The notes beneath the pieces are model-generated. The model was given only the letters and a program-made list of their open reading frames with translations, did no database searches and was not told the origin of the DNA. From assembly GCA_021802825.1 (NCBI GenBank), contig JAJZRG010000003.1, positions 22,643 to 86,642 on the forward strand: a stretch of DNA of 64,000 bases, written 5' to 3'. A program made the translations under genes and the position numbers. Below, one piece after another: positions 1 to 64,000 of this stretch. Origin of the DNA: Chloroflexota bacterium (GTDB taxonomy: Bacteria; Chloroflexota; Limnocylindria; Limnocylindrales; CSP1-4). The number at the start of each line of letters is the position of its first letter. The stretch's first letter is position 1.

Positions 1-121
1 GCGGGACGGAAACGGCGGCGGAGGTAACGGTCCAGCGCGCATCGCGGACACGCCGGTCAGCGGATCCGGCGGCCGCGGCAGCGGCGCAGCACTCGGCGGC
101 GCCTCGAACGTCGCCGCTGCG

Positions 122-910
122 TTGGTGCGCCTCATGCCGACGATGGTCGTGACGACCGGCGGGGTGGCCATGACCATGGCCTTCCTCGCCTTCGGTCGCC
201 GCCGCCGCGACGAGGCGCCCACTGCGCCCGACACCGCCCTCGCGGCAGCTGCTGCGACCGGCATGCCCAACGCCGCGACCTCGCGCCTTGTCCCGGCCAC
301 CGTCCTCGTTGCCGATTCGGAGGCCCTCGCCAACGCGGTCCGCGCCGCCGGCGCCGCGCCCGCATCTGACGCACCCGCTGACACCGACGTCCCGCGGTGG
401 CGGCGGCAGTCGCTGATGGAGGCCCGCAAGGCCGATCCCGCCCGCAGCACCCGTACCTCGATCAACCTGGAGTTCACCGGCCAGGCAGGCGAGGCCGTGT
501 CCGGCCTGGAGCGACGCCGGATCCGCTATCGCCTCGTCAGCCTGCTCAACCAGCCCGACGACGTCCGCGGCGTTGAGATCGGGTCGCTCGACGAGGGCGA
601 CGAGGTCGTCTTGCTCGAGCGTCTGGGCACCTACTGGCGGGTCCTGTGCCCGGACGGCCGCGAGGGCTGGGTCCACAAGATGGTCCTCGGGGGACAGATC
701 GGGGATGCCCCGCCGCCCGCCACCCCGCTGCCGCCGACCGTTCCGGCACCGGCCACGCCCGTGCTGCCGTCGGCCCCGATCGCGGCCACGCGCAGCAGCG
801 CCGGGGCGTCGTGGACCGCAGCGGACGAGGGGCCCGGACCCGAGCCGGGCTCGTTCGAGGACGTCCTGCGGCTGTACTCGGAGCGCCGCCAGCAGTTCGG
901 CGAGGCATAG
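122..910 (+). CDS. SH3b-domain membrane-anchored protein (possibly 5'-truncated at window edge)
   Basis: Hydrophobic segment VVTTGGVAMTMAFLAFG followed by RRRRDE. SH3b-like core LDEGDEVVLLERLGTYWRVLCPDGREGWVHK. Pro-rich tail. The frame has no stop from base 2 to 121, so the true start may lie outside the window. Confidence 0.5.
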   Translation: MVRLMPTMVVTTGGVAMTMAFLAFGRRRRDEAPTAPDTALAAAAATGMPNAATSRLVPATVLVADSEALANAVRAAGAAPASDAPADTDVPRWRRQSLMEARKADPARSTRTSINLEFTGQAGEAVSGLERRRIRYRLVSLLNQPDDVRGVEIGSLDEGDEVVLLERLGTYWRVLCPDGREGWVHKMVLGGQIGDAPPPATPLPPTVPAPATPVLPSAPIAATRSSAGASWTAADEGPGPEPGSFEDVLRLYSERRQQFGEA

Positions 911-1020
911 GCGCGCCGGCAACGCCGGGAGCGCTCGGTGCACCGGCCGGGCTGGGCTCCGTCAGGTCACGGGCGCCTGAGCCGTCGGCGGCATCGCGAC
1001 CGCTCGGTCCTCTGGTCGCG

Positions 1021-2013
1021 CTAGGCGCCGGTCAGCCGATCCTCGCCTGCGCCGGACGGCGGGTCGTCGGGCGCGATGGCCTCAGTTCGCCGCTTCGAAG
1101 TCCGCTCGGGGGCCTTGCGCAGCACCACGATGTGCTGATGGGCAATGTTGGGCACGAAGGCCCGCGGGTACCCGTAGGGCCTGAGCCGCGTCCCCGCCTG
1201 GTACCACACGATGTCGCCCTTGGGGACCAGCCCCACAGCGGCCGCGCGCGCGGCCAGGTCCGCGCCGGTGAACAGGTAGCGGCCGCCCTGGTAGGCGTCG
1301 CGGACGATCAGCACGGCGTACCGGCCCGGGCGGAGCACGCGGTGGACCTCGGCGAGGATCACGCCCATCGCGTCGAGGAAGGCCGGGTAGTCGGGCAGGT
1401 TGGCGAGGTCGCCCTCGAGGTCGGACACCATCGCGTAGTCCGTGCGCCGGTTCGCGTGCGCCGCGGCGAGCTTGCCGCCCGCCATCGTCATCGGCAGCTG
1501 TACGTTGTACGGCGGATCCGTGGCCACGAAGTCGATGGAGGCGTCCGGAATGGCGCGCAGCAGCTCGCGCGCCTCGCCCACGCGGAGCTCGCAGCCCGCC
1601 GGGTCGAAGCCGCGGACCCCGCCTGGGTCGTTGGGGCCGAGGTCGGCGAGGCGGGGCCCGGTGCCGCCATGCTCGGCCTCGAGGGCCTCGACTGTCTGCG
1701 CGTAGACGGCCGCCCAGCGTGGGTCCAGCTCGATCCCGATTGCCCGGCGCGGGCCGCGCGCGATGGCCGCTCCGAGCAGGGTGCCGCCGACGCCCGCGAA
1801 CGGGTCGAGCACCAGCTCCCCGCTGCGCGTGAAGAACTCGATGAGGCGGGCCATCAGCCGCGGCGGCTTGTTGGCGCCGTGGGCCTTGCGGCGCGCGTGG
1901 CCGAGCTCGCTCGGGTAGGCGGTGCTCCAGACCGACTTGGTGAAGTAGAGCCACTCCTCGCCGGGCAGCTCGTTGAGGTCGTTGCGGGGGTGGGGCGCGC
2001 GGCGTTCCTGCAC
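1021..2013 (-). CDS. N6-adenine/N4-cytosine DNA methyltransferase (DPPY type), orphan
   Basis: AdoMet motif I LVLDPFAGVGGT, preceded by the KPPRLMARLIEFFT block. Catalytic motif IV FVATDPPYN lies about 95 aa downstream (order X-I...IV). No restriction endonuclease-like neighbour. Confidence 0.8.
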   Translation of the reverse strand: MQERRAPHPRNDLNELPGEEWLYFTKSVWSTAYPSELGHARRKAHGANKPPRLMARLIEFFTRSGELVLDPFAGVGGTLLGAAIARGPRRAIGIELDPRWAAVYAQTVEALEAEHGGTGPRLADLGPNDPGGVRGFDPAGCELRVGEARELLRAIPDASIDFVATDPPYNVQLPMTMAGGKLAAAHANRRTDYAMVSDLEGDLANLPDYPAFLDAMGVILAEVHRVLRPGRYAVLIVRDAYQGGRYLFTGADLAARAAAVGLVPKGDIVWYQAGTRLRPYGYPRAFVPNIAHQHIVVLRKAPERTSKRRTEAIAPDDPPSGAGEDRLTGA

Positions 2014-2069
2014 GGGACGAGCGTACCCGTCACGGGCGGTCGTCGGTCGGCGCCTTCGGCCTCCGTAGA

Positions 2070-5000
2070 ATGAGGGTGATGCCGGGGCGTGTCGTGAGCC
2101 GACGGTTCATCGGGCGAGAGCCGGATCTCGCCCGCTTCGGCGCGGCAGTCGCGGCGGCGTCGGCCGGCACCGCAACGGCGATCGTTGTCTCCGGCACCGC
2201 CGGGATCGGCGTGTCGCGGTTCCTCGACGAGGGGCTCGCTAGGGTGGCGGCGTCGAGCGCGGCCCCGCTCGTGCTCCGCGGGCGCGCCCACGGGCCGGCA
2301 GACCCGCCGTGGCAGTCTGTCCTCGACGCGCTCGGACCGCTGTTCGCAACCCGCCCCCAGCCTGAGCTCGAGGGGCTGCTCCATGGCGACGCCCGCCCGG
2401 TCCTGGCCCACCTGCCGAGCCTCGCTGCGCTGGCTGCCTGCGTGCCCGCCCGGGCGATGAGCGCCCTCGCCGACCCCGAGCGTCGGCAGCCGCGCGCGCT
2501 CGAGTCGCTGCTCCGCTGGCTGGGCCGGGTCGCCGCCGAGCGGCCCATCGTGCTCGTGCTCGAGGACCTCCATGTCGCGGACGCCGCCACCCGTGCCCTG
2601 GCGACGTTCTTCGCGCGCACCGCCAAGAACGAGCGGATCGCCCTCGTGCTCTCGTACCAGCCCGACCGCCTCGTGCGCGACCACCCGCTGTGCGAGAACC
2701 TCGCGGTGATCGATGCCGGGCTGCGGCCGCCAGTCCGCATCGACCTCGCCCCGCTCGCGCGGCGCGACATCGCGGCGCTGATCGAGGGGATTGAGGGGGA
2801 GCGCCCGTCGGCGTCGATCGTGGTTCTCGTTGCGGAGCGGTCGGCGGGGTCGCCGCTCGTGGTGGAGGAGCTGATCTCCGCGCGGCGTGAGCTGCGCAAC
2901 GCCACCCTCACGGGCACGCTCTCGGACCTAGTGGCCGCGCGGCTGGGGCGGCGAGGCCCTGAGTGCCGTCGCGTCCTGCGCCTGCTCGCTACCGCCGACC
3001 GCCCGATCGACCAGGCGCGGCTGGAGCGCGCCGCACAGGGGTTCGAGGAGCAGCGCGCGGGCCACCTGCCGCCGCGATCCTCCACGGCGCCGCGGCACCG
3101 CGGCGACGCGCTCGATGCCGACCTCACGGCAGGCCTCGACGAGGCGCTTGAGCACGGACTCGTCCGGCGGACCGAGGACGGCCTGCTCCACATCCGCCAC
3201 GAGCTGATCACCCGGGCCGTGATCTCGGACCTGCTGCCGGCGCAGATCCCGCGCTACCGCACGGCCCTGGCCCGTGCCTTCGAGGACGAGCCCGACGTCG
3301 CGGCGCGCCACTGGCTCGCGGCGCACCGGCTGGTGGAGGCGCGCGCCGCTGCGATCGCCGCGGGCCGGCGGGCGATGCGGCTCGAGGCGCCCGAGGACGC
3401 GCTGGCCGCCTTCGAGACTGCGCTCGAACTGCCCGCCCCGGCCGACGTCGAGCCTGGAGACGACCCGGCGGAGCTCGCCCAGCTCGCGGCTGAGGCCGCC
3501 TACGCCTCCAGGCGCCCGTTGCGCGCGGTCGCGTACGCCGAGAGTGCGCGTGCCGTGCTGGGCGAGCGACGGGACCGCATGGCGTGGGCGGTGCTCGAGG
3601 GCCGTCTGGGCCGCTACCGCCTCGCGGCGGGTGACGCGACCGGCGCCACCACCGCGTTCCGCCGGGCTGCCGAGACCGTGCCCCCTGAGGCGTCGGTGGA
3701 GCGCGCCCGGATCCTGGCCCTGCTCGCGCAGGAGCGGATGATCGCCGGGGCTTTCGCCGATGCGGAGCGGGCCGCGGACCGCGCGCTCGAGCTCGCCCGC
3801 ATGCTGGGCGATGCCGCCGAGCCCGAGGCGATCCATGCGCTCACGACGCTGGCCACGATCTACGGCTGGGGCGGGCGTCCCGAGGCGGCCCCGGACATGC
3901 TGCGCGAGGCGCAGCGGCGAGCCGAGGCGCTGGGGCTGGCCGAGGAGCGCTTCCGGGCGACCGCGAACCTCACCTCCGTGCTCGAGCTCCTGGGCCGGCC
4001 GGGAGAGGCGGTGGACGAGACGTTCCGGGGCATGGCGTGGGCCGCCGAGCACGATCTCGACGCCGTGTACGGGAACCTGCTGGCGGGCAACGTGGCGGGC
4101 GTGCTGGTGGAGATCGGGCGCTGGGCGGAGGCGCGCGAGCTGAGCCTGCGGGCGCTCGACTGGAGCCCGGCCGGGATTCCGTTCGTCGCCGCGATCCTCA
4201 ACCTCGTCATCGTCGAGATCGACACCGAGGCCGGCGAGGAGGCGGGCCTCCTGCTGGGCCGGATCCTGGTGGAGCTCGAGACCGGCGGCGATCTCCAGTT
4301 CGCTGTGCCGGCGTACCAGGCGACGGCCGCCTACGCGATGTGGAGCGGCGACCTCGCCGACGCCCGCCGCGCCGCCGAGCGTGGCTGGGCGCGCCTGAGG
4401 GGCACCGAGGACTGGGTGCTCGTGGCGCGCATGGCCTCGACCGCGCTCGAGGTGGAGTCGGCGATCGTCGCCGACGCGCGGGACCGGCGGCGGATCGGCG
4501 ACATGGCGGCCTCGCGGGAGCGCGCCAATCGGATCCTCGCCGAGGCCGAGGCGGCCGTCGCGCGTGTCCGCGCGGAGGGCGACGGACTGGGCTCGTCGGA
4601 GCCCGAGGCCTGCCTCGCCATGGCCCGCGCGTTCCACGCCCGGCTCATGGGCCGCGACGACCAGGCGAACTGGGCCGACCTCGCCGTCCGGTGGAAGGCT
4701 CTGGGCGACCCGTACCGTGAGGCTCGCGCCCGCTGGCGCCAGGCCGAGACCATTCTGAGTGGCGCGATCGCCGGCCCGGGCGGCAACCGCGACAGGACCG
4801 ACGCCCGCCTCGTTCGGGTCGATGCCCGCGAGCCGCTTGCCGAGGCGGTCCGGCTGGCGACGGGCCTGCGCGCCCGGCCGCTGTTGCGCCGCCTCCGCGA
4901 CCTCGCCGGGCGCGCGATGATCCCGCTCTCGCCCGACGTCGACGCGCTCCTCGCCGAGCCCGCAGCGCCGCCCTCGCCGGTCACCGCGGCGGTGGCCGCG

Positions 5001-5300
5001 GAGCCGCGGGCCGACATGCCGGTCGCGACCGTCCACGCGGCGCCCCAAGCCGGAGCCCCAGCGACCGCCAGCCAGGACACCTTCGGGCTGTCAAAGCGCG
5101 AGTTGGAGGTGCTTGGGCTGATCGCCCAGGGCCGCACCAACCGCGAGATCGGCGACCGGCTGTTCATCAGCCAGAAGACGGTCGGCGTGCACGTCGGGAA
5201 CATCCTCGCCAAGCTCGGGGTGTCGGGCCGGGTTGAGGCGGCGTCGGTGGCGATCCGGCTCGGGCTGGAGAGCGCGGCGGTTCCCGTGAGGGGCCGCTGA
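2070..5300 (+). CDS. Large ATP-binding LuxR-family regulator (LAL/MalT-like: N-terminal NTPase, helical/TPR-like middle, C-terminal LuxR HTH)
   Basis: 1076 aa. N-terminal FIGREPDLARF...VVSGTAGIGVSRF P-loop-like region and LVLEDLHVAD Walker B-like motif. Long Ala/Leu/Arg-rich helical repeats. C-terminal LSKRELEVLGLIAQGRTNREIGDRLFISQKTVGVHVGNILAKLGV. Confidence 0.85.
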   Translation: MRVMPGRVVSRRFIGREPDLARFGAAVAAASAGTATAIVVSGTAGIGVSRFLDEGLARVAASSAAPLVLRGRAHGPADPPWQSVLDALGPLFATRPQPELEGLLHGDARPVLAHLPSLAALAACVPARAMSALADPERRQPRALESLLRWLGRVAAERPIVLVLEDLHVADAATRALATFFARTAKNERIALVLSYQPDRLVRDHPLCENLAVIDAGLRPPVRIDLAPLARRDIAALIEGIEGERPSASIVVLVAERSAGSPLVVEELISARRELRNATLTGTLSDLVAARLGRRGPECRRVLRLLATADRPIDQARLERAAQGFEEQRAGHLPPRSSTAPRHRGDALDADLTAGLDEALEHGLVRRTEDGLLHIRHELITRAVISDLLPAQIPRYRTALARAFEDEPDVAARHWLAAHRLVEARAAAIAAGRRAMRLEAPEDALAAFETALELPAPADVEPGDDPAELAQLAAEAAYASRRPLRAVAYAESARAVLGERRDRMAWAVLEGRLGRYRLAAGDATGATTAFRRAAETVPPEASVERARILALLAQERMIAGAFADAERAADRALELARMLGDAAEPEAIHALTTLATIYGWGGRPEAAPDMLREAQRRAEALGLAEERFRATANLTSVLELLGRPGEAVDETFRGMAWAAEHDLDAVYGNLLAGNVAGVLVEIGRWAEARELSLRALDWSPAGIPFVAAILNLVIVEIDTEAGEEAGLLLGRILVELETGGDLQFAVPAYQATAAYAMWSGDLADARRAAERGWARLRGTEDWVLVARMASTALEVESAIVADARDRRRIGDMAASRERANRILAEAEAAVARVRAEGDGLGSSEPEACLAMARAFHARLMGRDDQANWADLAVRWKALGDPYREARARWRQAETILSGAIAGPGGNRDRTDARLVRVDAREPLAEAVRLATGLRARPLLRRLRDLAGRAMIPLSPDVDALLAEPAAPPSPVTAAVAAEPRADMPVATVHAAPQAGAPATASQDTFGLSKRELEVLGLIAQGRTNREIGDRLFISQKTVGVHVGNILAKLGVSGRVEAASVAIRLGLESAAVPVRGR

Positions 5301-5402
5301 GGGCTCCCGGGTCGCTCCGGGTCGCTCGGCGGCGCATCTCGGCATCTTTCGGTAGATTCGCCCCAGTTCCACCTTGCCGGATGTGCCCATTTCGAGGTCC
5401 CC

Positions 5403-5957
5403 ATGCGCCGTCCCCTCTCCGCCGCCCTCCTCACCGCCGCGCTGCTCCTGTCTGCCTGCGCGGCGACCCAGCCGCCCGCCTGGACGTACGCCCCGCCCAC
5501 GGCCTCACCGACGGTCAATCCCTCGGCCGCTGCGCCGTCCGCCGGAGCCTCAGCCGCCACGTCCCCCGTCCCGTCTGCTGGCGGGTCGGCAGTCACGTCT
5601 GCCGCGCCCGCGTCGGGCTCGGCCGCCCCGTCGGGCAGCTCGGCCGCGCCCGCGTCGGGCTCAGGCGCGGCCGCGAGCACGTCCCTCGACCTCACGGCGC
5701 AGAACGTCGCCTTTGACAAGGACGCCCTCAGCGCCCCGGCGAACACCGCGTTCACCATCCACTTCGACAATCAGGACCAGGGGATCCCGCACAACGTCAC
5801 GATCAAGGACGCCAGCGGCAAGGACGTATTCAAGCCTGAGCTGATCACGGGCCCGGCGAAAACCGACTACAGCGTACCGGCGCTCCCGGCCGGCACCTAC
5901 ACCTTCTACTGCCTCGTCCACCCCGGCATGGCCGGGACGCTCACGGTCGGGCCCTGA
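5403..5957 (+). CDS. Cupredoxin (plastocyanin/amicyanin-like blue copper) lipoprotein
   Basis: Lipobox LLLSAC. Ser/Ala/Pro linker. C-terminal cupredoxin with ligand pattern H(NV)...C-x2-H-x2-M (YTFYCLVHPGMAGTL). GAGG 6 nt upstream of the ATG. Paralogous to the C-terminal domain of 56860..57975. Confidence 0.8.
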   Translation: MRRPLSAALLTAALLLSACAATQPPAWTYAPPTASPTVNPSAAAPSAGASAATSPVPSAGGSAVTSAAPASGSAAPSGSSAAPASGSGAAASTSLDLTAQNVAFDKDALSAPANTAFTIHFDNQDQGIPHNVTIKDASGKDVFKPELITGPAKTDYSVPALPAGTYTFYCLVHPGMAGTLTVGP

Positions 5958-5967
5958 CGGGCAGGCG

Positions 5968-6723
5968 ATGACGCCCCGGGTTGACGAGGTCTGCTACCGC
6001 GACGCGTATGCGCGTCGCCTGGAGGCCCGCATCCTCGAGGTGAGTGCCGGAGCCGGCGCCCCTCCAGTCGTCGTCCTCGACACAACGGCGTTCTACCCGG
6101 GGGGCGGCGGCCAGCCGTCGGATCGGGGGGTGATCCTGCGATCGGCGGACGGGCGTTCGTGGACCGTGCGGGCGGCGAGGCGCGTGGGCGGCGAAATCGT
6201 CCACGAGCTCGAGGTGCCCGAGGACGGCGAGCTGCCGCGCCCGGGCGACCTCGTGGCCGTAGACGTTGAGTGGGCCCGGCGGTACGCGCTGATGCGGACG
6301 CACACCGCGCTCCACGCGCTGTGCGGCGTTGTGTGGCGCGACTACGGGGCGCAGGTCACCGGCGGCAACATGGAGCCCGGCTCCGGGCGCATGGACTTCG
6401 AGTTCGAGCGCATGTCGGGCGACCTCGTCGGCGAGATCGAGGCGAAGGTCAATGCTGAGCTGCGGGCCTCGCGCGACGTGCGGGTGGACGTCCTGCCGCG
6501 CGCCGAGGCATTCGCGATCCCGGACCTGATCCGGACGAAGGTGAACCTGCTGCCGGAGGGGATCGAGCAGATCCGGACGATCGAGATCGTCGGCCTCGAC
6601 CTCCAGGCCGACGGGGGGACGCACGTGGCGAACACGCGCGAGGTGGGCGGGATCCACGTGACCGGCTACGAGTCCAAGGGGCGCATCAACAAGCGGATCC
6701 GGCTGGAGCTGGTTAACGCGTAG
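5968..6723 (+). CDS. alaX: AlaX-M-like alanyl/threonyl-tRNA editing domain protein
   Basis: HxxxH motif (RTHTALHAL) and GGTHV motif of the tRNA synthetase second additional domain (SAD). Length 251 aa is typical of AlaX-M. The residue before GGTH is Asp, not the usual Cys. Confidence 0.75.
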   Translation: MTPRVDEVCYRDAYARRLEARILEVSAGAGAPPVVVLDTTAFYPGGGGQPSDRGVILRSADGRSWTVRAARRVGGEIVHELEVPEDGELPRPGDLVAVDVEWARRYALMRTHTALHALCGVVWRDYGAQVTGGNMEPGSGRMDFEFERMSGDLVGEIEAKVNAELRASRDVRVDVLPRAEAFAIPDLIRTKVNLLPEGIEQIRTIEIVGLDLQADGGTHVANTREVGGIHVTGYESKGRINKRIRLELVNA

Positions 6724-7215
6724 TCGCCAGCCGCGCGGTTCCGCGTTCTGTGCTCGGCCACCGGCCGGTCGTCGGTCCGGCGCCTCCTCGTCGCGCTCGG
6801 CCTACCGCCAATGTTCGTTCGGAGTGAACACCGGAGGACCTGCGGGCGGGTGTCGAGGCCCGCCGCCGGCCACGGAGACCGCGAAGGCGGCCCGCTGGCG
6901 GGTCACAAGCGTGTTTTTCTAGGGGCCGGGCGGCAGGAATGGCCGACCCGGACGGGATGGCCGATGCAGAGGTGGCGAATGCACCCTTGCGGTGTCCTCC
7001 GTGTTCATTAGGAGCGAAAAGCGTCGCTGCGTCCTTGCGGTCCACCCGGCATGAGGCCACCGGGCATGAGGCGCTCGGGCGGCGGGGCGCCTGGCGCCCG
7101 ACCCCGCCTCGGGCGCCGTTCGCCAGACGGTGCTGCCGTGGCTCGCCGGGTGATCCCGAGCCACCGCTGGCAGGCGGCTCGTCTCTCGCAGCTGTGGGTC
7201 AGACTCGTCCCTCGT

Positions 7216-7833
7216 TCAGCGCCACAGGTCAGGCGCCAATACCGTGCCGCCGATCGCCTCCGCCAGCCGGGCGAGCACGGCGAACCAGTCGTATCGGCTG
7301 GTCGCCTCCGACGCGCGCAGCGTCACCATCCGGCCGGCGGGGACCAGCTCGGGCAGGACCCGGTCGAGGATCGCCTCCACCTCGTCGCGGAAGGCGTCGT
7401 TGGTCGAGCGCACTCCGTCGGCCTGGAGGGCGACGTCGGGCAGCAGCCGCACGACCAGGTCGTAGGTCTGCGACCAGCGGCGGATCAGGGGCTCCACCGC
7501 GAACTCGTCCACCCCGCTGGCGGAGCGCAGGTAGTAGGCGAAGTTGTCCATTACGCCGCGGTCGGTGGCCAGCACGTCAGCCTTGGGGGCCAGCACCAGC
7601 TCCTGGCGGATCTGCGACACCAGCACCCATAGCTGCGCCTCGCCCGTCGCGCTCTCGTTGATGCCCAGCGGATTGTCGCGAACCACCTCTCGGCCGAGCT
7701 CCACCGACAGCCCGGCACGCTGGGCCTCGGCCGCGAACGCGAGCAGGGCACTGGTCTTGCGGATCCCGTGGGACCCGATGAAGGCGATCTTGGCGTGGCG
7801 GGGCCACACCGTGGCGGCACGAGGTCCGGGCAT
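7216..7833 (-). CDS. AAA_28/NadR-like P-loop NTPase with deviant Walker A
   Basis: KIAFIGSHGIRKTS (GxxxxRKT instead of GxxxxGKT). LATDRGVMDNFAYY block resembles the AAA_28 family. Confidence 0.55.
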   Translation of the reverse strand: MPGPRAATVWPRHAKIAFIGSHGIRKTSALLAFAAEAQRAGLSVELGREVVRDNPLGINESATGEAQLWVLVSQIRQELVLAPKADVLATDRGVMDNFAYYLRSASGVDEFAVEPLIRRWSQTYDLVVRLLPDVALQADGVRSTNDAFRDEVEAILDRVLPELVPAGRMVTLRASEATSRYDWFAVLARLAEAIGGTVLAPDLWR

Positions 7834-7975
7834 CGGCCCAGCCTATCGCGTGTCGCGCACGGGCTGCCGGCCGCGCCGCTGTCGGCCGAGCGTCAATCAG
7901 ACGGCCCCGGGGCATCGCGCCACCGAGGCCGTCGGGCTGGACGTGAGAAACGCAGGGCCGCGGAGACCCCGCGGG

Positions 7976-9403
7976 CTACAGCGCCTTGACGGCCGCCACC
8001 AGCTCGGCCAGGCCGGCCTTCGCGTCGGCGAACAGCATCCCGGTCTTGGGGTTCGTGTACAGCTCGTTGTCGATGCCCGCGTAGCCGCGGCCCATCGAGC
8101 GCTTCATGACGATGATGTTCTTGGCGTGGTCAACGTCGAGGATCGGCATCCCCGACACGGGCGAGCCAGGCCGGCGTGCTGCGGGGTTCGTCACGTCGTT
8201 GGCGCCCACGACGAGCGCCACGTCGCAGCGGTCGAACTCGGGGTTGATGTCGTCCATCTCGCGCAGCTGCGGGTAGGGGACGTTGGCCTCCGCCAGCAGG
8301 ACGTTCATGTGCCCGGGCATCCGGCCGGCCACCGGGTGGATCGCGTACTTCACATCCACGCCGCGGTGCTCCAGCACCTCGGCCAGCTCGCGGACCCCGT
8401 GCTGGGCCTGGGCCACGGCCAGGCCGTACCCGGGCACGATGATCACCGAGGAGGCGTAGGCGAGCTGGATTGCCGCGTCGTCCATCGACACCTCATGCAC
8501 CGAGCCGCCCGGGCCCGTCGCAGCGCCGGCCACCGCATCGCCGCCGCCGAACCCGCCGAGCATGATGTTGAGGATCGAACGGTTCATGGCGTCGGCCATG
8601 AGCTTGGTGAGGATGGCGCCAGATGCACCGACCAGGGCGCCGGCGATGATCAGGACCGGGTTGTTGAGGACGAAGCCGGCCATGGCGACCGCGGTGCCGG
8701 TGAACGAGTTGAGCAGCGAGATGACGACCGGCATGTCTGCGCCGCCGATCGGCAGCGCCATCGTGACCCCGAACACCAGGGCGGCGGCCAGGATCGCGAC
8801 CATGACCGCAATCTGGTAGTTGCCCAGGAACAGGTAGGCCGCGCCGGCCACCGCGACCGCCGCCAGCAGCAGCGTGACGATCTGCCCGCCCGGGATGGCC
8901 ACGGGCCGCGACGGGGTGATCTTGAGGCCCATCAGCTTGCCGGACGCGACGAGCGAGCCGGTGAAGGTGACGGAGCCGATCGCGATGTCGAGGACGGTGG
9001 CGACGTTCTCCTGGAGCCCCGGCACCGTACCCGCGTGGCGGAGGTACTCCTCGATGGCGATGAGTGCCGCCGCGCCGCCGCCCACAGCGTTAAACAGCGA
9101 CACCAGCTGGGGCATCGCGGTCATCTTGACGGTCCGGGCGGAGTAGAAGCCGTAGCCCCCGCCCACCGCGATACCCGCGAGGACGATGACCCAGCCGATG
9201 GGATTGAACGAGCCGGCCGCCGGCGTGAGCAGCAGGTAGACCGCGGTCGCGGCGATAGCGATCGCCATGCCCCCGGCCGAGACCAGGTTCCCGTTGCGCG
9301 CCGTCGCGGGCGAGTTCATCCGCGACAGGCCGATGACGAAGGCGACGGCGCCCACCAGCCAGGCGAGGCGGACGAAAGCGTCGAGCGGCGTGAGGTTGAT
9401 CAC
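7976..9403 (-). CDS. pntB: NAD(P) transhydrogenase subunit beta
   Basis: Multi-TM N-terminal half plus the C-terminal NADP(H) domain (VIIVPGYGLAVAQAQH...VKYAIHPVAGRMPGHMNVLLAEANVPY...ALVVGANDVTNPAA). GTG start at 9403, 2 nt after the pntAB stop. The upstream part of the track ORF (to 9748) overlaps pntAB and was rejected. Confidence 0.9.
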   Translation of the reverse strand: MINLTPLDAFVRLAWLVGAVAFVIGLSRMNSPATARNGNLVSAGGMAIAIAATAVYLLLTPAAGSFNPIGWVIVLAGIAVGGGYGFYSARTVKMTAMPQLVSLFNAVGGGAAALIAIEEYLRHAGTVPGLQENVATVLDIAIGSVTFTGSLVASGKLMGLKITPSRPVAIPGGQIVTLLLAAVAVAGAAYLFLGNYQIAVMVAILAAALVFGVTMALPIGGADMPVVISLLNSFTGTAVAMAGFVLNNPVLIIAGALVGASGAILTKLMADAMNRSILNIMLGGFGGGDAVAGAATGPGGSVHEVSMDDAAIQLAYASSVIIVPGYGLAVAQAQHGVRELAEVLEHRGVDVKYAIHPVAGRMPGHMNVLLAEANVPYPQLREMDDINPEFDRCDVALVVGANDVTNPAARRPGSPVSGMPILDVDHAKNIIVMKRSMGRGYAGIDNELYTNPKTGMLFADAKAGLAELVAAVKAL

Positions 9404-9405
9404 GG

Positions 9406-9741
9406 TCAGCGCTCCGCCCTGTCGGCCTTGGGCGCCGCGGGCTTGCGCTTGAACATCTGGAGCATGCGGTCGGTGACCACGTAGCCGCCCACGACGTTGA
9501 GCGTGGCGAACGCGACTGCCAGGAACGACACGACGTACGAGACGGGGTTGTCCGCGGCGACCGCGATGATCATGGCGCCCACGAGCACGATGCCGTGGAT
9601 CGAGTTGGCGCCCGACATCAGGGGTGTGTGCAGCGTGGCCGGGACCTTGGAGATGACCGCCACGCCGCACATGATCGCGAGCACGAAGATCGTGAACGCG
9701 AGGTCGATGGGCATGCTCGTGGTCGCCGGGTCGGCGTTCAT
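9406..9741 (-). CDS. pntAB: NAD(P) transhydrogenase subunit alpha part 2 (membrane)
   Basis: 111 aa with three to four TM helices. Motif HTPLMSGANSIHGIVLVGA is typical of alpha-2. Overlaps the pntAA stop by 4 nt. Confidence 0.85.
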   Translation of the reverse strand: MNADPATTSMPIDLAFTIFVLAIMCGVAVISKVPATLHTPLMSGANSIHGIVLVGAMIIAVAADNPVSYVVSFLAVAFATLNVVGGYVVTDRMLQMFKRKPAAPKADRAER

Positions 9742-10904
9742 GCAGCACCTCCAGCGGGGACGAGGAGCTTGGCGACGGCCTCGGAGGTGACCTTGCCGCC
9801 GTGGGTGATGACCGTGGCCCGCGTCACCTCCTCCTCCAAATCGAGGGCGAGCGCGCCGCCGCTGACCATGTTGAGCAGCAGGGCCGAGATGTTCCGCGCG
9901 TAGAACTGCGAGGACGAGGCGGGCATCGACGCCGGCAGATTCTCCGGCGCCACGATCGTGACGCCGTTCTCGGTGACGACGGTCTCGCCGGCCCTGGAGA
10001 GCTCGCAGTTGCCGCCCAGGGCCGACGCCGCCATGTCCACGATCACCGAGCCCGGCTTCATGCTCCCGACCGCGGCGGCCGTGACGAGCAGCGGCGGCTT
10101 GCGGCCCGGGACCTGGGCGGTGGTGATGACGATGTCCTGATTGCCGATCACCTCGTTGAGCTCGGCCTGCTGGGCCGCCTGCTCCCCGGGCGTCAGTGCC
10201 CGGGCGTAACCCCCGGCGCCCGTCGCATCGATGGCCGTCTTGAGTCGCACGAACTTCGCGCCCAGGCTCTCGGCCTGCTCGGCGGTCTCGGGGCGGACGT
10301 CGTACGCCGACACCACGGCGCCGAGGCGGCGCGCGGTGCCGATCGCCTGGAGCCCCGCCACGCCGATGCCCAGCACCAGCACGTTGGCCGGCTTCGCGGT
10401 GCCTGCCGCCGTGGTCAGGAGCGGGAAGTAGCGCCCGTACGTGTTGGCGGCGATCAGAACGGCCTTGTAGCCGCCGACGTTCGCCTGGGACGAGAGCGCG
10501 TCCATCGTCTGGGCCCGCGAGAGCGTGCGCGGGATCGCATCCAGACTCACGGCGGTCACGCCGGCATCGGCGAGCGTCTGCATGAGCGACGGGTCGAGCA
10601 GGGGCGCCAGCAGGCCGATGACGACCTGGCCGCTCCGCAGCCTCGAGACCTCGGCCCCGGCGGGCTTCTGGACGCGGAGCACCACGTCGCTCTGGGCATA
10701 GAGCTCGTCGGTCGCCACGACCCGCGCCCCGGCGTTCGCAAACGCCTCGTCGGGGATCATGGCGCCGGCACCGGCGCCGGCCTCGACGAGGATCTCAAGC
10801 CCGGCAGCTGTGAGCTTGCCGAGCGCCTCGGGCACCAGGGCGACGCGCCGCTCTCCGGCTGCCGTCTCCCTGGCGACGCCGACCTTCATGGCATCACCGT
10901 CCAA
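9738..10904 (-). CDS. pntAA: NAD(P) transhydrogenase subunit alpha part 1 (AlaDH-like dI domain)
   Basis: MKVGVARETAAGERRVALVPE start. Rossmann motif VLVLGIGVAGLQAIGTARRLGAVVSAYDVR. Alternative start at the internal Met, 10889. Confidence 0.9.
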   Translation of the reverse strand: MDGDAMKVGVARETAAGERRVALVPEALGKLTAAGLEILVEAGAGAGAMIPDEAFANAGARVVATDELYAQSDVVLRVQKPAGAEVSRLRSGQVVIGLLAPLLDPSLMQTLADAGVTAVSLDAIPRTLSRAQTMDALSSQANVGGYKAVLIAANTYGRYFPLLTTAAGTAKPANVLVLGIGVAGLQAIGTARRLGAVVSAYDVRPETAEQAESLGAKFVRLKTAIDATGAGGYARALTPGEQAAQQAELNEVIGNQDIVITTAQVPGRKPPLLVTAAAVGSMKPGSVIVDMAASALGGNCELSRAGETVVTENGVTIVAPENLPASMPASSSQFYARNISALLLNMVSGGALALDLEEEVTRATVITHGGKVTSEAVAKLLVPAGGAA

Positions 10905-11045
10905 TGGCAGGAATCTGGGTGGATCTGGCGAGTGTATCGGATGGCACCCTTTTGGGGGGCCGAATGGCCCGGAGTCTGGGCCTCGCCGGGCTGACCGCGC
11001 CTGTGCCGGCCCGGGCCTCGCGCGCCGTCCCCGTCTTCGCGCCCC

Positions 11046-12815
11046 TCAGGCCCCGCCGTCGTCAAGATAGCGGGGGAGCGAGAGCTCGAACACGGCGCCA
11101 CCGCCCAGCCGGTTGCTGGCCCGGATCGATCCGCCCAGCGCGAGCGCCAGCTGGCGGCAGACGAACAGGCCGATGCCCGCCCCGGCCACCGTCGGCGCCG
11201 TTGACGGCGAGCGGTAGAACAGGTCGAACAGCTGCTCGGCTTCCGACTCGACGATGCCGGGCCCCTGGTCGAGCACCCGCAGGATCACCTCGCTGTCGGT
11301 GGCCACGACCTCGACGGTGACCCGCGACCCGGGCTCGCCGTACTTCGCCGCGTTGGTCAGGAGGTTGCGCAGCACCTGCTCGACATACATCTCCTCGCCC
11401 TGGGCGGGCGGCAGGTCGATCGGGATGACGGCCTCGAAGATCACCTCCGGCGATCGTGCCCGTTCGGAGGCCACGACGCGCTCCACGACCGGACGCAGGA
11501 ACACCGGCTCGTCGCTCGGGCCGAGGTTCCCGCGCTCCACCTTGGTGAGGACCAGCAGGTCCTCGACCATCCGGTACAGCCGGTCGGCTTCGCTCGAGAC
11601 GTCTGACAGCAGGGCGTCCCGCGCAGCGGCGTCCATCTCGCGCCAGCGCCGGGACAGCACGCGGGTGCCCCCGAAGATCGTGGTGATGGGCGTCCGGAGC
11701 TCGTGGGAGACCACGCCGATGAACGCATCGCGCAGGCGGGCAGCCTCGCGCTCCGCCTCGACGTGCCGGTTCCGCTCCAGCTCCTCAAGCTTGCGCTCGG
11801 TGACGTCGCGGGTTGTCCCGATGATGGTCCCGGTGGGGCCATCTTCGTTCTCCAGCATCCGGCCGACCCCGAGCACCCAGTGCTCCGGGTCCTCCCGACG
11901 GCCGACGCGGAACTCGACCTCGTAGGGGCCGCCGTCCCGGGCGGAGGCCTCCATCACCTGGCGCACGCGTTCGCGGTCATCGGGGTGGACCGTCTCGAGC
12001 CAGTCCCGCAGCCGCGCCTCCTTGGCCAGGGGCTGGGCGAAGGGCGGCGGCTCGGGCGACCAGCTGACCGTGTTGGCGGCGACGTCCCACGACCAGATCC
12101 ACGTGCCGGACGTCTCGAGCGCCAGCTTCAGCCGGTCGTCGCGCTGCCGCACGGCGTCGAACAGGCGTGCCCGCTCGAGGGCCCCGGCGCCGTATGCCGC
12201 GAGGGCGTGGAGGAACCAGCGATCCGAGGCGTCGATCGAGCGGATGTCGTCGAAGCTTACGGCCAGCGCCCCGGTCGTCGAGCCCTCGAACACCACCGGG
12301 ACCACCATCGACGCCTGGGCGCCGCGGCCGCCAGCCCGGCGGCGAAGCTCCGGGTACTCGCGCTCCCGCTCCTCGGCTGAGGCGTAGTGGACGGCTCGAC
12401 CCGTCCGGATGACGGCCGTCATCGGCACGTCGAGCTCGATCGGGACCCGCAGCCAGGGCTCGAGGACGGCGTCGTCGTAGCCCCGCCACGCCAGGACCGT
12501 CGCCTCCCGGTCGTCCTCGGACCGGACGGCGACCCAGCCGCGCGGCGCCCCCAGTGCACCGCATGCCGCGTCGAGCAGCTGGGCTGCGACGGCCCGTGGG
12601 TCGAGCGACCAGGCGAGGGCATCGGCGACACGCTGGAGCTCGCGCCGCTGGGAGTCGGCCCGCGCCTCGCCGTCGGCCTCGGGCGGGAGGGTCGTGCTCA
12701 TCACCCCGAGTATGCGCGGATCGGCGCGGATGGGCCCCGGAGCGCCCGTCGATGATTGACAAGGCGACGCAGGGGCGGCCGCCGGCGGCATCGCTCCCCG
12801 CAACGGGCTCTCCAC
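11046..12815 (-). CDS. Cytosolic sensor histidine kinase (GAF + PAS + HisKA + HATPase)
   Basis: H-box SHELRTPITTIFG. N and G boxes (LRNLLTNAAKYG, DQGPGI, GAGIGLFVCRQL). No TM segment. GAF-like and PAS-like regions upstream. Alternative start near 12701 (MSTTLPPE). Confidence 0.85.
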   Translation of the reverse strand: MESPLRGAMPPAAAPASPCQSSTGAPGPIRADPRILGVMSTTLPPEADGEARADSQRRELQRVADALAWSLDPRAVAAQLLDAACGALGAPRGWVAVRSEDDREATVLAWRGYDDAVLEPWLRVPIELDVPMTAVIRTGRAVHYASAEEREREYPELRRRAGGRGAQASMVVPVVFEGSTTGALAVSFDDIRSIDASDRWFLHALAAYGAGALERARLFDAVRQRDDRLKLALETSGTWIWSWDVAANTVSWSPEPPPFAQPLAKEARLRDWLETVHPDDRERVRQVMEASARDGGPYEVEFRVGRREDPEHWVLGVGRMLENEDGPTGTIIGTTRDVTERKLEELERNRHVEAEREAARLRDAFIGVVSHELRTPITTIFGGTRVLSRRWREMDAAARDALLSDVSSEADRLYRMVEDLLVLTKVERGNLGPSDEPVFLRPVVERVVASERARSPEVIFEAVIPIDLPPAQGEEMYVEQVLRNLLTNAAKYGEPGSRVTVEVVATDSEVILRVLDQGPGIVESEAEQLFDLFYRSPSTAPTVAGAGIGLFVCRQLALALGGSIRASNRLGGGAVFELSLPRYLDDGGA

Positions 12816-13042
12816 CCGATTCGCCGACGCTCATGTCGATTTGCCGGGGGTCTGAGTGAAACCTTCCGGGTGAGGGCTGCCTCGGAACGGTGACGGCTCT
12901 CCCCCCGTCAGGACGTCTCCCCGTCCGCGCGCGGCTCCCCTGGCATCTGTCCCGCCGGGGGGGGCCGCCACCGTCTGTTGGGGCCGCTGCGCACGAATGC
13001 CGGGCCGTGGTGCTGTCGCGGCCAACGGCCGCCGGCGGGGAC

Positions 13043-13708
13043 CTACAGGTCGGCGACGCTGATGATCCCGCGCCGGATCGCGAACTTGAGCAGCTCGGTA
13101 CGGTCGTGGAAGCCGAGCTTCTCCATGATGTTCGCGCGGTAGTTGTGGACCGTCTGCTCGGACAGGTGGAACACCTTCGCGATCTCGCGGTTCGTGTGGC
13201 CGACGGCGGCGAGGAGGAGGACCTCCTTCTCCCGCTCGGAGAGCCCTGCGTAGACGTCCGCGGCCGGGAGGTCCGGGCTGCGCAGCACGTAGGTGTTGAC
13301 CATTCGGGTCACGATCGACGGGGACACGTAGGCCTGGCCGCGGGTGACCGAGCGCAACGCGGCGACCAGGTCGGACGGCTCGGCCTCTCGCGTCAGGAAG
13401 CCGTCCGCCCCTGCCTTGAGCGCCATGCTGAACTGCTCGCTGCCGCTCCCGCTCCGGCATTCGAGCGCGATGATCCGTGCCGAGGGCGCTGTGCTGCGCA
13501 CCTTGTCGATGGCCTCGAAGGTGGTGCTGCCGGGCGCCGACAGTGGCTGGCACTCGGCGATGACGACGTCAGCCGGGAATCGGGTCAGCGAGTCGGGGAT
13601 CGCGTCGGGGCCGGCCGGGGTCGCGGTGACCTCCATGTCCGGCTCGGCATCGATGACCGACCGGAAGCCCGAGACGAGCAGCGGGAAGTCGAAGATCGCG
13701 AGCTGCAC
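13043..13708 (-). CDS. NarL/LuxR-family regulator with degenerate (pseudo) receiver domain
   Basis: C-terminal LSEREKEVLLLAAVGHTNREIAKVFHLSEQTVHNYRANIMEKLG. The receiver-like N-terminus is degenerate, with acidic pocket FD (not DD), phospho-acceptor position E (VVIAECQPL) and conserved Lys position R (GFLTRE). The GTG start at 13708 is inferred. The long upstream extension in the track ORF was rejected. Confidence 0.7.
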   Translation of the reverse strand: MQLAIFDFPLLVSGFRSVIDAEPDMEVTATPAGPDAIPDSLTRFPADVVIAECQPLSAPGSTTFEAIDKVRSTAPSARIIALECRSGSGSEQFSMALKAGADGFLTREAEPSDLVAALRSVTRGQAYVSPSIVTRMVNTYVLRSPDLPAADVYAGLSEREKEVLLLAAVGHTNREIAKVFHLSEQTVHNYRANIMEKLGFHDRTELLKFAIRRGIISVADL

Positions 13709-13934
13709 TGCGATCTTCCCGTCGGGCCCCGCGCCGCTGGTCCTCAACGCTGCCTCGCTGGTCTGCGGCGAGCCGGGACCCGCGCCCGGGGCCGCAGGCT
13801 CAACTGTGCCCGTCGACGCCCGCCAGCCGTAGGGGCCATCGGTCGCCCCGTGAAGACCTCGCCGCCCCACTGGCGCGGGACCATTCGGCAGGACCTGCGG
13901 GCGGTTCGGCTGGGCGGGTGACGCGGGGCCAGCG

Positions 13935-14954
13935 CTACCAGACGGCGGGCGAATCCCCCCGCCACTCCACGCCGCTGACCCGGGCGAGGCCCTCGTGGAG
14001 GACGAGGGCCACGCTGGTCTCGAGCGTGTGTCCGGGCGCCAGCTCACGCGCCTGGCCAGCTGCCAGGGCGCCGTCGATATCCTGCGGACGGCTTGTCCAG
14101 GGCTCCAGTGCCAGGAGCTGGTGACCGCGCCAGCCACCGAAGACCTGCCACAGCCAGGCATGCGGGAAGACCTCGCGGTCGAAGACGATGGCGACGCCGC
14201 GGCGAGCCGCCGTGTCCGTGAGGGCCAGCCAGCCGTCGGAGAGCTTGGTCGCCCAGTGGCCGCCGAACACGCCTGCCTCGCGGCCCAGCAGCGTGGACGC
14301 GTCGCGGACGGCATCGGGATCTGCCGGCGACGGCACGGGCAGCGACGGCCACGCATACCGCTGGCCCGCGACCCCCAGCAGCGGGTCGCTCGCGACGCCC
14401 ACCTCCATGCCTTCGTTGGGGGGCAGGTCGATCCGGTGCTCCGCCGTGACGGTGAACGCCGGGTGGATCCCCCACGTGAACGGAAGCGGGCGCACGTCGA
14501 GGTTCTCGATCCGGTAGCTCATCCGCAGTGTCGCCTCGCCCGCCCGCAGCTCGAGCGTGCGCGTGAACCTCGCGGGGGCGATGTTGCCGTGGGCGACCGT
14601 CGTGACCCAGGCCGCCGCCCCGCCCGCGGCCACCGACGACGAGGCCGCCCACGGCAGGCACCACAGCTCGCCCATGTACGGCAGCCGTTCGCCGTGGAGC
14701 GTGCTGAGGTCGCCGCCCGGGAAGATCTCATCCCAGCCGCCGGTCCACCAGTCGTCGAACCAGGCGCCGTACGGCGCGAGGCGCGGGGCCAGCCGCGGAT
14801 TCCGCCACAGCAGCTCCCGGTCGGCGCGGGCGTCCATGAGCGAGGCGACATGCCCGCCCATCGCGGCGACCACCGTGACCGACACCAGCCCGTTCTCGAG
14901 GACCAGCGCCGGGATGCCCTCCCACGCCGTCTCGCGAACCGATGCCCGGGTCAC
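13935..14954 (-). CDS. Aldose 1-epimerase (galactose mutarotase)-like protein
   Basis: Mutarotase/DUF4432-like blocks (GGHVASL, GGWDEIFPG, PFTWGIHPAF, GHQLLALEPW). The GTG start overlaps the DeoR stop as GTGA. Confidence 0.7.
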   Translation of the reverse strand: MTRASVRETAWEGIPALVLENGLVSVTVVAAMGGHVASLMDARADRELLWRNPRLAPRLAPYGAWFDDWWTGGWDEIFPGGDLSTLHGERLPYMGELWCLPWAASSSVAAGGAAAWVTTVAHGNIAPARFTRTLELRAGEATLRMSYRIENLDVRPLPFTWGIHPAFTVTAEHRIDLPPNEGMEVGVASDPLLGVAGQRYAWPSLPVPSPADPDAVRDASTLLGREAGVFGGHWATKLSDGWLALTDTAARRGVAIVFDREVFPHAWLWQVFGGWRGHQLLALEPWTSRPQDIDGALAAGQARELAPGHTLETSVALVLHEGLARVSGVEWRGDSPAVW

Positions 14955-15763
14955 GCCAGGACCACCTCCACCCCGGCCTCCCGGATCTCGGCGACACGAC
15001 GCGGGTCGGCGCCGATATCGGTGATCAAGACGTTGACCTGCGCGAGCGGCACGATCGTCGTGAAGCCCTGGCGGCCAAGCTTGGACGAGTCCGCGACGGC
15101 CACCACTCGGCGACTGCGCGACGTCGCCGCGGCGCCCACCTCCGCCACGAGCACGTGCGGGGTGGTCAGCCCGGACTCGGGCGTCAGCCCGTCGCAGCCC
15201 AGGAAGATCGTGTCGGCGGTCAGTGCGCGCAGGCCGTCGATCGTGCCCGGCCCCACGAATGAGCGGTACTCGGGCAGGTACAGCCCGCCGACGACGACCA
15301 GATGCGGGGCGTCCCAGCCGCCGATCTCGTCCACCACCGGGAGCGAGTATGTGACCACCGTGATGGCGCTCGGCGCTCGCAGGGCGGCCGGCATTTGGGC
15401 CGCCACCTGGGCCACGGTCGTCCCCGAGTCGAACAGGACGATCTCTCCCGGCGCGACCATCCGGGCCGCGGCCGCCGCGATCCGCGCCTTCTCCCCACGG
15501 TGCAGGTGCAGCTTGCTGGCGAAGGCGCCCGACGCGAGCTTCGCTGCCAGGCTCACGGCGCCGCCGTGGACCCGTCGGAGGCGCCCCGCGCCCTCGAGCA
15601 GGATGAGGTCGCGCCGGATGGAGGCGTCGGTCACGCCGAAGCGCACGGTGAGGTCCCCGACGCTGACCCGCTGGTCGTCGTCCACCAGGCGGGCGATCTG
15701 CTCGCGCCGCTCGTGTGCGCTCAGGCCGGACGGATCGAGTTCGACGCTTGCCGAGACGCTCAC
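14951..15763 (-). CDS. DeoR-family transcriptional regulator
   Basis: N-terminal HTH (ERREQIARLVDDDQRVSVGDLTVRFGVTDASIRRDLILLEGAGRLRRVHGGAV) and a C-terminal sugar-phosphate sensor fold. Confidence 0.85.
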   Translation of the reverse strand: MSVSASVELDPSGLSAHERREQIARLVDDDQRVSVGDLTVRFGVTDASIRRDLILLEGAGRLRRVHGGAVSLAAKLASGAFASKLHLHRGEKARIAAAAARMVAPGEIVLFDSGTTVAQVAAQMPAALRAPSAITVVTYSLPVVDEIGGWDAPHLVVVGGLYLPEYRSFVGPGTIDGLRALTADTIFLGCDGLTPESGLTTPHVLVAEVGAAATSRSRRVVAVADSSKLGRQGFTTIVPLAQVNVLITDIGADPRRVAEIREAGVEVVLA

Positions 15764-16587
15764 TTGTTGACACCCATCGTCAGGCCCCGGATCAGGTTCC
15801 GCTGGAAGATCAGGTACACGATGATCGCAGGCAGGGCGCTCACGAGGGAGCCGGCCATGAGCGTCGGGATGTTCACGACCCGGCCGTTCTGGAGCACGGC
15901 GAGGCCGACGGTGATCGTGCGCACGTCGGGTGTCTGGAGGAACAACAGCCCGACCAGGAGATCATCCCAGATCTGGATCACCTGGAGCACGGCCACCGTG
16001 GTGATCGCCGGGACCGAGAGCGGCAGCATGACCTTGCGGAAGATCTGCCAGTAGCTGGCCCCGTCCATGACCGAGGCCTCGACGAGCTCGGTGGGGATGC
16101 TCCGGTAGTAGGTGGTCATCAGGTAGGTGGCGAACGGGGAACCGATCGCGGCGTAGACCACGATCGCGCTCGGGAACTGGTTGACGCCGTGGACCACTCT
16201 CGCGATATCCACATAGACCGGGATGATGATCGACTGGATCGGGATCATCATCCCCGACAGGATCGCCACGAACGCGAGCCCCGAGCCGCGGAAGCCCAGC
16301 TTCGCGAAGGCGTAGCCGCCGGTCGTGCTGACGACCAGGATCAGCAGTACCCCGCCCACGGTGACGACGGTGGAGTTCCACAGCTGGGCCAGGACCGGCA
16401 TCTGGACGAACAGGTTCTGCCACGACGCCAGCGAGAAGCCGCTGCCGGCGATGTACTGGTCCCGCGAGCGCAGCGAGGTCAGGATCATCAGCACGAACGG
16501 GAACAGCATGATCACGGCGACCACGCACAGGATCGCGAACATCACGAGCCGCGTGAGCCGTCGGCGCGTGGGCCGCATGTCGGGCAC
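15760..16587 (-). CDS. Carbohydrate ABC transporter permease (MalG-like)
   Basis: Six TM segments. EAA-type loop (EASVMDGASYWQIFRKVMLPLSVPAI). Confidence 0.9.
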   Translation of the reverse strand: MPDMRPTRRRLTRLVMFAILCVVAVIMLFPFVLMILTSLRSRDQYIAGSGFSLASWQNLFVQMPVLAQLWNSTVVTVGGVLLILVVSTTGGYAFAKLGFRGSGLAFVAILSGMMIPIQSIIIPVYVDIARVVHGVNQFPSAIVVYAAIGSPFATYLMTTYYRSIPTELVEASVMDGASYWQIFRKVMLPLSVPAITTVAVLQVIQIWDDLLVGLLFLQTPDVRTITVGLAVLQNGRVVNIPTLMAGSLVSALPAIIVYLIFQRNLIRGLTMGVNK

Positions 16588-17520
16588 CTAGTCCAGCCGG
16601 CTGCGGAACAGCCGCAGCTGCGCGATGCTGATCGTGAACACGACCGCGAACAGCACGATCCCGATCGCCGCCGCGTAGCCGAACGAGCCCACCTTGAAGC
16701 CCTGCTGGTACACGTAGAACTCGAGGGTCGTGGAGCCGAAGCCGGGACCGCCGCCGGTCATGATGAAGATCAGGCTGAACAGGGCGGTGAAGGCGGTGAT
16801 CAGGGTGAGGATGAACGAGAACTGGACAAACCGCATCAGCATCGGGATGGTGATCTTGCGGAAGGTCGTGAAGGCGCTCGCGCCGTCAACGCGCGCCGCC
16901 TCGTAGACCTCGCGGTCCAGCGTCGCCATCCCGGTGATGAAGATGATCGTGTTGGTGCCGAACACCGACCAGATGAACGTGATCGCGACGGCCAGCATCG
17001 CGCTGTACTCGCCGCTCAGGAAATCGGTCTGCACGTCCAGGCCCAGGCCGGCGAGGATCGCGTTGAGGATGCCCTCCAACGCGAACACCCGGATCGCCAC
17101 CATGCCGATGACGACCCAGCTGATAGCGGTGGGCAGGAAGTACACGGAGCGGAAGAACCGCCAGCCCAGCACGTGCTCGTTGAGCAGGTAGGCCACGAGC
17201 AGCGGGATCAGGATCGCGAGCGGGACGGCCGCGAGCAGGATCAGGTTGTTGAGGATGACCCGCCAGAAGTTGGGGTCGGCGAACAGCCGCTGGTAATTCC
17301 CCAGGCCGACCCAGGAGGACGTGATGCCGTCCCAGCGGGTGAAGCTGTAATAGAAGGCCTGCCCGAGCGGCACCGCGAGGAGGAGGAACTCGAGCACGAC
17401 GACCGGCAGGGCGAACAGGATGCCCGCCCGCCGTCGCGAGCGACTGAGCCGCTGGTGTGCCCGAGGGCGGACAGCGGCCAGCGGTTTGGGCGAGTCCAGG
17501 GGCGCCGCGGGGTTGGTCAT
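16588..17520 (-). CDS. Carbohydrate ABC transporter permease (MalF-like)
   Basis: EAA loop (YEAARVDGASAFTTFRKITIPMLMR) and multi-TM topology. Directly abuts the next permease gene. Confidence 0.9.
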   Translation of the reverse strand: MTNPAAPLDSPKPLAAVRPRAHQRLSRSRRRAGILFALPVVVLEFLLLAVPLGQAFYYSFTRWDGITSSWVGLGNYQRLFADPNFWRVILNNLILLAAVPLAILIPLLVAYLLNEHVLGWRFFRSVYFLPTAISWVVIGMVAIRVFALEGILNAILAGLGLDVQTDFLSGEYSAMLAVAITFIWSVFGTNTIIFITGMATLDREVYEAARVDGASAFTTFRKITIPMLMRFVQFSFILTLITAFTALFSLIFIMTGGGPGFGSTTLEFYVYQQGFKVGSFGYAAAIGIVLFAVVFTISIAQLRLFRSRLD

Positions 17521-17576
17521 CAGGGGTTGGGAAAGCCGGCGGCGGGGTGAATCGCCGCCGGCCCCATCTCGTCGGC

Positions 17577-18968
17577 TCAGCCCGGGGCCGGAGCCGTGTA
17601 CGTGTCGCCGCGCTGGTCAGCGGGCAACGCGTTGAGTGCGTCTGACATGGCCTTGAGCGCGTCCGTCGGGGTGGTGGTGCCGTTGAACACGCCGTTGAGC
17701 AGCTTGGTCGCCACGTCGGTGACGCCGGGCTGGATCACGTTGTCGATCATCGGGTAGCGCGTGTAGCCCTGGTTGGCCGCGAAATCGAGCATCTGGTTGG
17801 CCAGGGGCTGGCTGGCCGAGGTCCCGGCCACGACCGGGATCAGGCCGCCGTCGGCGATGATCTTCTGGGCCTCCGCAGTTGCCATCCACGCGAGGAACGC
17901 GGCTGCGGCGGGCTTGTTCTGCGAGTAGCTCGTCACGCCGAAGCCGTTGCCGGGGAATTCGACGACGCCCTTGGCCTGGGTGTCGGTGAACGGCGGGATG
18001 AACACGCCGACCTTGTCACCCAGCTTGTCATGGAACTCCTTGAAGTCCCACGAGCCCTCGAGGACCATCGCGGCCTTGCCGGCCTCGAACATGCCCACGG
18101 AGTCGCCGTTGAGGACGTCAGGGTTGGTGTAGCCCTTCGACTTGATCTGCGCCCACTTGGTCAGCTGCGCGACGATCGCGGGGTCGGTCCACGGGATCTT
18201 GCCGCTGTAGAGCTTCTGCCAGTCCGTGACCGGCAGGTACATCATCATGTAGCTGAGGTCGTAGTAGGGGTAGAAGCCGGCGTTGAGCGCCTGGCCGCCG
18301 GGCCCGTAGGCCATCGGCAGGATCCCGGCCGCCTTGAGCTTCTCGCAGGCCGCGAAGAACTCGGTCCAGTTGGTGGGGAACGCGGTGATCCCGGCCTTTG
18401 CGAACAGGTCCTTGTTGTAGAACCCGTTGTAGTGCTGCATGTCCAGCGGCACGCAGATGGCGCCCTGGTCGAGGGAGAGACCCTTCGAGCACCAGTCGAT
18501 GCCGTTGAAGGTCTTGAGGGTGTCGGCCGGGATGTACTGGTTGAGCGGCTCGAGGTAGCCCTGGTTCTGGAGGGCGAACAGGCCGGTCCACATGGTCATC
18601 AGGTCGGGCCCGGTCCCCGAGATCGCGGCCGCCTTGAGCAGCGCGAAGTAGTTGTCCGCAGGCTGGCTCACGACGTTGATCGTGACGTTGGGGTTCTTGG
18701 TCGTGTAGGCCTTCACGAGGGCCTGCGTGACCGTCGCGTTGGCCTCGGTGCCGTAGTTGTGCCACAGGGTCAGCGTGACCGGCGCTGCGGCAGTCGGGGA
18801 GGCCGCTGCCTGACTGGGGGCGGCCGACGACGGTGCGACGGACGCGACAGATGCGGTGGATGTCGCGGCGCTGGTCGCCACGGACGGCACCGCGCTGGGT
18901 GTGGATCCTCCGCAGGCGGCCGCGATCAACATCGCGGACCCCGCCAGCGCGAGCAACCTTCGGTTCAA
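17577..18968 (-). CDS. Extracellular sugar-binding lipoprotein of ABC transporter
   Basis: Family-1 solute-binding protein blocks. TTG start at 18968 with AAGGAG 8 nt upstream. Lipobox LIAAAC. No cognate ATPase gene in the locus (a shared MsiK-type ATPase is presumed). Confidence 0.85.
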   Translation of the reverse strand: MNRRLLALAGSAMLIAAACGGSTPSAVPSVATSAATSTASVASVAPSSAAPSQAAASPTAAAPVTLTLWHNYGTEANATVTQALVKAYTTKNPNVTINVVSQPADNYFALLKAAAISGTGPDLMTMWTGLFALQNQGYLEPLNQYIPADTLKTFNGIDWCSKGLSLDQGAICVPLDMQHYNGFYNKDLFAKAGITAFPTNWTEFFAACEKLKAAGILPMAYGPGGQALNAGFYPYYDLSYMMMYLPVTDWQKLYSGKIPWTDPAIVAQLTKWAQIKSKGYTNPDVLNGDSVGMFEAGKAAMVLEGSWDFKEFHDKLGDKVGVFIPPFTDTQAKGVVEFPGNGFGVTSYSQNKPAAAAFLAWMATAEAQKIIADGGLIPVVAGTSASQPLANQMLDFAANQGYTRYPMIDNVIQPGVTDVATKLLNGVFNGTTTPTDALKAMSDALNALPADQRGDTYTAPAPG

Positions 18969-19202
18969 GCCCGTGTCTCCTTTCCGACGAGCATCCCGTG
19001 GCGGGCATCCTCCGGACCGATCCGCGCTCCTCGCGCACACCGGCCGTCCCGACGCATGGGTGCCAGCAGGCCGGCCTGCTAGCGCGGCTGCGTGCACGAT
19101 CCTACGCTGACCATGGCATAGGCCGCAAGATCGTTCTGCACATTTCGCGCACCAAACACGCAGACCATTTCAGGTATAGGTCATGGTTGGGTGCCGATTT
19201 CC

Positions 19203-19231
19203 TTGACACCCGACACCGTCCGAATAGCATG
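19203..19231 (+). promoter_or_regulatory. Candidate sigma70-type promoter for the aldolase-kinase-isomerase operon
   Basis: TTGACA, 16-nt spacer, TAGCAT, in the lower-GC divergent intergenic region about 75 nt upstream of the 19309 start. Confidence 0.35.
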
Positions 19232-19308
19232 TGTGCATCAAATAGAACATCACGCACCTGGGCGTACGGCCAAGTCGGGCGTCGCGACCAGGGCTGGAGG
19301 CGATCCCG

Positions 19309-20124
19309 GTGGGTTCTGGCGGCGACATCCGACTGGCGCGACTGTTCGATGGCGGCTCGAACGCGATCATCGCCGCCATCGACCACGGTCTGTACAACGG
19401 CCCGCGCCCGGGCTTCGAGGACCTGTCGCTGGTCGTGGACCGCCTCACGGGCGCGGACGCGATCCTGCTCAGCCCCGGGATGGCGACGCACCTCGCCCCG
19501 GCCTTCAGTCGCCGCGGTGCGCCCGCCATGATCGTGCGACTCAACTGGGGCACGCAGTACGCCACGCAGTGGGGCTATCGCGAGAGCCGGAGCGTGCCCA
19601 TGGTGTCCGCAGCCGGTGCGATCGCGCTGGGCGCCGACATCGTCTTGGTGGGGATGTCCATCAAGACCGGCTCCGAGGCGGTGGACGCCGAGAACGTGGA
19701 GATGGTCGCGAGGTGCGTGGCCGAGGCGCGCGCCGCCGGCGTGCCGATCGTCGGCGAGGTCTACCCTGCGGGGCATGAGGAAGTCAGCCCCGAAGAGCGC
19801 CATGAGGTGATCTCCATCGGCTGCCGCATCGTCGCCGAGCTTGGCGTCGACCTGGTGAAGACCTTCCACACTGGGGAGCGCTTCGCCGAGGTGTGTGCGT
19901 CCACGCCGGTCCCCGTCCTCGCACTCGGTGCGAAGAAGCTCCCGCACGAGGTGGACGCACTGGCCCTGGCGGCCACGGCGGTCCGCGACGGCGCCCGCGG
20001 CGTGGTCTTCGGGCGCAACCTCGTGGGCGCCAAGGACCCGGTGCGGTTCATGGCGGCGCTCCGCGAGGTCGTCAAGGACGGCGCCAGCCCCGCCGCCGCG
20101 GCCGCCAAGCACGGGCTGGCGTAG
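19309..20124 (+). CDS. Class I aldolase of the DhnA/LsrF (DeoC/LacD superfamily) type
   Basis: 271 aa. N-terminal RLARLFDGGSNAIIAAIDHG and the DLVKT (Schiff-base Lys region) pattern are typical of DhnA-type aldolases. Confidence 0.75.
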   Translation: MGSGGDIRLARLFDGGSNAIIAAIDHGLYNGPRPGFEDLSLVVDRLTGADAILLSPGMATHLAPAFSRRGAPAMIVRLNWGTQYATQWGYRESRSVPMVSAAGAIALGADIVLVGMSIKTGSEAVDAENVEMVARCVAEARAAGVPIVGEVYPAGHEEVSPEERHEVISIGCRIVAELGVDLVKTFHTGERFAEVCASTPVPVLALGAKKLPHEVDALALAATAVRDGARGVVFGRNLVGAKDPVRFMAALREVVKDGASPAAAAAKHGLA

Positions 20125-20135
20125 CGCCCGGAGCA

Positions 20136-21665
20136 GTGACCCTCCTGCTCGGCCTTGACGTCGGGACCACCTCGGTCAAGGCCGGGCTGTTCGACGCTGC
20201 CGGGCGGCAGGTGGCCGCCGAGGGCCGCGAGTATGCGCTGTCGCACCCCGCGCCGGATCGGGTCGAGATCGACGCTGAGACGTGGTGGTCGTCGGCCGTC
20301 GCAGCCGTGCGCGCCGTGCTCGCCGTCCCGGGCGCCATCCCCCACGCCATCGCCGCGATCGGGGTCTCCAGCCAGGGCGAGACCGTCGTGGCGGTGGACG
20401 CCAAGGGGCGCCCCCTCGGCCCGGCGCTCGTGTGGCTCGACAACCGCGCGGCCGCCGAGGCCCGACAGCTCTCGGCGACGTTCCCCAACGCGCTCGTCTA
20501 CGACCGGACGGGCGTCCCGGACGTCAACCCGACCTGGCCCGCCTCGAAGCTGCTCTGGTGGCGGAACCACGAGCCGGGGCTGTTCCACGAAGCTGCCCGG
20601 TTCCTCCTGGTCGAGGACTTCGTCCTGCACCGCCTCACCGGGCGCTTCGTCACCGAGGGCGGGATCCAGTGCACGTCGATGCTGTTCGACATCGTCGAGG
20701 GGCGCTGGTGGCCCGAGATGCTCGACGCGGTGGGTGTCGGCCCAGAGCGGCTGCCCGAGGCCGCCGTGCCTGGATCTGTGGTCGGCCGCCTGACGCCCGC
20801 CGCCGCCACGGCCCTCGGCCTGCCCGTGGGCCTGCCCGTCGTCGCGGGCGGGATGGACCAGGGAGCGGGCGCCGTTGGGGTGGGGAACACCGGCGGCGGT
20901 GTCGTGTCCGAGAGCACGGGGGGTGCGCTGACGGTGCAGGCCGCGGTGGCTCGGCACGGTGGCGACGCCTCGCGCCAGACGCCCGTGTACGTCCACTCCG
21001 CTCCCGGCCAGTACCTCTACTGCCCGGTCTGCCCCACGGGCGGCATGGCCCTCACCTGGTTCCGCGACAACCTGGGTGGCCCCGAGGTGGAGCGTGCCCG
21101 CCACGAGGGAACCAGCGCCTACGACCTGCTCACGGCGCTCGCCGCGGACATCGCCCCCGGCTGCGACGGGCTCACGATGCTGCCGCACCTCGCGGGCGCC
21201 TTCAGCCCCGAGTACGTCCCCGAGGCGCGCGGTGCGTTCATCGGGATCACGCTCGCCCACACCCGCGGCCACTTCGTCCGGTCGGTCCTCGAGGCGGTCG
21301 CGTTCATGCTGCGGCGGAACGTTGAGCTCCTGGCCATGGCGGGCGCCCCGGCAACAGAGATCCGCTCGCACGGGGGCGGCGCCCGAAGCCGACTGTGGAA
21401 CCAGATCAAGGCGGATGCCTGCGGGCTGCCGGTGGTGACCATGGAGGGCGAGGACGCGGCCGTCCGCGGCGACGCGATGCTGGCCGGCGTGGCCGTCGGG
21501 GTGTACCCGGACCTGGCGGCCGCCGACGCGGCGCTCGTCGCGACCCGGGACCGCTTCGAGCCGGAGCCCGCGAACCGCGCCGCCTACGACGACGCGTTCG
21601 ACCGCTACAACCGGCTGTTCGAGGCGCTGCGGCCCGAGTTCGAGCGCGCGGCGGCGGGCGGCTGA
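20136..21665 (+). CDS. FGGY-family carbohydrate kinase (xylulokinase/fuculokinase-like)
   Basis: The GTG start gives VTLLLGLDVGTTSVKAGLFD (phosphate-1 motif). Also GMDQGAGAVG and the C-terminal HGGGARSRLWNQIKADACGLPV. Confidence 0.85.
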   Translation: MTLLLGLDVGTTSVKAGLFDAAGRQVAAEGREYALSHPAPDRVEIDAETWWSSAVAAVRAVLAVPGAIPHAIAAIGVSSQGETVVAVDAKGRPLGPALVWLDNRAAAEARQLSATFPNALVYDRTGVPDVNPTWPASKLLWWRNHEPGLFHEAARFLLVEDFVLHRLTGRFVTEGGIQCTSMLFDIVEGRWWPEMLDAVGVGPERLPEAAVPGSVVGRLTPAAATALGLPVGLPVVAGGMDQGAGAVGVGNTGGGVVSESTGGALTVQAAVARHGGDASRQTPVYVHSAPGQYLYCPVCPTGGMALTWFRDNLGGPEVERARHEGTSAYDLLTALAADIAPGCDGLTMLPHLAGAFSPEYVPEARGAFIGITLAHTRGHFVRSVLEAVAFMLRRNVELLAMAGAPATEIRSHGGGARSRLWNQIKADACGLPVVTMEGEDAAVRGDAMLAGVAVGVYPDLAAADAALVATRDRFEPEPANRAAYDDAFDRYNRLFEALRPEFERAAAGG

Positions 21666-21726
21666 CCTGACAATCGATCCGAAACCGATCAGAACGACCA
21701 ACCACGACTCGCATGGAGGCCCACAG

Positions 21727-23115
21727 GTGGCGGTGAAGGCGAAGATCGGCGTCTGCGTGATGGCGCTGCTCGAGGACGACTACAACAAGACCGGCCACAT
21801 GCGCGAGGCCGCCACGGCAGCTGCGCAGGAGATCGCCGACACCTTCGCCCAGTGGGGCGAGGTGGTCCACGCCGGGCTGGTCGAGGAGGAGCACCAGGCG
21901 GCGGCGGCGGCGCGCGCGTTCAACGCGGCGGACGTGGACCTCATCGTGATGATGGAGCTGGCGTACACCAAGGGCCTGGTGCCCGCCCGGCTGATCATCG
22001 ACACGGCCGCCCCGATCCTGGTCTGGAACGCCCAGAAGATCCGCCGCCTCGACGAGAAAGACGGTTTCGACGTCGTCATGCTCAATTCGGGCATGGCGGG
22101 GATGCCGGAGCTGACGGCAGTGCTGCTGCGGACGGGCCGCGACTACGCGCTGGTGACCTCGCTGTTCGACGACCCCGAGGGCCGCGCCAAGGTCCAGGAG
22201 GTGATTGCGGCCGCCGCCGTCCGCCGCCGGCTGCGCGAGACGCGGGTCGCCCTCGTGGGGCACAACTTCGAGGGCATGACGGACCTCATGTTCGACGGCC
22301 TCTCGATGCGCGAGACGCTGGGCCCGGTCTACTGGCCGCTCGAGCCCGAGAAGATCGCGGTCCGCGTGGGCGAGCTGCCGCAGGACCTCGTCGACGCCCT
22401 GATGGCCGAGGAGCGCGGCAAGTACACCGTGGACATGGACCCGGCGCTGTTCGAGCGGTCCGTGCGCCTCGCGATCGCGCTCGAGCAGGTGGTCAAGGAG
22501 CACAAGTTCGACGCGTTCTGCGCCTTCGACCAGGTCTGGCTGACCGACCCCCGCGTGGGCGTCATCCCCTCCTATGGGACGGGTCGCCTGTGCGAGATCG
22601 GCATCCCGGCGGCGCCGGAGGGCGACGTCAACACGGCCGTCGCCCAGGTGATCCTCCAGGAGCTGGCGGGCACCGCGACCACGCTCGAGAACTACGTCAT
22701 CGACTACGACCAGGACGCGGTGATGTTCAGCCACGACGGCCACGGCAACCCCGCGATGGGCACGCCGGGCGCGGTCAAGGTCAAGCACTCGATCTACTAC
22801 CACGGCGTCCACGGCTTCGGCGCCGGCTTCGAGTTCGCCTACCGGCCGGGGGCGATCACCAACCTGTCGGTGGTGACCACCGGGCTCAACCAGTGGCGGT
22901 TCGTGATCAGCGAGGGCGAGCTGCTGCCGTTCCCGCCGCGCGAGATCAGCGCCCCCCAGACGCTGTTCCGCCACGACACGCTCTCGATTGCCGAGTGGTG
23001 CGACGCCTGGCTCCGCGCCGGCGCCACCCACCACCAGGGCGCCGCCTATGGGCGCTGGACCAACCAGCTGCTCCACCTGGCCCAGATGCTCGGCATCGAG
23101 GCCGTGGTCGTCTAG
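21727..23115 (+). CDS. L-fucose/L-arabinose isomerase-family sugar isomerase
   Basis: 462 aa. Overall FucI/AraA-like layout (N-terminal Rossmann-like KIGVCVMAL, mid VALVGHNFEGMTD, C-terminal barrel). GGAGG 8 nt upstream of the GTG. Confidence 0.65.
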   Translation: MAVKAKIGVCVMALLEDDYNKTGHMREAATAAAQEIADTFAQWGEVVHAGLVEEEHQAAAAARAFNAADVDLIVMMELAYTKGLVPARLIIDTAAPILVWNAQKIRRLDEKDGFDVVMLNSGMAGMPELTAVLLRTGRDYALVTSLFDDPEGRAKVQEVIAAAAVRRRLRETRVALVGHNFEGMTDLMFDGLSMRETLGPVYWPLEPEKIAVRVGELPQDLVDALMAEERGKYTVDMDPALFERSVRLAIALEQVVKEHKFDAFCAFDQVWLTDPRVGVIPSYGTGRLCEIGIPAAPEGDVNTAVAQVILQELAGTATTLENYVIDYDQDAVMFSHDGHGNPAMGTPGAVKVKHSIYYHGVHGFGAGFEFAYRPGAITNLSVVTTGLNQWRFVISEGELLPFPPREISAPQTLFRHDTLSIAEWCDAWLRAGATHHQGAAYGRWTNQLLHLAQMLGIEAVVV

Positions 23116-23127
23116 GCCGCCGCGACG

Positions 23128-23862
23128 ATGGAGGACCGCGTCAGGATCCGGCCGCCGGTCTTCGAGATCGGGCTCAAGGGATACTGCTGGGGCGCCGCCG
23201 CGGTGCGGCTCGCCGTGGAGGCCGACCGGCTGGCGCGGTCGCTGGGCGTCTCGGTCGTCTTCAACCCGCAGACCGTGGACATCCACGCTGTGGCGGCGGC
23301 GACCAGCCGGATCCTGGTGTTCGCGCAGCACATGGACCCGATGACCCCGGGCCGGGGTGTCGGCGGCGTGCTCCCCGAGGCGCTGCTCGATGCCGGCGCC
23401 GTGGGCACGCTGCTCAACCACAGCGAGAAGCCGATGGCCCTGGGGGAGTTGGCCAAGGCGGTCGAGCGGGCGCGCGACGTGGGGCTGTTCACGCTCGTCT
23501 TCGCCGACACCCCGGCCGAGGCCGCCGCGCTCGCGCACCTGGGGCCTGACATCGTGCTCGCGGAGCCGCCCGACCTCATCGCGACGGGCGTCTCGGCGGG
23601 CAACGTCATGGCCGCGTTCGTCGCGGAGACCGTGGCGGCGGTCAAGGCGGTGGACCCCGAGATCCTGGTCATGTCTGGCGCGGGGGTGAGCGGCCCCGAC
23701 GACGTGGACCGGATGATCCGCCTGGGGCTCGACGGCACGGGGTCCTCCTCGGGGATTCTGCGCGCACCGGACCCCGTGGCCGCGATGGAGGCGATGCTCG
23801 GGGCCGAGGCGCGCGCCTGGGCCGACACCCACGGAGCCCTGAAAGGAACCCCTGCCCGATGA
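23128..23862 (+). CDS. Archaeal-type (short) triosephosphate isomerase-like protein
   Basis: 244 aa. Catalytic-type motifs IGLKGY (Lys), LLNHSEK (His/Glu) and VLAEPPDLIATG (catalytic Glu loop). Confidence 0.7.
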   Translation: MEDRVRIRPPVFEIGLKGYCWGAAAVRLAVEADRLARSLGVSVVFNPQTVDIHAVAAATSRILVFAQHMDPMTPGRGVGGVLPEALLDAGAVGTLLNHSEKPMALGELAKAVERARDVGLFTLVFADTPAEAAALAHLGPDIVLAEPPDLIATGVSAGNVMAAFVAETVAAVKAVDPEILVMSGAGVSGPDDVDRMIRLGLDGTGSSSGILRAPDPVAAMEAMLGAEARAWADTHGALKGTPAR

Positions 23863-24359
23863 CCGTCTACCACGCGAGCGCGGCGCTCCACTTCCCGCTC
23901 CACAAGCCCGGCTTCGAGGACGTCACGACGGCGGCGCGCGATGCGGTGGCCGCGTCGGGCGTGCGCAGCGGGACGCTCACGGTGTACTCGCAGCACACGA
24001 CGTGCGCCGTGCTCATCCAGGAGGAGTCGATGGACCAGACGCTCGAGGGCGTCGAGTTCCTCCTCCAGGACATGGTCAACTACCTGACCTCGCTGATCCC
24101 CACCTGCCGCCACGAGGGCCAGTACCTGCACCCCGGGCCGAAGCACCTCGACTACGCGACGGGCAAGCTGGGCGAGGAGGGCTGGTGGAGCCTCAACACC
24201 GACGCCCACCTGCGCTCGGTGCTGCTGGGCCGCTCGGAGACGATCCCCGTGATCGACGGGCACGCAGAGCTGGGCGAGTTCGGTCGGATCTACTTCGCCG
24301 ACTTCGACGGCATGCGCCAGCGCGACCGCACCGTGCGCTTCACGGTGATGGGCGAGTAG
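23859..24359 (+). CDS. yjbQ: YjbQ/UPF0047 family protein
   Basis: TVYSQHTTCAVLIQE...NTDAHLRSVLLGRSETIPV, typical of YjbQ. The start overlaps the upstream stop (ATGA). Confidence 0.8.
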   Translation: MTVYHASAALHFPLHKPGFEDVTTAARDAVAASGVRSGTLTVYSQHTTCAVLIQEESMDQTLEGVEFLLQDMVNYLTSLIPTCRHEGQYLHPGPKHLDYATGKLGEEGWWSLNTDAHLRSVLLGRSETIPVIDGHAELGEFGRIYFADFDGMRQRDRTVRFTVMGE

Positions 24360-24387
24360 CCAGCACTGCCACGCCCGGGTTTCGCGA

Positions 24388-25560
24388 TCAGCTCGGTGAT
24401 AGCGCAGCCTCCAGGTCCGACCACAGATCCTCGAGCGGCTCCAACCCGATCGACAGCCGGAGCAGCGGCCCGCCGGTCCAGGGTCGGACGCTGCGCGTGA
24501 GGCCCGACCAGCGCGCGGGCATGACCAGCGACTCGAAGCCGCCCCACGAGTAGCCCAGGCCAAAGCGTCCCCTTGCGACCAGCCGGTCAGCGAACGCGTC
24601 CGCGTCGGCCTGGTCGGCGGGCGAGCCGTCGGAGCGGCGGAGCTCGAACGAGAACAGGCCCGACGCGCCGTGGAAGTCACGCTGCCAGAGGGCGTGGCCC
24701 GGGTCGCCTGGCAGGGCGGGGTGGAGGACGCGTGCCACGCAGGGGTGGCCCACCAGGCGCCCGGCGAGCACCAGCGCGCGGTCGCCGGCCTCGCGGATCC
24801 GCAGCTCCACCGTGCGAGCCCCGCGCGCCACGAGGAACGCGTCCTCGGCGCTGACCGCGGTGCCGGTCAGCCTGGCCGCGGCTCGCACCTGGGGCAGCAG
24901 CTCCTCGGTCGCGAACACGGCGCCCATCAGGAGGTCGGCGTGGCCGCCCCAGTACTTGGTCAAGGCGACCACCGAGATGTCCACGCCGTGGTCGAACGGC
25001 AGGAACAGCCCGGGCGAGCCCCAGGTGTTGTCGATGGCGGTCACGACCCGGTGGTCGGAGGTGCGGGCCGCGGCGACGATCGCGGGCACGTCCTGCACCT
25101 CGAACGTGTGCGTCCCCGGACTCTCGAGCCAGATCAGCCTGGTGGCGGGTCGGATGAGCGACGCGATCTCGGCGCCGGCCAGGGGATCGTAGAACTCCAC
25201 GTCCACGTCCAGGCCGGTCAGCAGGTCGGCGCACAGCTCCCGCGCCGGGCCGTACGCCGAGTCGGTGACGAGCAGGTGGTCGCCCGCGCGCAGGACCGCG
25301 AGCATCGCCGTCGTGATGGCGCCGAGGCCGCTCGACGCGAGCTCCACGCCCGCGCCGCCCTCGCCTGCCAGCAGCAGCCGCTCGAGCTCAGCCGTGGTGG
25401 GCGTGCCGTGCGTGCCGTAGGTCGAGTAACCGCGGTCGCCGGCTCGCCAGCGCCGGAGCGCCGCGCGCAGGGACGCGATGTCGTCGAACAGCACCGTGGA
25501 GGTGCGCCGGATTTCCGGGCTGGGCGTGCGGAAGCGGCCGTCGTTCATCGCGCGGATCAT
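24388..25560 (-). CDS. Cys/Met-metabolism PLP enzyme, cystathionine beta-lyase-like
   Basis: PLP-Lys block SVVALTKYWGGHADLLMG. Fold-type I layout, 390 aa. Confidence 0.8.
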   Translation of the reverse strand: MIRAMNDGRFRTPSPEIRRTSTVLFDDIASLRAALRRWRAGDRGYSTYGTHGTPTTAELERLLLAGEGGAGVELASSGLGAITTAMLAVLRAGDHLLVTDSAYGPARELCADLLTGLDVDVEFYDPLAGAEIASLIRPATRLIWLESPGTHTFEVQDVPAIVAAARTSDHRVVTAIDNTWGSPGLFLPFDHGVDISVVALTKYWGGHADLLMGAVFATEELLPQVRAAARLTGTAVSAEDAFLVARGARTVELRIREAGDRALVLAGRLVGHPCVARVLHPALPGDPGHALWQRDFHGASGLFSFELRRSDGSPADQADADAFADRLVARGRFGLGYSWGGFESLVMPARWSGLTRSVRPWTGGPLLRLSIGLEPLEDLWSDLEAALSPS

Positions 25561-25604
25561 CGCCCCTCACGGGCGAGCCTGTCCTGCGCGTGGCGTTCCC
25601 GAGC

Positions 25605-25760
25605 GCGTGGCGCCTGAGTCACCAAATCATGGTCGCCGGCCAGGGAGGTGCGGCGAAGGGTGACTGTGGCACACCAAGGCAGGCGATTGGTGCGCCAGAG
25701 TCACCAAGTCGATGGGCTGCGGCGCCGTCTGGCCCGATTTGGTGATCGAGGATCACCACC
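25605..25760 (-). promoter_or_regulatory. Repeat/palindrome-rich leader upstream of the MetC-like gene
   Basis: The 16-nt motif GCGCC(T/A)GAGTCACCAA occurs at 25610..25625 and 25692..25707. Inverted partner TTGGTGCGCC at 25687..25696. Palindrome GGTGATC-gag-GATCACC at 25741..25757. Confidence 0.4.
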
Positions 25761-25785
25761 CACGCGGACCGACCGCCGGAAACCG

Positions 25786-27105
<1,320 letters not shown>

Positions 27106-27460
27106 CAATGCCTTGCCTTCTTCCGTCCGCGGGAGATTGAGCCGGGCCGCACAACCGGGACCGGCCGATGGATCTGCGCCCGGGAAGGCCCCCGGCGCGT
27201 GAGAAGCTACGGTCGGTCGGCGAGGCCGTTCCGGCAAGGGCCATTGTGACGGGCCATTGGCCTCCCAAGGGGGTCCGAATCGCCGTGCCCGTGCAGCAGG
27301 CAGCAGGCCACCAACACGCGCGGGCTCACCGGTGTTCACGGAGGTCCCGGCACCCGGGCGCGCTCGGCTGTCGTTCCCTCTCCAGAGGCCCGGTCTCCGC
27401 GTGAGCCGCTTCGAGGACCTTGCCTCGCGCTGCGCGCAGCGGTGCCGCGACCCGCTTGGT

Positions 27461-28186
27461 TCAGTCGCCGGTGGACACACCCTGCGGAGCGCTATCCGGT
27501 GCGCTTGAGTCCCCGGCGGTCGCCCCCTCGGTCGACGGCGGCGTGGCCGTAAGCTCCGGGGTGGCGGTGGCCTGGCGGTCAGGGCTCTCGTCACCGGCAT
27601 CGCCTTGACCGGACGTCGCCGTTGGCTGCGGCGTCGCGCGCGACTCGTCGTCCCCCGACCCGCCGTCCAGCTCAGGCGTTGCCGTTGGTCGAGCTGCGCG
27701 CCAGGGTCTCGGAACGGGTGAGGGCGAGGGCGAGGCGGCGCGGGTCGGGTCCGCGGGTTCCGACCTGCCCGGCTCGGCTGACGCGACGATCAGGACCGGT
27801 GATTCCGAGGGCCGGGCGGTTGGCGACGGGGAAGGCGTCGTGGTGGGCCCGGCGGGCTCCAGCACGGGTGCGCCGCCCAGATGTCCCGCGACCTGCTGCG
27901 CGACGCCCGCGACACCGGCCAGCGCGACGGCGCCCGAGGTGGCGAGCATGCCGCCGACGCCGAGCGCGAGCGCGGCCGCGCGCATCCTGGTCACCAGGGG
28001 CACCGGGCGCGTGCGGAGGGTCGCCAGGCGCCCCGCCGTGGCGAACGCGGTGAACGCCTGGATCGGCGCGCGCCGGCGGACCGCCGCCAGGAACGCGCGA
28101 CCGGCGGTCGGGACCGGCTCGTCCTCGACACGCGCCATGACGGCGTCCACCAGCCGGGCGCGCAGGAGCTCGTCGATGCGCGTCAT
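27461..28186 (-). CDS. Putative anti-sigma factor (single TM, disordered Pro/Ser/Thr-rich ectodomain)
   Basis: 4-nt ATGA overlap with the ECF sigma gene. Short cytosolic N-terminus, TM segment AAALALGVGGMLATSGAVALAGV, then a low-complexity tail. Confidence 0.55.
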   Translation of the reverse strand: MTRIDELLRARLVDAVMARVEDEPVPTAGRAFLAAVRRRAPIQAFTAFATAGRLATLRTRPVPLVTRMRAAALALGVGGMLATSGAVALAGVAGVAQQVAGHLGGAPVLEPAGPTTTPSPSPTARPSESPVLIVASAEPGRSEPADPTRAASPSPSPVPRPWRAARPTATPELDGGSGDDESRATPQPTATSGQGDAGDESPDRQATATPELTATPPSTEGATAGDSSAPDSAPQGVSTGD

Positions 28187-28746
28187 GCGATCGGCTCCGA
28201 GCCGAGCTGGCGCCTCAGCTGGGCGAGGGCGCGATGCAGCCGTGACTTCACCGTTCCCTCGGGCGCACCGGTCGCCCGGGCGATCTCCTCGATACTGAGC
28301 TCGCCAACGAACCGCAGGGCCACCACCCGGCGATGGGCCTCGGGGAGGCTCGCGATCAGGGCCACGAGCTCGCGCCGGCTCTCGCGCCCCAGCACGAGCC
28401 GCTCGGGCGCGGCCTCCGAGTCCGCCGCGGGCCCGGCGTCATCGCGATCGAGATCCAACAAGGGGAGCGTCCGGCGGGCGCGCAGACGGGCGAACGCGAT
28501 CCGCATCGCGATGCGCCTCACCCATGAGCCGAAGGGCCCGTCGCCACGCCACGCCGGGAGGGCGCGATAGGCCTGGACGAAGGCGTCCTGCGCCACGTCG
28601 GCTGCCTCGTCTGGATCGTTCATCAGGCGCCGGCAGGTGGCCATCACTGTGTCCGAGGCGCGCTCGACCAGCACGCGGTAGGCATCGCCGTCTCCGGCGA
28701 GGACTGCGTCAGCGAGCGATCGGTCAGGGAGCGCGACGTCGGCCAT
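28183..28746 (-). CDS. ECF-type RNA polymerase sigma-70 factor
   Basis: Region 2 (DVAQDAFVQAYRAL...FGSWVRRIA) and region 4 (RRVVALRFVGELSIEEIARATGAPEGTVKSRLHRA). Confidence 0.85.
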   Translation of the reverse strand: MADVALPDRSLADAVLAGDGDAYRVLVERASDTVMATCRRLMNDPDEAADVAQDAFVQAYRALPAWRGDGPFGSWVRRIAMRIAFARLRARRTLPLLDLDRDDAGPAADSEAAPERLVLGRESRRELVALIASLPEAHRRVVALRFVGELSIEEIARATGAPEGTVKSRLHRALAQLRRQLGSEPIA

Positions 28747-28921
28747 CGGTCCTGCTGCACGTTGGGGCTGTTCCAGGTGAGGTGGTGCATCGTGCGGCCC
28801 TCACCTCCGGGTGGCGATCACCCGACCGGCGGAACGAAGGGTGACGATGGTCCGGGCTGGGAGATTCGGGCTGGGTCGGGGAGGCGCTGTCGCTCCCCGA
28901 CCCAGCCCGGCGTGCGTTCGG

Positions 28922-29650
28922 TCAGTCGCCGCCGGAGGCGGAGCCGCCGTCGCCGCCGCCGTCGCCGCCGTCGCCGCCCTGCTGAGGCGCCTCAGTCGGC
29001 TCGGGAGTGTGCGTGGGCTCGGCCTGGGACTCTTGGTTGTCGCCGCCCCCGTCAGCGGGCTCGGTGGCCTCGGGGTGGTGTGTCTCCTCGGGCGACTGGG
29101 ACCCCTCCGGATGGTCGGTTGCCTCGGGGCGGTCGCTGGGCTGTAGGCAGGCGCTGGAGTCAGCCGACGGCAGGGTCGCCAAGCTGTCGGTGGGCACCGC
29201 GCTGCCGCCGGCATCCGGCGCGTCGCTGGCCTGAGAGTTGTCGGCGCTGTCGCCACCGGCACCGTCAGAGCGGCACGCGGACGGGTTGTCCGACGATTCG
29301 GGGGCCGGGCTCTCGCTCGCGTCCGGCATGTCGGTGGCCTCGGGGGCCTGACTTGCGTCGGGCGTCTCGGTCGGCTCGATGGCATCGCTCGCGGCCGGGA
29401 CTTCGGTCGGCTCGGCCGATTGCGCCGCGTCCTTCGCTGCGTCAGTCGCGCGCGGCGCCTCGGGCCCCGCCGTCGCGCCGGACACGAAGCCCTCGAGCGC
29501 GTGGGCCACGACGTCCGGGACGCTCGCGAAGCCGCTGGGGAACATGTCGGGCGCGGCGAGCACGGAGCCCGCCCCCAGCACAAGCACGGCGCCCACGCCC
29601 AAGGTCGCGGCCCGGGCTTTGGTGCCGATCGTGAACCGACGGGACGTCAT
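28922..29650 (-). CDS. Secreted, highly acidic low-complexity protein
   Basis: Signal-like N-terminus (ATLGVGAVLVLGAGSVLAAP). Repetitive PE/PT/DAS-rich body ending in GGDGGDGGGDGG. No recognisable domain. Confidence 0.45.
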   Translation of the reverse strand: MTSRRFTIGTKARAATLGVGAVLVLGAGSVLAAPDMFPSGFASVPDVVAHALEGFVSGATAGPEAPRATDAAKDAAQSAEPTEVPAASDAIEPTETPDASQAPEATDMPDASESPAPESSDNPSACRSDGAGGDSADNSQASDAPDAGGSAVPTDSLATLPSADSSACLQPSDRPEATDHPEGSQSPEETHHPEATEPADGGGDNQESQAEPTHTPEPTEAPQQGGDGGDGGGDGGSASGGD

Positions 29651-29924
29651 GGGTTGCCTCTCCTGTCTGATGCCGATCGAGCTGTCGGCGATCTACTGGA
29701 AGGAGCGGTCCCGGCGGCGGAACGTTCCGAGTGGCCGGTCGGCGATGGTCCCGGGACCGGACCGGACCTTCGGGTGGCTCACTCGACCTGGCGCCCGGGC
29801 CGTCGGCTCTCGTCAACCCGAACTCGCCGACGGATCGCCGTGGGCAGCCGCGGTATGCGTGGGCGCTGATGACGATCGAGGCCGGGGCGATCGCTGCGGT
29901 GGAGATCCTCGGGTACGAGCGCCG

Positions 29925-31466
<1,542 letters not shown>

Positions 31467-31536
31467 GACGCGGACGCTACCCCATTGGGCGCCGTCCGCG
31501 CGCGGCTGTCCCGAGGCGGGTGCCCTCGGGTGCTAG

Positions 31537-32406
31537 TCAGTTCAGGCGGTCGCGCTTCGCCTCGAGCAGGGCAGCGTCGGCGCGCTCGGTCAGCTCCTCG
31601 AGCGTCTCGTTGCCGGTCATCGCCGCCAGTCCAGCGGTGATGCCCACGCCGGTCGCATGCCGGAGCGACTGGTCGATGATGCCCAGCCGGTGCTGCACCT
31701 CGGTCGCGTCGATCTGCGCGACCCCGCACACGAACTCGTCGCCCCCATACCGGACGATCGGGTCGTAGGAGCGCAGGTTGGCGCGCATCGTGGCGGCCAG
31801 CGTCCGCAGCACCCGGTCACCCGCCGCGTGGCCCTCGCGGTCGTTGACACCCTTGAGCCCGTCCACGTCGACGAACGCGACGACGAAGCGGCCGTCGCCC
31901 CGGCGGGCGCGCTCGATCTCGTTGCGCAGCGCCAGCCGGCCCACCTCGCGCCGGTAGGCGCCGGTGAGCCCGTCGAGGTGCGCGCGCTGGAGTTGGGCCT
32001 CGAGCTGGGCGCGTTCGAGGGCCTGCTCGTCGGTCTCGTCTCCGTTCAGGGCGGGCTTGCTGCCGTTGCCGGCCAGGCGCCTGTCGAGGGCCGCCTCGCG
32101 CTCGGCGGCCCGGCACTCGCGCTCGCTGGCCGCCGTGTCGCGTTGCGCGGCGACACGATCTCGTTCGGCCGCGAGCCGATCGCGCTCGTTGGCGAGGGCA
32201 TCTCGATCGGTCAGCGCGCTCTCGCGGGCATCCGCGGCTCGCTCCCGGGCCTCGACCACGGCGAGCCGTTCTGCCATCGCTCGCTCAAGCAGCCCAACGA
32301 CGTGCTCCTGCGCGTCGAGTTTCTTCATCCGGGCCTCGAGGGCAGCGAGCCGCTTGGCCGCTTTCCTCGCACCCCCGCACTTCTTCCCCTTGCGGTGCTT
32401 CACCAA
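31537..32406 (-). CDS. Diguanylate cyclase (coiled-coil N-terminus + GGDEF)
   Basis: GGDEF active site (VRYGGDEFVCG). Upstream RxxD-like region. The N-terminus is rich in ERD/A heptads. Confidence 0.8.
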   Translation of the reverse strand: MVKHRKGKKCGGARKAAKRLAALEARMKKLDAQEHVVGLLERAMAERLAVVEARERAADARESALTDRDALANERDRLAAERDRVAAQRDTAASERECRAAEREAALDRRLAGNGSKPALNGDETDEQALERAQLEAQLQRAHLDGLTGAYRREVGRLALRNEIERARRGDGRFVVAFVDVDGLKGVNDREGHAAGDRVLRTLAATMRANLRSYDPIVRYGGDEFVCGVAQIDATEVQHRLGIIDQSLRHATGVGITAGLAAMTGNETLEELTERADAALLEAKRDRLN

Positions 32407-32502
32407 GGACCTCGTGGTGCGTCCTGTCTGGCGCGGCCGCGTCCTTCCGATGCCGCCCGGGGAAGTATCGCGCCCGGCGACTCGGAACGCGAGGGCCGTG
32501 TG

Positions 32503-33408
32503 TCAGGGCTCGGGCAGCCTGCCCAGTACCGTGACCCAGGGTTCCACCAGCTGCTCGAACAGGGGCGGCCCGATGAGCTCGCGGTAGCGCAGCGCGACCC
32601 ATGCGTTCCAGATGGCGATCAGGCCGCGTTTCGCCGGCTCGCCCTCGCGCTCGAGGATGGCCGATGCCTCGGTGGCCGCAGGGCTCGCCCGCTGCACGAA
32701 CACCGACAGCAGCGCGGCGACACCGTTCTCAGGTGGACGCGTGATCGACAGCAGGTCGCGGCTCCCGAGCACCCCGCACACGGCCAGCTCGAGCTCGCCG
32801 AACCGCCCGAACAGGCGTCGGAGGTCCTCGTGCGGCAGGCGTGTGCCGGCGCTCCAGGCCAGCCCGAATCCGCGCTCGAGGTCGCGGGGCCCGCCGCGGG
32901 CGATCAGCTCGGTGACGGCCAGTCCCAGCCGCCTGATCTCGAGGGGGGACAGCTGCTCCACCCAGCCGAAGACCGTCGCAGGGGCGGCGCTCGCCGGCAG
33001 GGTCGCCGATCGCGCGAGCAATCGCGACCGGACGGGCGCCTCGTCCGGATCGGCGGTGCTGTCGGCGGCGGGGCTGTCGGCGGAGCTGTGGCCGGCGGCC
33101 TCCCGCGCGGGCATCTCGTCTGTCTGATCGCCAATCGTCGTCGGGCTCGGCTCGGCTTCCTCTTTGTGCGGTCCTGCGGCAGTTCGCCCAGACGCGGACT
33201 CCGCCGCCCCAGCCTCCAGACCGCCGAGGAGCAGAGCCGCGCGTCCCGGCTGGCGGAGCCCAAGCGCGATGCCGACGCGCAGCCAGTAGCGCTCCCCGGG
33301 CTCGCCGGGCATCGGCGCACGCTCGGCCTCGAGCTCGGACATCGCCGTGGCCAGCGCGTCGTCCTGCGCGGGTGAGCCGCCGGGCTCGGGTGTCGCATGA
33401 GTCGGCAT
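32503..33408 (-). CDS. Hypothetical protein
   Basis: Start chosen at the ATG with GAGGA 8 nt upstream. Acidic disordered middle and a conserved-looking C-terminal helical region. No recognisable motif. Confidence 0.35.
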   Translation of the reverse strand: MPTHATPEPGGSPAQDDALATAMSELEAERAPMPGEPGERYWLRVGIALGLRQPGRAALLLGGLEAGAAESASGRTAAGPHKEEAEPSPTTIGDQTDEMPAREAAGHSSADSPAADSTADPDEAPVRSRLLARSATLPASAAPATVFGWVEQLSPLEIRRLGLAVTELIARGGPRDLERGFGLAWSAGTRLPHEDLRRLFGRFGELELAVCGVLGSRDLLSITRPPENGVAALLSVFVQRASPAATEASAILEREGEPAKRGLIAIWNAWVALRYRELIGPPLFEQLVEPWVTVLGRLPEP

Positions 33409-33565
33409 CGGTCGGTTCCTCGTGGCTTCCTGCGGCCGGCGTCGGCGCACGGCCCAAGCATGCCCGACGGCCGCCGTCCCGTCGCCCAGGTATGGCGGAT
33501 TCGTTCCGCGAGGAGGCGCCATGGCGCCCCGCGACGCTGCGGTTGGGCTCGGCGCGTCCGATCGG

Positions 33566-34417
33566 TCAGCCGGGAGCCGATGGCTGCGGGGCAATGCCCG
33601 GGGTGCGAATGGACACGACATCCCGACGCGTCACGCCGACCGGCAGGCGGTTGCGCATGTGCATGGCAGCAGCCGTCCGTCCGCCGACCCCGAGCTTCTC
33701 GTAAATGTGCTCCAAGTGCTTCTTGACGGTGCTCGGTGCGACCCAGAGCAGCGCCGCGATCTGCACGTTCGTCCGGCCATCGGCCACCAGCGCGAGGATC
33801 TCGCGCTCCCGCGACGTCAGCGTGTCCCACGCGCGGGACTTGCTGTCGCTTTCCAGCGCCGCGGGTACCTCCTTGAGCCGCCGGCGCAGCGCAGCACGCT
33901 CCTCGAGATCGTGGAGGTGCGGCCGGAGCATCTCGAGGACGCCGCGGTCCCGGTCGGAGAAGTCGCCCGCACACGTTTGCCTGAACAGGATGAACGACCG
34001 CAATCGCTCCGCGGGGGCGGGCAGGCCGATGTCGATCGCATGGTCAAGCCCGACCGGGTGGAAGTACTCCCGGAAGATGGGCAACTCGAGGTATCGCCGC
34101 CGGCGGATCACGTCGGACATCCGGATCGCGGCCAGGCTGCCCGTCCGAGCGCGATAGTCGGAGATCGGGCACGGCCCGACTGCCCAGTAGAGCGCGTCCC
34201 CGTCCGCCTCGCCGGCCGGGCCGTCAGGGTCGATGCCCACCATCACGGGGAAGCGCCTCGCGCGCAGGTCGATCTCCTGGTACGTCAGCGCATCGCAGGG
34301 CACGAGGTCGCGCAGGCGAGCGACGAACTCGATCGGGTACGGATCGTCGAACTCGAGGCGGCCAACATCGGCGAGGAACCCGAGGATCGCCGCGAGATCG
34401 ACGCGTCGGAGAGACAT
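33566..34417 (-). CDS. LuxR-family transcriptional regulator (novel N-terminal sensor + HTH)
   Basis: C-terminal LTSREREILALVADGRTNVQIAALLWVAPSTVKKHLEHIYEKLGV. ATG at 34417 (MSLRRVDL). Confidence 0.7.
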   Translation of the reverse strand: MSLRRVDLAAILGFLADVGRLEFDDPYPIEFVARLRDLVPCDALTYQEIDLRARRFPVMVGIDPDGPAGEADGDALYWAVGPCPISDYRARTGSLAAIRMSDVIRRRRYLELPIFREYFHPVGLDHAIDIGLPAPAERLRSFILFRQTCAGDFSDRDRGVLEMLRPHLHDLEERAALRRRLKEVPAALESDSKSRAWDTLTSREREILALVADGRTNVQIAALLWVAPSTVKKHLEHIYEKLGVGGRTAAAMHMRNRLPVGVTRRDVVSIRTPGIAPQPSAPG

Positions 34418-34420
34418 CGC

Positions 34421-34441
34421 GTTCGGCAAAGTACGCCGAAC
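34421..34441. promoter_or_regulatory. Perfect inverted repeat GTTCGGC-N7-GCCGAAC next to the LuxR start
   Basis: Read directly from the sequence. Lies 4 nt upstream of the 34417 start codon, in the divergent intergenic region. Confidence 0.3.
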
Positions 34442-34578
34442 GGCGAATAGGCACAAGGGCCAGGCCCGCGGATGCTTGGGGAACGTCAGCGGTGCCGTGC
34501 CGTGCCCTCGTGACATCCGCCCCGGAAACCTGCTCGAGCACCCGCTGGCGGTCCCACGGCTGGACGAAGGAGAAAGGG

Positions 34579-35508
34579 ATGGAACAGCGGAGACTCGGTC
34601 GAATCGCTCGCGGGCTCGTCGCTTCCGGGACCGTGGCGACCCTCCTCGTGGGGATGCTCGCCATCGCGGTGCCGGTGGCCGCCAGGCACCTCTCCGATTG
34701 GGGTGCGCCCTCGCGCGCCGGACTCGACCAGGTGAACACGGCGGCGCTGGAAGGCTGCTCGATGCAGTCGCCTGACGGGCTGAGCCTGTATTTCGCATCG
34801 AATCGGGCGCACAGCACAGGCACCGATCTCGACATCTACGTCTCGCGGCGGGCGAGCACCGACGATGCTTGGGGCGCGCCCGCGAACCTGGGAGCTCCGA
34901 TCAACACTCCCGCCAATGAGCTTTGCCCCACGCCGGTACGAGGGAACGGCCTCTTCTTCGTGAGCACGAGGGCCGGCGGCTACGGTGCGCAGGACCTCTA
35001 CTTCTCGCGGCTGAATCCGGCTCAGGGCTGGACCGAACCGGTCAATCTCGGGTCAGGTGCCAACAGCGCCCTCAGCGAGGCCGGCCCGTCGTACTTCGAA
35101 GCCGATGGGCGTGCGTTCCTCTACTTCTCCAGCGGGGGCGCGACCAACACCAGCGACGTCTTCGTCAGCGAACGGGCCCCGGACGGCAGCTTCGGCCCGC
35201 GCGTAGCCATCGCGGAGCTGAACGGAACATTCGACGATTTCCGGCCGAACGTCCGCAAGGACGGTCTCGAGGTCGTCTTCGACTCCAACCGAGATGGCTA
35301 CCAAGGTGGTTCAAGGAATTTCGACATCTGGACCGCGACGCGGGCGAGCGCGGCCGACCCCTGGTCAGCGCCCACGAATCTTGGCGGCGTGGTGAACACA
35401 CCTGCAGGCGAGATACGGGCAGCCTTCTCGTGGGATGGCGGCACGCTCTACTTCGGCCGCTCGCCGGGCCCGGTGGGATCGTCCGACCTGTTCATCACGA
35501 CCAGGTGA
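34579..35508 (+). CDS. TolB-like PD40 beta-propeller repeat protein, secreted/anchored
   Basis: Repeated PD40-type units (SPDGLSLYFASNR, GNGLFFVSTR, DGRAFLYFSS, DGLEVVFDSNRDG, DGGTLYFGR). N-terminal TM/signal. AAGGAG upstream of the ATG. Confidence 0.7.
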   Translation: MEQRRLGRIARGLVASGTVATLLVGMLAIAVPVAARHLSDWGAPSRAGLDQVNTAALEGCSMQSPDGLSLYFASNRAHSTGTDLDIYVSRRASTDDAWGAPANLGAPINTPANELCPTPVRGNGLFFVSTRAGGYGAQDLYFSRLNPAQGWTEPVNLGSGANSALSEAGPSYFEADGRAFLYFSSGGATNTSDVFVSERAPDGSFGPRVAIAELNGTFDDFRPNVRKDGLEVVFDSNRDGYQGGSRNFDIWTATRASAADPWSAPTNLGGVVNTPAGEIRAAFSWDGGTLYFGRSPGPVGSSDLFITTR

Positions 35509-35551
35509 GGTTCGGGTGGCCGCTCGATAGCGCATCGACAGCGCAACAGGA

Positions 35552-35582
35552 CCCGGCGACCGGGATGGACCCGATCGCCGGG
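35552..35582. terminator. Hairpin between convergent TolB-like gene and tRNA
   Basis: CCCGGCGACCGGG-atgga-CCCGATCGCCGGG. 13-bp stem with one mismatch. Confidence 0.4.
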
Positions 35583-35673
35583 TCGTCAGGGCGGGGCAGC
35601 GGATCCGGTGGGGTGGGGCGAGTGCCGTGCAGCGCCGCGCTTACACAGCATCCGGGGAGTTGGTGGTGACAGG

Positions 35674-35750
<77 letters not shown>

Positions 35751-35803
35751 GCGGCCCCGGCATGATACCCGGCTGACGGTCCTGCCCCACAAGAGCGGGC
35801 GAC

Positions 35804-36775
35804 GTGCGGCACACTTCGTCGATGCGCCAGCACGCCCACCCCGCCCGCCGCCCGACCCTTGGCCGGCGTCTCGGATCCGCGGCCGTGGCGACGCTGATGC
35901 TGGTGGGGGCCGCAGCCCTCGTTTGGCGGTCGCCAGCGGCCACCTCGGCGGGCGGGGCGCCCGCACCCCGGAGCGGGGCACCCGGTCGCGTCGCAGCTCA
36001 GGCGTTCGCGCTCTCGGGATCCGGCGCGCCGCCGGCCGCCGCCGTCTTGCCGGGCCAGGGCCAGGCGGCCTTCGCGCCCACCGCGCCCGCCCCGCCGACC
36101 ACCCCGGGCGGCGGTCCGCAGGGCTCCGCGTCAATGGCCAGCCGCGACCACGCGGCCATGGTCGCCACGACCCCCGCGCCGCCATCCACCCTCACGGGCT
36201 ACGCCTGGCCGATCGCCCACCCGCGCCTCACCTTGCCGTTCGGTCCCAGCGGTTGGGGCACGCGCATCGTGGACGGCCAGCTGTTCCATGACGGCGTGGA
36301 CCTCGCGACGTTCTGCAACGACCGGATCATGGCCGCCCATGATGGCGTCGTCCTGGCTGCCGGCCGCCATTTCGATGGCTACATCGGCTGGGTCGGCAGC
36401 CTCGACGCCTACTACCGCTACATCAACACGCGCCACCTTTGGTTCGACCTCCCGAACGTGGTCATCGTTGACGACGGCAACGGCTACCGGAGCATCTACG
36501 CGCACATGTGGAAGCTCACCGTGAGGGTGGGGCAGCACGTCAGGGCGGGCCAGCTCATCGGCTACGAGGGGATGACCGGGCACGCGACCGGCTGCCACCT
36601 CCACTACGGGCTGTTCTCGCCGTCGGAGACCGCGACGTTCGGGACGGAGCCGAAGTCGATCAGGTCCTGGCATGAGCCGCCCGCCGAGATCGCGCGGATC
36701 GACCCGCTGCTGGTCCTGCCGTACCGCAAGGGGATCGGCGGTGTCGCGACGCTGCTGGGGACCGAGGACGGGTAG
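35804..36775 (+). CDS. M23 (LytM-type) peptidoglycan metalloendopeptidase
   Basis: HDGVDLA...YAHM...GHATGCHLHYG zinc-ligand motifs. N-terminal signal/TM. Confidence 0.85.
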   Translation: MRHTSSMRQHAHPARRPTLGRRLGSAAVATLMLVGAAALVWRSPAATSAGGAPAPRSGAPGRVAAQAFALSGSGAPPAAAVLPGQGQAAFAPTAPAPPTTPGGGPQGSASMASRDHAAMVATTPAPPSTLTGYAWPIAHPRLTLPFGPSGWGTRIVDGQLFHDGVDLATFCNDRIMAAHDGVVLAAGRHFDGYIGWVGSLDAYYRYINTRHLWFDLPNVVIVDDGNGYRSIYAHMWKLTVRVGQHVRAGQLIGYEGMTGHATGCHLHYGLFSPSETATFGTEPKSIRSWHEPPAEIARIDPLLVLPYRKGIGGVATLLGTEDG

Positions 36776-37017
36776 GCCGTCCTGCCGTTCGTGGCGGGTC
36801 GGGGGGCGCGGGATTCCGCCAGATGCCCGCTGAGGGTCGTTATCGGGATCTGCGTCGCTGGAGTTGACCGCCGGCACCCGCAGCCATGCTTCGGGAGCCG
36901 CATCGTGTCCGCCATATGCCCGTGGTGCGGCCCCTGTCGTGCGAGTTCCTGGATAGCGTCCGCCCCGTGGGAATCTGGGGAAGTTCGGCCCCGATCCGCA
37001 ACCAGATGCTGTCCCTC

Positions 37018-37031
37018 GCGCACATGTGCGC
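37018..37031. promoter_or_regulatory. Perfect 14-bp palindrome GCGCACATGTGCGC in a 388-bp convergent intergenic region
   Basis: Read directly from the sequence. The region 36776..37163 has no supported gene. Confidence 0.25.
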
Positions 37032-37163
37032 ACCATCGGCGAGATACGGCCCGCCCGGCGAGCATCTGGCAGATCCAGACCCGCCAGGACCGCCGGCCGA
37101 CCGTCAGCGCCGAGCGGGATCACGGCCGACCAGGACCGCTGACCGACCGAGGAGCGCCGAGCG

Positions 37164-38690
37164 TCAGCCCGAGCGCCGGTACCGGCGACCCACCAGGGAC
37201 CACGCGGGCAACCGCGCGAGCGCGACGTCCAGCGTCGGCCCCGTGCCGCCGTCCCGCCGCTCGATCGCGAGGCTCGCCGCTTTCCCGGCGCCCGGTCGCG
37301 CGTCCACGCCGGTGAAGTCCAGCGCCACGTGGCCGGGCTCGGCCTCGCCCAGCTCGTCGAGCAGCGCCTGCGGCCAGTCTGCGGTGGGCCCCTCGGTCGT
37401 CACCTCGCGCTCGGCGTGCCAGCGGGGACGGCGCAGCAGGATCGCCCGCCAGCCCGCGGCCACCTCGGGCGTCACGCAGCCATCGCCCGGGACCGGCGAA
37501 GCGGAGAGGTGTTCGCCCCGCGTCCAGAGCGCCGCCTGGTGCAGCAGCGCGTACTCGTCAAGGTCCGCGAACGCGGCGAGCCGCTCGGCCGGCGATTCGG
37601 CCCCGAACACGGCCTCGATCGAGGGCACGAAGACCTCGGTGAGGTCGAGGTCGATCGCGCGCACGGTGCGGTGAAGGTAGACGTGGCGGTACATGAACAG
37701 GCGCGCGGTGAGGAACATCTCGAGCGCGCCCACGCCGGACTCGTACAGCGTCAGCCCCCGCTCCGACACGAACGCGTACCGGCGCAGGCGCTCAGCGTCC
37801 ACGGGCCCGATCGACACGCCCGTCAAGTACGCGTCGCGGCGCACGTAGTCGAGGTTGTCCACCGTGAACACGCCAGACAGCAGCGGCTGGAGGGTACGGA
37901 CCCAGCCGGGCATCGAGGGGTCGGCGAGCGGCGGCTTCGAGATTAGGAACGACACCCAGCGCGGGTCGATCGCCTCTCCGTCCGCGAGCCGGTCGCGCTC
38001 CGGCACCGAGCCCGGCGCCCGGCGCAGCGCCGAGATCAGCGGACCCAGCTCGCGCTCGATGATCAGTTGGCCCAGGTCCTCGTGCGAGAGCGTCTTCGCG
38101 CCCGGGCGCCGCGGGTCAGCCGGAGCGGGGAAGCGGGCGAGGAAACGGTCGTCGAAGAAGTGCGCGAACGGGCCGTGGCCGATGTCGTGGAGCAGGCCCG
38201 CGACGCGCAAGGTCTCGACGACGAGACCCTCGGACGGAACTGGCTCCCCGGGAGCCAGCAGCGGCAGCGAGGCGGCCAGCGACGGGTAGAGCGACCGCGC
38301 CCACAGGCCGGCCTCGTGCATGACGCCCAGGCCGTGCGTGAACCGCGAGTGCTCCGCGGTCGGGAACACCCAGCGCGCGCTCTGGAGCTGGCTGATGCGC
38401 CGCAGCCTCTGGACCCAGGCCGTGTCGAGCAGGTCGTCCTCGGCGACGGTCTCCGCGTGGAGCCCGGCGGCCCGCGCCTCGTGGGGCGTGAGGCGCTTGG
38501 TGAGCTCCACGTACCCGTGGATCGGGTCGCTGATCAGGTTGACGGCGGCGAAGGGAAGCCGGCGGCCGGGCGGGATGGCTCCGAGATCGGCCATCTGCCC
38601 GGCACTGCTCGCTTTGGCCCCGCCCGCTTTGGCGCCGCTCGTCCCCCCGGCGTCGGTCAGGGCAACCAGATCCGCTTCACGGGGGTCCAC
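37164..38690 (-). CDS. HD-domain dNTP triphosphohydrolase (Dgt/SAMHD1-like)
   Basis: HSRFTHGLGVMH...AGLLHDIGHGPFAHFFD...DNLDYVRRD. The GTG at 38690 overlaps the upstream gene by 34 nt. Alternative ATG at 38594. Confidence 0.8.
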   Translation of the reverse strand: MDPREADLVALTDAGGTSGAKAGGAKASSAGQMADLGAIPPGRRLPFAAVNLISDPIHGYVELTKRLTPHEARAAGLHAETVAEDDLLDTAWVQRLRRISQLQSARWVFPTAEHSRFTHGLGVMHEAGLWARSLYPSLAASLPLLAPGEPVPSEGLVVETLRVAGLLHDIGHGPFAHFFDDRFLARFPAPADPRRPGAKTLSHEDLGQLIIERELGPLISALRRAPGSVPERDRLADGEAIDPRWVSFLISKPPLADPSMPGWVRTLQPLLSGVFTVDNLDYVRRDAYLTGVSIGPVDAERLRRYAFVSERGLTLYESGVGALEMFLTARLFMYRHVYLHRTVRAIDLDLTEVFVPSIEAVFGAESPAERLAAFADLDEYALLHQAALWTRGEHLSASPVPGDGCVTPEVAAGWRAILLRRPRWHAEREVTTEGPTADWPQALLDELGEAEPGHVALDFTGVDARPGAGKAASLAIERRDGGTGPTLDVALARLPAWSLVGRRYRRSG

Positions 38691-39535
38691 GCCGAGAGGT
38701 TACCTCGCCGGTCGGCCGCCTGGACCCGGAATGAGTAGTAGTGGTGGCGTGCCCGGCCGTAGAGGGTGAGCCATCTCGATGTCGTGTCGTTGCGCAGGAG
38801 GTGCCAGGTCCCCCAGTCCACCCGGTACAGGACGTCGAAGCTGCGCAGCCCGGCGGTGTGCGTCTGGAGCAGCGGGTCATAGCCCCACCAGGCGAACCGG
38901 ATGGTGGTGCCGCTCGCGGTGAGCGAGCCGTTCCTCGCCGCGGGCCGCGTGTGGTCCACCGACTCGGTGAACAGGATCGACGACCACGTGGATCCGTTGG
39001 CCGCCCTCGCGATCCCGATGCCGATGTAGTTGAACGTTGACGAGAAGATGATCGCGTGGTGGAGCCGGCTGGCCTTCCACATGGAGTACAGGTTCGCCGC
39101 CGCCGCATAGCCCCAGGTGTAGGACGAGGTGCCGATGATCTCGCCATACGAGTACCACTGCAGTCCGGCCGCCTTGAGCGCAGCGCCCGCGTCACCGCCC
39201 GCCGCCGCGTGCGACAGCGTGAGGCTCGAGGCCATTCGCGCCGAGCGCCGGTTGGCGACGCTGGCCATGGCGGGCCACGAGCGCAGCGGCCGGAGGCCCG
39301 AGGCCACGCGGTCACGATTGATCCACGAGAGCAGGTAGGACGCCATCGTCGAAGCGGTGCTGGCCGTGGTGGTCGTGGCCGTGGCGCCCGTGGCCACCGT
39401 GGATTCGGTCGCTGGCGCGGACGCGGCGATGGCGGGAGTGGCGAGCAGCGCCGCTAGGACGGTGCTCATCAGGAGGGCGGTGCCGCGATGGCGCAGGGTC
39501 GCGTGAAGTCGGCGCCGGGGGGCTGCGTCGATCAT
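38657..39535 (-). CDS. Secreted CAP/SCP (PR-1-like) domain protein with C-terminal FN3-like domain
   Basis: Signal peptide. CAP blocks (NRDRVASGLRPL...GEIIG...WKASRLHHAIIFSSTFNYIGIG). The C-terminus is beta-rich (WWGYDP...YYSFRVQAADRRGN). Confidence 0.7.
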   Translation of the reverse strand: MIDAAPRRRLHATLRHRGTALLMSTVLAALLATPAIAASAPATESTVATGATATTTTASTASTMASYLLSWINRDRVASGLRPLRSWPAMASVANRRSARMASSLTLSHAAAGGDAGAALKAAGLQWYSYGEIIGTSSYTWGYAAAANLYSMWKASRLHHAIIFSSTFNYIGIGIARAANGSTWSSILFTESVDHTRPAARNGSLTASGTTIRFAWWGYDPLLQTHTAGLRSFDVLYRVDWGTWHLLRNDTTSRWLTLYGRARHHYYSFRVQAADRRGNLSAWTPVKRIWLP

Positions 39536-39588
39536 GAGCCTCTCAACTGGGTGGTGCGTTGCTGCACCAGCCTAACGGACGTGGCCAA

Positions 39589-40602
39589 TCAGCGCCCGTA
39601 GCGCGCGGCCGCGCGTGCGTGCGTCGCCGCGACGTCGTCCCGCAAAACCTCCGGCACCAGCACCTCCACGTCGTCACCCCAGGACAGGATCCACAGCCGG
39701 ATCTCAACCGTCCCAGCCACCGTCGCGCGCCACTCGAGCGACCCATCGGGGCCCTCGGCCACGGTCTGAGAGGGATGCCACACTGCCTCTCGGACACGCG
39801 CGGCAACCGAGGGCGCGAACCGGAGCACCACCTCGGCCGCGGGCTGGTCCCAGATGATGTCCCACGCCGGGCGGAGCGCCGCCGCGAGCTCGGCCTCGGC
39901 GGGCGTCGCGAACCGGCGGAGCGTCAGCGACAGGTCGAGGATCCGCTCCACCTTGAACGTCCGGAGGGCGCCGCGCCCCTCGTCGAAGCCGATGAGGTAG
40001 AGGGCGTGCGTCTCGAGCGAGGGCTCGAGGAGGTACGGCCGGACCTCGCGCCACTCGGGCTCGCGCTCGCCGTCGTAGGCGGCCGCCGCATACTGGAAGC
40101 GCACGACCCGCTGCTCCGCCCACGCGCGGGTGAGGTCCGCGACCCGACGGTTGTACGCCTCGTCGGTCCGCCGGAGGGCCATTTCGTCCAGCGTCCGCTC
40201 GACATGACCGTGGAGCGCGTCCGGCAGGCCCGCCTCGATCTTGCTGAACGCGGACGCGAGGCTGGGGTCGAAGCGGTCGGTGTAGCGGGTCATCAGGCGC
40301 GCCGCCAGGAACACGGCCATTGCTTCCTGGAGCGTAAGCCGGAGGGCCGGCAGGAACGCGCCCGGCTGCACACCCCAGCGTCCGCCGTCGCTCCACAGGG
40401 GAACCTGCATCTCGTTCTGGAGGGCCCTGAGGTCCCGATAGACAGTGCGCTGCGACATGCCCGTCCGCCGAGCGACCTCCCGGGGCGTCACGCCGGCCTC
40501 GCCGTGGGCGTGGAGCACGCGGAGCACCGACAGGAGGCGAGCCAGGCGGTCGCGCTTGCCCTCCAGCCGTTCGCCGTCCTGCTCGTCGTAGTCGTCGGTC
40601 AT
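39589..40602 (-). CDS. HTH + WYL-domain transcriptional regulator (YafY/PafBC-like)
   Basis: N-terminal DeoR/YafY-type HTH (RLARLLSVLRVLHAHGEAGVTPREVARRTGMSQRTVYRDLRAL). WYL region (RVVRFQYAAAAYDG...REVRPYLLEPSLETHALYLIG). WCX-like C-terminus. Confidence 0.8.
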   Translation of the reverse strand: MTDDYDEQDGERLEGKRDRLARLLSVLRVLHAHGEAGVTPREVARRTGMSQRTVYRDLRALQNEMQVPLWSDGGRWGVQPGAFLPALRLTLQEAMAVFLAARLMTRYTDRFDPSLASAFSKIEAGLPDALHGHVERTLDEMALRRTDEAYNRRVADLTRAWAEQRVVRFQYAAAAYDGEREPEWREVRPYLLEPSLETHALYLIGFDEGRGALRTFKVERILDLSLTLRRFATPAEAELAAALRPAWDIIWDQPAAEVVLRFAPSVAARVREAVWHPSQTVAEGPDGSLEWRATVAGTVEIRLWILSWGDDVEVLVPEVLRDDVAATHARAAARYGR

Positions 40603-40625
40603 GCGGACGTCCCTCCTCGTCGGGC

Positions 40626-41819
40626 TCAGCCCGGAGGCTGCACGGTGATCGGCACGCCACGGTCGATGGCGATCAGGCGGAAGCGGATCTCGGCGGTGAT
40701 GCCGTCCGCGGCCAGCCCGAGCGCGGGGCCGTTCGCGAAACCATTCGCCTGGCCGAGCTCGCCGTCGGCGAAGATCCAGAAGTCGAGCTCACCCCGCCAG
40801 CGCGTGAGGTCGATGTCGCCCACGAGCAGCGACACCTCAGGCACGGCGGCGCGCAGGATCGTCCCGTCGAGCGCGACCCGGCAATGGCGCGCTCGGGCGC
40901 CCTCGATGTAGGAGAGGCCAACATCCTCGACCACCGTCCGTTGCTTGGGCGAGAGCGCGACCAGCACGAGCTGGCGATCGAGGTCGAACCCCTCGCTCTG
41001 GCCGGCCGGCAGTGGTGTCCAGTCCGTCGTCGGGCTCAGGCTCCAGGCGTGCGTGCCCACGCGGATGAAGCCGTTGCGCCCGAACGTGTGCTGGCCGGCA
41101 ACGTAACCGTCCCAGCTCACGTCCGCGCCCGACCGGACTCCGCTGAGCGTTGCCTGGCCCGTCATCGACCCGTCAATCGAGCTGTCCATATGAAGCGTGA
41201 CCAGGGCGCTCGTGCCGTAGAGGAGCGGGCCATCGCAGGATGACGGCTCCGCCGTGGGGTCGGTGGGACCGAAGCGCGACGAGTACGCCGGCCGGTTGGC
41301 CAGCGAGAGCTCGTTGACGACGGCCGTGACCGCGAAGGCGGAGCCGGCCGAGAGCGTCGCAGCCAGGCCGAAGGCGACGCCCGCCATCAGCCTCCGTCGC
41401 CGCGGCGACCTGTCGCCCAGGCGGCGGCGCGCCACGCCCAGCCCGGCGAAGACCCCGGTCGCGAACAGCGCCAGCGCCCACGGGTACGCCGCCTCGGCCG
41501 AGGGCAGCAGTGTCTGGGGACCGCGGCCCTGGAGCTGCGACACCAGCCCTGCGATCGACGGGATGAGGAGCAGGATCGGCACCAGCGCGAGCCAGGCAAT
41601 CAGCGCGAACGCGCGTGAACTGCGCGCCACCGGCGGCCAGCGGACCGCCGCCAGAGCTACCACGATCGGGCCCCCGGCCGTGACGCCAACGAGGATGTCA
41701 ACGGGGCCGCCTGGCCGATAGCCCGCCAGGATCAGGACGAACGTGACCAGCCAGAGGGCGGCGAGCGCCGCTCCGAGGACCCGCAGCTCGATGATCCTGA
41801 CTCTCACGCGCCCGAGCAT
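40626..41819 (-). CDS. Integral membrane protein with C-terminal extracytoplasmic beta-rich domain, unknown function
   Basis: About five TM helices in the first 190 aa, then a soluble domain. Start chosen at the internal Met (MLGRVRVR). Confidence 0.45.
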   Translation of the reverse strand: MLGRVRVRIIELRVLGAALAALWLVTFVLILAGYRPGGPVDILVGVTAGGPIVVALAAVRWPPVARSSRAFALIAWLALVPILLLIPSIAGLVSQLQGRGPQTLLPSAEAAYPWALALFATGVFAGLGVARRRLGDRSPRRRRLMAGVAFGLAATLSAGSAFAVTAVVNELSLANRPAYSSRFGPTDPTAEPSSCDGPLLYGTSALVTLHMDSSIDGSMTGQATLSGVRSGADVSWDGYVAGQHTFGRNGFIRVGTHAWSLSPTTDWTPLPAGQSEGFDLDRQLVLVALSPKQRTVVEDVGLSYIEGARARHCRVALDGTILRAAVPEVSLLVGDIDLTRWRGELDFWIFADGELGQANGFANGPALGLAADGITAEIRFRLIAIDRGVPITVQPPG

Positions 41820-42070
41820 AGCGAGACGGCCAGGATTGGGATCGCATCGCCGCCGAAACCGCGTTTCGCGGCCGGTGGTGAACCCGTCCTGGAGCGCCAC
41901 CCGCCCGGAACAAGCGCCCGCAAAGTACGCGCGGGGTGGGACTCACGGGTCATCGCCGGGCCGTGACCGGGCGCGCATAGTTGCGCTACCGCACCGAGAA
42001 ATGCGGGCGATTGACGAAGCAGTTCCAGCGGGGCGCGACGGTCCTCCCTCCTCCCGTCCCGACCCGCGAG

Positions 42071-42116
42071 CGCATCGAAGCGAGGCCGCACCTCCTCCCG
42101 GCCTCGCTTCGATGCG
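42071..42116 (-). terminator. 17-bp perfect-stem hairpin downstream of the amidotransferase gene
   Basis: CGCATCGAAGCGAGGCC-12 nt loop-GGCCTCGCTTCGATGCG, 75 nt past the stop at 42191. No U-tract. Confidence 0.45.
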
Positions 42117-42190
42117 TCGGGGGCTTGCTCGCCATCACCCTCGCGCTCGCCGCGACCCGGCGGAGCGGCCGGCACCCTCGTGCCTCGGCC

Positions 42191-42937
42191 CTAGCTGCGC
42201 GTCCGGCACGCCTCGACGAAGGCGGCGAACAGCCGCTCGAACACGTGCGGCGTTGACTCCGTCCGCTCCGGGTGGCACTGCACCGCCATGCGCCACGGGC
42301 CCGACGTCGTCTCCAGTGCCTCGACCAGCGGACCCGCCGGGCTGTCCGCGAAGGCCGTGGCCGTGAAGCCAGGCGCGAGATCGAGCGTGCGAACCGCCTG
42401 GTGGTGGTAGCTGTTGACAACGAGGTCCGCGGCGGATCCGGACGGGTCGAGGACGCGCGCGGTCGCGCTGCCTGGCACGAGCCGGAGTGGGTGGGTCGCG
42501 GCCGGCCCGTGGCCCCAGCCGTTGGTGACATGCCCGCCCACATCCTGGAGCAGCGTCCCGCCCGCGAATGTGTTCATCGCTTGGAGGCCGCGGCAGATCC
42601 CGAGGACCGGGACAGCGCGCGCCTCGGCCGCAGCCCAGGCGGCTGCCTCGAGCTCGTCGCGGTCGGGCTCGAGGTCCCGCGAGCCCTCGTTCGGGCGCCC
42701 GTAGCGCGCGGGGTCGATGTCCGCGCCGCCGGTGAGCAGCAGCCCGTCCATCGTCCTGAACGCCGCCTCGCGGGCAGCGCCCGACGCGGTGGCGTCAAGC
42801 GGGATCGCGATCGCGCCGTGCCGGACCACCGAATCGACGTACAGCGCGTTCTTGCGTTCGGCAATCTCTGGCTCCGTCTGGGCGGCGGCGACCATCAGCG
42901 TGACGACGATCCGGGGCGAGGGGCTCAACGGCGACAT
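42191..42937 (-). CDS. Class I glutamine amidotransferase-like / gamma-glutamyl hydrolase (peptidase C26, PuuD-like)
   Basis: GLLLTGGADIDPARYG, nucleophile elbow GICRGLQAMN and a C-terminal HH/HPE pattern (SYHHQAV...QCHPE). ATG at 42937. Confidence 0.8.
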   Translation of the reverse strand: MSPLSPSPRIVVTLMVAAAQTEPEIAERKNALYVDSVVRHGAIAIPLDATASGAAREAAFRTMDGLLLTGGADIDPARYGRPNEGSRDLEPDRDELEAAAWAAAEARAVPVLGICRGLQAMNTFAGGTLLQDVGGHVTNGWGHGPAATHPLRLVPGSATARVLDPSGSAADLVVNSYHHQAVRTLDLAPGFTATAFADSPAGPLVEALETTSGPWRMAVQCHPERTESTPHVFERLFAAFVEACRTRS

Positions 42938-43023
42938 GGCGAGCAAGGATAGCCCCCCGCGAGCGGCGGGCGAAACGGTGCGAAGCGGGGGCCGAACGAA
43001 GCGGGGAGGCGCGCCTCGGCGGA

Positions 43024-43539
43024 TCAGCCTGGAACGGCACCAGACGCGCCACTCGACGGTCCCGCAGACGGCGGCTCTGTCGGCGGCCCGAGGTACTCGG
43101 ATGGCGCGGGCGTCACCTCGAGCCCCGAATCGGTGGGGCCGGGCGGTTCCGAGTAGAGCCCGCCGGGCAGCACCTTGAGCACCCATCCCAGCTGGAGTTT
43201 GTTGGGCGCGTAGTGGGGCGAGGCGGGGTCCAGGCTCGGATACGTGTCGCGGTTCCAGAACGCCAGGCTCCGCGGCGTCGTGCGGTAGCGGCGGGCGATC
43301 GTCGTGAGGTTGTCGCCCGGCCGAACGGTGTAGGTCGTGAAGGTCGGCACGGGCGTCGGCGTCGGTTGCCCCGGCGTGGGCGTCGGTGTGGGAGGAGGCG
43401 GCGATGTCGGGACGGGGGTGGGCGGCGGCTCGGACGTGGGGAGCGTCGCCATCTCGAGGCAGCCGCCCAGCGACGCTGCCAGCGCGACCAGCACGAGCGT
43501 CGCAGCCAGGCTTCGGCGGGTCATGCATCGGATCGTCAT
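43024..43539 (-). CDS. LysM-domain lipoprotein
   Basis: Lipobox LGGC. Pro/Thr linker. LysM core YTVRPGDNLTTIARRYRTTPRSLAFWN. Confidence 0.75.
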   Translation of the reverse strand: MTIRCMTRRSLAATLVLVALAASLGGCLEMATLPTSEPPPTPVPTSPPPPTPTPTPGQPTPTPVPTFTTYTVRPGDNLTTIARRYRTTPRSLAFWNRDTYPSLDPASPHYAPNKLQLGWVLKVLPGGLYSEPPGPTDSGLEVTPAPSEYLGPPTEPPSAGPSSGASGAVPG

Positions 43540-43626
43540 CCCTGACCTCCTGCGAGGTGGCCGCAGTGTGACGCAGATGGGCGGAGCACGGTGATGCCGG
43601 AGGGCAGCATGCCTGACGCCCCGGGC

Positions 43627-46509
43627 CTAGCCGATGACCACCGGCTGGTCCACCGGGGTCGGCTCGGAGAGCTTGTAACCGTCGGCCAGCGCCAGGCCCT
43701 CGCGTGCCGTGCAGATCCGGTCGCGGCCCTTGAGCTTCGCCACTCGGCAGGCGCGGTCCGCCGCCAGCAGCACGTCGTCGGCGGTGCTGCCGTCCGTCGG
43801 GAATGCGGACGTGCCGATCGACGCCGAGACCTTGAGCCCGAGCTCGTGCCAGCGCGTGCCAGGCGCGCCCACCGACCCGATCGCGGCCTGGATGCGCCCG
43901 GCGGCCTGCGCCAGACCCTCGCTGTCGCTGTGCGACAGCAGCACGGCGAACTCGTCGCCGCCGTAGCGGAACACTGCGTCAGTCTCGCGCGCCGCGCTGC
44001 CGATGGCCGAGGCGATCTCGCGCAGGACCCGGTCGCCGTCCTGGTGCAGCTCCTCGGTCTCGTTGAACAGGCGAAAGTGGTCAAGGTCGATCATCACGAG
44101 GCCGAACGGCTCGCCGGACGCGACACTGCGGTCCAGCTGCTGCTTGAACACGAGGTGGTTGAACAGGCCGGTCATGCCGTCGGTGGCGGCGCGGACCTCG
44201 ACCGCCTGGAACACCTCGGCATTGCGGAGCGCGATCGACACCTGGCCGGCGAACAGCTTGACGAGGTCGAATTCCTCGGTCGTGAACGGCTCGCGGCCCA
44301 AGCGCTCGAGCGTCAGCACCCCGGCGGCGGACTTGGGGCCCAACAGCGGGACGACGATCAGGCTGCCCTCGACCGGCCCGTTCCGGACGTGGTTGACCCG
44401 CGGGTCGGCCATCTCGTCCTCGATCAGGACGGGCTCGTTGTGCTCCACGACCCAGGGCGCGATGCCCTGCTCGCCCGGCAACCAGGGCTGCAGGTGGTCG
44501 TCCTGGATCGTCCCGCGCGCCGTGAGGGGCTTCAGCAGCCCGGTCTGGCGGTCCACCACCTCGATCACCATGTTGTCGCACGCGATCAGGGCACCGAGGC
44601 GGCTGGTGATCTGGTCGAGGACCGCGCCCGAGTCAAGGGTGGTCAGCATGGCCTCGGTCGTGCCGAGCAGCTCACGCTGGGCGCGCAGCTGGCGCTCGAG
44701 CCTGTCGGCCTGCTCGCGGAGGCGCTCCGTGGCGTCCGCGTTGGCCATCGCCTGGGCGGCGAACGACGCGTAGATGACGAGCAGTCGGAGGTCGTCCTCC
44801 GTGAAGTGGCGCAGGGCACCATAAGCCAGCACGACGACGCCGAGGCAGGCGCCCTCGTGGACCATGGGCGCGAGCAGCATCGACTCGTCGGCGTCGGGCC
44901 TAGTCCCCGGGATGGTGATCGCCCGCGGGTCGTTCGCACTGTCGTCCACGAGCTGCGGCACGCGAAACCGCCCGACCCAGCCCGTGATGCCCTCGCCCAT
45001 CTGGACCCGGAGGTCGTCAATCTTCTCGCCGGTGTAGTCGGCCGACAGCCCGAGCCACGCCACCGGGACCAGCTCCTCGCCGCGGACCCGGTAGACGCGC
45101 ACGTTGTCGTACTCGATCAACTGGCGCAGTTCGGTCGCGATGGCATGGCCGATCTCCTGCTGCGTGGTCAGCCCGGACAGGCGGGCGCCGAGGCGCTGGA
45201 TGGCCTGGAGCTGGGCGGCCCACGCGGCCATGCGCCCGAACGTCCGCGCCGACCGGATGGCGATCGCCGCGTCGCCGGCGAGCGCCTCCGCGGCGTCGAG
45301 GTCCGCGTCGCGCCAGCGGAACGGCCGGTCGTGGGCGAGGAACAGGGTTCCGTGGAGCTCGTGGCCATCGATCAGGGGCGCAACCAGCAGGGTGTCCACG
45401 CCTTCCTGGATGCCCGCGGCCCGCAGCGGGTTGATTGCCCGGGGGGCGTCGGGCCCGAGGATCTGGATCGGCCGGCGAGGCGGGACGTCGCGCTGGCCGA
45501 CACGTGCCGCCTCCAGCTCGCGCCCCAGGTCCAGGAACGCCGCCGAGAAGCCGATGCTGCTGGGGATCGAGATGCGGCCGGCGTCGTCGTGAAGAATCAC
45601 CGCCACGCGGTCGGCGCCGAACAGGACCCGCGCGTGGTCGCACAGGTCGCGGACCACGTCGCCGACGTCGAGTCGCGACGCGAGATCGGTGGCCACGCGG
45701 CGGAGCGCCTCCGAGCGGCGCAGCCGGCTCGCCGCCTGCTCGCTGGCGGCGGAGGCGCGGATGATCACGCCCAAGGTGCGCGCGATCGCGGTGGCGAGGC
45801 GCCGCCCGTCGTCAGGCCCCAGCTCGACTGCACCGGCCAGGATCAGCACTCCCCAGGGGGCCTCTCCGCCCGGGATGCGCACCACGAGCTCGTCGGTGCC
45901 CAGGCCCAGCACCGGGGCCGGGCCTGGCATGCCGGGCCGCGCGTGGATCGGCTCAGCCGAGTCGAGCGCTAGCGAGATCACGTTGCGGCCCCGGGGCACG
46001 CTGCGGACCATGGGACCCGGATGGCTCTCGGTCACCGTGGCGCGGGGGACCAAACCGCCCGGCCGGTGCTCCCAGATGCCAACCAGCGCCGCGCCCGTGG
46101 CAGAGCGTACCCGCTTGCACGCCTCGTCAAGGGCAGGGTCGACACCGCTGGGGAATGAGGCCACCTCGGCGAGGTCAGCGAGGAGCTCGACGCCGGCGCT
46201 GCCCGCGGTGAGCGTGGACGTCGCCGCGAGGTGGCGCGGCGCGTGCCCGCCCGGGCCGCTGTCCCCGTTGCCCGGGGTTGCATCCGATGCCGCCGCGGCG
46301 AGGAATCGCTGGAGGTCGCTCAGGCGATAGCGGCGGTCGCCGCGGTCGTTGATCCGGTAGTAGCGCAGGCGTCCGGCATCGCTCCATGCGCGGATCGTGT
46401 TCGGATGCACGCCCAGGACGCGGGCTGCCTTGGTGACGGTCAGGGTGGCGTCGCCGGGCCGCGCGACCCTAGGAGCTGCTTCGGAGGGAGTGTGGGATTT
46501 GGGAAGCAT
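43627..46509 (-). CDS. Multidomain signalling protein: excisionase/MerR-type HTH + several GAF domains + GGDEF
   Basis: N-terminal LTVTKAARVLGVHPNTIRAWSDAGRLRYYRINDRGDRRYRLSDL. About 700 aa of repeated GAF-like units. C-terminal GLFNH...FRYGGDEFAVLL. Confidence 0.85.
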   Translation of the reverse strand: MLPKSHTPSEAAPRVARPGDATLTVTKAARVLGVHPNTIRAWSDAGRLRYYRINDRGDRRYRLSDLQRFLAAAASDATPGNGDSGPGGHAPRHLAATSTLTAGSAGVELLADLAEVASFPSGVDPALDEACKRVRSATGAALVGIWEHRPGGLVPRATVTESHPGPMVRSVPRGRNVISLALDSAEPIHARPGMPGPAPVLGLGTDELVVRIPGGEAPWGVLILAGAVELGPDDGRRLATAIARTLGVIIRASAASEQAASRLRRSEALRRVATDLASRLDVGDVVRDLCDHARVLFGADRVAVILHDDAGRISIPSSIGFSAAFLDLGRELEAARVGQRDVPPRRPIQILGPDAPRAINPLRAAGIQEGVDTLLVAPLIDGHELHGTLFLAHDRPFRWRDADLDAAEALAGDAAIAIRSARTFGRMAAWAAQLQAIQRLGARLSGLTTQQEIGHAIATELRQLIEYDNVRVYRVRGEELVPVAWLGLSADYTGEKIDDLRVQMGEGITGWVGRFRVPQLVDDSANDPRAITIPGTRPDADESMLLAPMVHEGACLGVVVLAYGALRHFTEDDLRLLVIYASFAAQAMANADATERLREQADRLERQLRAQRELLGTTEAMLTTLDSGAVLDQITSRLGALIACDNMVIEVVDRQTGLLKPLTARGTIQDDHLQPWLPGEQGIAPWVVEHNEPVLIEDEMADPRVNHVRNGPVEGSLIVVPLLGPKSAAGVLTLERLGREPFTTEEFDLVKLFAGQVSIALRNAEVFQAVEVRAATDGMTGLFNHLVFKQQLDRSVASGEPFGLVMIDLDHFRLFNETEELHQDGDRVLREIASAIGSAARETDAVFRYGGDEFAVLLSHSDSEGLAQAAGRIQAAIGSVGAPGTRWHELGLKVSASIGTSAFPTDGSTADDVLLAADRACRVAKLKGRDRICTAREGLALADGYKLSEPTPVDQPVVIG

Positions 46510-46641
46510 GGTGTGGCGGACAGCGTCCGCGACTTCACAGGAGTTGCCAATAGGACGTTCCTCCCATTTCGTTGCGGGGTCCTGTCAGCACGGCGAGACC
46601 CCCTAGTCCCGGGCAGGCGGGTCGCGGGGCCTCGCGGAGGG

Positions 46642-47025
46642 TCAGGGGCGGCGGTCGCCGGCCCCACGGCGCCCGCCCGTCGCGCGGATCCAGGCGAGCG
46701 TGATGGCCACGCTGCTGACCACGATGAGCACCACGATCCCGATCGCGAGCGCTGGGTTGCCGACGAAGCCAGCGGCCTGGCCGGCCCGTGGGTCGCCGGT
46801 CACGGCCTGGGAGGGGGCCGGCGACTCGGCCAGCGCCGCCCCCGCAGCCGCAAGCCAGGCAGCCGTCGCCGCAGCAGCGCCCAGCACGCTCGAGAGCGCG
46901 TCGCCAGTGCGGGCCAGGCAGGCGAGTGTGCGCCGCGCCCGAGTCGTGAGCGCGCCCGACGCGCGCCGCGCCTTGCGAGCGAGCCCGTGCGGTCCGGCGC
47001 CGGTGCTGGCAGCGAGGCGGCGCAT
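46642..47025 (-). CDS. Small C-terminally anchored membrane protein, hypothetical
   Basis: High GC3. C-terminal TM ALAIGIVVLIVVSSVAITLAWI. Lies 17 nt downstream of 47042..47779. Confidence 0.3.
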   Translation of the reverse strand: MRRLAASTGAGPHGLARKARRASGALTTRARRTLACLARTGDALSSVLGAAAATAAWLAAAGAALAESPAPSQAVTGDPRAGQAAGFVGNPALAIGIVVLIVVSSVAITLAWIRATGGRRGAGDRRP

Positions 47026-47041
47026 CTCAGGCCACCGTCAC

Positions 47042-47779
47042 TCAGGCCACCGTCACGATGACGGTCCAGGCCAGGCCAACGGCCGCCGCCAGGAGTCCGC
47101 CCGCCATCAGCAGGGCACCCACCCGCGTCGAGCTCCGGTGCTCGGCCGCCAGGATGCGCATGGCCTCGGCGGGCTCGAGGGTCGTGAGGATCAGCGGGCG
47201 GCCCAGGCCGGCGCGCAGGATGGGGTCGCCATCGGGGCCTATCCGCGGCACGCCCAGCGCCAGCGCGTGGTCGACCGTGGTCAGCAGCTCCGTGCGCAGG
47301 CGCGCCGGGGTCGCGGGGGGCGTGCCCTCCGGGACGCGGTCGGCGATCTCGCCCGCGGTCCCCTCGGACTCGCGCGGCACGACGATCAGCCCCTCGTGGA
47401 GCGCCTCGCCGTCAACCGCGATCGAGGCCAGGCTGCCCGCTAGGCCGAACGGCACGATCTCCCGATGGTCGGTCACGGTCACCCAGCGCGACCCCGCACG
47501 CAGCTCGAGGCGCGAGCGGCGGAGGACGAGCGGGCGATCGTGCTCGTCGAGGAACTCCTGGTCGCTGTCGAGGCGCCCGCCGACGCCGATGTAGCACGGC
47601 GACGCTGCGCCCGCCAGCCGGACGGCCTCGTCCACGGGCACGACGCGCGTCGTGGCGAGGATGCGGCCGACGCGCGCGCGGTCGCCCAGCCGCCGGACGA
47701 GGAGCCAGCCGGTGGCGAACACGACGAGACCGACCGCGAGCAGGAGGAGGGACGTCACCCGCCGATCATAGCCCGGCAC
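47042..47779 (-). CDS. Two-TM membrane protein, GIDE-domain-like topology
   Basis: N-terminal TM (LLLLAVGLVVFATGWLLV) and C-terminal TM (ALLMAGGLLAAAVGLAWTVIV) flank a soluble domain. The family assignment is by resemblance only. Confidence 0.45.
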   Translation of the reverse strand: MPGYDRRVTSLLLLAVGLVVFATGWLLVRRLGDRARVGRILATTRVVPVDEAVRLAGAASPCYIGVGGRLDSDQEFLDEHDRPLVLRRSRLELRAGSRWVTVTDHREIVPFGLAGSLASIAVDGEALHEGLIVVPRESEGTAGEIADRVPEGTPPATPARLRTELLTTVDHALALGVPRIGPDGDPILRAGLGRPLILTTLEPAEAMRILAAEHRSSTRVGALLMAGGLLAAAVGLAWTVIVTVA

Positions 47780-47976
47780 GCACCGCCAGCCGGTGGCGAA
47801 GGTCGGCGGGGAATCAGTAGCCCGAAGGAACCTACTCGACGCGTGGGCGTTGATGTCATCGCCACCGCTAGCATCGCTCGGCCCCTCCGGGCTGTCATCA
47901 ACCCTACGTGCGGCGGGCGCCGGCCGTCAATGCGGTTTTCCACCCAGTCGCAGACAGGACCCTCGTGGGCGCACGG

Positions 47977-47996
47977 TTGTCCACAGGTTGTCCACA
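47977..47996 (+). promoter_or_regulatory. Two tandem consensus DnaA boxes (TTGTCCACA x2, 11-bp period)
   Basis: TTGTCCACA at 47977..47985 and 47988..47996. A 7/9 match (TTTTCCACC) at 47936..47944. They lie in the intergenic region upstream of the 47779 gene. Confidence 0.5.
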
Positions 47997-48044
47997 TCCC
48001 TGCGCAATGGTCTCGCTCAGCCGGGCAGAGCCGCCTATCAGGGC

Positions 48045-48617
48045 TCAGGCCACGCCCCGCCCCGTGCCGGGGTCCAGGGCGCGCACCTGGCCCGTGAAGC
48101 TGCTCAGGACCAGCTGCCCGCCGACAAGCTCCGCGGCTGCGACCACGTCGCTGTGCGCGACGCGCCAGGCCACCTCGCCCGAGGGCTCCAGCGCGAACGT
48201 CTCGATCTCGGCCTGGAGGATCACGTGCGGCAGGCGCGGCGAGCCGAGCAGGTCCACGACCGGCGACCCCGAGCGATGGCTCCAGCGCAGCTCGCCCGTG
48301 CGCGCGCCCAGGCCGTAGCAGTGGAACCCGTACGCCACGACCAGCAATCCCTCCGTGTCCCAGAGCAGCCCCCTCGGCTCGTCGCTGATCGTCGAGGCGA
48401 GGCGCACGGTCCACGGCCCGGCCGGCGTCTCGACCCGCAGCTCGGCCCGGCAGCGGTGATCTGGGTCGGGGACGACGAGCTCGCCCAGGTCGGTGAGCGG
48501 GCCTCCAGCCTCGGTCAGGGCGAACACCGCGGCGCCCTCCCCGCTGCCGGCCCAACGGAACGACGCGCGGAGGCCGCCCGGGAAGGCGACGACGCGGTGG
48601 CGGACCTCGGCGGGCAC
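48045..48617 (-). CDS. Hypothetical protein (possible partial beta-propeller)
   Basis: GTG at 48617, 8 nt after the YbaK-like stop. Repeated G-x-L-x-W strands. No firm motif. Confidence 0.35.
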   Translation of the reverse strand: MPAEVRHRVVAFPGGLRASFRWAGSGEGAAVFALTEAGGPLTDLGELVVPDPDHRCRAELRVETPAGPWTVRLASTISDEPRGLLWDTEGLLVVAYGFHCYGLGARTGELRWSHRSGSPVVDLLGSPRLPHVILQAEIETFALEPSGEVAWRVAHSDVVAAAELVGGQLVLSSFTGQVRALDPGTGRGVA

Positions 48618-48625
48618 CGGGCTGG

Positions 48626-49195
48626 CTAGTGCTCCTGCGAGGGCGGTGCCTCGGGGCTGGTCAGCCCGGCGCGCTCGGCCAGCACGTCGGCCTGGCGCCG
48701 CTCCTCGCAGATCGGCGCGACATGCGCGTTGGCGAGCATCAGGAGCGTCCGCGGAGCGACCGGGAACACGGCCGTCGGGGTGCCGGCCGCAGCCCAGACT
48801 GTCTGGAACCGCCCAAGGTCGGGGTCCATGATCACCCGTAGGCCGCCGACGTGGCCGATGGGCGGGATGCCGCCGATCGTGAAGCCCGTGAGGTCCTTCG
48901 CCTCGATCGCCGTCGCGCGCCGGACGTCGGCCTCGCCGACGACTGCCGCGAGCCGCGCGAGATCGACGCGGTTGGGGCCCGACACGAGGCACAGGATCGG
49001 CCGGTGCCCCTCGCCGGAGGGCGTCACGAAGACGAGCGACTTCACGATCTGCCCGATCTCGGCGCCCACGGCGCGGGCCGCATCCTCCGCGGTGTGCGTT
49101 CCCTCGGGGAACACGCGGATATCGAGCGTGACGCCCTTGCGCTCGGCGGCGTCCACGACGCGCTGGACGGCGGCGGGGAAGGGGGTCTGGGGCAC
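48626..49195 (-). CDS. YbaK/EbsC-type aminoacyl-tRNA editing (deacylase) domain protein
   Basis: KSLVF...ILCLVSGPNRVDLARLA...FTIGGIPPIGH blocks. The GTG at 49195 was chosen because the longer ORF would run into the divergent bcp gene. Confidence 0.7.
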   Translation of the reverse strand: MPQTPFPAAVQRVVDAAERKGVTLDIRVFPEGTHTAEDAARAVGAEIGQIVKSLVFVTPSGEGHRPILCLVSGPNRVDLARLAAVVGEADVRRATAIEAKDLTGFTIGGIPPIGHVGGLRVIMDPDLGRFQTVWAAAGTPTAVFPVAPRTLLMLANAHVAPICEERRQADVLAERAGLTSPEAPPSQEH

Positions 49196-49304
49196 GGCGG
49201 CGAGTCTACACGACCGTCCCTGCCGGGTGCCGGGCCGTTGCAGCAGCGCCGACCCGGGACGTGCCGTGGGCCTCGATGCGGCGCCCGTTCTATGCTCCCT
49301 GACC

Positions 49305-49784
49305 ATGAGCATGCCAACCGTTGGCGACGACGCCCCCGACTTCGCCCTCCCCGACGAGAACGGCGCCGTCCACCGCCTCGCGGACCGCCGCGGCAAGTGG
49401 ACGGTCGTCTACTTCTACCCGGCCGACGACACCCCGGGCTGCACTACCGAGGCCTGCCAGTTCCGCGACCTCCACGACGAGATCGGCGGGCTCGACGCGG
49501 CGATCTGGGGCATCAGCCCGGACGGCTCGGGGAGCCACGCGGCCTTCCGCGCCAAGTTCGGCCTGCCGTTCACGCTCCTCTCCGACGAGGATCACGCCGT
49601 GGCCGAGCGCTATGGCGCGTGGGGCGAGAAGATGAACTACGGCCGCAAGTACATGGGGATCATCCGCTCCAGCTGGCTCGTCGGGCCTGATGGTCGGGTT
49701 GCCGCCGCGTGGCCGAAGGTGAAGGCCGACGGGCATCCCGCGCAGGTCCTGGCCGCCCTGAAGGCCGCGACCGCGCCCGCCTGA
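49305..49784 (+). CDS. bcp: Thioredoxin-dependent peroxiredoxin Bcp
   Basis: GDDAPDFALPDENG...WTVVYFYPADDTPGCTTEACQFRD...FTLLSDEDH. Confidence 0.9.
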   Translation: MSMPTVGDDAPDFALPDENGAVHRLADRRGKWTVVYFYPADDTPGCTTEACQFRDLHDEIGGLDAAIWGISPDGSGSHAAFRAKFGLPFTLLSDEDHAVAERYGAWGEKMNYGRKYMGIIRSSWLVGPDGRVAAAWPKVKADGHPAQVLAALKAATAPA

Positions 49785-49874
49785 GCCGGGCATGGAACGA
49801 GGCCTCGCCCGTGGGGGGAAACGAGCGAAGCCTCGAATCGCACATTACCACAGCATGCAAGATGGGTACGACAA

Positions 49875-50693
49875 ATGACGCACGACGCGGTGCTGGCGGT
49901 CAACACCTGGCGGCCCGCACGATTCATGGTCATCGTGGCCCACCCCGACGATGCCGACTTCGGCCCCGCGGCCACGGTCGCCCGCTGGATTGACGAGGGT
50001 TCGGAGGGCTGGCTGGTCTGCTGCACGAGCGGCGACGCTGGTGCTGACGACTGGCGCCAAGACCCGCTCGAGCTCGCGGCGACCCGGGAGTCAGAGCAGC
50101 GCGAGGCGGCGCGCATCGTCGGCTACGCGGGCATCTCGTTCCTGCACCAGCCCGATGGCGCGCTGGCCAACGACCTCGCTTTGCGCGAGCAGCTCGTCCG
50201 CGAGATCCGCACCTTCCGCCCGGACGCGGTCCTGTGCGTCGATCCGGAGACGGTCTTCTACACCGACGGCGGCGTGAACCACGTCGACCACCGGACGGCT
50301 GGCCTCGCCGCGGTCGATGCCGTCTACCCCGCCGCACGCAACGCGATGGCGTTCCCCTGGCTGGCGCGTGACGGTCTCGAGCCGCACAGCGTCCGGCGGC
50401 TGTTCCTGTTCTGGACGAACCGGCCGACGGCCGCCGTGGACGTCGCAGCGACGCTGGACCGCAAGCTCGAGGCCCTGCGCGCCCACCCGAGCCAGATCCG
50501 CCAGCCTGAGCGGCTCGAGCCGCGGATCCGCCAGTGGGCGCGCGAGGAGGGGAAGCGGATCGGGGTCCAGGCGGCCGAGGTCTTCCGCGTGGTCGTGATC
50601 GATGAGGACGAGGAGCCCGAGGCCGCAGCCGAGACGGCGGCCGATGCCGGGGCGCAGGGCGCGTCGGTCGGCGCCCCCGGGTCGGCGAACTGA
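49875..50693 (+). CDS. PIG-L/LmbE-family deacetylase
   Basis: VIVAHPDDADFG and HVDHR zinc-site motifs. Confidence 0.85.
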   Translation: MTHDAVLAVNTWRPARFMVIVAHPDDADFGPAATVARWIDEGSEGWLVCCTSGDAGADDWRQDPLELAATRESEQREAARIVGYAGISFLHQPDGALANDLALREQLVREIRTFRPDAVLCVDPETVFYTDGGVNHVDHRTAGLAAVDAVYPAARNAMAFPWLARDGLEPHSVRRLFLFWTNRPTAAVDVAATLDRKLEALRAHPSQIRQPERLEPRIRQWAREEGKRIGVQAAEVFRVVVIDEDEEPEAAAETAADAGAQGASVGAPGSAN

Positions 50694-50702
50694 GTCCTGG
50701 GC

Positions 50703-52475
50703 TCAGCGGTCTTCGAGCATCGCCGGCCGGACTCGGCCCCACGCGTCCCAGACCTCGCCGAGCCCGGCGGCTCGCGGTCCGAGCGCAGCTTCGACGCGGG
50801 TGAGCGAGAGATCGTCAGCTTGGTCCGCGAGCCACAGGTCTGCGCGCACCACGGCGCCGTCGAACAGCGCCGCCAGCGCAGACTCGCCGGGCCAGGCGCG
50901 GACGCGCATCCGGTCCAGCCCCGCGTACCCGACCGCCAGCGACAGGTCGCGCGGGGAGGGGACCCGATCATCGGCGAACCCGCCCATGCCGTACCGGAAG
51001 CCCAGCGCCGAGAGCGCCTGTACGATCTCGCGCTGCTCATCGTTCGAGAACAGGCGCCAGAACGCGTTCTCCTCGTCCACGTCGATGTAGCCGTCCTCGA
51101 TCGCGCGAGCCGCGATGGCGTCGACCAGCTTGGCGATCTGGACGTGCCAGGCGGCGGTCGCGCTGGCGTCGCCCCGGGCCAGGGTCGCGACGAGCTGCTC
51201 GCGGGCCGGGGTGTCACCGCGCAGGATCCGCAGGATGACGGGCAGCTTGTCCCGGCCGGCGGGGACGGGGGGGCGCGTGTCGTATGCGGGTTCGGCGCCA
51301 TCTGGCCACGCGGCCCCGTCCTCGGTCGGCTCCTCGGGCGCCGGCGGCGCGGCCTGCTGGCGCTCCTCGCACGCAGCCAGCGACTCGCGCGCGGCCCGGC
51401 ACTCGGTCTCGGAGCGCTCGGCGGTGATGCGGGCGGCGTTCGCCTCGAGCTCGAGCTTCTCGAGGGCGGCCGCCTGGACGCGCAGCTCGTCCGTCCCCGC
51501 CCGGACGCGACGCGCCGCGTCCCGGGCGGCGGTGTTCGCCACGCTCACGGCGGTGAGCCACGCGCGAGCGGCCTCCTCCGCGTCGTCGGTCGTGTGGGCA
51601 GCCGCGTGAGAGGTCTGGAACTGGACGTGAAGGCGCTCCTTCTCGGCGGCCAGCCGGCGCGGGTCAGCGAGCGAGCCGGCCTCCTCGACGCGAGCCTGGA
51701 GGTCCGAGTGTGCCCGCTGGCCCTCCCGCAGCCGATCGGCAAGGGCGCGGGAGGCCTCTCGTGCTGTGTCGGCCTCGACGCAGGCGCTTGATGACTTGAC
51801 GCGCTCCTGCGCGCACGGATCGACTGTGGTCGCGTCGGGAGCTGGTTGCGACGGCGAGGTCCTGGGCTTGCCGCGGGTCGGGCCGCGGGCGAGGACCGGG
51901 ATCGCGACGAGCTCGGCGGCCAGCGCGGGCCGGTGCTCCGTGGCCGGCGGCCGGGCCCGGACGGAGACGTCGGCGCGGAGCGGGCGGATGTCGACGTGGG
52001 AGGGCAGTACAGGCGCGATCGCCTCACCGCCGTCGGCCGCGACCCGTCGCTCGGCGACGGCAACCGCCACGGCGCCCGTCACCGACGCAAGGGTCTCGCC
52101 CGGCGTGTGGCCGTCGCGCACGATCGGGATACCGACCGCACGGCCGGAAAGGCCAGGTCCAGAGAGAACGCGGGTTCGAATGTCGGCGCGCCAGGACGCC
52201 GAGTCCGGCGACGGGACCAGCCCGACCGCGACGGCGTCGGCGAAATCCAGCTGCGCGTCTTCGTCCGGCGAGCCGGGTGCCGGCTGGGCGACACGGGGCG
52301 GCCGGGGCGAACCGACCACCAGCCGCTCGCGCGGTGCCATCGCGTTCGGCGTGACGGTCACTCGGACCACCGGCCGGAAGGGAGAGCGTGGCCGGGCCAC
52401 GACGAGGAGCATGGCTCCCGCGGTGATGCCCACGAGGAGGCCGAGGGCCAAGAAGCCGATCTCGGACGGGCTCAC
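50703..52475 (-). CDS. Membrane-anchored coiled-coil protein with C-terminal globular domain, unknown function
   Basis: GTG at 52475 with GGGAG 5 nt upstream. N-terminal TM GFLALGLLVGITAGAMLLVV. A central A/E/R-rich coiled coil of about 200 aa. The track ORF upstream extension was rejected. Confidence 0.45.
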   Translation of the reverse strand: MSPSEIGFLALGLLVGITAGAMLLVVARPRSPFRPVVRVTVTPNAMAPRERLVVGSPRPPRVAQPAPGSPDEDAQLDFADAVAVGLVPSPDSASWRADIRTRVLSGPGLSGRAVGIPIVRDGHTPGETLASVTGAVAVAVAERRVAADGGEAIAPVLPSHVDIRPLRADVSVRARPPATEHRPALAAELVAIPVLARGPTRGKPRTSPSQPAPDATTVDPCAQERVKSSSACVEADTAREASRALADRLREGQRAHSDLQARVEEAGSLADPRRLAAEKERLHVQFQTSHAAAHTTDDAEEAARAWLTAVSVANTAARDAARRVRAGTDELRVQAAALEKLELEANAARITAERSETECRAARESLAACEERQQAAPPAPEEPTEDGAAWPDGAEPAYDTRPPVPAGRDKLPVILRILRGDTPAREQLVATLARGDASATAAWHVQIAKLVDAIAARAIEDGYIDVDEENAFWRLFSNDEQREIVQALSALGFRYGMGGFADDRVPSPRDLSLAVGYAGLDRMRVRAWPGESALAALFDGAVVRADLWLADQADDLSLTRVEAALGPRAAGLGEVWDAWGRVRPAMLEDR

Positions 52476-52780
52476 AGGTCTCCCTTGCGGGCGGGCGGTG
52501 GATCCGCGCAGCCTGTCGGGCAGCGTAGCTGCGCCACGCGCGCGCGTCAACCGCAAGTCGCGCGGGTTTGTGAACGGAGTCTCGCAGGTCCCGACGGTCC
52601 CGTCTCGCCCGCCCAGCGTGCTGTCCCTCGAACGAGGCGGCCCCCAGCGGCGCCGATCGCTGGGCGGCCCCGTGGCCGTGCGTGACTGCCCCCTGGGGCG
52701 GCCAGTGCCAACCCGCCGCGCGGTTCCGCGCCGCCAGGGGATGCCGGACGGCGGCGTCGCAACGTCGCCTCGGGGGCGGG

Positions 52781-52835
52781 GCATTGCAGAAGGGCTGCGA
52801 GGCGGAGTCGCGGCCAGTCAGCCGCTGTGCAATGC
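52781..52835 (+). promoter_or_regulatory. Extended imperfect hairpin/inverted repeat upstream of the Rieske/cyt b operon
   Basis: GCATTGCAG...GGCTG...CAGCC...CTGTGCAATGC, about 100 nt upstream of the 52931 start. Confidence 0.3.
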
Positions 52836-52930
52836 ACCCAAGGGCTTGCTACTCTCTCGCGGTCGGCGGCGTTCCTCGCTGAGGTGTTCCGCCATGCAGC
52901 AATACCCCAGCCGAGAGGCCTGACCGCTTC

Positions 52931-54763
52931 GTGACCCTCGATCTCGCGCAGGACTTCCTTGTCCAGCCCGTGGACGCGTCCTGGCTCCAGTGCAACATCG
53001 AGTGCCAGGAGGCCTGCCCCGTCGGCACGAACTGCCGGGGCTACCTCAACCTCGCTGCCGAAGGGCGGTTCGAGGAGGGGTACCTGCTCGCGCGCGAGCC
53101 CAATCCGGTTGCCGCGATGTGCTCGTACGTGTGCTCGGCGCCGTGCGAGCGCGCGTGCCGGCGCGGGGACATCGACCGGCCGCTCGCCATCCGGGCGATG
53201 AAGCGGTTCCTGGTCGAGTGGCACGAGGCCTCGGGCATCCCGGACGTCATGCCCGAGATCGCGCCCCGCGAGGAGCGGATCGCGGTCATCGGCGCCGGCC
53301 CGTCCGGCCTGGCGGTCGCCCGGGAGCTCGCGGTCAGGGGCTATCAGATCACGGTTTACGACAGCCTCCCGTACGGGGGCGGCACCCTGCTCATGGGTGT
53401 GCCCGCGTTCCGCCTGCCGCGTGAGGCGATCGAGATGGACGTCCGGCTCGTCGAGCGCCTGGGCGTGACCTTCGTGTTCGACACCCAGATCGGCGTGGAC
53501 GTCCAGTTCGAGGACCTCCAGCGCGACTTCGACGCGATCGCCATCTGCGCGGGCGCGATGAACCCGGTCTACCTCGACATCCCCGGGGCCGACCTCGAGG
53601 GCGTGCTCTACGGCGTGGACTTCATGAAGAAGGCGAACCTCGGCCAGGAGGTCGCGGTGGGCCACAACGTCGTGGTCGTCGGCGGCGGCTACACGGCCAT
53701 GGACTGCGCGCGCACGAGTCTGCGCTTCGGCGCCGAGAACGTCACCATCGCCTACCGGCGCACCCGCTCGGAGCTCGTCGTGGACGAGGAGGAGCTGGGC
53801 GAGACCGAGCTCGAGGGCGTCCGGATGGACTTCCTGGTGAGCCCGATCGAGCTGCTGGGCGAGGACGGCAAGCTGACCGCGATCCGGTTCATCCGCAACA
53901 AGCTGGGCGAGCCCGACGCCTCGGGCCGTCGCTCGCCGGTGCCGATCCCGGGCTCCGAGTTCACGCTTCCCTGTGACACGATCATCCCAGCCGTCTCGCA
54001 GGCTGCGGACCTCTCGTTCCTGCCGGTCGAATCCTCGTTCGAGGTCAACCGGGGCCGGATCAAGGTGGACCCGGCGACCTACGCCACCAACGTCCGCGGC
54101 GTGTTCGCCTGCGGCGACTTCGTGACCGGCCCCACGACACTGATCGAGTCCGCCGGGCATGGCAAGAAGGCCGCATACGCCATCGACCGCTACCTCGACG
54201 GCCGCACCGACGTCACCGTCACCCCCAACGTCAAGATCACCAGCTCGTGGCGCCACGACATGCCAGAGCTGTACGACGTCCTGCCGCGCCAGCACATCCC
54301 GACGCTGGAGCCGGCGGCGCGCATGCCCAGCACGGATCCGGCGGTCAACTTTACGACTCCGGTGGAGCTGGGCTACGACGCGACGGCGGCCGTGGCCGAG
54401 TCCACGCGCTGCCTCATGTGCAACTACAACATCTGGTTCGACCCGTTCCGGTGCGTACTGTGCGGCGCCTGCGCAGACGTCTGCCCCGAGGGCGTCATCC
54501 ACATGGTGGACGTGAACCAGCTCAAGACCGAGGGCCTGCTGCCCGAAATCGAGGAGGCCTACGGCTGGTCGCAGGGGGCGGCCATGATCCTCGACGAGGA
54601 GCGGTGCATCCGCTGCGCCCTGTGCGTGAAGCGGTGCCCCTTCGATGCGATCACGATGGAGCGGTTCGAGCTCCAGGAGATCTCGAGCGACGGCCGACTC
54701 TACAAGGAGTCCTACCGAGACGCGCAACTCGCCGGGACGGCCGGCGTGGCAGGAGGAGCGTAG
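52931..54763 (+). CDS. GltD/NfnB/SudA-like NAD(P)H-dependent flavo-iron-sulfur oxidoreductase with C-terminal 2x[4Fe-4S] ferredoxin domain
   Basis: N-terminal Cys clusters (CNIECQEACPVGTNC; CSYVCSAPCERAC). Two dinucleotide folds (IAVIGAGPSGLAVA, VVVVGGGYTAMDCA). C-terminal CLMC...CVLCGACADVCP and CIRCALCVKRCP. Confidence 0.8.
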   Translation: MTLDLAQDFLVQPVDASWLQCNIECQEACPVGTNCRGYLNLAAEGRFEEGYLLAREPNPVAAMCSYVCSAPCERACRRGDIDRPLAIRAMKRFLVEWHEASGIPDVMPEIAPREERIAVIGAGPSGLAVARELAVRGYQITVYDSLPYGGGTLLMGVPAFRLPREAIEMDVRLVERLGVTFVFDTQIGVDVQFEDLQRDFDAIAICAGAMNPVYLDIPGADLEGVLYGVDFMKKANLGQEVAVGHNVVVVGGGYTAMDCARTSLRFGAENVTIAYRRTRSELVVDEEELGETELEGVRMDFLVSPIELLGEDGKLTAIRFIRNKLGEPDASGRRSPVPIPGSEFTLPCDTIIPAVSQAADLSFLPVESSFEVNRGRIKVDPATYATNVRGVFACGDFVTGPTTLIESAGHGKKAAYAIDRYLDGRTDVTVTPNVKITSSWRHDMPELYDVLPRQHIPTLEPAARMPSTDPAVNFTTPVELGYDATAAVAESTRCLMCNYNIWFDPFRCVLCGACADVCPEGVIHMVDVNQLKTEGLLPEIEEAYGWSQGAAMILDEERCIRCALCVKRCPFDAITMERFELQEISSDGRLYKESYRDAQLAGTAGVAGGA

Positions 54764-55492
54764 GTGAGCTTCCTGGAGCGGGTTGACCAGTCCATCCGGC
54801 GAAGCCCGGTGTGGCGGTCCATCTTCCGCAACCCGTACCCGAACGACGAGCGCTCGCGCGCGTACGCGGTCATGAACAACGTGTTCCTGCACCTGCACCC
54901 GGTGCGGGTCCGGCAGCACGCGGTCAAGTTCGCCTACACGTTCTGCCTCGGCGGCCTCAGCTTCTTCCTGTTCCTCGTGCTGACGGTCACCGGCGTGTAC
55001 CTGATGTTCTTCTACATCCCCTCGGACACGCAGGCGTACTCGAACATCCTGGACATCCAGTCGCGAGTGGTGTTCGGCCTGCTGACCCGCAACGTCCACC
55101 GGTGGGCCGCCCACCTGATGGTGTTCTTCGTGTTCCTGCACATGATGCGGGTCTTCTACCACGGGGCCTACAAGCCGCCGCGCGAGTTCAACTGGGTCGT
55201 CGGCGTGGTGCTCCTGTTCCTCACGATCATGCTCTCGTTCACGGGCTACCTCCTCCCGTGGGACCAGATCGCCTACTGGGCCATCACCATCGGCACCAAC
55301 ATGGCCGGCTACGCGCCGCTGTTCAACACCCCGTCCAAGCTGCTGCTTCTGGGCGGCATCGAGGTGGGCCAGAACACGCTGCTCCGGTTCTACGTGCTCC
55401 ACATCATGGTCTTCCCCCTTGTTGCCGCGATCTTCCTGGCCGTGCACTTCTGGCGGATCAGGAAAGACGGCGGCATCTCCGGCCCACTCTGA
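54764..55492 (+). CDS. Cytochrome b6-type subunit (N-terminal four-helix half of cytochrome b)
   Basis: H-x13-H in helix B ([15 protein letters not shown]). H-x14-H in helix D ([16 protein letters not shown]). FCLGG Cys at the position of the b6 heme-ci Cys. YLLPWDQ. C-terminal [10 protein letters not shown]. The GTG directly follows the upstream TAG, with AGGAGGAG 5 nt upstream. Confidence 0.9.
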
Positions 55493-55507
55493 GCCGAGGC
55501 TGACGAC

Positions 55508-56122
55508 ATGACCGAGACCAAGCCCACCGAGACGCGCACCGTCCAGCCGGTTGACCCGGCGCGGCGCACGGAGATCGACAAGCAGCGCGTCCCGATGTCG
55601 GCGCGCCCGTACCGCCTGCTCGCGCTGGTCAAGCAGGACGCGGTCGTCCGGGTCCAGAAGGAGCCGGACGACACCGTCATGACGTGGCCACACCTGCTGG
55701 CCATCGAGTTCATGGCGGCGGCCGTGATGAGCGTGTTCCTGCTGCTCATGGGCCTGTTCATGAACGCCCCGCTCGAGGACCTCGCCAACGGCAACATCAC
55801 GCCGGCCGTGGCGAAGGCCCCGTGGTACTTCCTGGGCCTTCAGGAGCTGCTCGCCTACTTCCACCCGACCGTCGCCGGCGTGCTCGTGCCGACGTTCGTG
55901 CTGGTGGGCGCGGCCCTGATCCCGTTCGTGGACCGGGCCAACATCTTGGCCACGCGCCCGAGCGACCGCAAGACCGCCGTGGTCCTGTTCTCGCTGTTCT
56001 GCGCGCTGGGCCTGTTCGTCACCTTCGTCGGGATCTTCTTCCGGGGTCCCGGCTACGCGTTCGTCATCCCGTATCTGAACTTCTTCTCGATCGGCACGCC
56101 GGGTCTGCACTTCGCACTGTGA
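55508..56122 (+). CDS. Cytochrome b C-terminal half (subunit IV-like)
   Basis: Three to four TM helices. KAPWYFLGLQELL (PEWY-type Qo motif variant). Confidence 0.85.
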   Translation: MTETKPTETRTVQPVDPARRTEIDKQRVPMSARPYRLLALVKQDAVVRVQKEPDDTVMTWPHLLAIEFMAAAVMSVFLLLMGLFMNAPLEDLANGNITPAVAKAPWYFLGLQELLAYFHPTVAGVLVPTFVLVGAALIPFVDRANILATRPSDRKTAVVLFSLFCALGLFVTFVGIFFRGPGYAFVIPYLNFFSIGTPGLHFAL

Positions 56123-56141
56123 CCCGAGGGACAGCGGAATC

Positions 56142-56816
56142 ATGAGCAACTACTCGGTCGAGCCTGCGAACAAGCCGCAAGCCCTGACGAAGGAAGCCAT
56201 CAAGGCCCTCCGCCATGAGCAGGTTCAGGGCGTCTCCCGCCGCGAGCTCCTGCGGGGGTCGCTGGCCGCCGCCATGGGCCTGTGGCTGGTCGAGGTCACG
56301 GCCGGCACGGTCGGGTTCCTGTGGCCAAACCTGCAGGGTAAGTTCGGCGGCCTCGTCAAGGTTGGCGACTTCGCCTCGATCAAGGCCGCCAACTCCACCC
56401 TGCCGATCGACCAGGGATTCCCGGCCTACGTCTCGAGCGCGAAGGCCTTCGTCGTCCTCTACGACCCGGCGGAGCAGCGCTTCCTGCCCGGCGAGGACCC
56501 CGTCGGCGACGGCAGGGCGGTCAACGTCCGCGCGCTGTACCAGCGCTGCCCGCACCTCGGCTGCAAGCCCAACCCCTGCGTCAAGAACTTCTGGCTCGAG
56601 TGCCCCTGCCACGGGTCGCGCTACGACCGGCTGGGCATCAAGGCCTTGGGCCCGCAGTACGGGCCGGCGCCGCGGAGCATGGACCGCTTCGCGACCATCG
56701 TCGACGATGCCGGGGTGCTTACGGTCAACACGGGCAAGATCACGCTGGGCCCCCTGCCGATCGCGGTTGGCCAGCCCGGGATCATCCCGCCGCGCACCCC
56801 AACCGGCTGCATCTAG
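56142..56816 (+). CDS. Rieske [2Fe-2S] protein
   Basis: Twin-arginine signal SRRELLRGS. Cluster boxes CPHLGC and CPCHGS. Confidence 0.9.
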   Translation: MSNYSVEPANKPQALTKEAIKALRHEQVQGVSRRELLRGSLAAAMGLWLVEVTAGTVGFLWPNLQGKFGGLVKVGDFASIKAANSTLPIDQGFPAYVSSAKAFVVLYDPAEQRFLPGEDPVGDGRAVNVRALYQRCPHLGCKPNPCVKNFWLECPCHGSRYDRLGIKALGPQYGPAPRSMDRFATIVDDAGVLTVNTGKITLGPLPIAVGQPGIIPPRTPTGCI

Positions 56817-56859
56817 CCCTACGCCGCCCACAAGCGTCCGCTGCCCACCGAGGAGACCG

Positions 56860-57975
56860 ATGACCGACCAGCCCGGCCGCCAGCACGAGGAGCGCCTGCC
56901 CGCGCCGCGGCCGTCGTCCGCGCCCGTGCCGGCCTCGCGCTTCTCGGCGCCACCGTCGGCCCACCGCAACGACCTCACGCCCGCGCGCGCGGCCGGGATC
57001 GTCCGCCAGTCGGGCAACGCACGCTGGGTGGGCTTCCTGGCGGTGACGATCGTCGCCCTGTTCGTCATCGGCTACTACTTCTACGAGCTGGGCGTGCCGG
57101 GCATCCCGGGCAGTGCCCGTCTCGACTCGGCGGTCAAAGCCCAGCAGGTCACCAACGTGGAGCGCGGCTACAACGTCTTCCAGGCCAACTGCGCACAGTG
57201 CCACGGGGTCAACGGCCAGGGCGGCAAGGGCCCGGTCCTCAACGACCAGTCCAAGCTGTTCGCGCACCTCAACGAGGACTACCTGCGCAACATCCTCCAG
57301 GTGGGCGGCCGCTACGCCTGCGGCAACCCCAACTCGATCATGCCCGTGTGGTCGAACACCGGCAACCCGCCGGGCCCGCTCAACTACATGCAGATCAACG
57401 ACGTCATCGCGTTCATCCGCGCGTCCAAGGCCGACACCTACGTGAAGCTCGACCCCAACCTGTCCGAGCCGGTCGTGGACCCGGTCACCAAGCAGGTAGA
57501 GACCTTCAACGGCTGGGTGGACCCCAACTACTCGCCGGCCCCGGGCGCGACACCGTTCCCCGCCTGCTGGACGGATGCGTTCAAGAACCCGGCCTCGGCC
57601 GCCCCAGCCCCGGGCGCCTCCGCAGCGCCGGGCGCCTCCGGGTCGGCCCCTGTCCCCTCCGGCTCGTCACCCGCCCCGTCGGGCGCTCCGACCGGCACCA
57701 CGATCGACATCACCGCGCTCAACATCGCGTTCGACAAGACGGACATCACGGCCCCAGCCGGGGCGCCGTTCACGATCCACTTCGACAACCAGGACCAGGG
57801 CATCCAGCACAACGTCGAGATCAAGGACGGAGCCGGGAACCAGGTGTTGGCAGGCTCGCTGATCACGGGGCCCGCGGTGATCGACTACGCCGTGCCAGCC
57901 CTCCCGGCGGGCAGCTACAGCTTCCTGTGCATCGTCCACCCCAACATGGCCGGCACCATCAAGGCGGGGAGCTGA
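56860..57975 (+). CDS. Membrane-anchored monoheme cytochrome c fused to a cupredoxin domain
   Basis: ATG at 56860 with GAGGAG upstream. TM WVGFLAVTIVALFVIGYYF. Heme motif CAQCH with a distal Met (IMPVW). Ala/Pro/Ser linker. Cupredoxin ending YSFLCIVHPNMAGTI. Confidence 0.8.
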   Translation: MTDQPGRQHEERLPAPRPSSAPVPASRFSAPPSAHRNDLTPARAAGIVRQSGNARWVGFLAVTIVALFVIGYYFYELGVPGIPGSARLDSAVKAQQVTNVERGYNVFQANCAQCHGVNGQGGKGPVLNDQSKLFAHLNEDYLRNILQVGGRYACGNPNSIMPVWSNTGNPPGPLNYMQINDVIAFIRASKADTYVKLDPNLSEPVVDPVTKQVETFNGWVDPNYSPAPGATPFPACWTDAFKNPASAAPAPGASAAPGASGSAPVPSGSSPAPSGAPTGTTIDITALNIAFDKTDITAPAGAPFTIHFDNQDQGIQHNVEIKDGAGNQVLAGSLITGPAVIDYAVPALPAGSYSFLCIVHPNMAGTIKAGS

Positions 57976-57978
57976 GCG

Positions 57979-59427
57979 ATGGCCACGACTGCACTCCCCG
58001 GGGCCGGCGCCTCGCGCCGCCGCGCGTTCTTCGGGCTGTTCGATGCCGACGGCTGGGCCTGGGCCGGCGCCAAGGCGGTCTTCTGGTTCGTCGTCATCAT
58101 CACGATGCTCGGCTACATCCCGGACCGCGCGTACTACTTCACGGTTGGCAAGACGGTCGAGGTCTGGCCCCTCGCCCCGTTCCTCGAGTGGTCGCCCGTC
58201 AACCTGTGTCCCGCGGAGAACCAGACCTTGCCGTGCCCGGCGCCGGCCGGTGCCGTCCTGCCCTGGCAGCCGAACCCGCCCCAGGTCCAGCTGCCGCAGG
58301 CCCGCACTGACGGTGCCGCCGCGGTGATCGGCACGACGTACCTGTACGTCGGCGGCACCGACGGCACCGCCCCCAAGGCGGACGTCTTCATCTCGCACCC
58401 GGTTCAGAACGGCCTCCTGGGCCTCTGGAACCAGGGCCCGGCACTGCCGGAGGCCCGCTCCAGCGCGGCCTCGGTCGTCATGGGCAACACGCTCTATGTC
58501 ATCGGCGGCTACGGCCCGGACGGCAAGCCGACGAACACCACGTACAGCCTCACGGTCAACCCCGACGGCGCGCTGGGCCAGTGGGCCACCGAGGCCAACC
58601 TGGCCCTGCCGGCGCCGCGCGCCGGCGCCGCTGCCGTGGCCCTCTCTGACGGGATCGCCGTTCTGGGTGGCACCGACGGGACGGCCGCGCAGCGCGATGT
58701 GTGGAAGTCGCAGACGGACGCATCGGGCAAGCTCCAGGCCTGGGTGGCGCAGAGCCCGCTCGCGCTCCCCAGCGCCGGCGCGTTCCCCGCGCACGTGGGC
58801 GACGTCATCTACCTCATCGGCGGCGTGGACGCCACGGGCGCCGCCGTTGCCACGGTCCAGCTCGGCAAGGTCGGCGGGCCTAACGCCACGGCCAAGGACC
58901 CCAACGTCCTCCAGGCATGGCTCTACAGCGCGCAGACCAACCTGCCCGGGCCGCGAAGCCACCTCGCCGGCTTCGTCTCCAACGGCACCATCTACGTCGT
59001 CGGTGGCTCGGACGGGACGCGTCCGCGCTCCGAGATGTTGTGGGCGATCCCGGATCCCAATGGCAACATCCCGGCCTGGAACCACATGCCCCAGACCGAT
59101 CTCGGTCTGGGCGTCCAGGGTGCCGCCGGTGTGACGTCAGGGGCGAATGCGTTCCTGATCGGCGGCCAGACGGCAAGCGGCATCACCACTGGCGCGGCGC
59201 GGACGTACCTCGCCCCGCAGCAGCCGTTCTTCCAGCTCGGCCTGCTGGGCGCGACGCTGCCGGCCCTCAAGCTCGACGGAGAGATCGGTCAGCAGATCGG
59301 CTACCTGAACGCGGCCGGCGTGGGGACGGTAAACTTCGTGATCCTGCTCGCGATCGGCTGGGGCTTCGCCCACAAGGAGAAGGTCCGGGCCATGGTCTCG
59401 CGTCGCCGGCGGAACGCCGAGCCGTAG
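57979..59427 (+). CDS. Kelch-repeat beta-propeller protein with N- and C-terminal TM anchors
   Basis: Starts 4 nt after the upstream stop. TM AVFWFVVIITMLGYI. About six Kelch-like blades (LYVGGTDG, LYVIGGYG, IAVLGGTDG, IYLIGGVD, IYVVGGSDG, AFLIGGQT). C-terminal TM VNFVILLAIGWGFA. Confidence 0.75.
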   Translation: MATTALPGAGASRRRAFFGLFDADGWAWAGAKAVFWFVVIITMLGYIPDRAYYFTVGKTVEVWPLAPFLEWSPVNLCPAENQTLPCPAPAGAVLPWQPNPPQVQLPQARTDGAAAVIGTTYLYVGGTDGTAPKADVFISHPVQNGLLGLWNQGPALPEARSSAASVVMGNTLYVIGGYGPDGKPTNTTYSLTVNPDGALGQWATEANLALPAPRAGAAAVALSDGIAVLGGTDGTAAQRDVWKSQTDASGKLQAWVAQSPLALPSAGAFPAHVGDVIYLIGGVDATGAAVATVQLGKVGGPNATAKDPNVLQAWLYSAQTNLPGPRSHLAGFVSNGTIYVVGGSDGTRPRSEMLWAIPDPNGNIPAWNHMPQTDLGLGVQGAAGVTSGANAFLIGGQTASGITTGAARTYLAPQQPFFQLGLLGATLPALKLDGEIGQQIGYLNAAGVGTVNFVILLAIGWGFAHKEKVRAMVSRRRRNAEP

Positions 59428-59454
59428 GGCCGCCCTCCACACGCCCCGCACCTA

Positions 59455-59486
59455 AGAACGGCCGCCGGTCACCCGTCGGCCGTTCT
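59455..59486. terminator. Bidirectional terminator-like hairpin
   Basis: AGAACGGCCG-12 nt-CGGCCGTTCT, a perfect 10-bp stem between the convergent Kelch and rhodanese genes. Confidence 0.5.
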
Positions 59487-59515
59487 GCGCTTCGTCGGGC
59501 TGAGCCGGGGCCTCG

Positions 59516-59887
59516 TTAGTTGGCGGGGAGCTGGCCCTCGCCCGGCTCCAGCGGACCACGCTTGACCGGCAGCCCCAGGCGCTCCCAGCCGTCGATCCCG
59601 CCGGCCACGCTCCCGACATCCTCCCAGCCGTTCTGGAGCAGGTACGCGGTGGCGCCCGTGGAGCGGCTGCCGGAGGCGCAGATCAGCATGACCGGGCGGT
59701 CCCTGGGGATCTCGTCCAGGCGCACGCCGAGCTGTGACATCGGGATGAACAGGCAGCCCTCGACACGCACGGCCATGAACTCGTCGCGCTCTCGGATGTC
59801 CACGAGGAGAGCGGGGCGGACGGGGTCGCGGCGTCGGATATCGGCATAGAGCGGGTCGAGAGCGGGGATCGCCTGGGGTCGGTTCAT
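59516..59887 (-). CDS. Single-domain rhodanese sulfurtransferase
   Basis: Active-site loop ICASGSRS. C-terminal GGIDGWE. Confidence 0.85.
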   Translation of the reverse strand: MNRPQAIPALDPLYADIRRRDPVRPALLVDIRERDEFMAVRVEGCLFIPMSQLGVRLDEIPRDRPVMLICASGSRSTGATAYLLQNGWEDVGSVAGGIDGWERLGLPVKRGPLEPGEGQLPAN

Positions 59888-60013
59888 GGTGGGCGAGGGT
59901 CCTCAGCGAGATGGGCAGGGGGCGCCGCGGGGCGGGGCCGAGTGTACCGGCCGCGGCCGGGGGGCCTGCCGGGCCAGCCCGCGAGGCGTGTCTCCGATGG
60001 TCGTGGCAATGGG

Positions 60014-60448
60014 TCAAGTCAGCTCGTCGATCGGGCGACGCCCGGCGAAGCCCTCGTCGCTGGCGTGCCAGGCCACTACCGAGGCTTCACCCAGCCGCCA
60101 GCACAGCCAGATGGGCTGGCCGTCCGCCTCGGCCGGGAAGTCGATCAGGCCAGTTGCGATGTCGCGCAGCGCCAAGTCGCGCTCGTCCAGCCAGGCGGCG
60201 TCTGCCTGCATCTGGTCGATGACGCCGCGAAGGCGCAGGCGCGTGAGCTCCCGCGCTGCCCTCGCGTCGAGGCCGGTCTCGCGCTGGCGGCCCGACTCGG
60301 CTGTCTCGCGCTGCGGTACACCTTCGTGCCGTCGATACGCATCACGGAGGGCGATGACCTCCTCTCGAAGATCTTGCAGTCGCTGGACGACGACGGTGAT
60401 CTCGGGCAGGATGGTGTCGGCGTCTCGGAGTGAGTAGATGCGGGACAC
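60014..60448 (-). CDS. DUF2203-like protein
   Basis: The GTG start gives VSRIYSLRDADTILPEITVVVQRLQDL. C-terminal LIDFPAEADGQPIWLCWRLGE pattern. Confidence 0.55.
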   Translation of the reverse strand: MSRIYSLRDADTILPEITVVVQRLQDLREEVIALRDAYRRHEGVPQRETAESGRQRETGLDARAARELTRLRLRGVIDQMQADAAWLDERDLALRDIATGLIDFPAEADGQPIWLCWRLGEASVVAWHASDEGFAGRRPIDELT

Positions 60449-60552
60449 GGTGCGAATTGTAGTCGCGCTGACCGCCACACCTCCCCGGCGACCTCGGGCG
60501 TGCCTGCTGCCAGTGGTCCGAAGGACCACCCCGGGTATGGCCCCAAGGAGCC

Positions 60553-62535
60553 ATGGACGCCGCCCCGCTTGACGGCGACCCTCACTCCATGAAGGAGGAG
60601 CCCCCGCCCGTGTCGGTTCTGCGCGCCGTCCCCGCCGCCCCGCCCATTCCCGATCGCGCCGGTGCACCGGTCTGGCGCCCGAGACGTCGCCTCCCCGCTC
60701 TGGTGGGACTCCTGGCCACCATGCTGGTCCTGATGTCCTTCACGAGCTACGCGTTCCCGCGTGTCGCCGACGCCTCGTCCACGCTCGCGCCCCTGTGCGC
60801 CGGCGTCAACCTCCGCACCAGCGCCTCGGCCACGGCGACGCTCAAGGTCCGGCTGGGCACGAGCGCGCGCGTCACGGCGGTGGCAACCGTCAGCGGCGGC
60901 CGCTGGAGCACGTACTGCGCGGGCGTGTCGAAGTCGGGCTCGACGTGGTTCCGCATCAGCGCGATCGGCGGCAAGTCGGTCAAGTCGCTCTACGGGGTCT
61001 CGTACCTCTACGGCGCCACGAGCCTGTTCAAGACCGTTGCGACCGCAACCACGCTGTACCCGGCGGTGGTGACCTCGTCCACGCTCGCGCCCCTGTGCGC
61101 CGGCGTCAACCTCCGCACCAGCGCCTCGGCCACGGCGACGCTCAAGGTCCGGCTGGGCACGAGCGCGCGCGTCACGGCGGTGGCAACCGTCAGCGGCGGC
61201 CGCTGGAGCACGTACTGCGCGGGCGTGTCGAAGTCGGGCTCGACGTGGTTCCGCATCAGCGCGATCGGCGGCAAGTCGGTCAAGTCGCTCTACGGGGTCT
61301 CGTACCTCTACGGCGCCACGAGCCTGTTCAAGACCGTGATTGTGCCCACCACGCTCTACGCGGCCTGCAGCAGCACCTTGCTCCGGGCCAGCCCATCGAC
61401 GACGGCCTCCATCAAGGCCAGCCTGCCGCAGGGTGCGACGCTGGTCGTGTACGGAACCGTAACGGGTTCATCGTGGTCGGTCGCTTGCCCAACGAGCACC
61501 AGTGGCACGGCCTGGTACCGAGTGACCAGCGTGAACGGCAAGACAGTCTCCTCTTTGTACGGCGTCAGCTACGTCTACGTTGCCACGGGCACGATGACTT
61601 CCACGATGCCTGCGGTCGCCCCGTCGCCGACCCCGGTCCCGAGTGTCACGGCCGCGCCCAGCATCGCCGCGTCCACCGATCCCAGCGCGTCTCCGACTGC
61701 GACCCCGAAACCCACCCCGACGCCAACCCCGACGATGACGCCCATCCCCATCGGCACGCCGCCGCCGGTGCAGGCGAATGCCTGCTTCCCGCCGCCCTCG
61801 CCGACGCCCACGCCGGTCCCGACGCCCACTCCGACGCCCAATCCCAGCGCGTCGCCGACGCCGACCCCCGTACCCACGCCCGCGCCCACAGCCACACCCT
61901 GGAACTGCGTCGCCGGCGTTGACGTGAGCAACTGGCAGGGGACCATCGACTGGGGCAAGGTGGCCGGTTCGGGTGTCAAGTTCGCCTTCGTCAAGGCCAC
62001 CGAGGGAGGCAACTACACCGACCCCTACTACGTCACGAACCGCTTCAATGCGAACGCGAACGGGATCGTGATCGGTGCCTACGACTTCGCGCAGCCCAGC
62101 ACGACTGCTGGCCAGGCTGAGGCCGAGGCCGACTACTTCGTCAACGTGGCCCAGCCGCGGTCCGGCGACTTCGCGCCGGTGCTCGATCTCGAGAGAACGA
62201 ACGGCCTGTCGGTTGCGAACCTGCAGCTGTGGGTCAAGAAGTGGATGTACCGCGTATACGAGCGGACGGGCCAACGGGCGTCGATCTACGTCTCGCCGTC
62301 GTTCTGGAGCACCTATATGGGCAACACGACCTGGTTCGACCTGAACGGGTTCCGGACGCTGTGGATCGCGCACTGGACATCGGGCACGTCGCCGACGGTG
62401 CCCGCCACGAACTGGGGCGGTTACACTTGGACCTTCTGGCAGTGGACGAGCTCGGGCACCGTGCCGGGGATCAGTGGCCGCGTGGACATGGACCGCTTCC
62501 ACTACGCAGACCTGACACCGTACCGAATCCCGTAG
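60553..62535 (+). CDS. Secreted SH3b x3 + Pro/Thr linker + GH25 muramidase (lysozyme)
   Basis: AAGGAG before the ATG. TM/signal LVGLLATMLVLMSF. Two identical and one diverged SH3b-like repeats. PTPTP linker. GH25 core GVDVSNWQGTIDWGKVAGSGVKFAFVKATEG...DFAPVLDLE...WTFWQWTS. Confidence 0.8.
   Translation: MDAAPLDGDPHSMKEEPPPVSVLRAVPAAPPIPDRAGAPVWRPRRRLPALVGLLATMLVLMSFTSYAFPRVADASSTLAPLCAGVNLRTSASATATLKVRLGTSARVTAVATVSGGRWSTYCAGVSKSGSTWFRISAIGGKSVKSLYGVSYLYGATSLFKTVATATTLYPAVVTSSTLAPLCAGVNLRTSASATATLKVRLGTSARVTAVATVSGGRWSTYCAGVSKSGSTWFRISAIGGKSVKSLYGVSYLYGATSLFKTVIVPTTLYAACSSTLLRASPSTTASIKASLPQGATLVVYGTVTGSSWSVACPTSTSGTAWYRVTSVNGKTVSSLYGVSYVYVATGTMTSTMPAVAPSPTPVPSVTAAPSIAASTDPSASPTATPKPTPTPTPTMTPIPIGTPPPVQANACFPPPSPTPTPVPTPTPTPNPSASPTPTPVPTPAPTATPWNCVAGVDVSNWQGTIDWGKVAGSGVKFAFVKATEGGNYTDPYYVTNRFNANANGIVIGAYDFAQPSTTAGQAEAEADYFVNVAQPRSGDFAPVLDLERTNGLSVANLQLWVKKWMYRVYERTGQRASIYVSPSFWSTYMGNTTWFDLNGFRTLWIAHWTSGTSPTVPATNWGGYTWTFWQWTSSGTVPGISGRVDMDRFHYADLTPYRIP
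60773..61337 (+). repeat. Perfect 265-bp direct repeat with 300-bp period inside the muramidase gene
   Basis: 60773..61037 is base-for-base identical to 61073..61337. The 35-bp linkers between the copies differ. Confidence 0.95.
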
Positions 62536-62753
62536 GGGAGCCCGCGTCCGCTGAGTGGACGGGCTTGCCGATCACCTAGACTCTGGCGCGATGGACCCCG
62601 GCGGCCCGCTGACCACCGCGCCAGAGCACCAGCACTCGCGTCGATCCCCGGATCGCCACGCCATCGTTGACCTCGTCCGATCCTCGGTCGTGGGCGACGA
62701 CGAGGGCTTCGAATCGCTCCGCTGGTTCCTGCTCCCCGAGGAGGTCGCGTCCC

Positions 62754-64000
62754 GTGGCTGATCCCGTCCGCGCCGTGCTGGGCCTCGACATCGGGACCAC
62801 GGAGGCGAAGGCGGTCTGCCTGGGGCTCGACGGCCGCGTGCTGGGCATCGGGCGCGCCGGGTATGCCCTGGAGATCGGGCCCGACGGGCGGGCCGAGCAG
62901 GATCCGGGCGACTGGTGGTCGGCCCTCTCGGCGGCGGTGCGCCAGCTGGACCTGGCGGGCGTCGAGGTGCTGGCAATCTGCGGGGTGACGCAGGGGCCCA
63001 CGCTGGTGGCCACCGACGATGCGGGCGTCCCCGTCCGGCCCGCGATCACATGGCAGGACCGACGGCCCGGCGACACCGGCTTCGGGCTGCTGCCGCGCAT
63101 GGCGTGGCTGGCGCGCGAGGACTCGGCCGCTGTCCTGCGGGCGGTCTGGCTGCTGCCGGCGTGGGATGCCCTGGGGCTGTGGCTGACCGGCGAGGCGGCC
63201 ACGTCGCTCCAGGCCCACGAGACCACGCCGGATCCGGTGGCTCTCGCGGCGGCAGGGATCATGCCCACGCAAGTCCCACCGCCGCGGCCCGTGGGGGCGC
63301 CGCTGGGCAGGCTTCGGTCGATGGCCGCCTCGGTCCTGGGCTTGCGCGCCGGAACTCCGGTCGTCTGCGGCGTGAACGACGGGGCGGCGTCCATGCTCGG
63401 TGCGGGCCTGCTCGAGCCGGGCGACGCGGTGGACACCGGCGGAACGTCGGGCGGCTTGGCGATCTACGCCGACCGAGCCGTCCGCGTGGAGGGGCTGTAC
63501 TGCGCGCCAGCGCCGCTGCCGGGTCGCTGGGCGGTGGGCGGGGCGATGGCCGCGCTGGGCGCGTCGGTGGACTGGCTGCGGACCTCGCTGCTGGGCGGCC
63601 GATGGACACTCGAGGACCTGTTCGCTGAGGCGTCTGCGGTCCCCGCCGGGGCCGACGGGCTGGTCTTCCTGCCGTACCTGGCGGGGGAGCGGGCGCCGGT
63701 GTTCGACGAGGGCGCGCGCGGGGCCTTTGCCGGGCTGACGCTGGCCCACGGCCGAGGGCACCTCATGCGGGCCGTGCTCGAGGGGGCCGCGTACTCGATG
63801 CGCCACGTGGCCGAGCCGCTCGCCGCCGCGGGGGCCCCGATGACGTCGCTGCGGCTCGCGGGCCGCCCCACGCCGGGCGACCTGTGGGGCCGGATCAAGG
63901 CCGACGTGCTGGGCGTGCCGGTCATGGTGCCCACAGTTGGCGAGACGGCCGTCGTGGGCGCGGCGATCCTTGCGGCGGCTGGCGTTGGCGCCGTGGCGGG
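62754..64000 (+). CDS. FGGY-family carbohydrate kinase (3'-truncated by window end)
   Basis: Not in the ORF track because no stop is reached. The GTG at 62754 (GAGGAGG upstream) gives VADPVRAVLGLDIGTTEAKAV. Later GVNDGAASMLGAG and KADVLGVPVMVP. The frame stays open to 64000. Confidence 0.75.
   Translation, partial: MADPVRAVLGLDIGTTEAKAVCLGLDGRVLGIGRAGYALEIGPDGRAEQDPGDWWSALSAAVRQLDLAGVEVLAICGVTQGPTLVATDDAGVPVRPAITWQDRRPGDTGFGLLPRMAWLAREDSAAVLRAVWLLPAWDALGLWLTGEAATSLQAHETTPDPVALAAAGIMPTQVPPPRPVGAPLGRLRSMAASVLGLRAGTPVVCGVNDGAASMLGAGLLEPGDAVDTGGTSGGLAIYADRAVRVEGLYCAPAPLPGRWAVGGAMAALGASVDWLRTSLLGGRWTLEDLFAEASAVPAGADGLVFLPYLAGERAPVFDEGARGAFAGLTLAHGRGHLMRAVLEGAAYSMRHVAEPLAAAGAPMTSLRLAGRPTPGDLWGRIKADVLGVPVMVPTVGETAVVGAAILAAAGVGAVA

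Follow-up and report, generated by a model that had tools for sequence, protein, structure and literature searches.

In the anammox bacterium Kuenenia stuttgartiensis, two Rieske/cytochrome b complexes linked to an NAD(P) oxidoreductase form the closest described counterpart of the locus reported here; they are encoded by Kuste4569-4574 and Kustd1480-1485, were the subject of a proposal by Kartal et al. 2013 and are described in PMC12954380. These complexes comprise a b6-like cytochrome b, a subunit IV, a high-potential Rieske protein and an NAD(P) oxidoreductase bearing an FeS chain and FAD, and all subunits are reported to co-migrate (PMC12954380). Their Rieske potentials, +303 and +335 mV, have been argued to lower heme bL enough for NAD(P)+ reduction (PMC12954380). 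A broader grouping of cytochromes b, the "APWY clade", has been reported from Chloroflexi, Nitrospirales, Planctomycetes, deep Actinobacteria, Deltaproteobacteria and deep Firmicutes; the retrieved passages of Kao and Hunte 2014 state that no complex of the clade had been characterised, and link it to no n-side FeS/flavoprotein partner (PMC4122944). In Geobacter, the gene cluster of ExtOPQ (Cbc5), a Rieske/cytochrome b module, contains multiheme cytochromes and no flavoprotein (PMC5877670).

Here we describe a six-gene operon in an uncultured soil member of the Limnocylindria (Chloroflexota), and tentatively propose that its products form one b6-type complex of the APWY clade that would oxidise quinol and, by analogy with the anammox proposal, split the electrons between a Cu/heme c branch and NADP+. 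The operon occupies positions 52931-59427 of the window, the 64,000-nucleotide stretch of DNA analysed, with the following features:

52931..54763, + strand: GltD/NfnB-like flavoprotein, 610 aa (Pfam Fer4_20, Pyr_redox_2 and two Fer4 domains)
54410..54667, + strand: C-terminal dicluster ferredoxin-like domain of the flavoprotein, about aa 494-579 (match to Acidimicrobiia ferredoxin)
54751..54758, + strand: Shine-Dalgarno-like AGGAGGAG within the 3' end of the flavoprotein gene (read from the sequence)
54764..55492, + strand: cytochrome b6-type cytochrome b, 242 aa (PF00033 Cytochrome_B, E 1e-44)
55508..56122, + strand: subunit IV-like protein, 204 aa (PF00032 Cytochrom_B_C)
56142..56816, + strand: Rieske [2Fe-2S] protein, 224 aa (PF00355 Rieske)
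56860..57975, + strand: cytochrome c-cupredoxin fusion, start codon set at the ATG at 56860 (PF00034 Cytochrom_C and PF13473 Cupredoxin_1)
57979..59427, + strand: Kelch-repeat beta-propeller protein, 482 aa (Pfam Kelch families)

The genes are separated by gaps of 0, 15, 19, 43 and 3 nt, are flanked on either side by minus-strand genes, and have a GC3 of 0.92-0.96 throughout. The initial annotation had described six same-strand genes with gaps of 0-43 nt, and all ORFs were recovered at its coordinates; the identities it had assigned (GltD/NfnB-like protein, split b6, subunit IV, Tat-signal Rieske protein, cytochrome c-cupredoxin fusion and Kelch protein) agree with the Pfam domains. The overlap of signals that it had noted at the first junction is likewise present: positions 54751-54766 read AGGAGGAG-CG-TAG-GTG, such that the TAG stop of the flavoprotein gene (54761-54763) directly abuts the GTG start of the cytochrome b6 gene (54764). 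Elsewhere the window encodes a PntAB transhydrogenase and heterotroph-type genes, including a sugar ABC transporter, an FGGY kinase and citrate synthase.

The cytochrome b6 carries the two pairs of heme b ligands, H112-x13-H126 and H213-x14-H228, and its Cys61 (TFCLGG) aligns with Cys35 (FYCLGG) of spinach b6 (6rqf, E 1.6e-51), the heme cn cysteine; the b6 hallmarks previously read from the sequence are thus borne out. An N-terminal extension of 25-30 residues bears an invariant His43, in a motif common to several phyla. Subunit IV, with three helices predicted from hydropathy, contains the Qo motif A104-P-W-Y107 within KAPWYFLGLQELL (KAPWYF) and a second motif, WPH62LLAIE67; both are invariant in 68/68 Limnocylindria sequences and common to five other lineages. 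Judged by these sequences, the membrane core belongs to the APWY clade, with which it shares a split cytochrome b, the Qo motif and the CxGG heme cn motif that is found in part of the clade, and the lineages named for the clade in the passages cited (PMC4122944) match those found in our comparison. Cyanobacterial and chloroplast b6f and Firmicutes b6c complexes share with it the split b6 and subunit IV, the heme cn cysteine and the heme ligand spacing; they differ in that the Limnocylindria operon lacks cytochrome f and small Pet subunits, replaces PEWY with APWY, and adds the His43 extension and an n-side flavoprotein. The claim that the operon is neither a canonical bcc nor a b6f operon held. 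In the comparison with Geobacter ExtOPQ, the cytochrome b6 exceeds the NCBIfam cut-off for ExtP only slightly (296 bits against 290), the ExtQ match (48 bits) falls far under its cut-off of 150, and no match to ExtO was found.

On the outer side, the Rieske protein has a twin-arginine signal/anchor (SRRELL) and the cluster-binding boxes CPHLGC and CPCHGSRY. Its best PDB matches are the Kuenenia proteins 9rk4 (1.2e-10) and 9rk3 (2.5e-9), with b6f Rieske proteins behind (2.6e-6). The ligands, together with Ser159 and Tyr161 of the second box, are invariant in 62/62 Limnocylindria sequences; hydrogen-bond donors of this type are typical of high-potential clusters. The fusion protein comprises one transmembrane helix, a monoheme class I cytochrome c (CAQCH, Met161), a Pro/Ala/Ser-rich linker and a cupredoxin domain with type-1 copper ligands (His317, C357-x2-H360-x2-M363); it matches auracyanin A (2aan), blue copper protein 6kol, amicyanin and actinobacterial QcrC in the PDB. 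Its ligands are kept in 58-59/59 Limnocylindria sequences, yet only 18% of its columns are invariant. The last protein, which also matches PDB Kelch proteins, is by hydropathy anchored by a single transmembrane helix at either end, and its termini carry positive charge, so the propeller is predicted to lie on the outer (P) side. Its gene is specific to Limnocylindria, where it is syntenic in every locus long enough to show its position, and the protein does not resemble the products of the final genes in the Acidobacteriota and Nitrospirota operons.

In the flavoprotein, an N-terminal Fer4_20 domain (Cys21/25/29/35 and Cys64/68/72/76) precedes an FAD Rossmann fold (GAGPSG) and an NAD(P)H Rossmann fold (GGGYTA ... 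AYRR); the AYRR that follows the second fold we take, from established knowledge of GltD and NfnB, to denote NADPH binding. A Cys494-x2-Cys497 pair, a C-terminal 2[4Fe-4S] ferredoxin-like domain (C508..C518, C559..C569) and a near-invariant tail (residues 580-610) complete the protein, in which a hydropathy scan found no transmembrane helix. Its best PDB and NCBIfam matches are modules of the GltD, NfnB and dihydropyrimidine dehydrogenase types; by sequence it matches NfnA 9n5u (9e-109), StnC-type 8oh5 and NfnB 4ylf/5jca, and residues 18-430 align with NfnB (4ylf, 5jca), GltD (2vdc, 6s6s), NfnA (9n5u) and StnC (8oh5) at E-values from 1e-63 to 1e-109. Unlike those proteins, it has no NfnA-, GltB- or formate dehydrogenase-like partner gene nearby, adds a C-terminal dicluster domain, and is placed in a cytochrome b operon.

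Conservation was assessed from 59-81 aligned Limnocylindria sequences, and the cofactor ligands that were checked vary little or not at all (58-59/59 up to 81/81). In the flavoprotein, 26 cofactor-motif residues were checked, namely 18 Cys, both Rossmann motifs and the YRR region, and every one is the same in 81/81 sequences; the proportion of invariant columns, 67% against 71% for cytochrome b6, counts in favour of partnership. No break in the six-gene order occurred among the sampled Limnocylindria loci, early-ending contigs showing the first genes only. Beyond the class, a GltD-like gene adjoins Rieske/cytochrome b genes, in varying orders, in Acidobacteriota, Anaerolineae, Nitrospirota, Thermincola (where a periplasmic molybdoenzyme gene follows the operon) and the P0425 group; among 80 relatives of this cytochrome b sampled from metagenomes, 18 loci had such a gene in the fetched flanks, mostly directly adjacent. 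The synteny check proposed in the initial annotation thus found the linkage kept throughout Limnocylindria and in five other lineages. Across phyla, the linkage of an FeS/flavoprotein gene to cytochrome b is, like the gene content, cofactor motifs and conservation, observed directly.

The nearest cytochrome b6 relatives outside Limnocylindria (58-67% identity) are those of Acidimicrobiia, which share the heme cn Cys, the His43 motif and APWY. Their operons (ferredoxin - cytochrome b6 - subunit IV - Rieske - cytochrome c) keep the same order from cytochrome b onward and likewise place an FeS protein gene directly upstream, but have no FAD/NADPH module, cupredoxin fusion or Kelch gene; in place of the flavoprotein stands a small 2[4Fe-4S] ferredoxin (about 130-138 aa), whose gene immediately precedes cytochrome b in 32/41 loci with enough upstream sequence. 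The ferredoxin matches the flavoprotein C-terminal domain at 36% identity over 83 aa (E 2e-12), including the long insert that separates the two cluster motifs, and on this match the two are homologous. In the cytochrome b tree the ferredoxin-linked clade is surrounded by GltD-linked lineages, and nearly every sampled clade member with readable flanks has a GltD-like or small ferredoxin gene beside cytochrome b. We propose that the C-terminal domain would serve as a docking and electron-transfer module towards cytochrome b. Physical association of the flavoprotein with the Rieske/cytochrome b complex is likely, given the stop/start abutment with a Shine-Dalgarno inside the upstream gene, the unbroken Limnocylindria order, conservation equal to that of cytochrome b, GltD adjacency across lineages, the ferredoxin in the flavoprotein's place, the cytochrome b tree and the co-migration of the Kuenenia subunits.

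The anammox analogy drawn in the initial annotation proved correct, in that the Kuenenia Rieske proteins (Kuste4569 and Kustd1480) are the best matches among solved structures and the published make-up of the complexes (PMC12954380) matches the operon. In both systems the cytochrome b is b6-like, with four helices and a heme cn site, subunit IV is a separate protein, the Rieske protein is of the high-potential type, a cytoplasmic FAD/NAD(P) subunit with an FeS chain is encoded in the same gene cluster, and the cytochrome b N-terminal extension bears a conserved His; in Kuste4571 the reported His43 and Arg247 lie 204 residues apart, and a Nitrospirota homologue has the same His-to-C-terminal-Arg spacing. 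Alignment covered the cluster-binding region of the Rieske protein, where identity to Kuenenia is only 38-41%; the other Kuenenia subunits were compared through their published descriptions. Kuenenia differs in its outer partner, a hexa- or octaheme cytochrome with an HAO-like protein in place of the monoheme cytochrome c-cupredoxin fusion, in five rather than three predicted subunit IV helices, and in lacking the Kelch membrane protein; it is an anaerobic autotroph with an anammoxosome, whereas the present host is a soil-dwelling member of the Chloroflexota carrying heterotroph-type genes.

We infer the physical association of the subunits and the path and direction of the electrons; the layout of the complex draws on domains and topology, and its mechanism on analogy with the anammox proposal. 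The NADPH flavoprotein, with FAD and at least four [4Fe-4S] clusters, would dock on the n (cytoplasmic) side by its ferredoxin-like domain, while on the outer side electrons would pass from the Rieske protein to the membrane-anchored heme c, the fused auracyanin-like Cu domain and presumably a terminal oxidase. Menaquinol would be oxidised at the Qo site, the first electron moving up-potential into the Rieske, heme c and Cu chain, and the second, at low potential, crossing bL and bH (with heme cn and perhaps a further heme bound by His43) to the FeS chain, FAD and NADP+. The exergonic Cu/O2-linked branch would thereby pay for NADPH formation, and when no NADPH is required the same wiring may reduce n-side quinone in a normal Q cycle. 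This direction is favoured by Ser159 and Tyr161 and the high-potential Kuenenia Rieske proteins as best matches, by an outer branch ending in a high-potential heme c and type-1 Cu, by the Thermincola molybdoenzyme, and by the AYRR motif.

Several facts complicate this reading. The Acidimicrobiia relatives of the core have a ferredoxin only, which counts against this reading; the nearest flavoprotein relative outside Limnocylindria (P0123, 49% identity) is encoded with no cytochrome b gene nearby, as are two other relatives, a Nitrospinota protein and P0152; and the presence of PntAB leaves no obvious need for a dedicated route to NADPH. NADPH oxidation is the usual activity of GltD/NfnB modules, and the conserved Cys61, Glu67/His62 and IRKDGG motif fit a working n-side quinone site; both count against NADP+ reduction. 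The same complex may use the flavoprotein in the opposite sense, a reading that we consider somewhat less likely than the first: FAD would oxidise NADPH and pass electrons through the FeS chain and heme cn/bH to n-side quinone, the quinol being re-oxidised at Qo, which would make the complex an NADPH:cupredoxin (cytochrome c) oxidoreductase with a captive Q cycle, a bacterial counterpart of ferredoxin/FNR feeding b6f heme cn in cyclic electron flow. GltD, NfnB and dihydropyrimidine dehydrogenase-type modules, the best PDB/NCBIfam matches, are NADPH-oxidising entry points; Cys61, Glu67, His62 and R233/K234 are all invariant; the host is presumed to be an aerobic heterotroph already possessing PntAB; and a ferredoxin-like n-side subunit alone in Acidimicrobiia fits an electron-input port. 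Against this, the heme cn cysteine is missing from four of six GltD-linked lineages compared, so the coupling does not depend on heme cn; such a scheme has no need of a high-potential-type Rieske protein; and the anammox authors called NAD(P)H-to-quinone transfer by the same route wasteful (PMC12954380).

It is improbable that the flavoprotein is merely co-transcribed, as a separate soluble NADPH:acceptor oxidoreductase beside an ordinary menaquinol:cytochrome c/cupredoxin reductase made by the other five genes. Its lack of a transmembrane helix would suit this, as would the homologues encoded alone (P0123, P0280 and P0152), but the adjacency is kept in at least six lineages though gene order is shuffled, the C-terminal domain is a separate gene beside cytochrome b in Acidimicrobiia, the tail is near-invariant within a very highly conserved protein, and the Kuenenia subunits co-migrate. 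More improbable still is confurcation, in which one electron from the Cu/heme c chain and one from NADPH would meet at Qo to reduce menaquinone: reverse operation was listed in the initial annotation, and the passages retrieved argue, citing the p-cresol system of Geobacter metallireducens, that APWY marks reverse-working complexes (PMC4122944), but Limnocylindria are not known as lithotrophs on high-potential donors, the window genes are heterotroph-type, and a cupredoxin fused to the cytochrome c of the same complex resembles an output wire to an oxidase.

The proposed quinol-oxidising, NADP+-reducing complex would be a b6-type complex carrying an NADPH-binding FeS flavoprotein, a design discussed so far only for anammox bacteria.

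The operon described in the initial annotation is real and was correctly identified. All six open reading frames are present on the plus strand, the domain identity of every gene is confirmed by Pfam, and the motifs that had been picked out by eye (the heme histidines, the FCLGG cysteine, PWYF, the Tat signal, CxxCH, the copper site and the Kelch anchors) were all found in the proteins. The six genes and the ORF immediately upstream are:

50703-52784, minus strand: 693-aa ORF, divergent from the operon; no Pfam match, GC3 0.87, good coding statistics
52931-54763, plus strand: flavoprotein, 610 aa
54764-55492, plus strand: cytochrome b6, 242 aa
55508-56122, plus strand: subunit IV, 204 aa
56142-56816, plus strand: Rieske protein, 224 aa
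56860-57975, plus strand: cytochrome c-cupredoxin, 371 aa, start codon ATG
57979-59427, plus strand: Kelch protein, 482 aa

Successive genes are separated by 0, 15, 19, 43 and 3 nt, and the junction between flavoprotein and cytochrome b6 is read from the sequence as AGGAGGAG-CG-TAG-GTG. The six ORFs have GC3 values of 0.92-0.96 in a window of 72% GC. Because minus-strand genes border it on either side (the 693-aa ORF upstream, a rhodanese gene and a DUF2203 gene downstream), the operon constitutes a discrete unit; that the six genes form one operon is well supported, as is the completeness of the set of cofactor sites in their products. A scan of positions 52500-60100 for consensus promoters and terminators found none, against 0.3 and 2.5 expected by chance, a result of little weight for a Chloroflexota genome of 72% GC. 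The product of the 693-aa ORF has one hydrophobic segment and a long Ala/Glu/Arg-rich region. Elsewhere in the window, 60553-62535 (plus strand) encodes a 660-aa secreted protein in which a segment of about 95 aa is repeated in tandem, as two identical copies, at the N-terminal end; the protein also has an SH3-like region and, at its C-terminus, a GH25 muramidase domain. A gene of the MttB family (trimethylamine methyltransferase-like) lies at 29925-31466 (minus strand).

The best genomic match is a complete 'Chloroflexia' MAG (OY969796.1; 98% identity on the flavoprotein), and the remaining 79 matching loci are Chloroflexota, many labelled Candidatus Limnocylindrales. The order flavoprotein-b6-subunit IV-Rieske-cytochrome c-Cu-Kelch, whose conservation in relatives the initial annotation had left as a check, is unbroken at every sampled Limnocylindria-type locus, contigs that end early showing the first genes only, and Limnocylindria were recovered in many soil metagenome-assembled genomes. 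Among 52-80 orthologues per protein, invariant columns amount to 71% in cytochrome b6, 67% in the flavoprotein, 59% in subunit IV, 42% in the Rieske protein, 18% in cytochrome c-Cu and 17% in the Kelch protein, and the cofactor ligands checked are conserved in from 58-59/59 up to 81/81 sequences. By both measures the flavoprotein is constrained to the degree of the membrane core; its last 30 residues, for which we know of no catalytic role, share this high constraint. We found no published description of the Limnocylindria operon. One metagenome locus (L105, 5034-5777) holds an orphan cytochrome b6 paralogue, 88% identical to that of the window, between a ComEC gene and an AAA_16/TPR/LuxR regulator, with no flavoprotein, subunit IV or Rieske gene within 5-8 kb.

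Residues 18-430 of the flavoprotein match NfnB, GltD, StnC and NfnA-type chains (E 1e-63 to 1e-109); beyond this region the protein has a Cys-x2-Cys pair and, at its C-terminus, a dicluster domain. The second Rossmann fold is followed by an AYRR motif, which presumably indicates NADPH, as in GltD and NfnB. The protein is not a glutamate synthase, AegA, YgfK or similar equivalog, the NCBIfam cut-offs being missed by wide margins; nor does it belong to an Nfn transhydrogenase or glutamate synthase: no NfnA or GltB partner is encoded alongside, the gene being flanked upstream by an unrelated ORF on the minus strand and downstream by the cytochrome b genes.

The four-helix cytochrome b binds its b hemes through H112-x13-H126 on helix B and H213-x14-H228 on helix D, pairs that align with His86/100 and His187/202 of b6 and are invariant in 67/67 sequences. 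Cys61 of the TFCLGG motif aligns with spinach b6 Cys35, and a covalent site for heme cn, the heme bound by the CxGG cysteine, is predicted. Subunit IV is encoded separately (PF00032) and carries the Qo motif KAPWYF, an APWY variant; A104-P-W-Y107 is invariant in 68/68 sequences and common to all five other lineages aligned. Six linked operons (that of the window and those of the five other lineages) share a cytochrome b N-terminal extension with an invariant histidine (His43 in the window), the subunit IV motif KAPWYF(L/M)xLQEL, and a Glu where b6f has a Phe that faces heme cn; the heme cn cysteine is kept only in the window and in the Nitrospirota example. In a tree of the relatives sampled by us, the window's cytochrome b clusters with lineages whose aligned subunit IV shows APWY; PMC4122944 defines an 'APWY clade' from the same set of phyla. 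The His43 extension is not a signature of the flavoprotein type, its motif being found in nearly all of 80 metagenome relatives, including the ferredoxin-only Acidimicrobiia type. In the Nitrospirota homologue, 204 residues separate the conserved histidine from the arginine of the C-terminal RKDG motif, the same spacing as from His43 to Arg247 in Kuste4571, a cytochrome b of the anammox bacterium Kuenenia for which AlphaFold3 predicts an extra heme b bound by His43, proposed to sit where the two halves of the dimer meet (PMC12954380). The window's cytochrome b6 lacks a 14-residue loop insertion, and it is through the spacing match of the Nitrospirota homologue that His43 of the window may correspond to the Kuste4571 site.

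The Rieske protein has CPHLGC and CPCHGSRY boxes and a SRRELL Tat signal/anchor. Its best solved relatives are those of Kuenenia (9rk4, E 1.2e-10; 9rk3, E 2.5e-9), compared with 2.6e-6 for the b6f Rieske. Ser159 and Tyr161 of CPCHGSRY serve as sequence proxies of high potential, residues of this kind being known to raise Rieske potentials. Against its counterparts in the five other lineages, the protein carries two insertions, one of about 18 residues ahead of the first cluster-binding box (the LPGEDPVGDGRAVNV region) and one of four residues following box II; it also has an additional invariant cysteine, Cys146, and an extended C-terminus that is rich in Pro and ends in Cys. The next gene encodes a class I cytochrome c domain with one transmembrane helix and a single CxxCH (CAQCH), fused to a cupredoxin domain whose type-1 copper site is His317/Cys357/His360/Met363 and which resembles auracyanin A, a Roseiflexus-type blue copper protein and amicyanin. 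These features would fit a built-in carrier to an oxidase, comparable to actinobacterial QcrC with its two fused hemes. The Kelch protein has one transmembrane helix at each end and is predicted to face outward. We reject it as a conserved subunit of the wider family: the genes that close the Acidobacteriota and Nitrospirota operons are not similar to it, and searches returned no matches outside Limnocylindria-like loci.

Among known systems, the likeness to anammox complexes drawn in the initial annotation is borne out, an FAD/NAD(P) oxidoreductase with an FeS chain being encoded in both cases with a b6-like cytochrome b, subunit IV and a Rieske protein. The Kuenenia complexes comprise a b6-like cytochrome b, a subunit IV with five helices, multiheme cytochromes, Rieske proteins of +303 and +335 mV, and an NAD(P) oxidoreductase with four FeS clusters and FAD; the subunits are reported to co-migrate, and Kartal et al. 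proposed quinol bifurcation to NAD(P)H as their function (PMC12954380). Our direct comparison used the Rieske fragments in the PDB, the other subunits being compared by published description. On the outer side, the Kuenenia complexes employ a cytochrome c with six or eight hemes, which an HAO-like protein may accompany, whereas the operon encodes a single CxxCH fused to a cupredoxin, so that the 6-16 hemes and HAO-like enzyme of Kuenenia give way to one heme c and one copper centre. Besides this cytochrome c-cupredoxin fusion, the operon is set apart by its Kelch protein, by a subunit IV with three helices and by its host, a soil Chloroflexota. Its separation from the cyanobacterial b6f and the canonical bcc complexes, also claimed at the outset, holds as well. 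The operon contains no cytochrome f or PetG/L/M/N genes, and its c-type subunit is a class I cytochrome c, unlike photosynthetic cytochrome b6f. Scores against the QcrB, QcrC and QcrA models of NCBIfam are 112, 26 and 30 bits, under cut-offs of 500, 200 and 275, and the long unsplit QcrB and diheme QcrC of actinobacterial QcrCAB contrast with a split cytochrome b and monoheme cytochrome c. Geobacter ExtOPQ (Cbc5) was raised by an NCBIfam match to ExtP (296 versus 290 bits), which was the sole pass, and we reject membership in that system; ExtQ scored 48 against 150, ExtO had no match, the operon has no multiheme cytochromes such as ExtM/N/S, and ExtOPQ lacks the flavoprotein that the operon possesses.

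A first protein search with the flavoprotein yielded only relatives of more than 89% identity; distant ones were reached only through a 50%-identity cluster library, in which the next relative (P0123) is 49% identical and most others 36-44%. We read the genomic contexts of nine distant relatives, and in five a flavoprotein-like gene lies directly upstream of Rieske/cytochrome b genes: Acidobacteriota ('Ca. Acidoferrum'), Anaerolineae, Nitrospirota, the P0425 group, in which cytochrome b is fused, and Thermincola, in which a periplasmic molybdoenzyme follows. No such link was found for P0123, for a Nitrospinota protein or for P0152, and a rough NJ tree with long unresolved branches places the window's flavoprotein beside the stand-alone P0123 and P0152. 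In three loci (L085, L087, L091), homologues closely similar to the flavoprotein in architecture are encoded away from any cytochrome b or Rieske gene; among them P0123, the nearest relative outside Limnocylindria, has the same AITM(D/E)RF tail. In the Thermincola sp. MAG (L090, 7001-15809), the operon consists of GltD-like, Rieske, cytochrome b, subunit IV and diheme cytochrome c genes and is immediately followed by a type II DMSO-reductase-family molybdoenzyme, an FeS subunit, an EB_dh heme subunit and a NarJ-like chaperone, suggesting a dedicated high-potential terminal reductase for that complex. In two loci of one clade (L123, L138), a stretch of about 4.3-4.5 kb separates the Rieske, cytochrome b and subunit IV genes from a GltD-like gene downstream of them, an order like that of Kustd1480-1485 of Kuenenia.

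A metagenome scan with the cytochrome b alignment, which together with the nine look-ups makes up our sampling of contexts outside the class, returned 80 loci. A GltD-like gene is present in 18 of these and absent from 14 with ample flanks, the latter being the closest cytochrome b6 relatives outside Limnocylindria (58-67% identity, Cys present). Just upstream of cytochrome b, the GltD-less loci have a ferredoxin of about 130-138 aa with two [4Fe-4S] motifs, which aligns with the flavoprotein C-terminal domain (36% identity over 83 aa, E 2e-12), its unusual inter-motif insert included. The ferredoxin, which is strongly conserved, was found in 32/41 such loci whose upstream sequence extends over 700 nt or more (7455-7841 in L124, and 31 other metagenome loci within L109-L170), preceding genes for an APWY-type b6, subunit IV, Rieske protein and cytochrome c. 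Named homologues come from Acidimicrobiales and Microthrixaceae, and the Acidimicrobiia copies are mostly 67-84% identical on contigs of 41-72% GC. In a rough NJ tree of cytochrome b, the Limnocylindria clade is sister to the ferredoxin-linked clade, with GltD-linked lineages all around. From the GltD-linked and ferredoxin-linked loci together, therefore, the common denominator of the family is an FeS module on the n side (cytoplasmic) beside cytochrome b, the flavin/NADPH part being present in many lineages and not in all. That an n-side FeS/flavin partner is tied genetically to cytochrome b across phyla is well supported; we found no description of such a partner as a family-wide trait in the literature.

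By analogy with Kuenenia, we tentatively prefer a scheme of the anammox type. Quinol would be oxidised at the Qo site, one electron passing by way of the Rieske protein to heme c and then Cu, and the other crossing the b hemes and FeS chain to reach FAD and NADP+; we infer both this path through the complex and docking of the flavoprotein via its C-terminal domain. Physical membership of the flavoprotein in the complex is putative, and so is quinol-driven reduction of NAD(P)+, an activity that is no more than a proposal for Kuenenia too. Our preference derives from the high-potential type of the Rieske protein, menaquinone being the typical quinone of the phylum, and from the wiring of high-potential acceptors to the outer side. 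The main rival, which we rate only somewhat lower, reverses the cytoplasmic arm, such that NADPH would feed an n-side quinone site. In its favour, NADPH oxidation is the usual activity of flavoproteins of this sort, conservation extends to the features that an n-side quinone site should have, the host looks heterotrophic, and a PntAB transhydrogenase is encoded in the window (7976-10904), so the organism already has a pmf-driven route to NADPH:

9738-10904, minus strand: PntA, AlaDh_PNT domains
7976-9748, minus strand: PntB, forming with PntA a membrane proton-translocating NAD(P) transhydrogenase

It is improbable, in our estimation, that the flavoprotein is merely co-transcribed with the genes of a complex to which it does not belong. 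We attach a still smaller probability to operation of the whole complex in reverse; PMC4122944 suggests that members of the APWY clade may operate in reverse and reports none that is characterised.

A broader reading, which we put forward as a speculation less likely than not to hold, is that quinol-based bifurcation onto NADP+, so far proposed for anammox bacteria alone, would be a widespread respiratory module derived from an ancestral FeS port on the n side of APWY-type b6 complexes, driven in Limnocylindria by an O2-linked cytochrome c/copper wire; Limnocylindria would then form NADPH directly from the quinone pool. Since the anammox proposal of 2013 the question has been whether the low-potential electron of a Rieske/cytochrome b complex can go to NAD(P)+ instead of back to quinone, and it has been approached so far only with isolated Rieske domains and AlphaFold models. 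The operon presents a much simpler, six-gene form of this wiring, whose presence in Limnocylindria and at least five other lineages widens the choice of organisms for experiments, while the ferredoxin-only version of Acidimicrobiia provides a natural 'domain-deletion' series for the function of the n-side module. The finding gains in value from the result that an n-side FeS module, with or without its flavin part, accompanies the whole cytochrome b family. How common soil bacteria respire and obtain their NADPH would have to be modelled anew if the module works in either direction.
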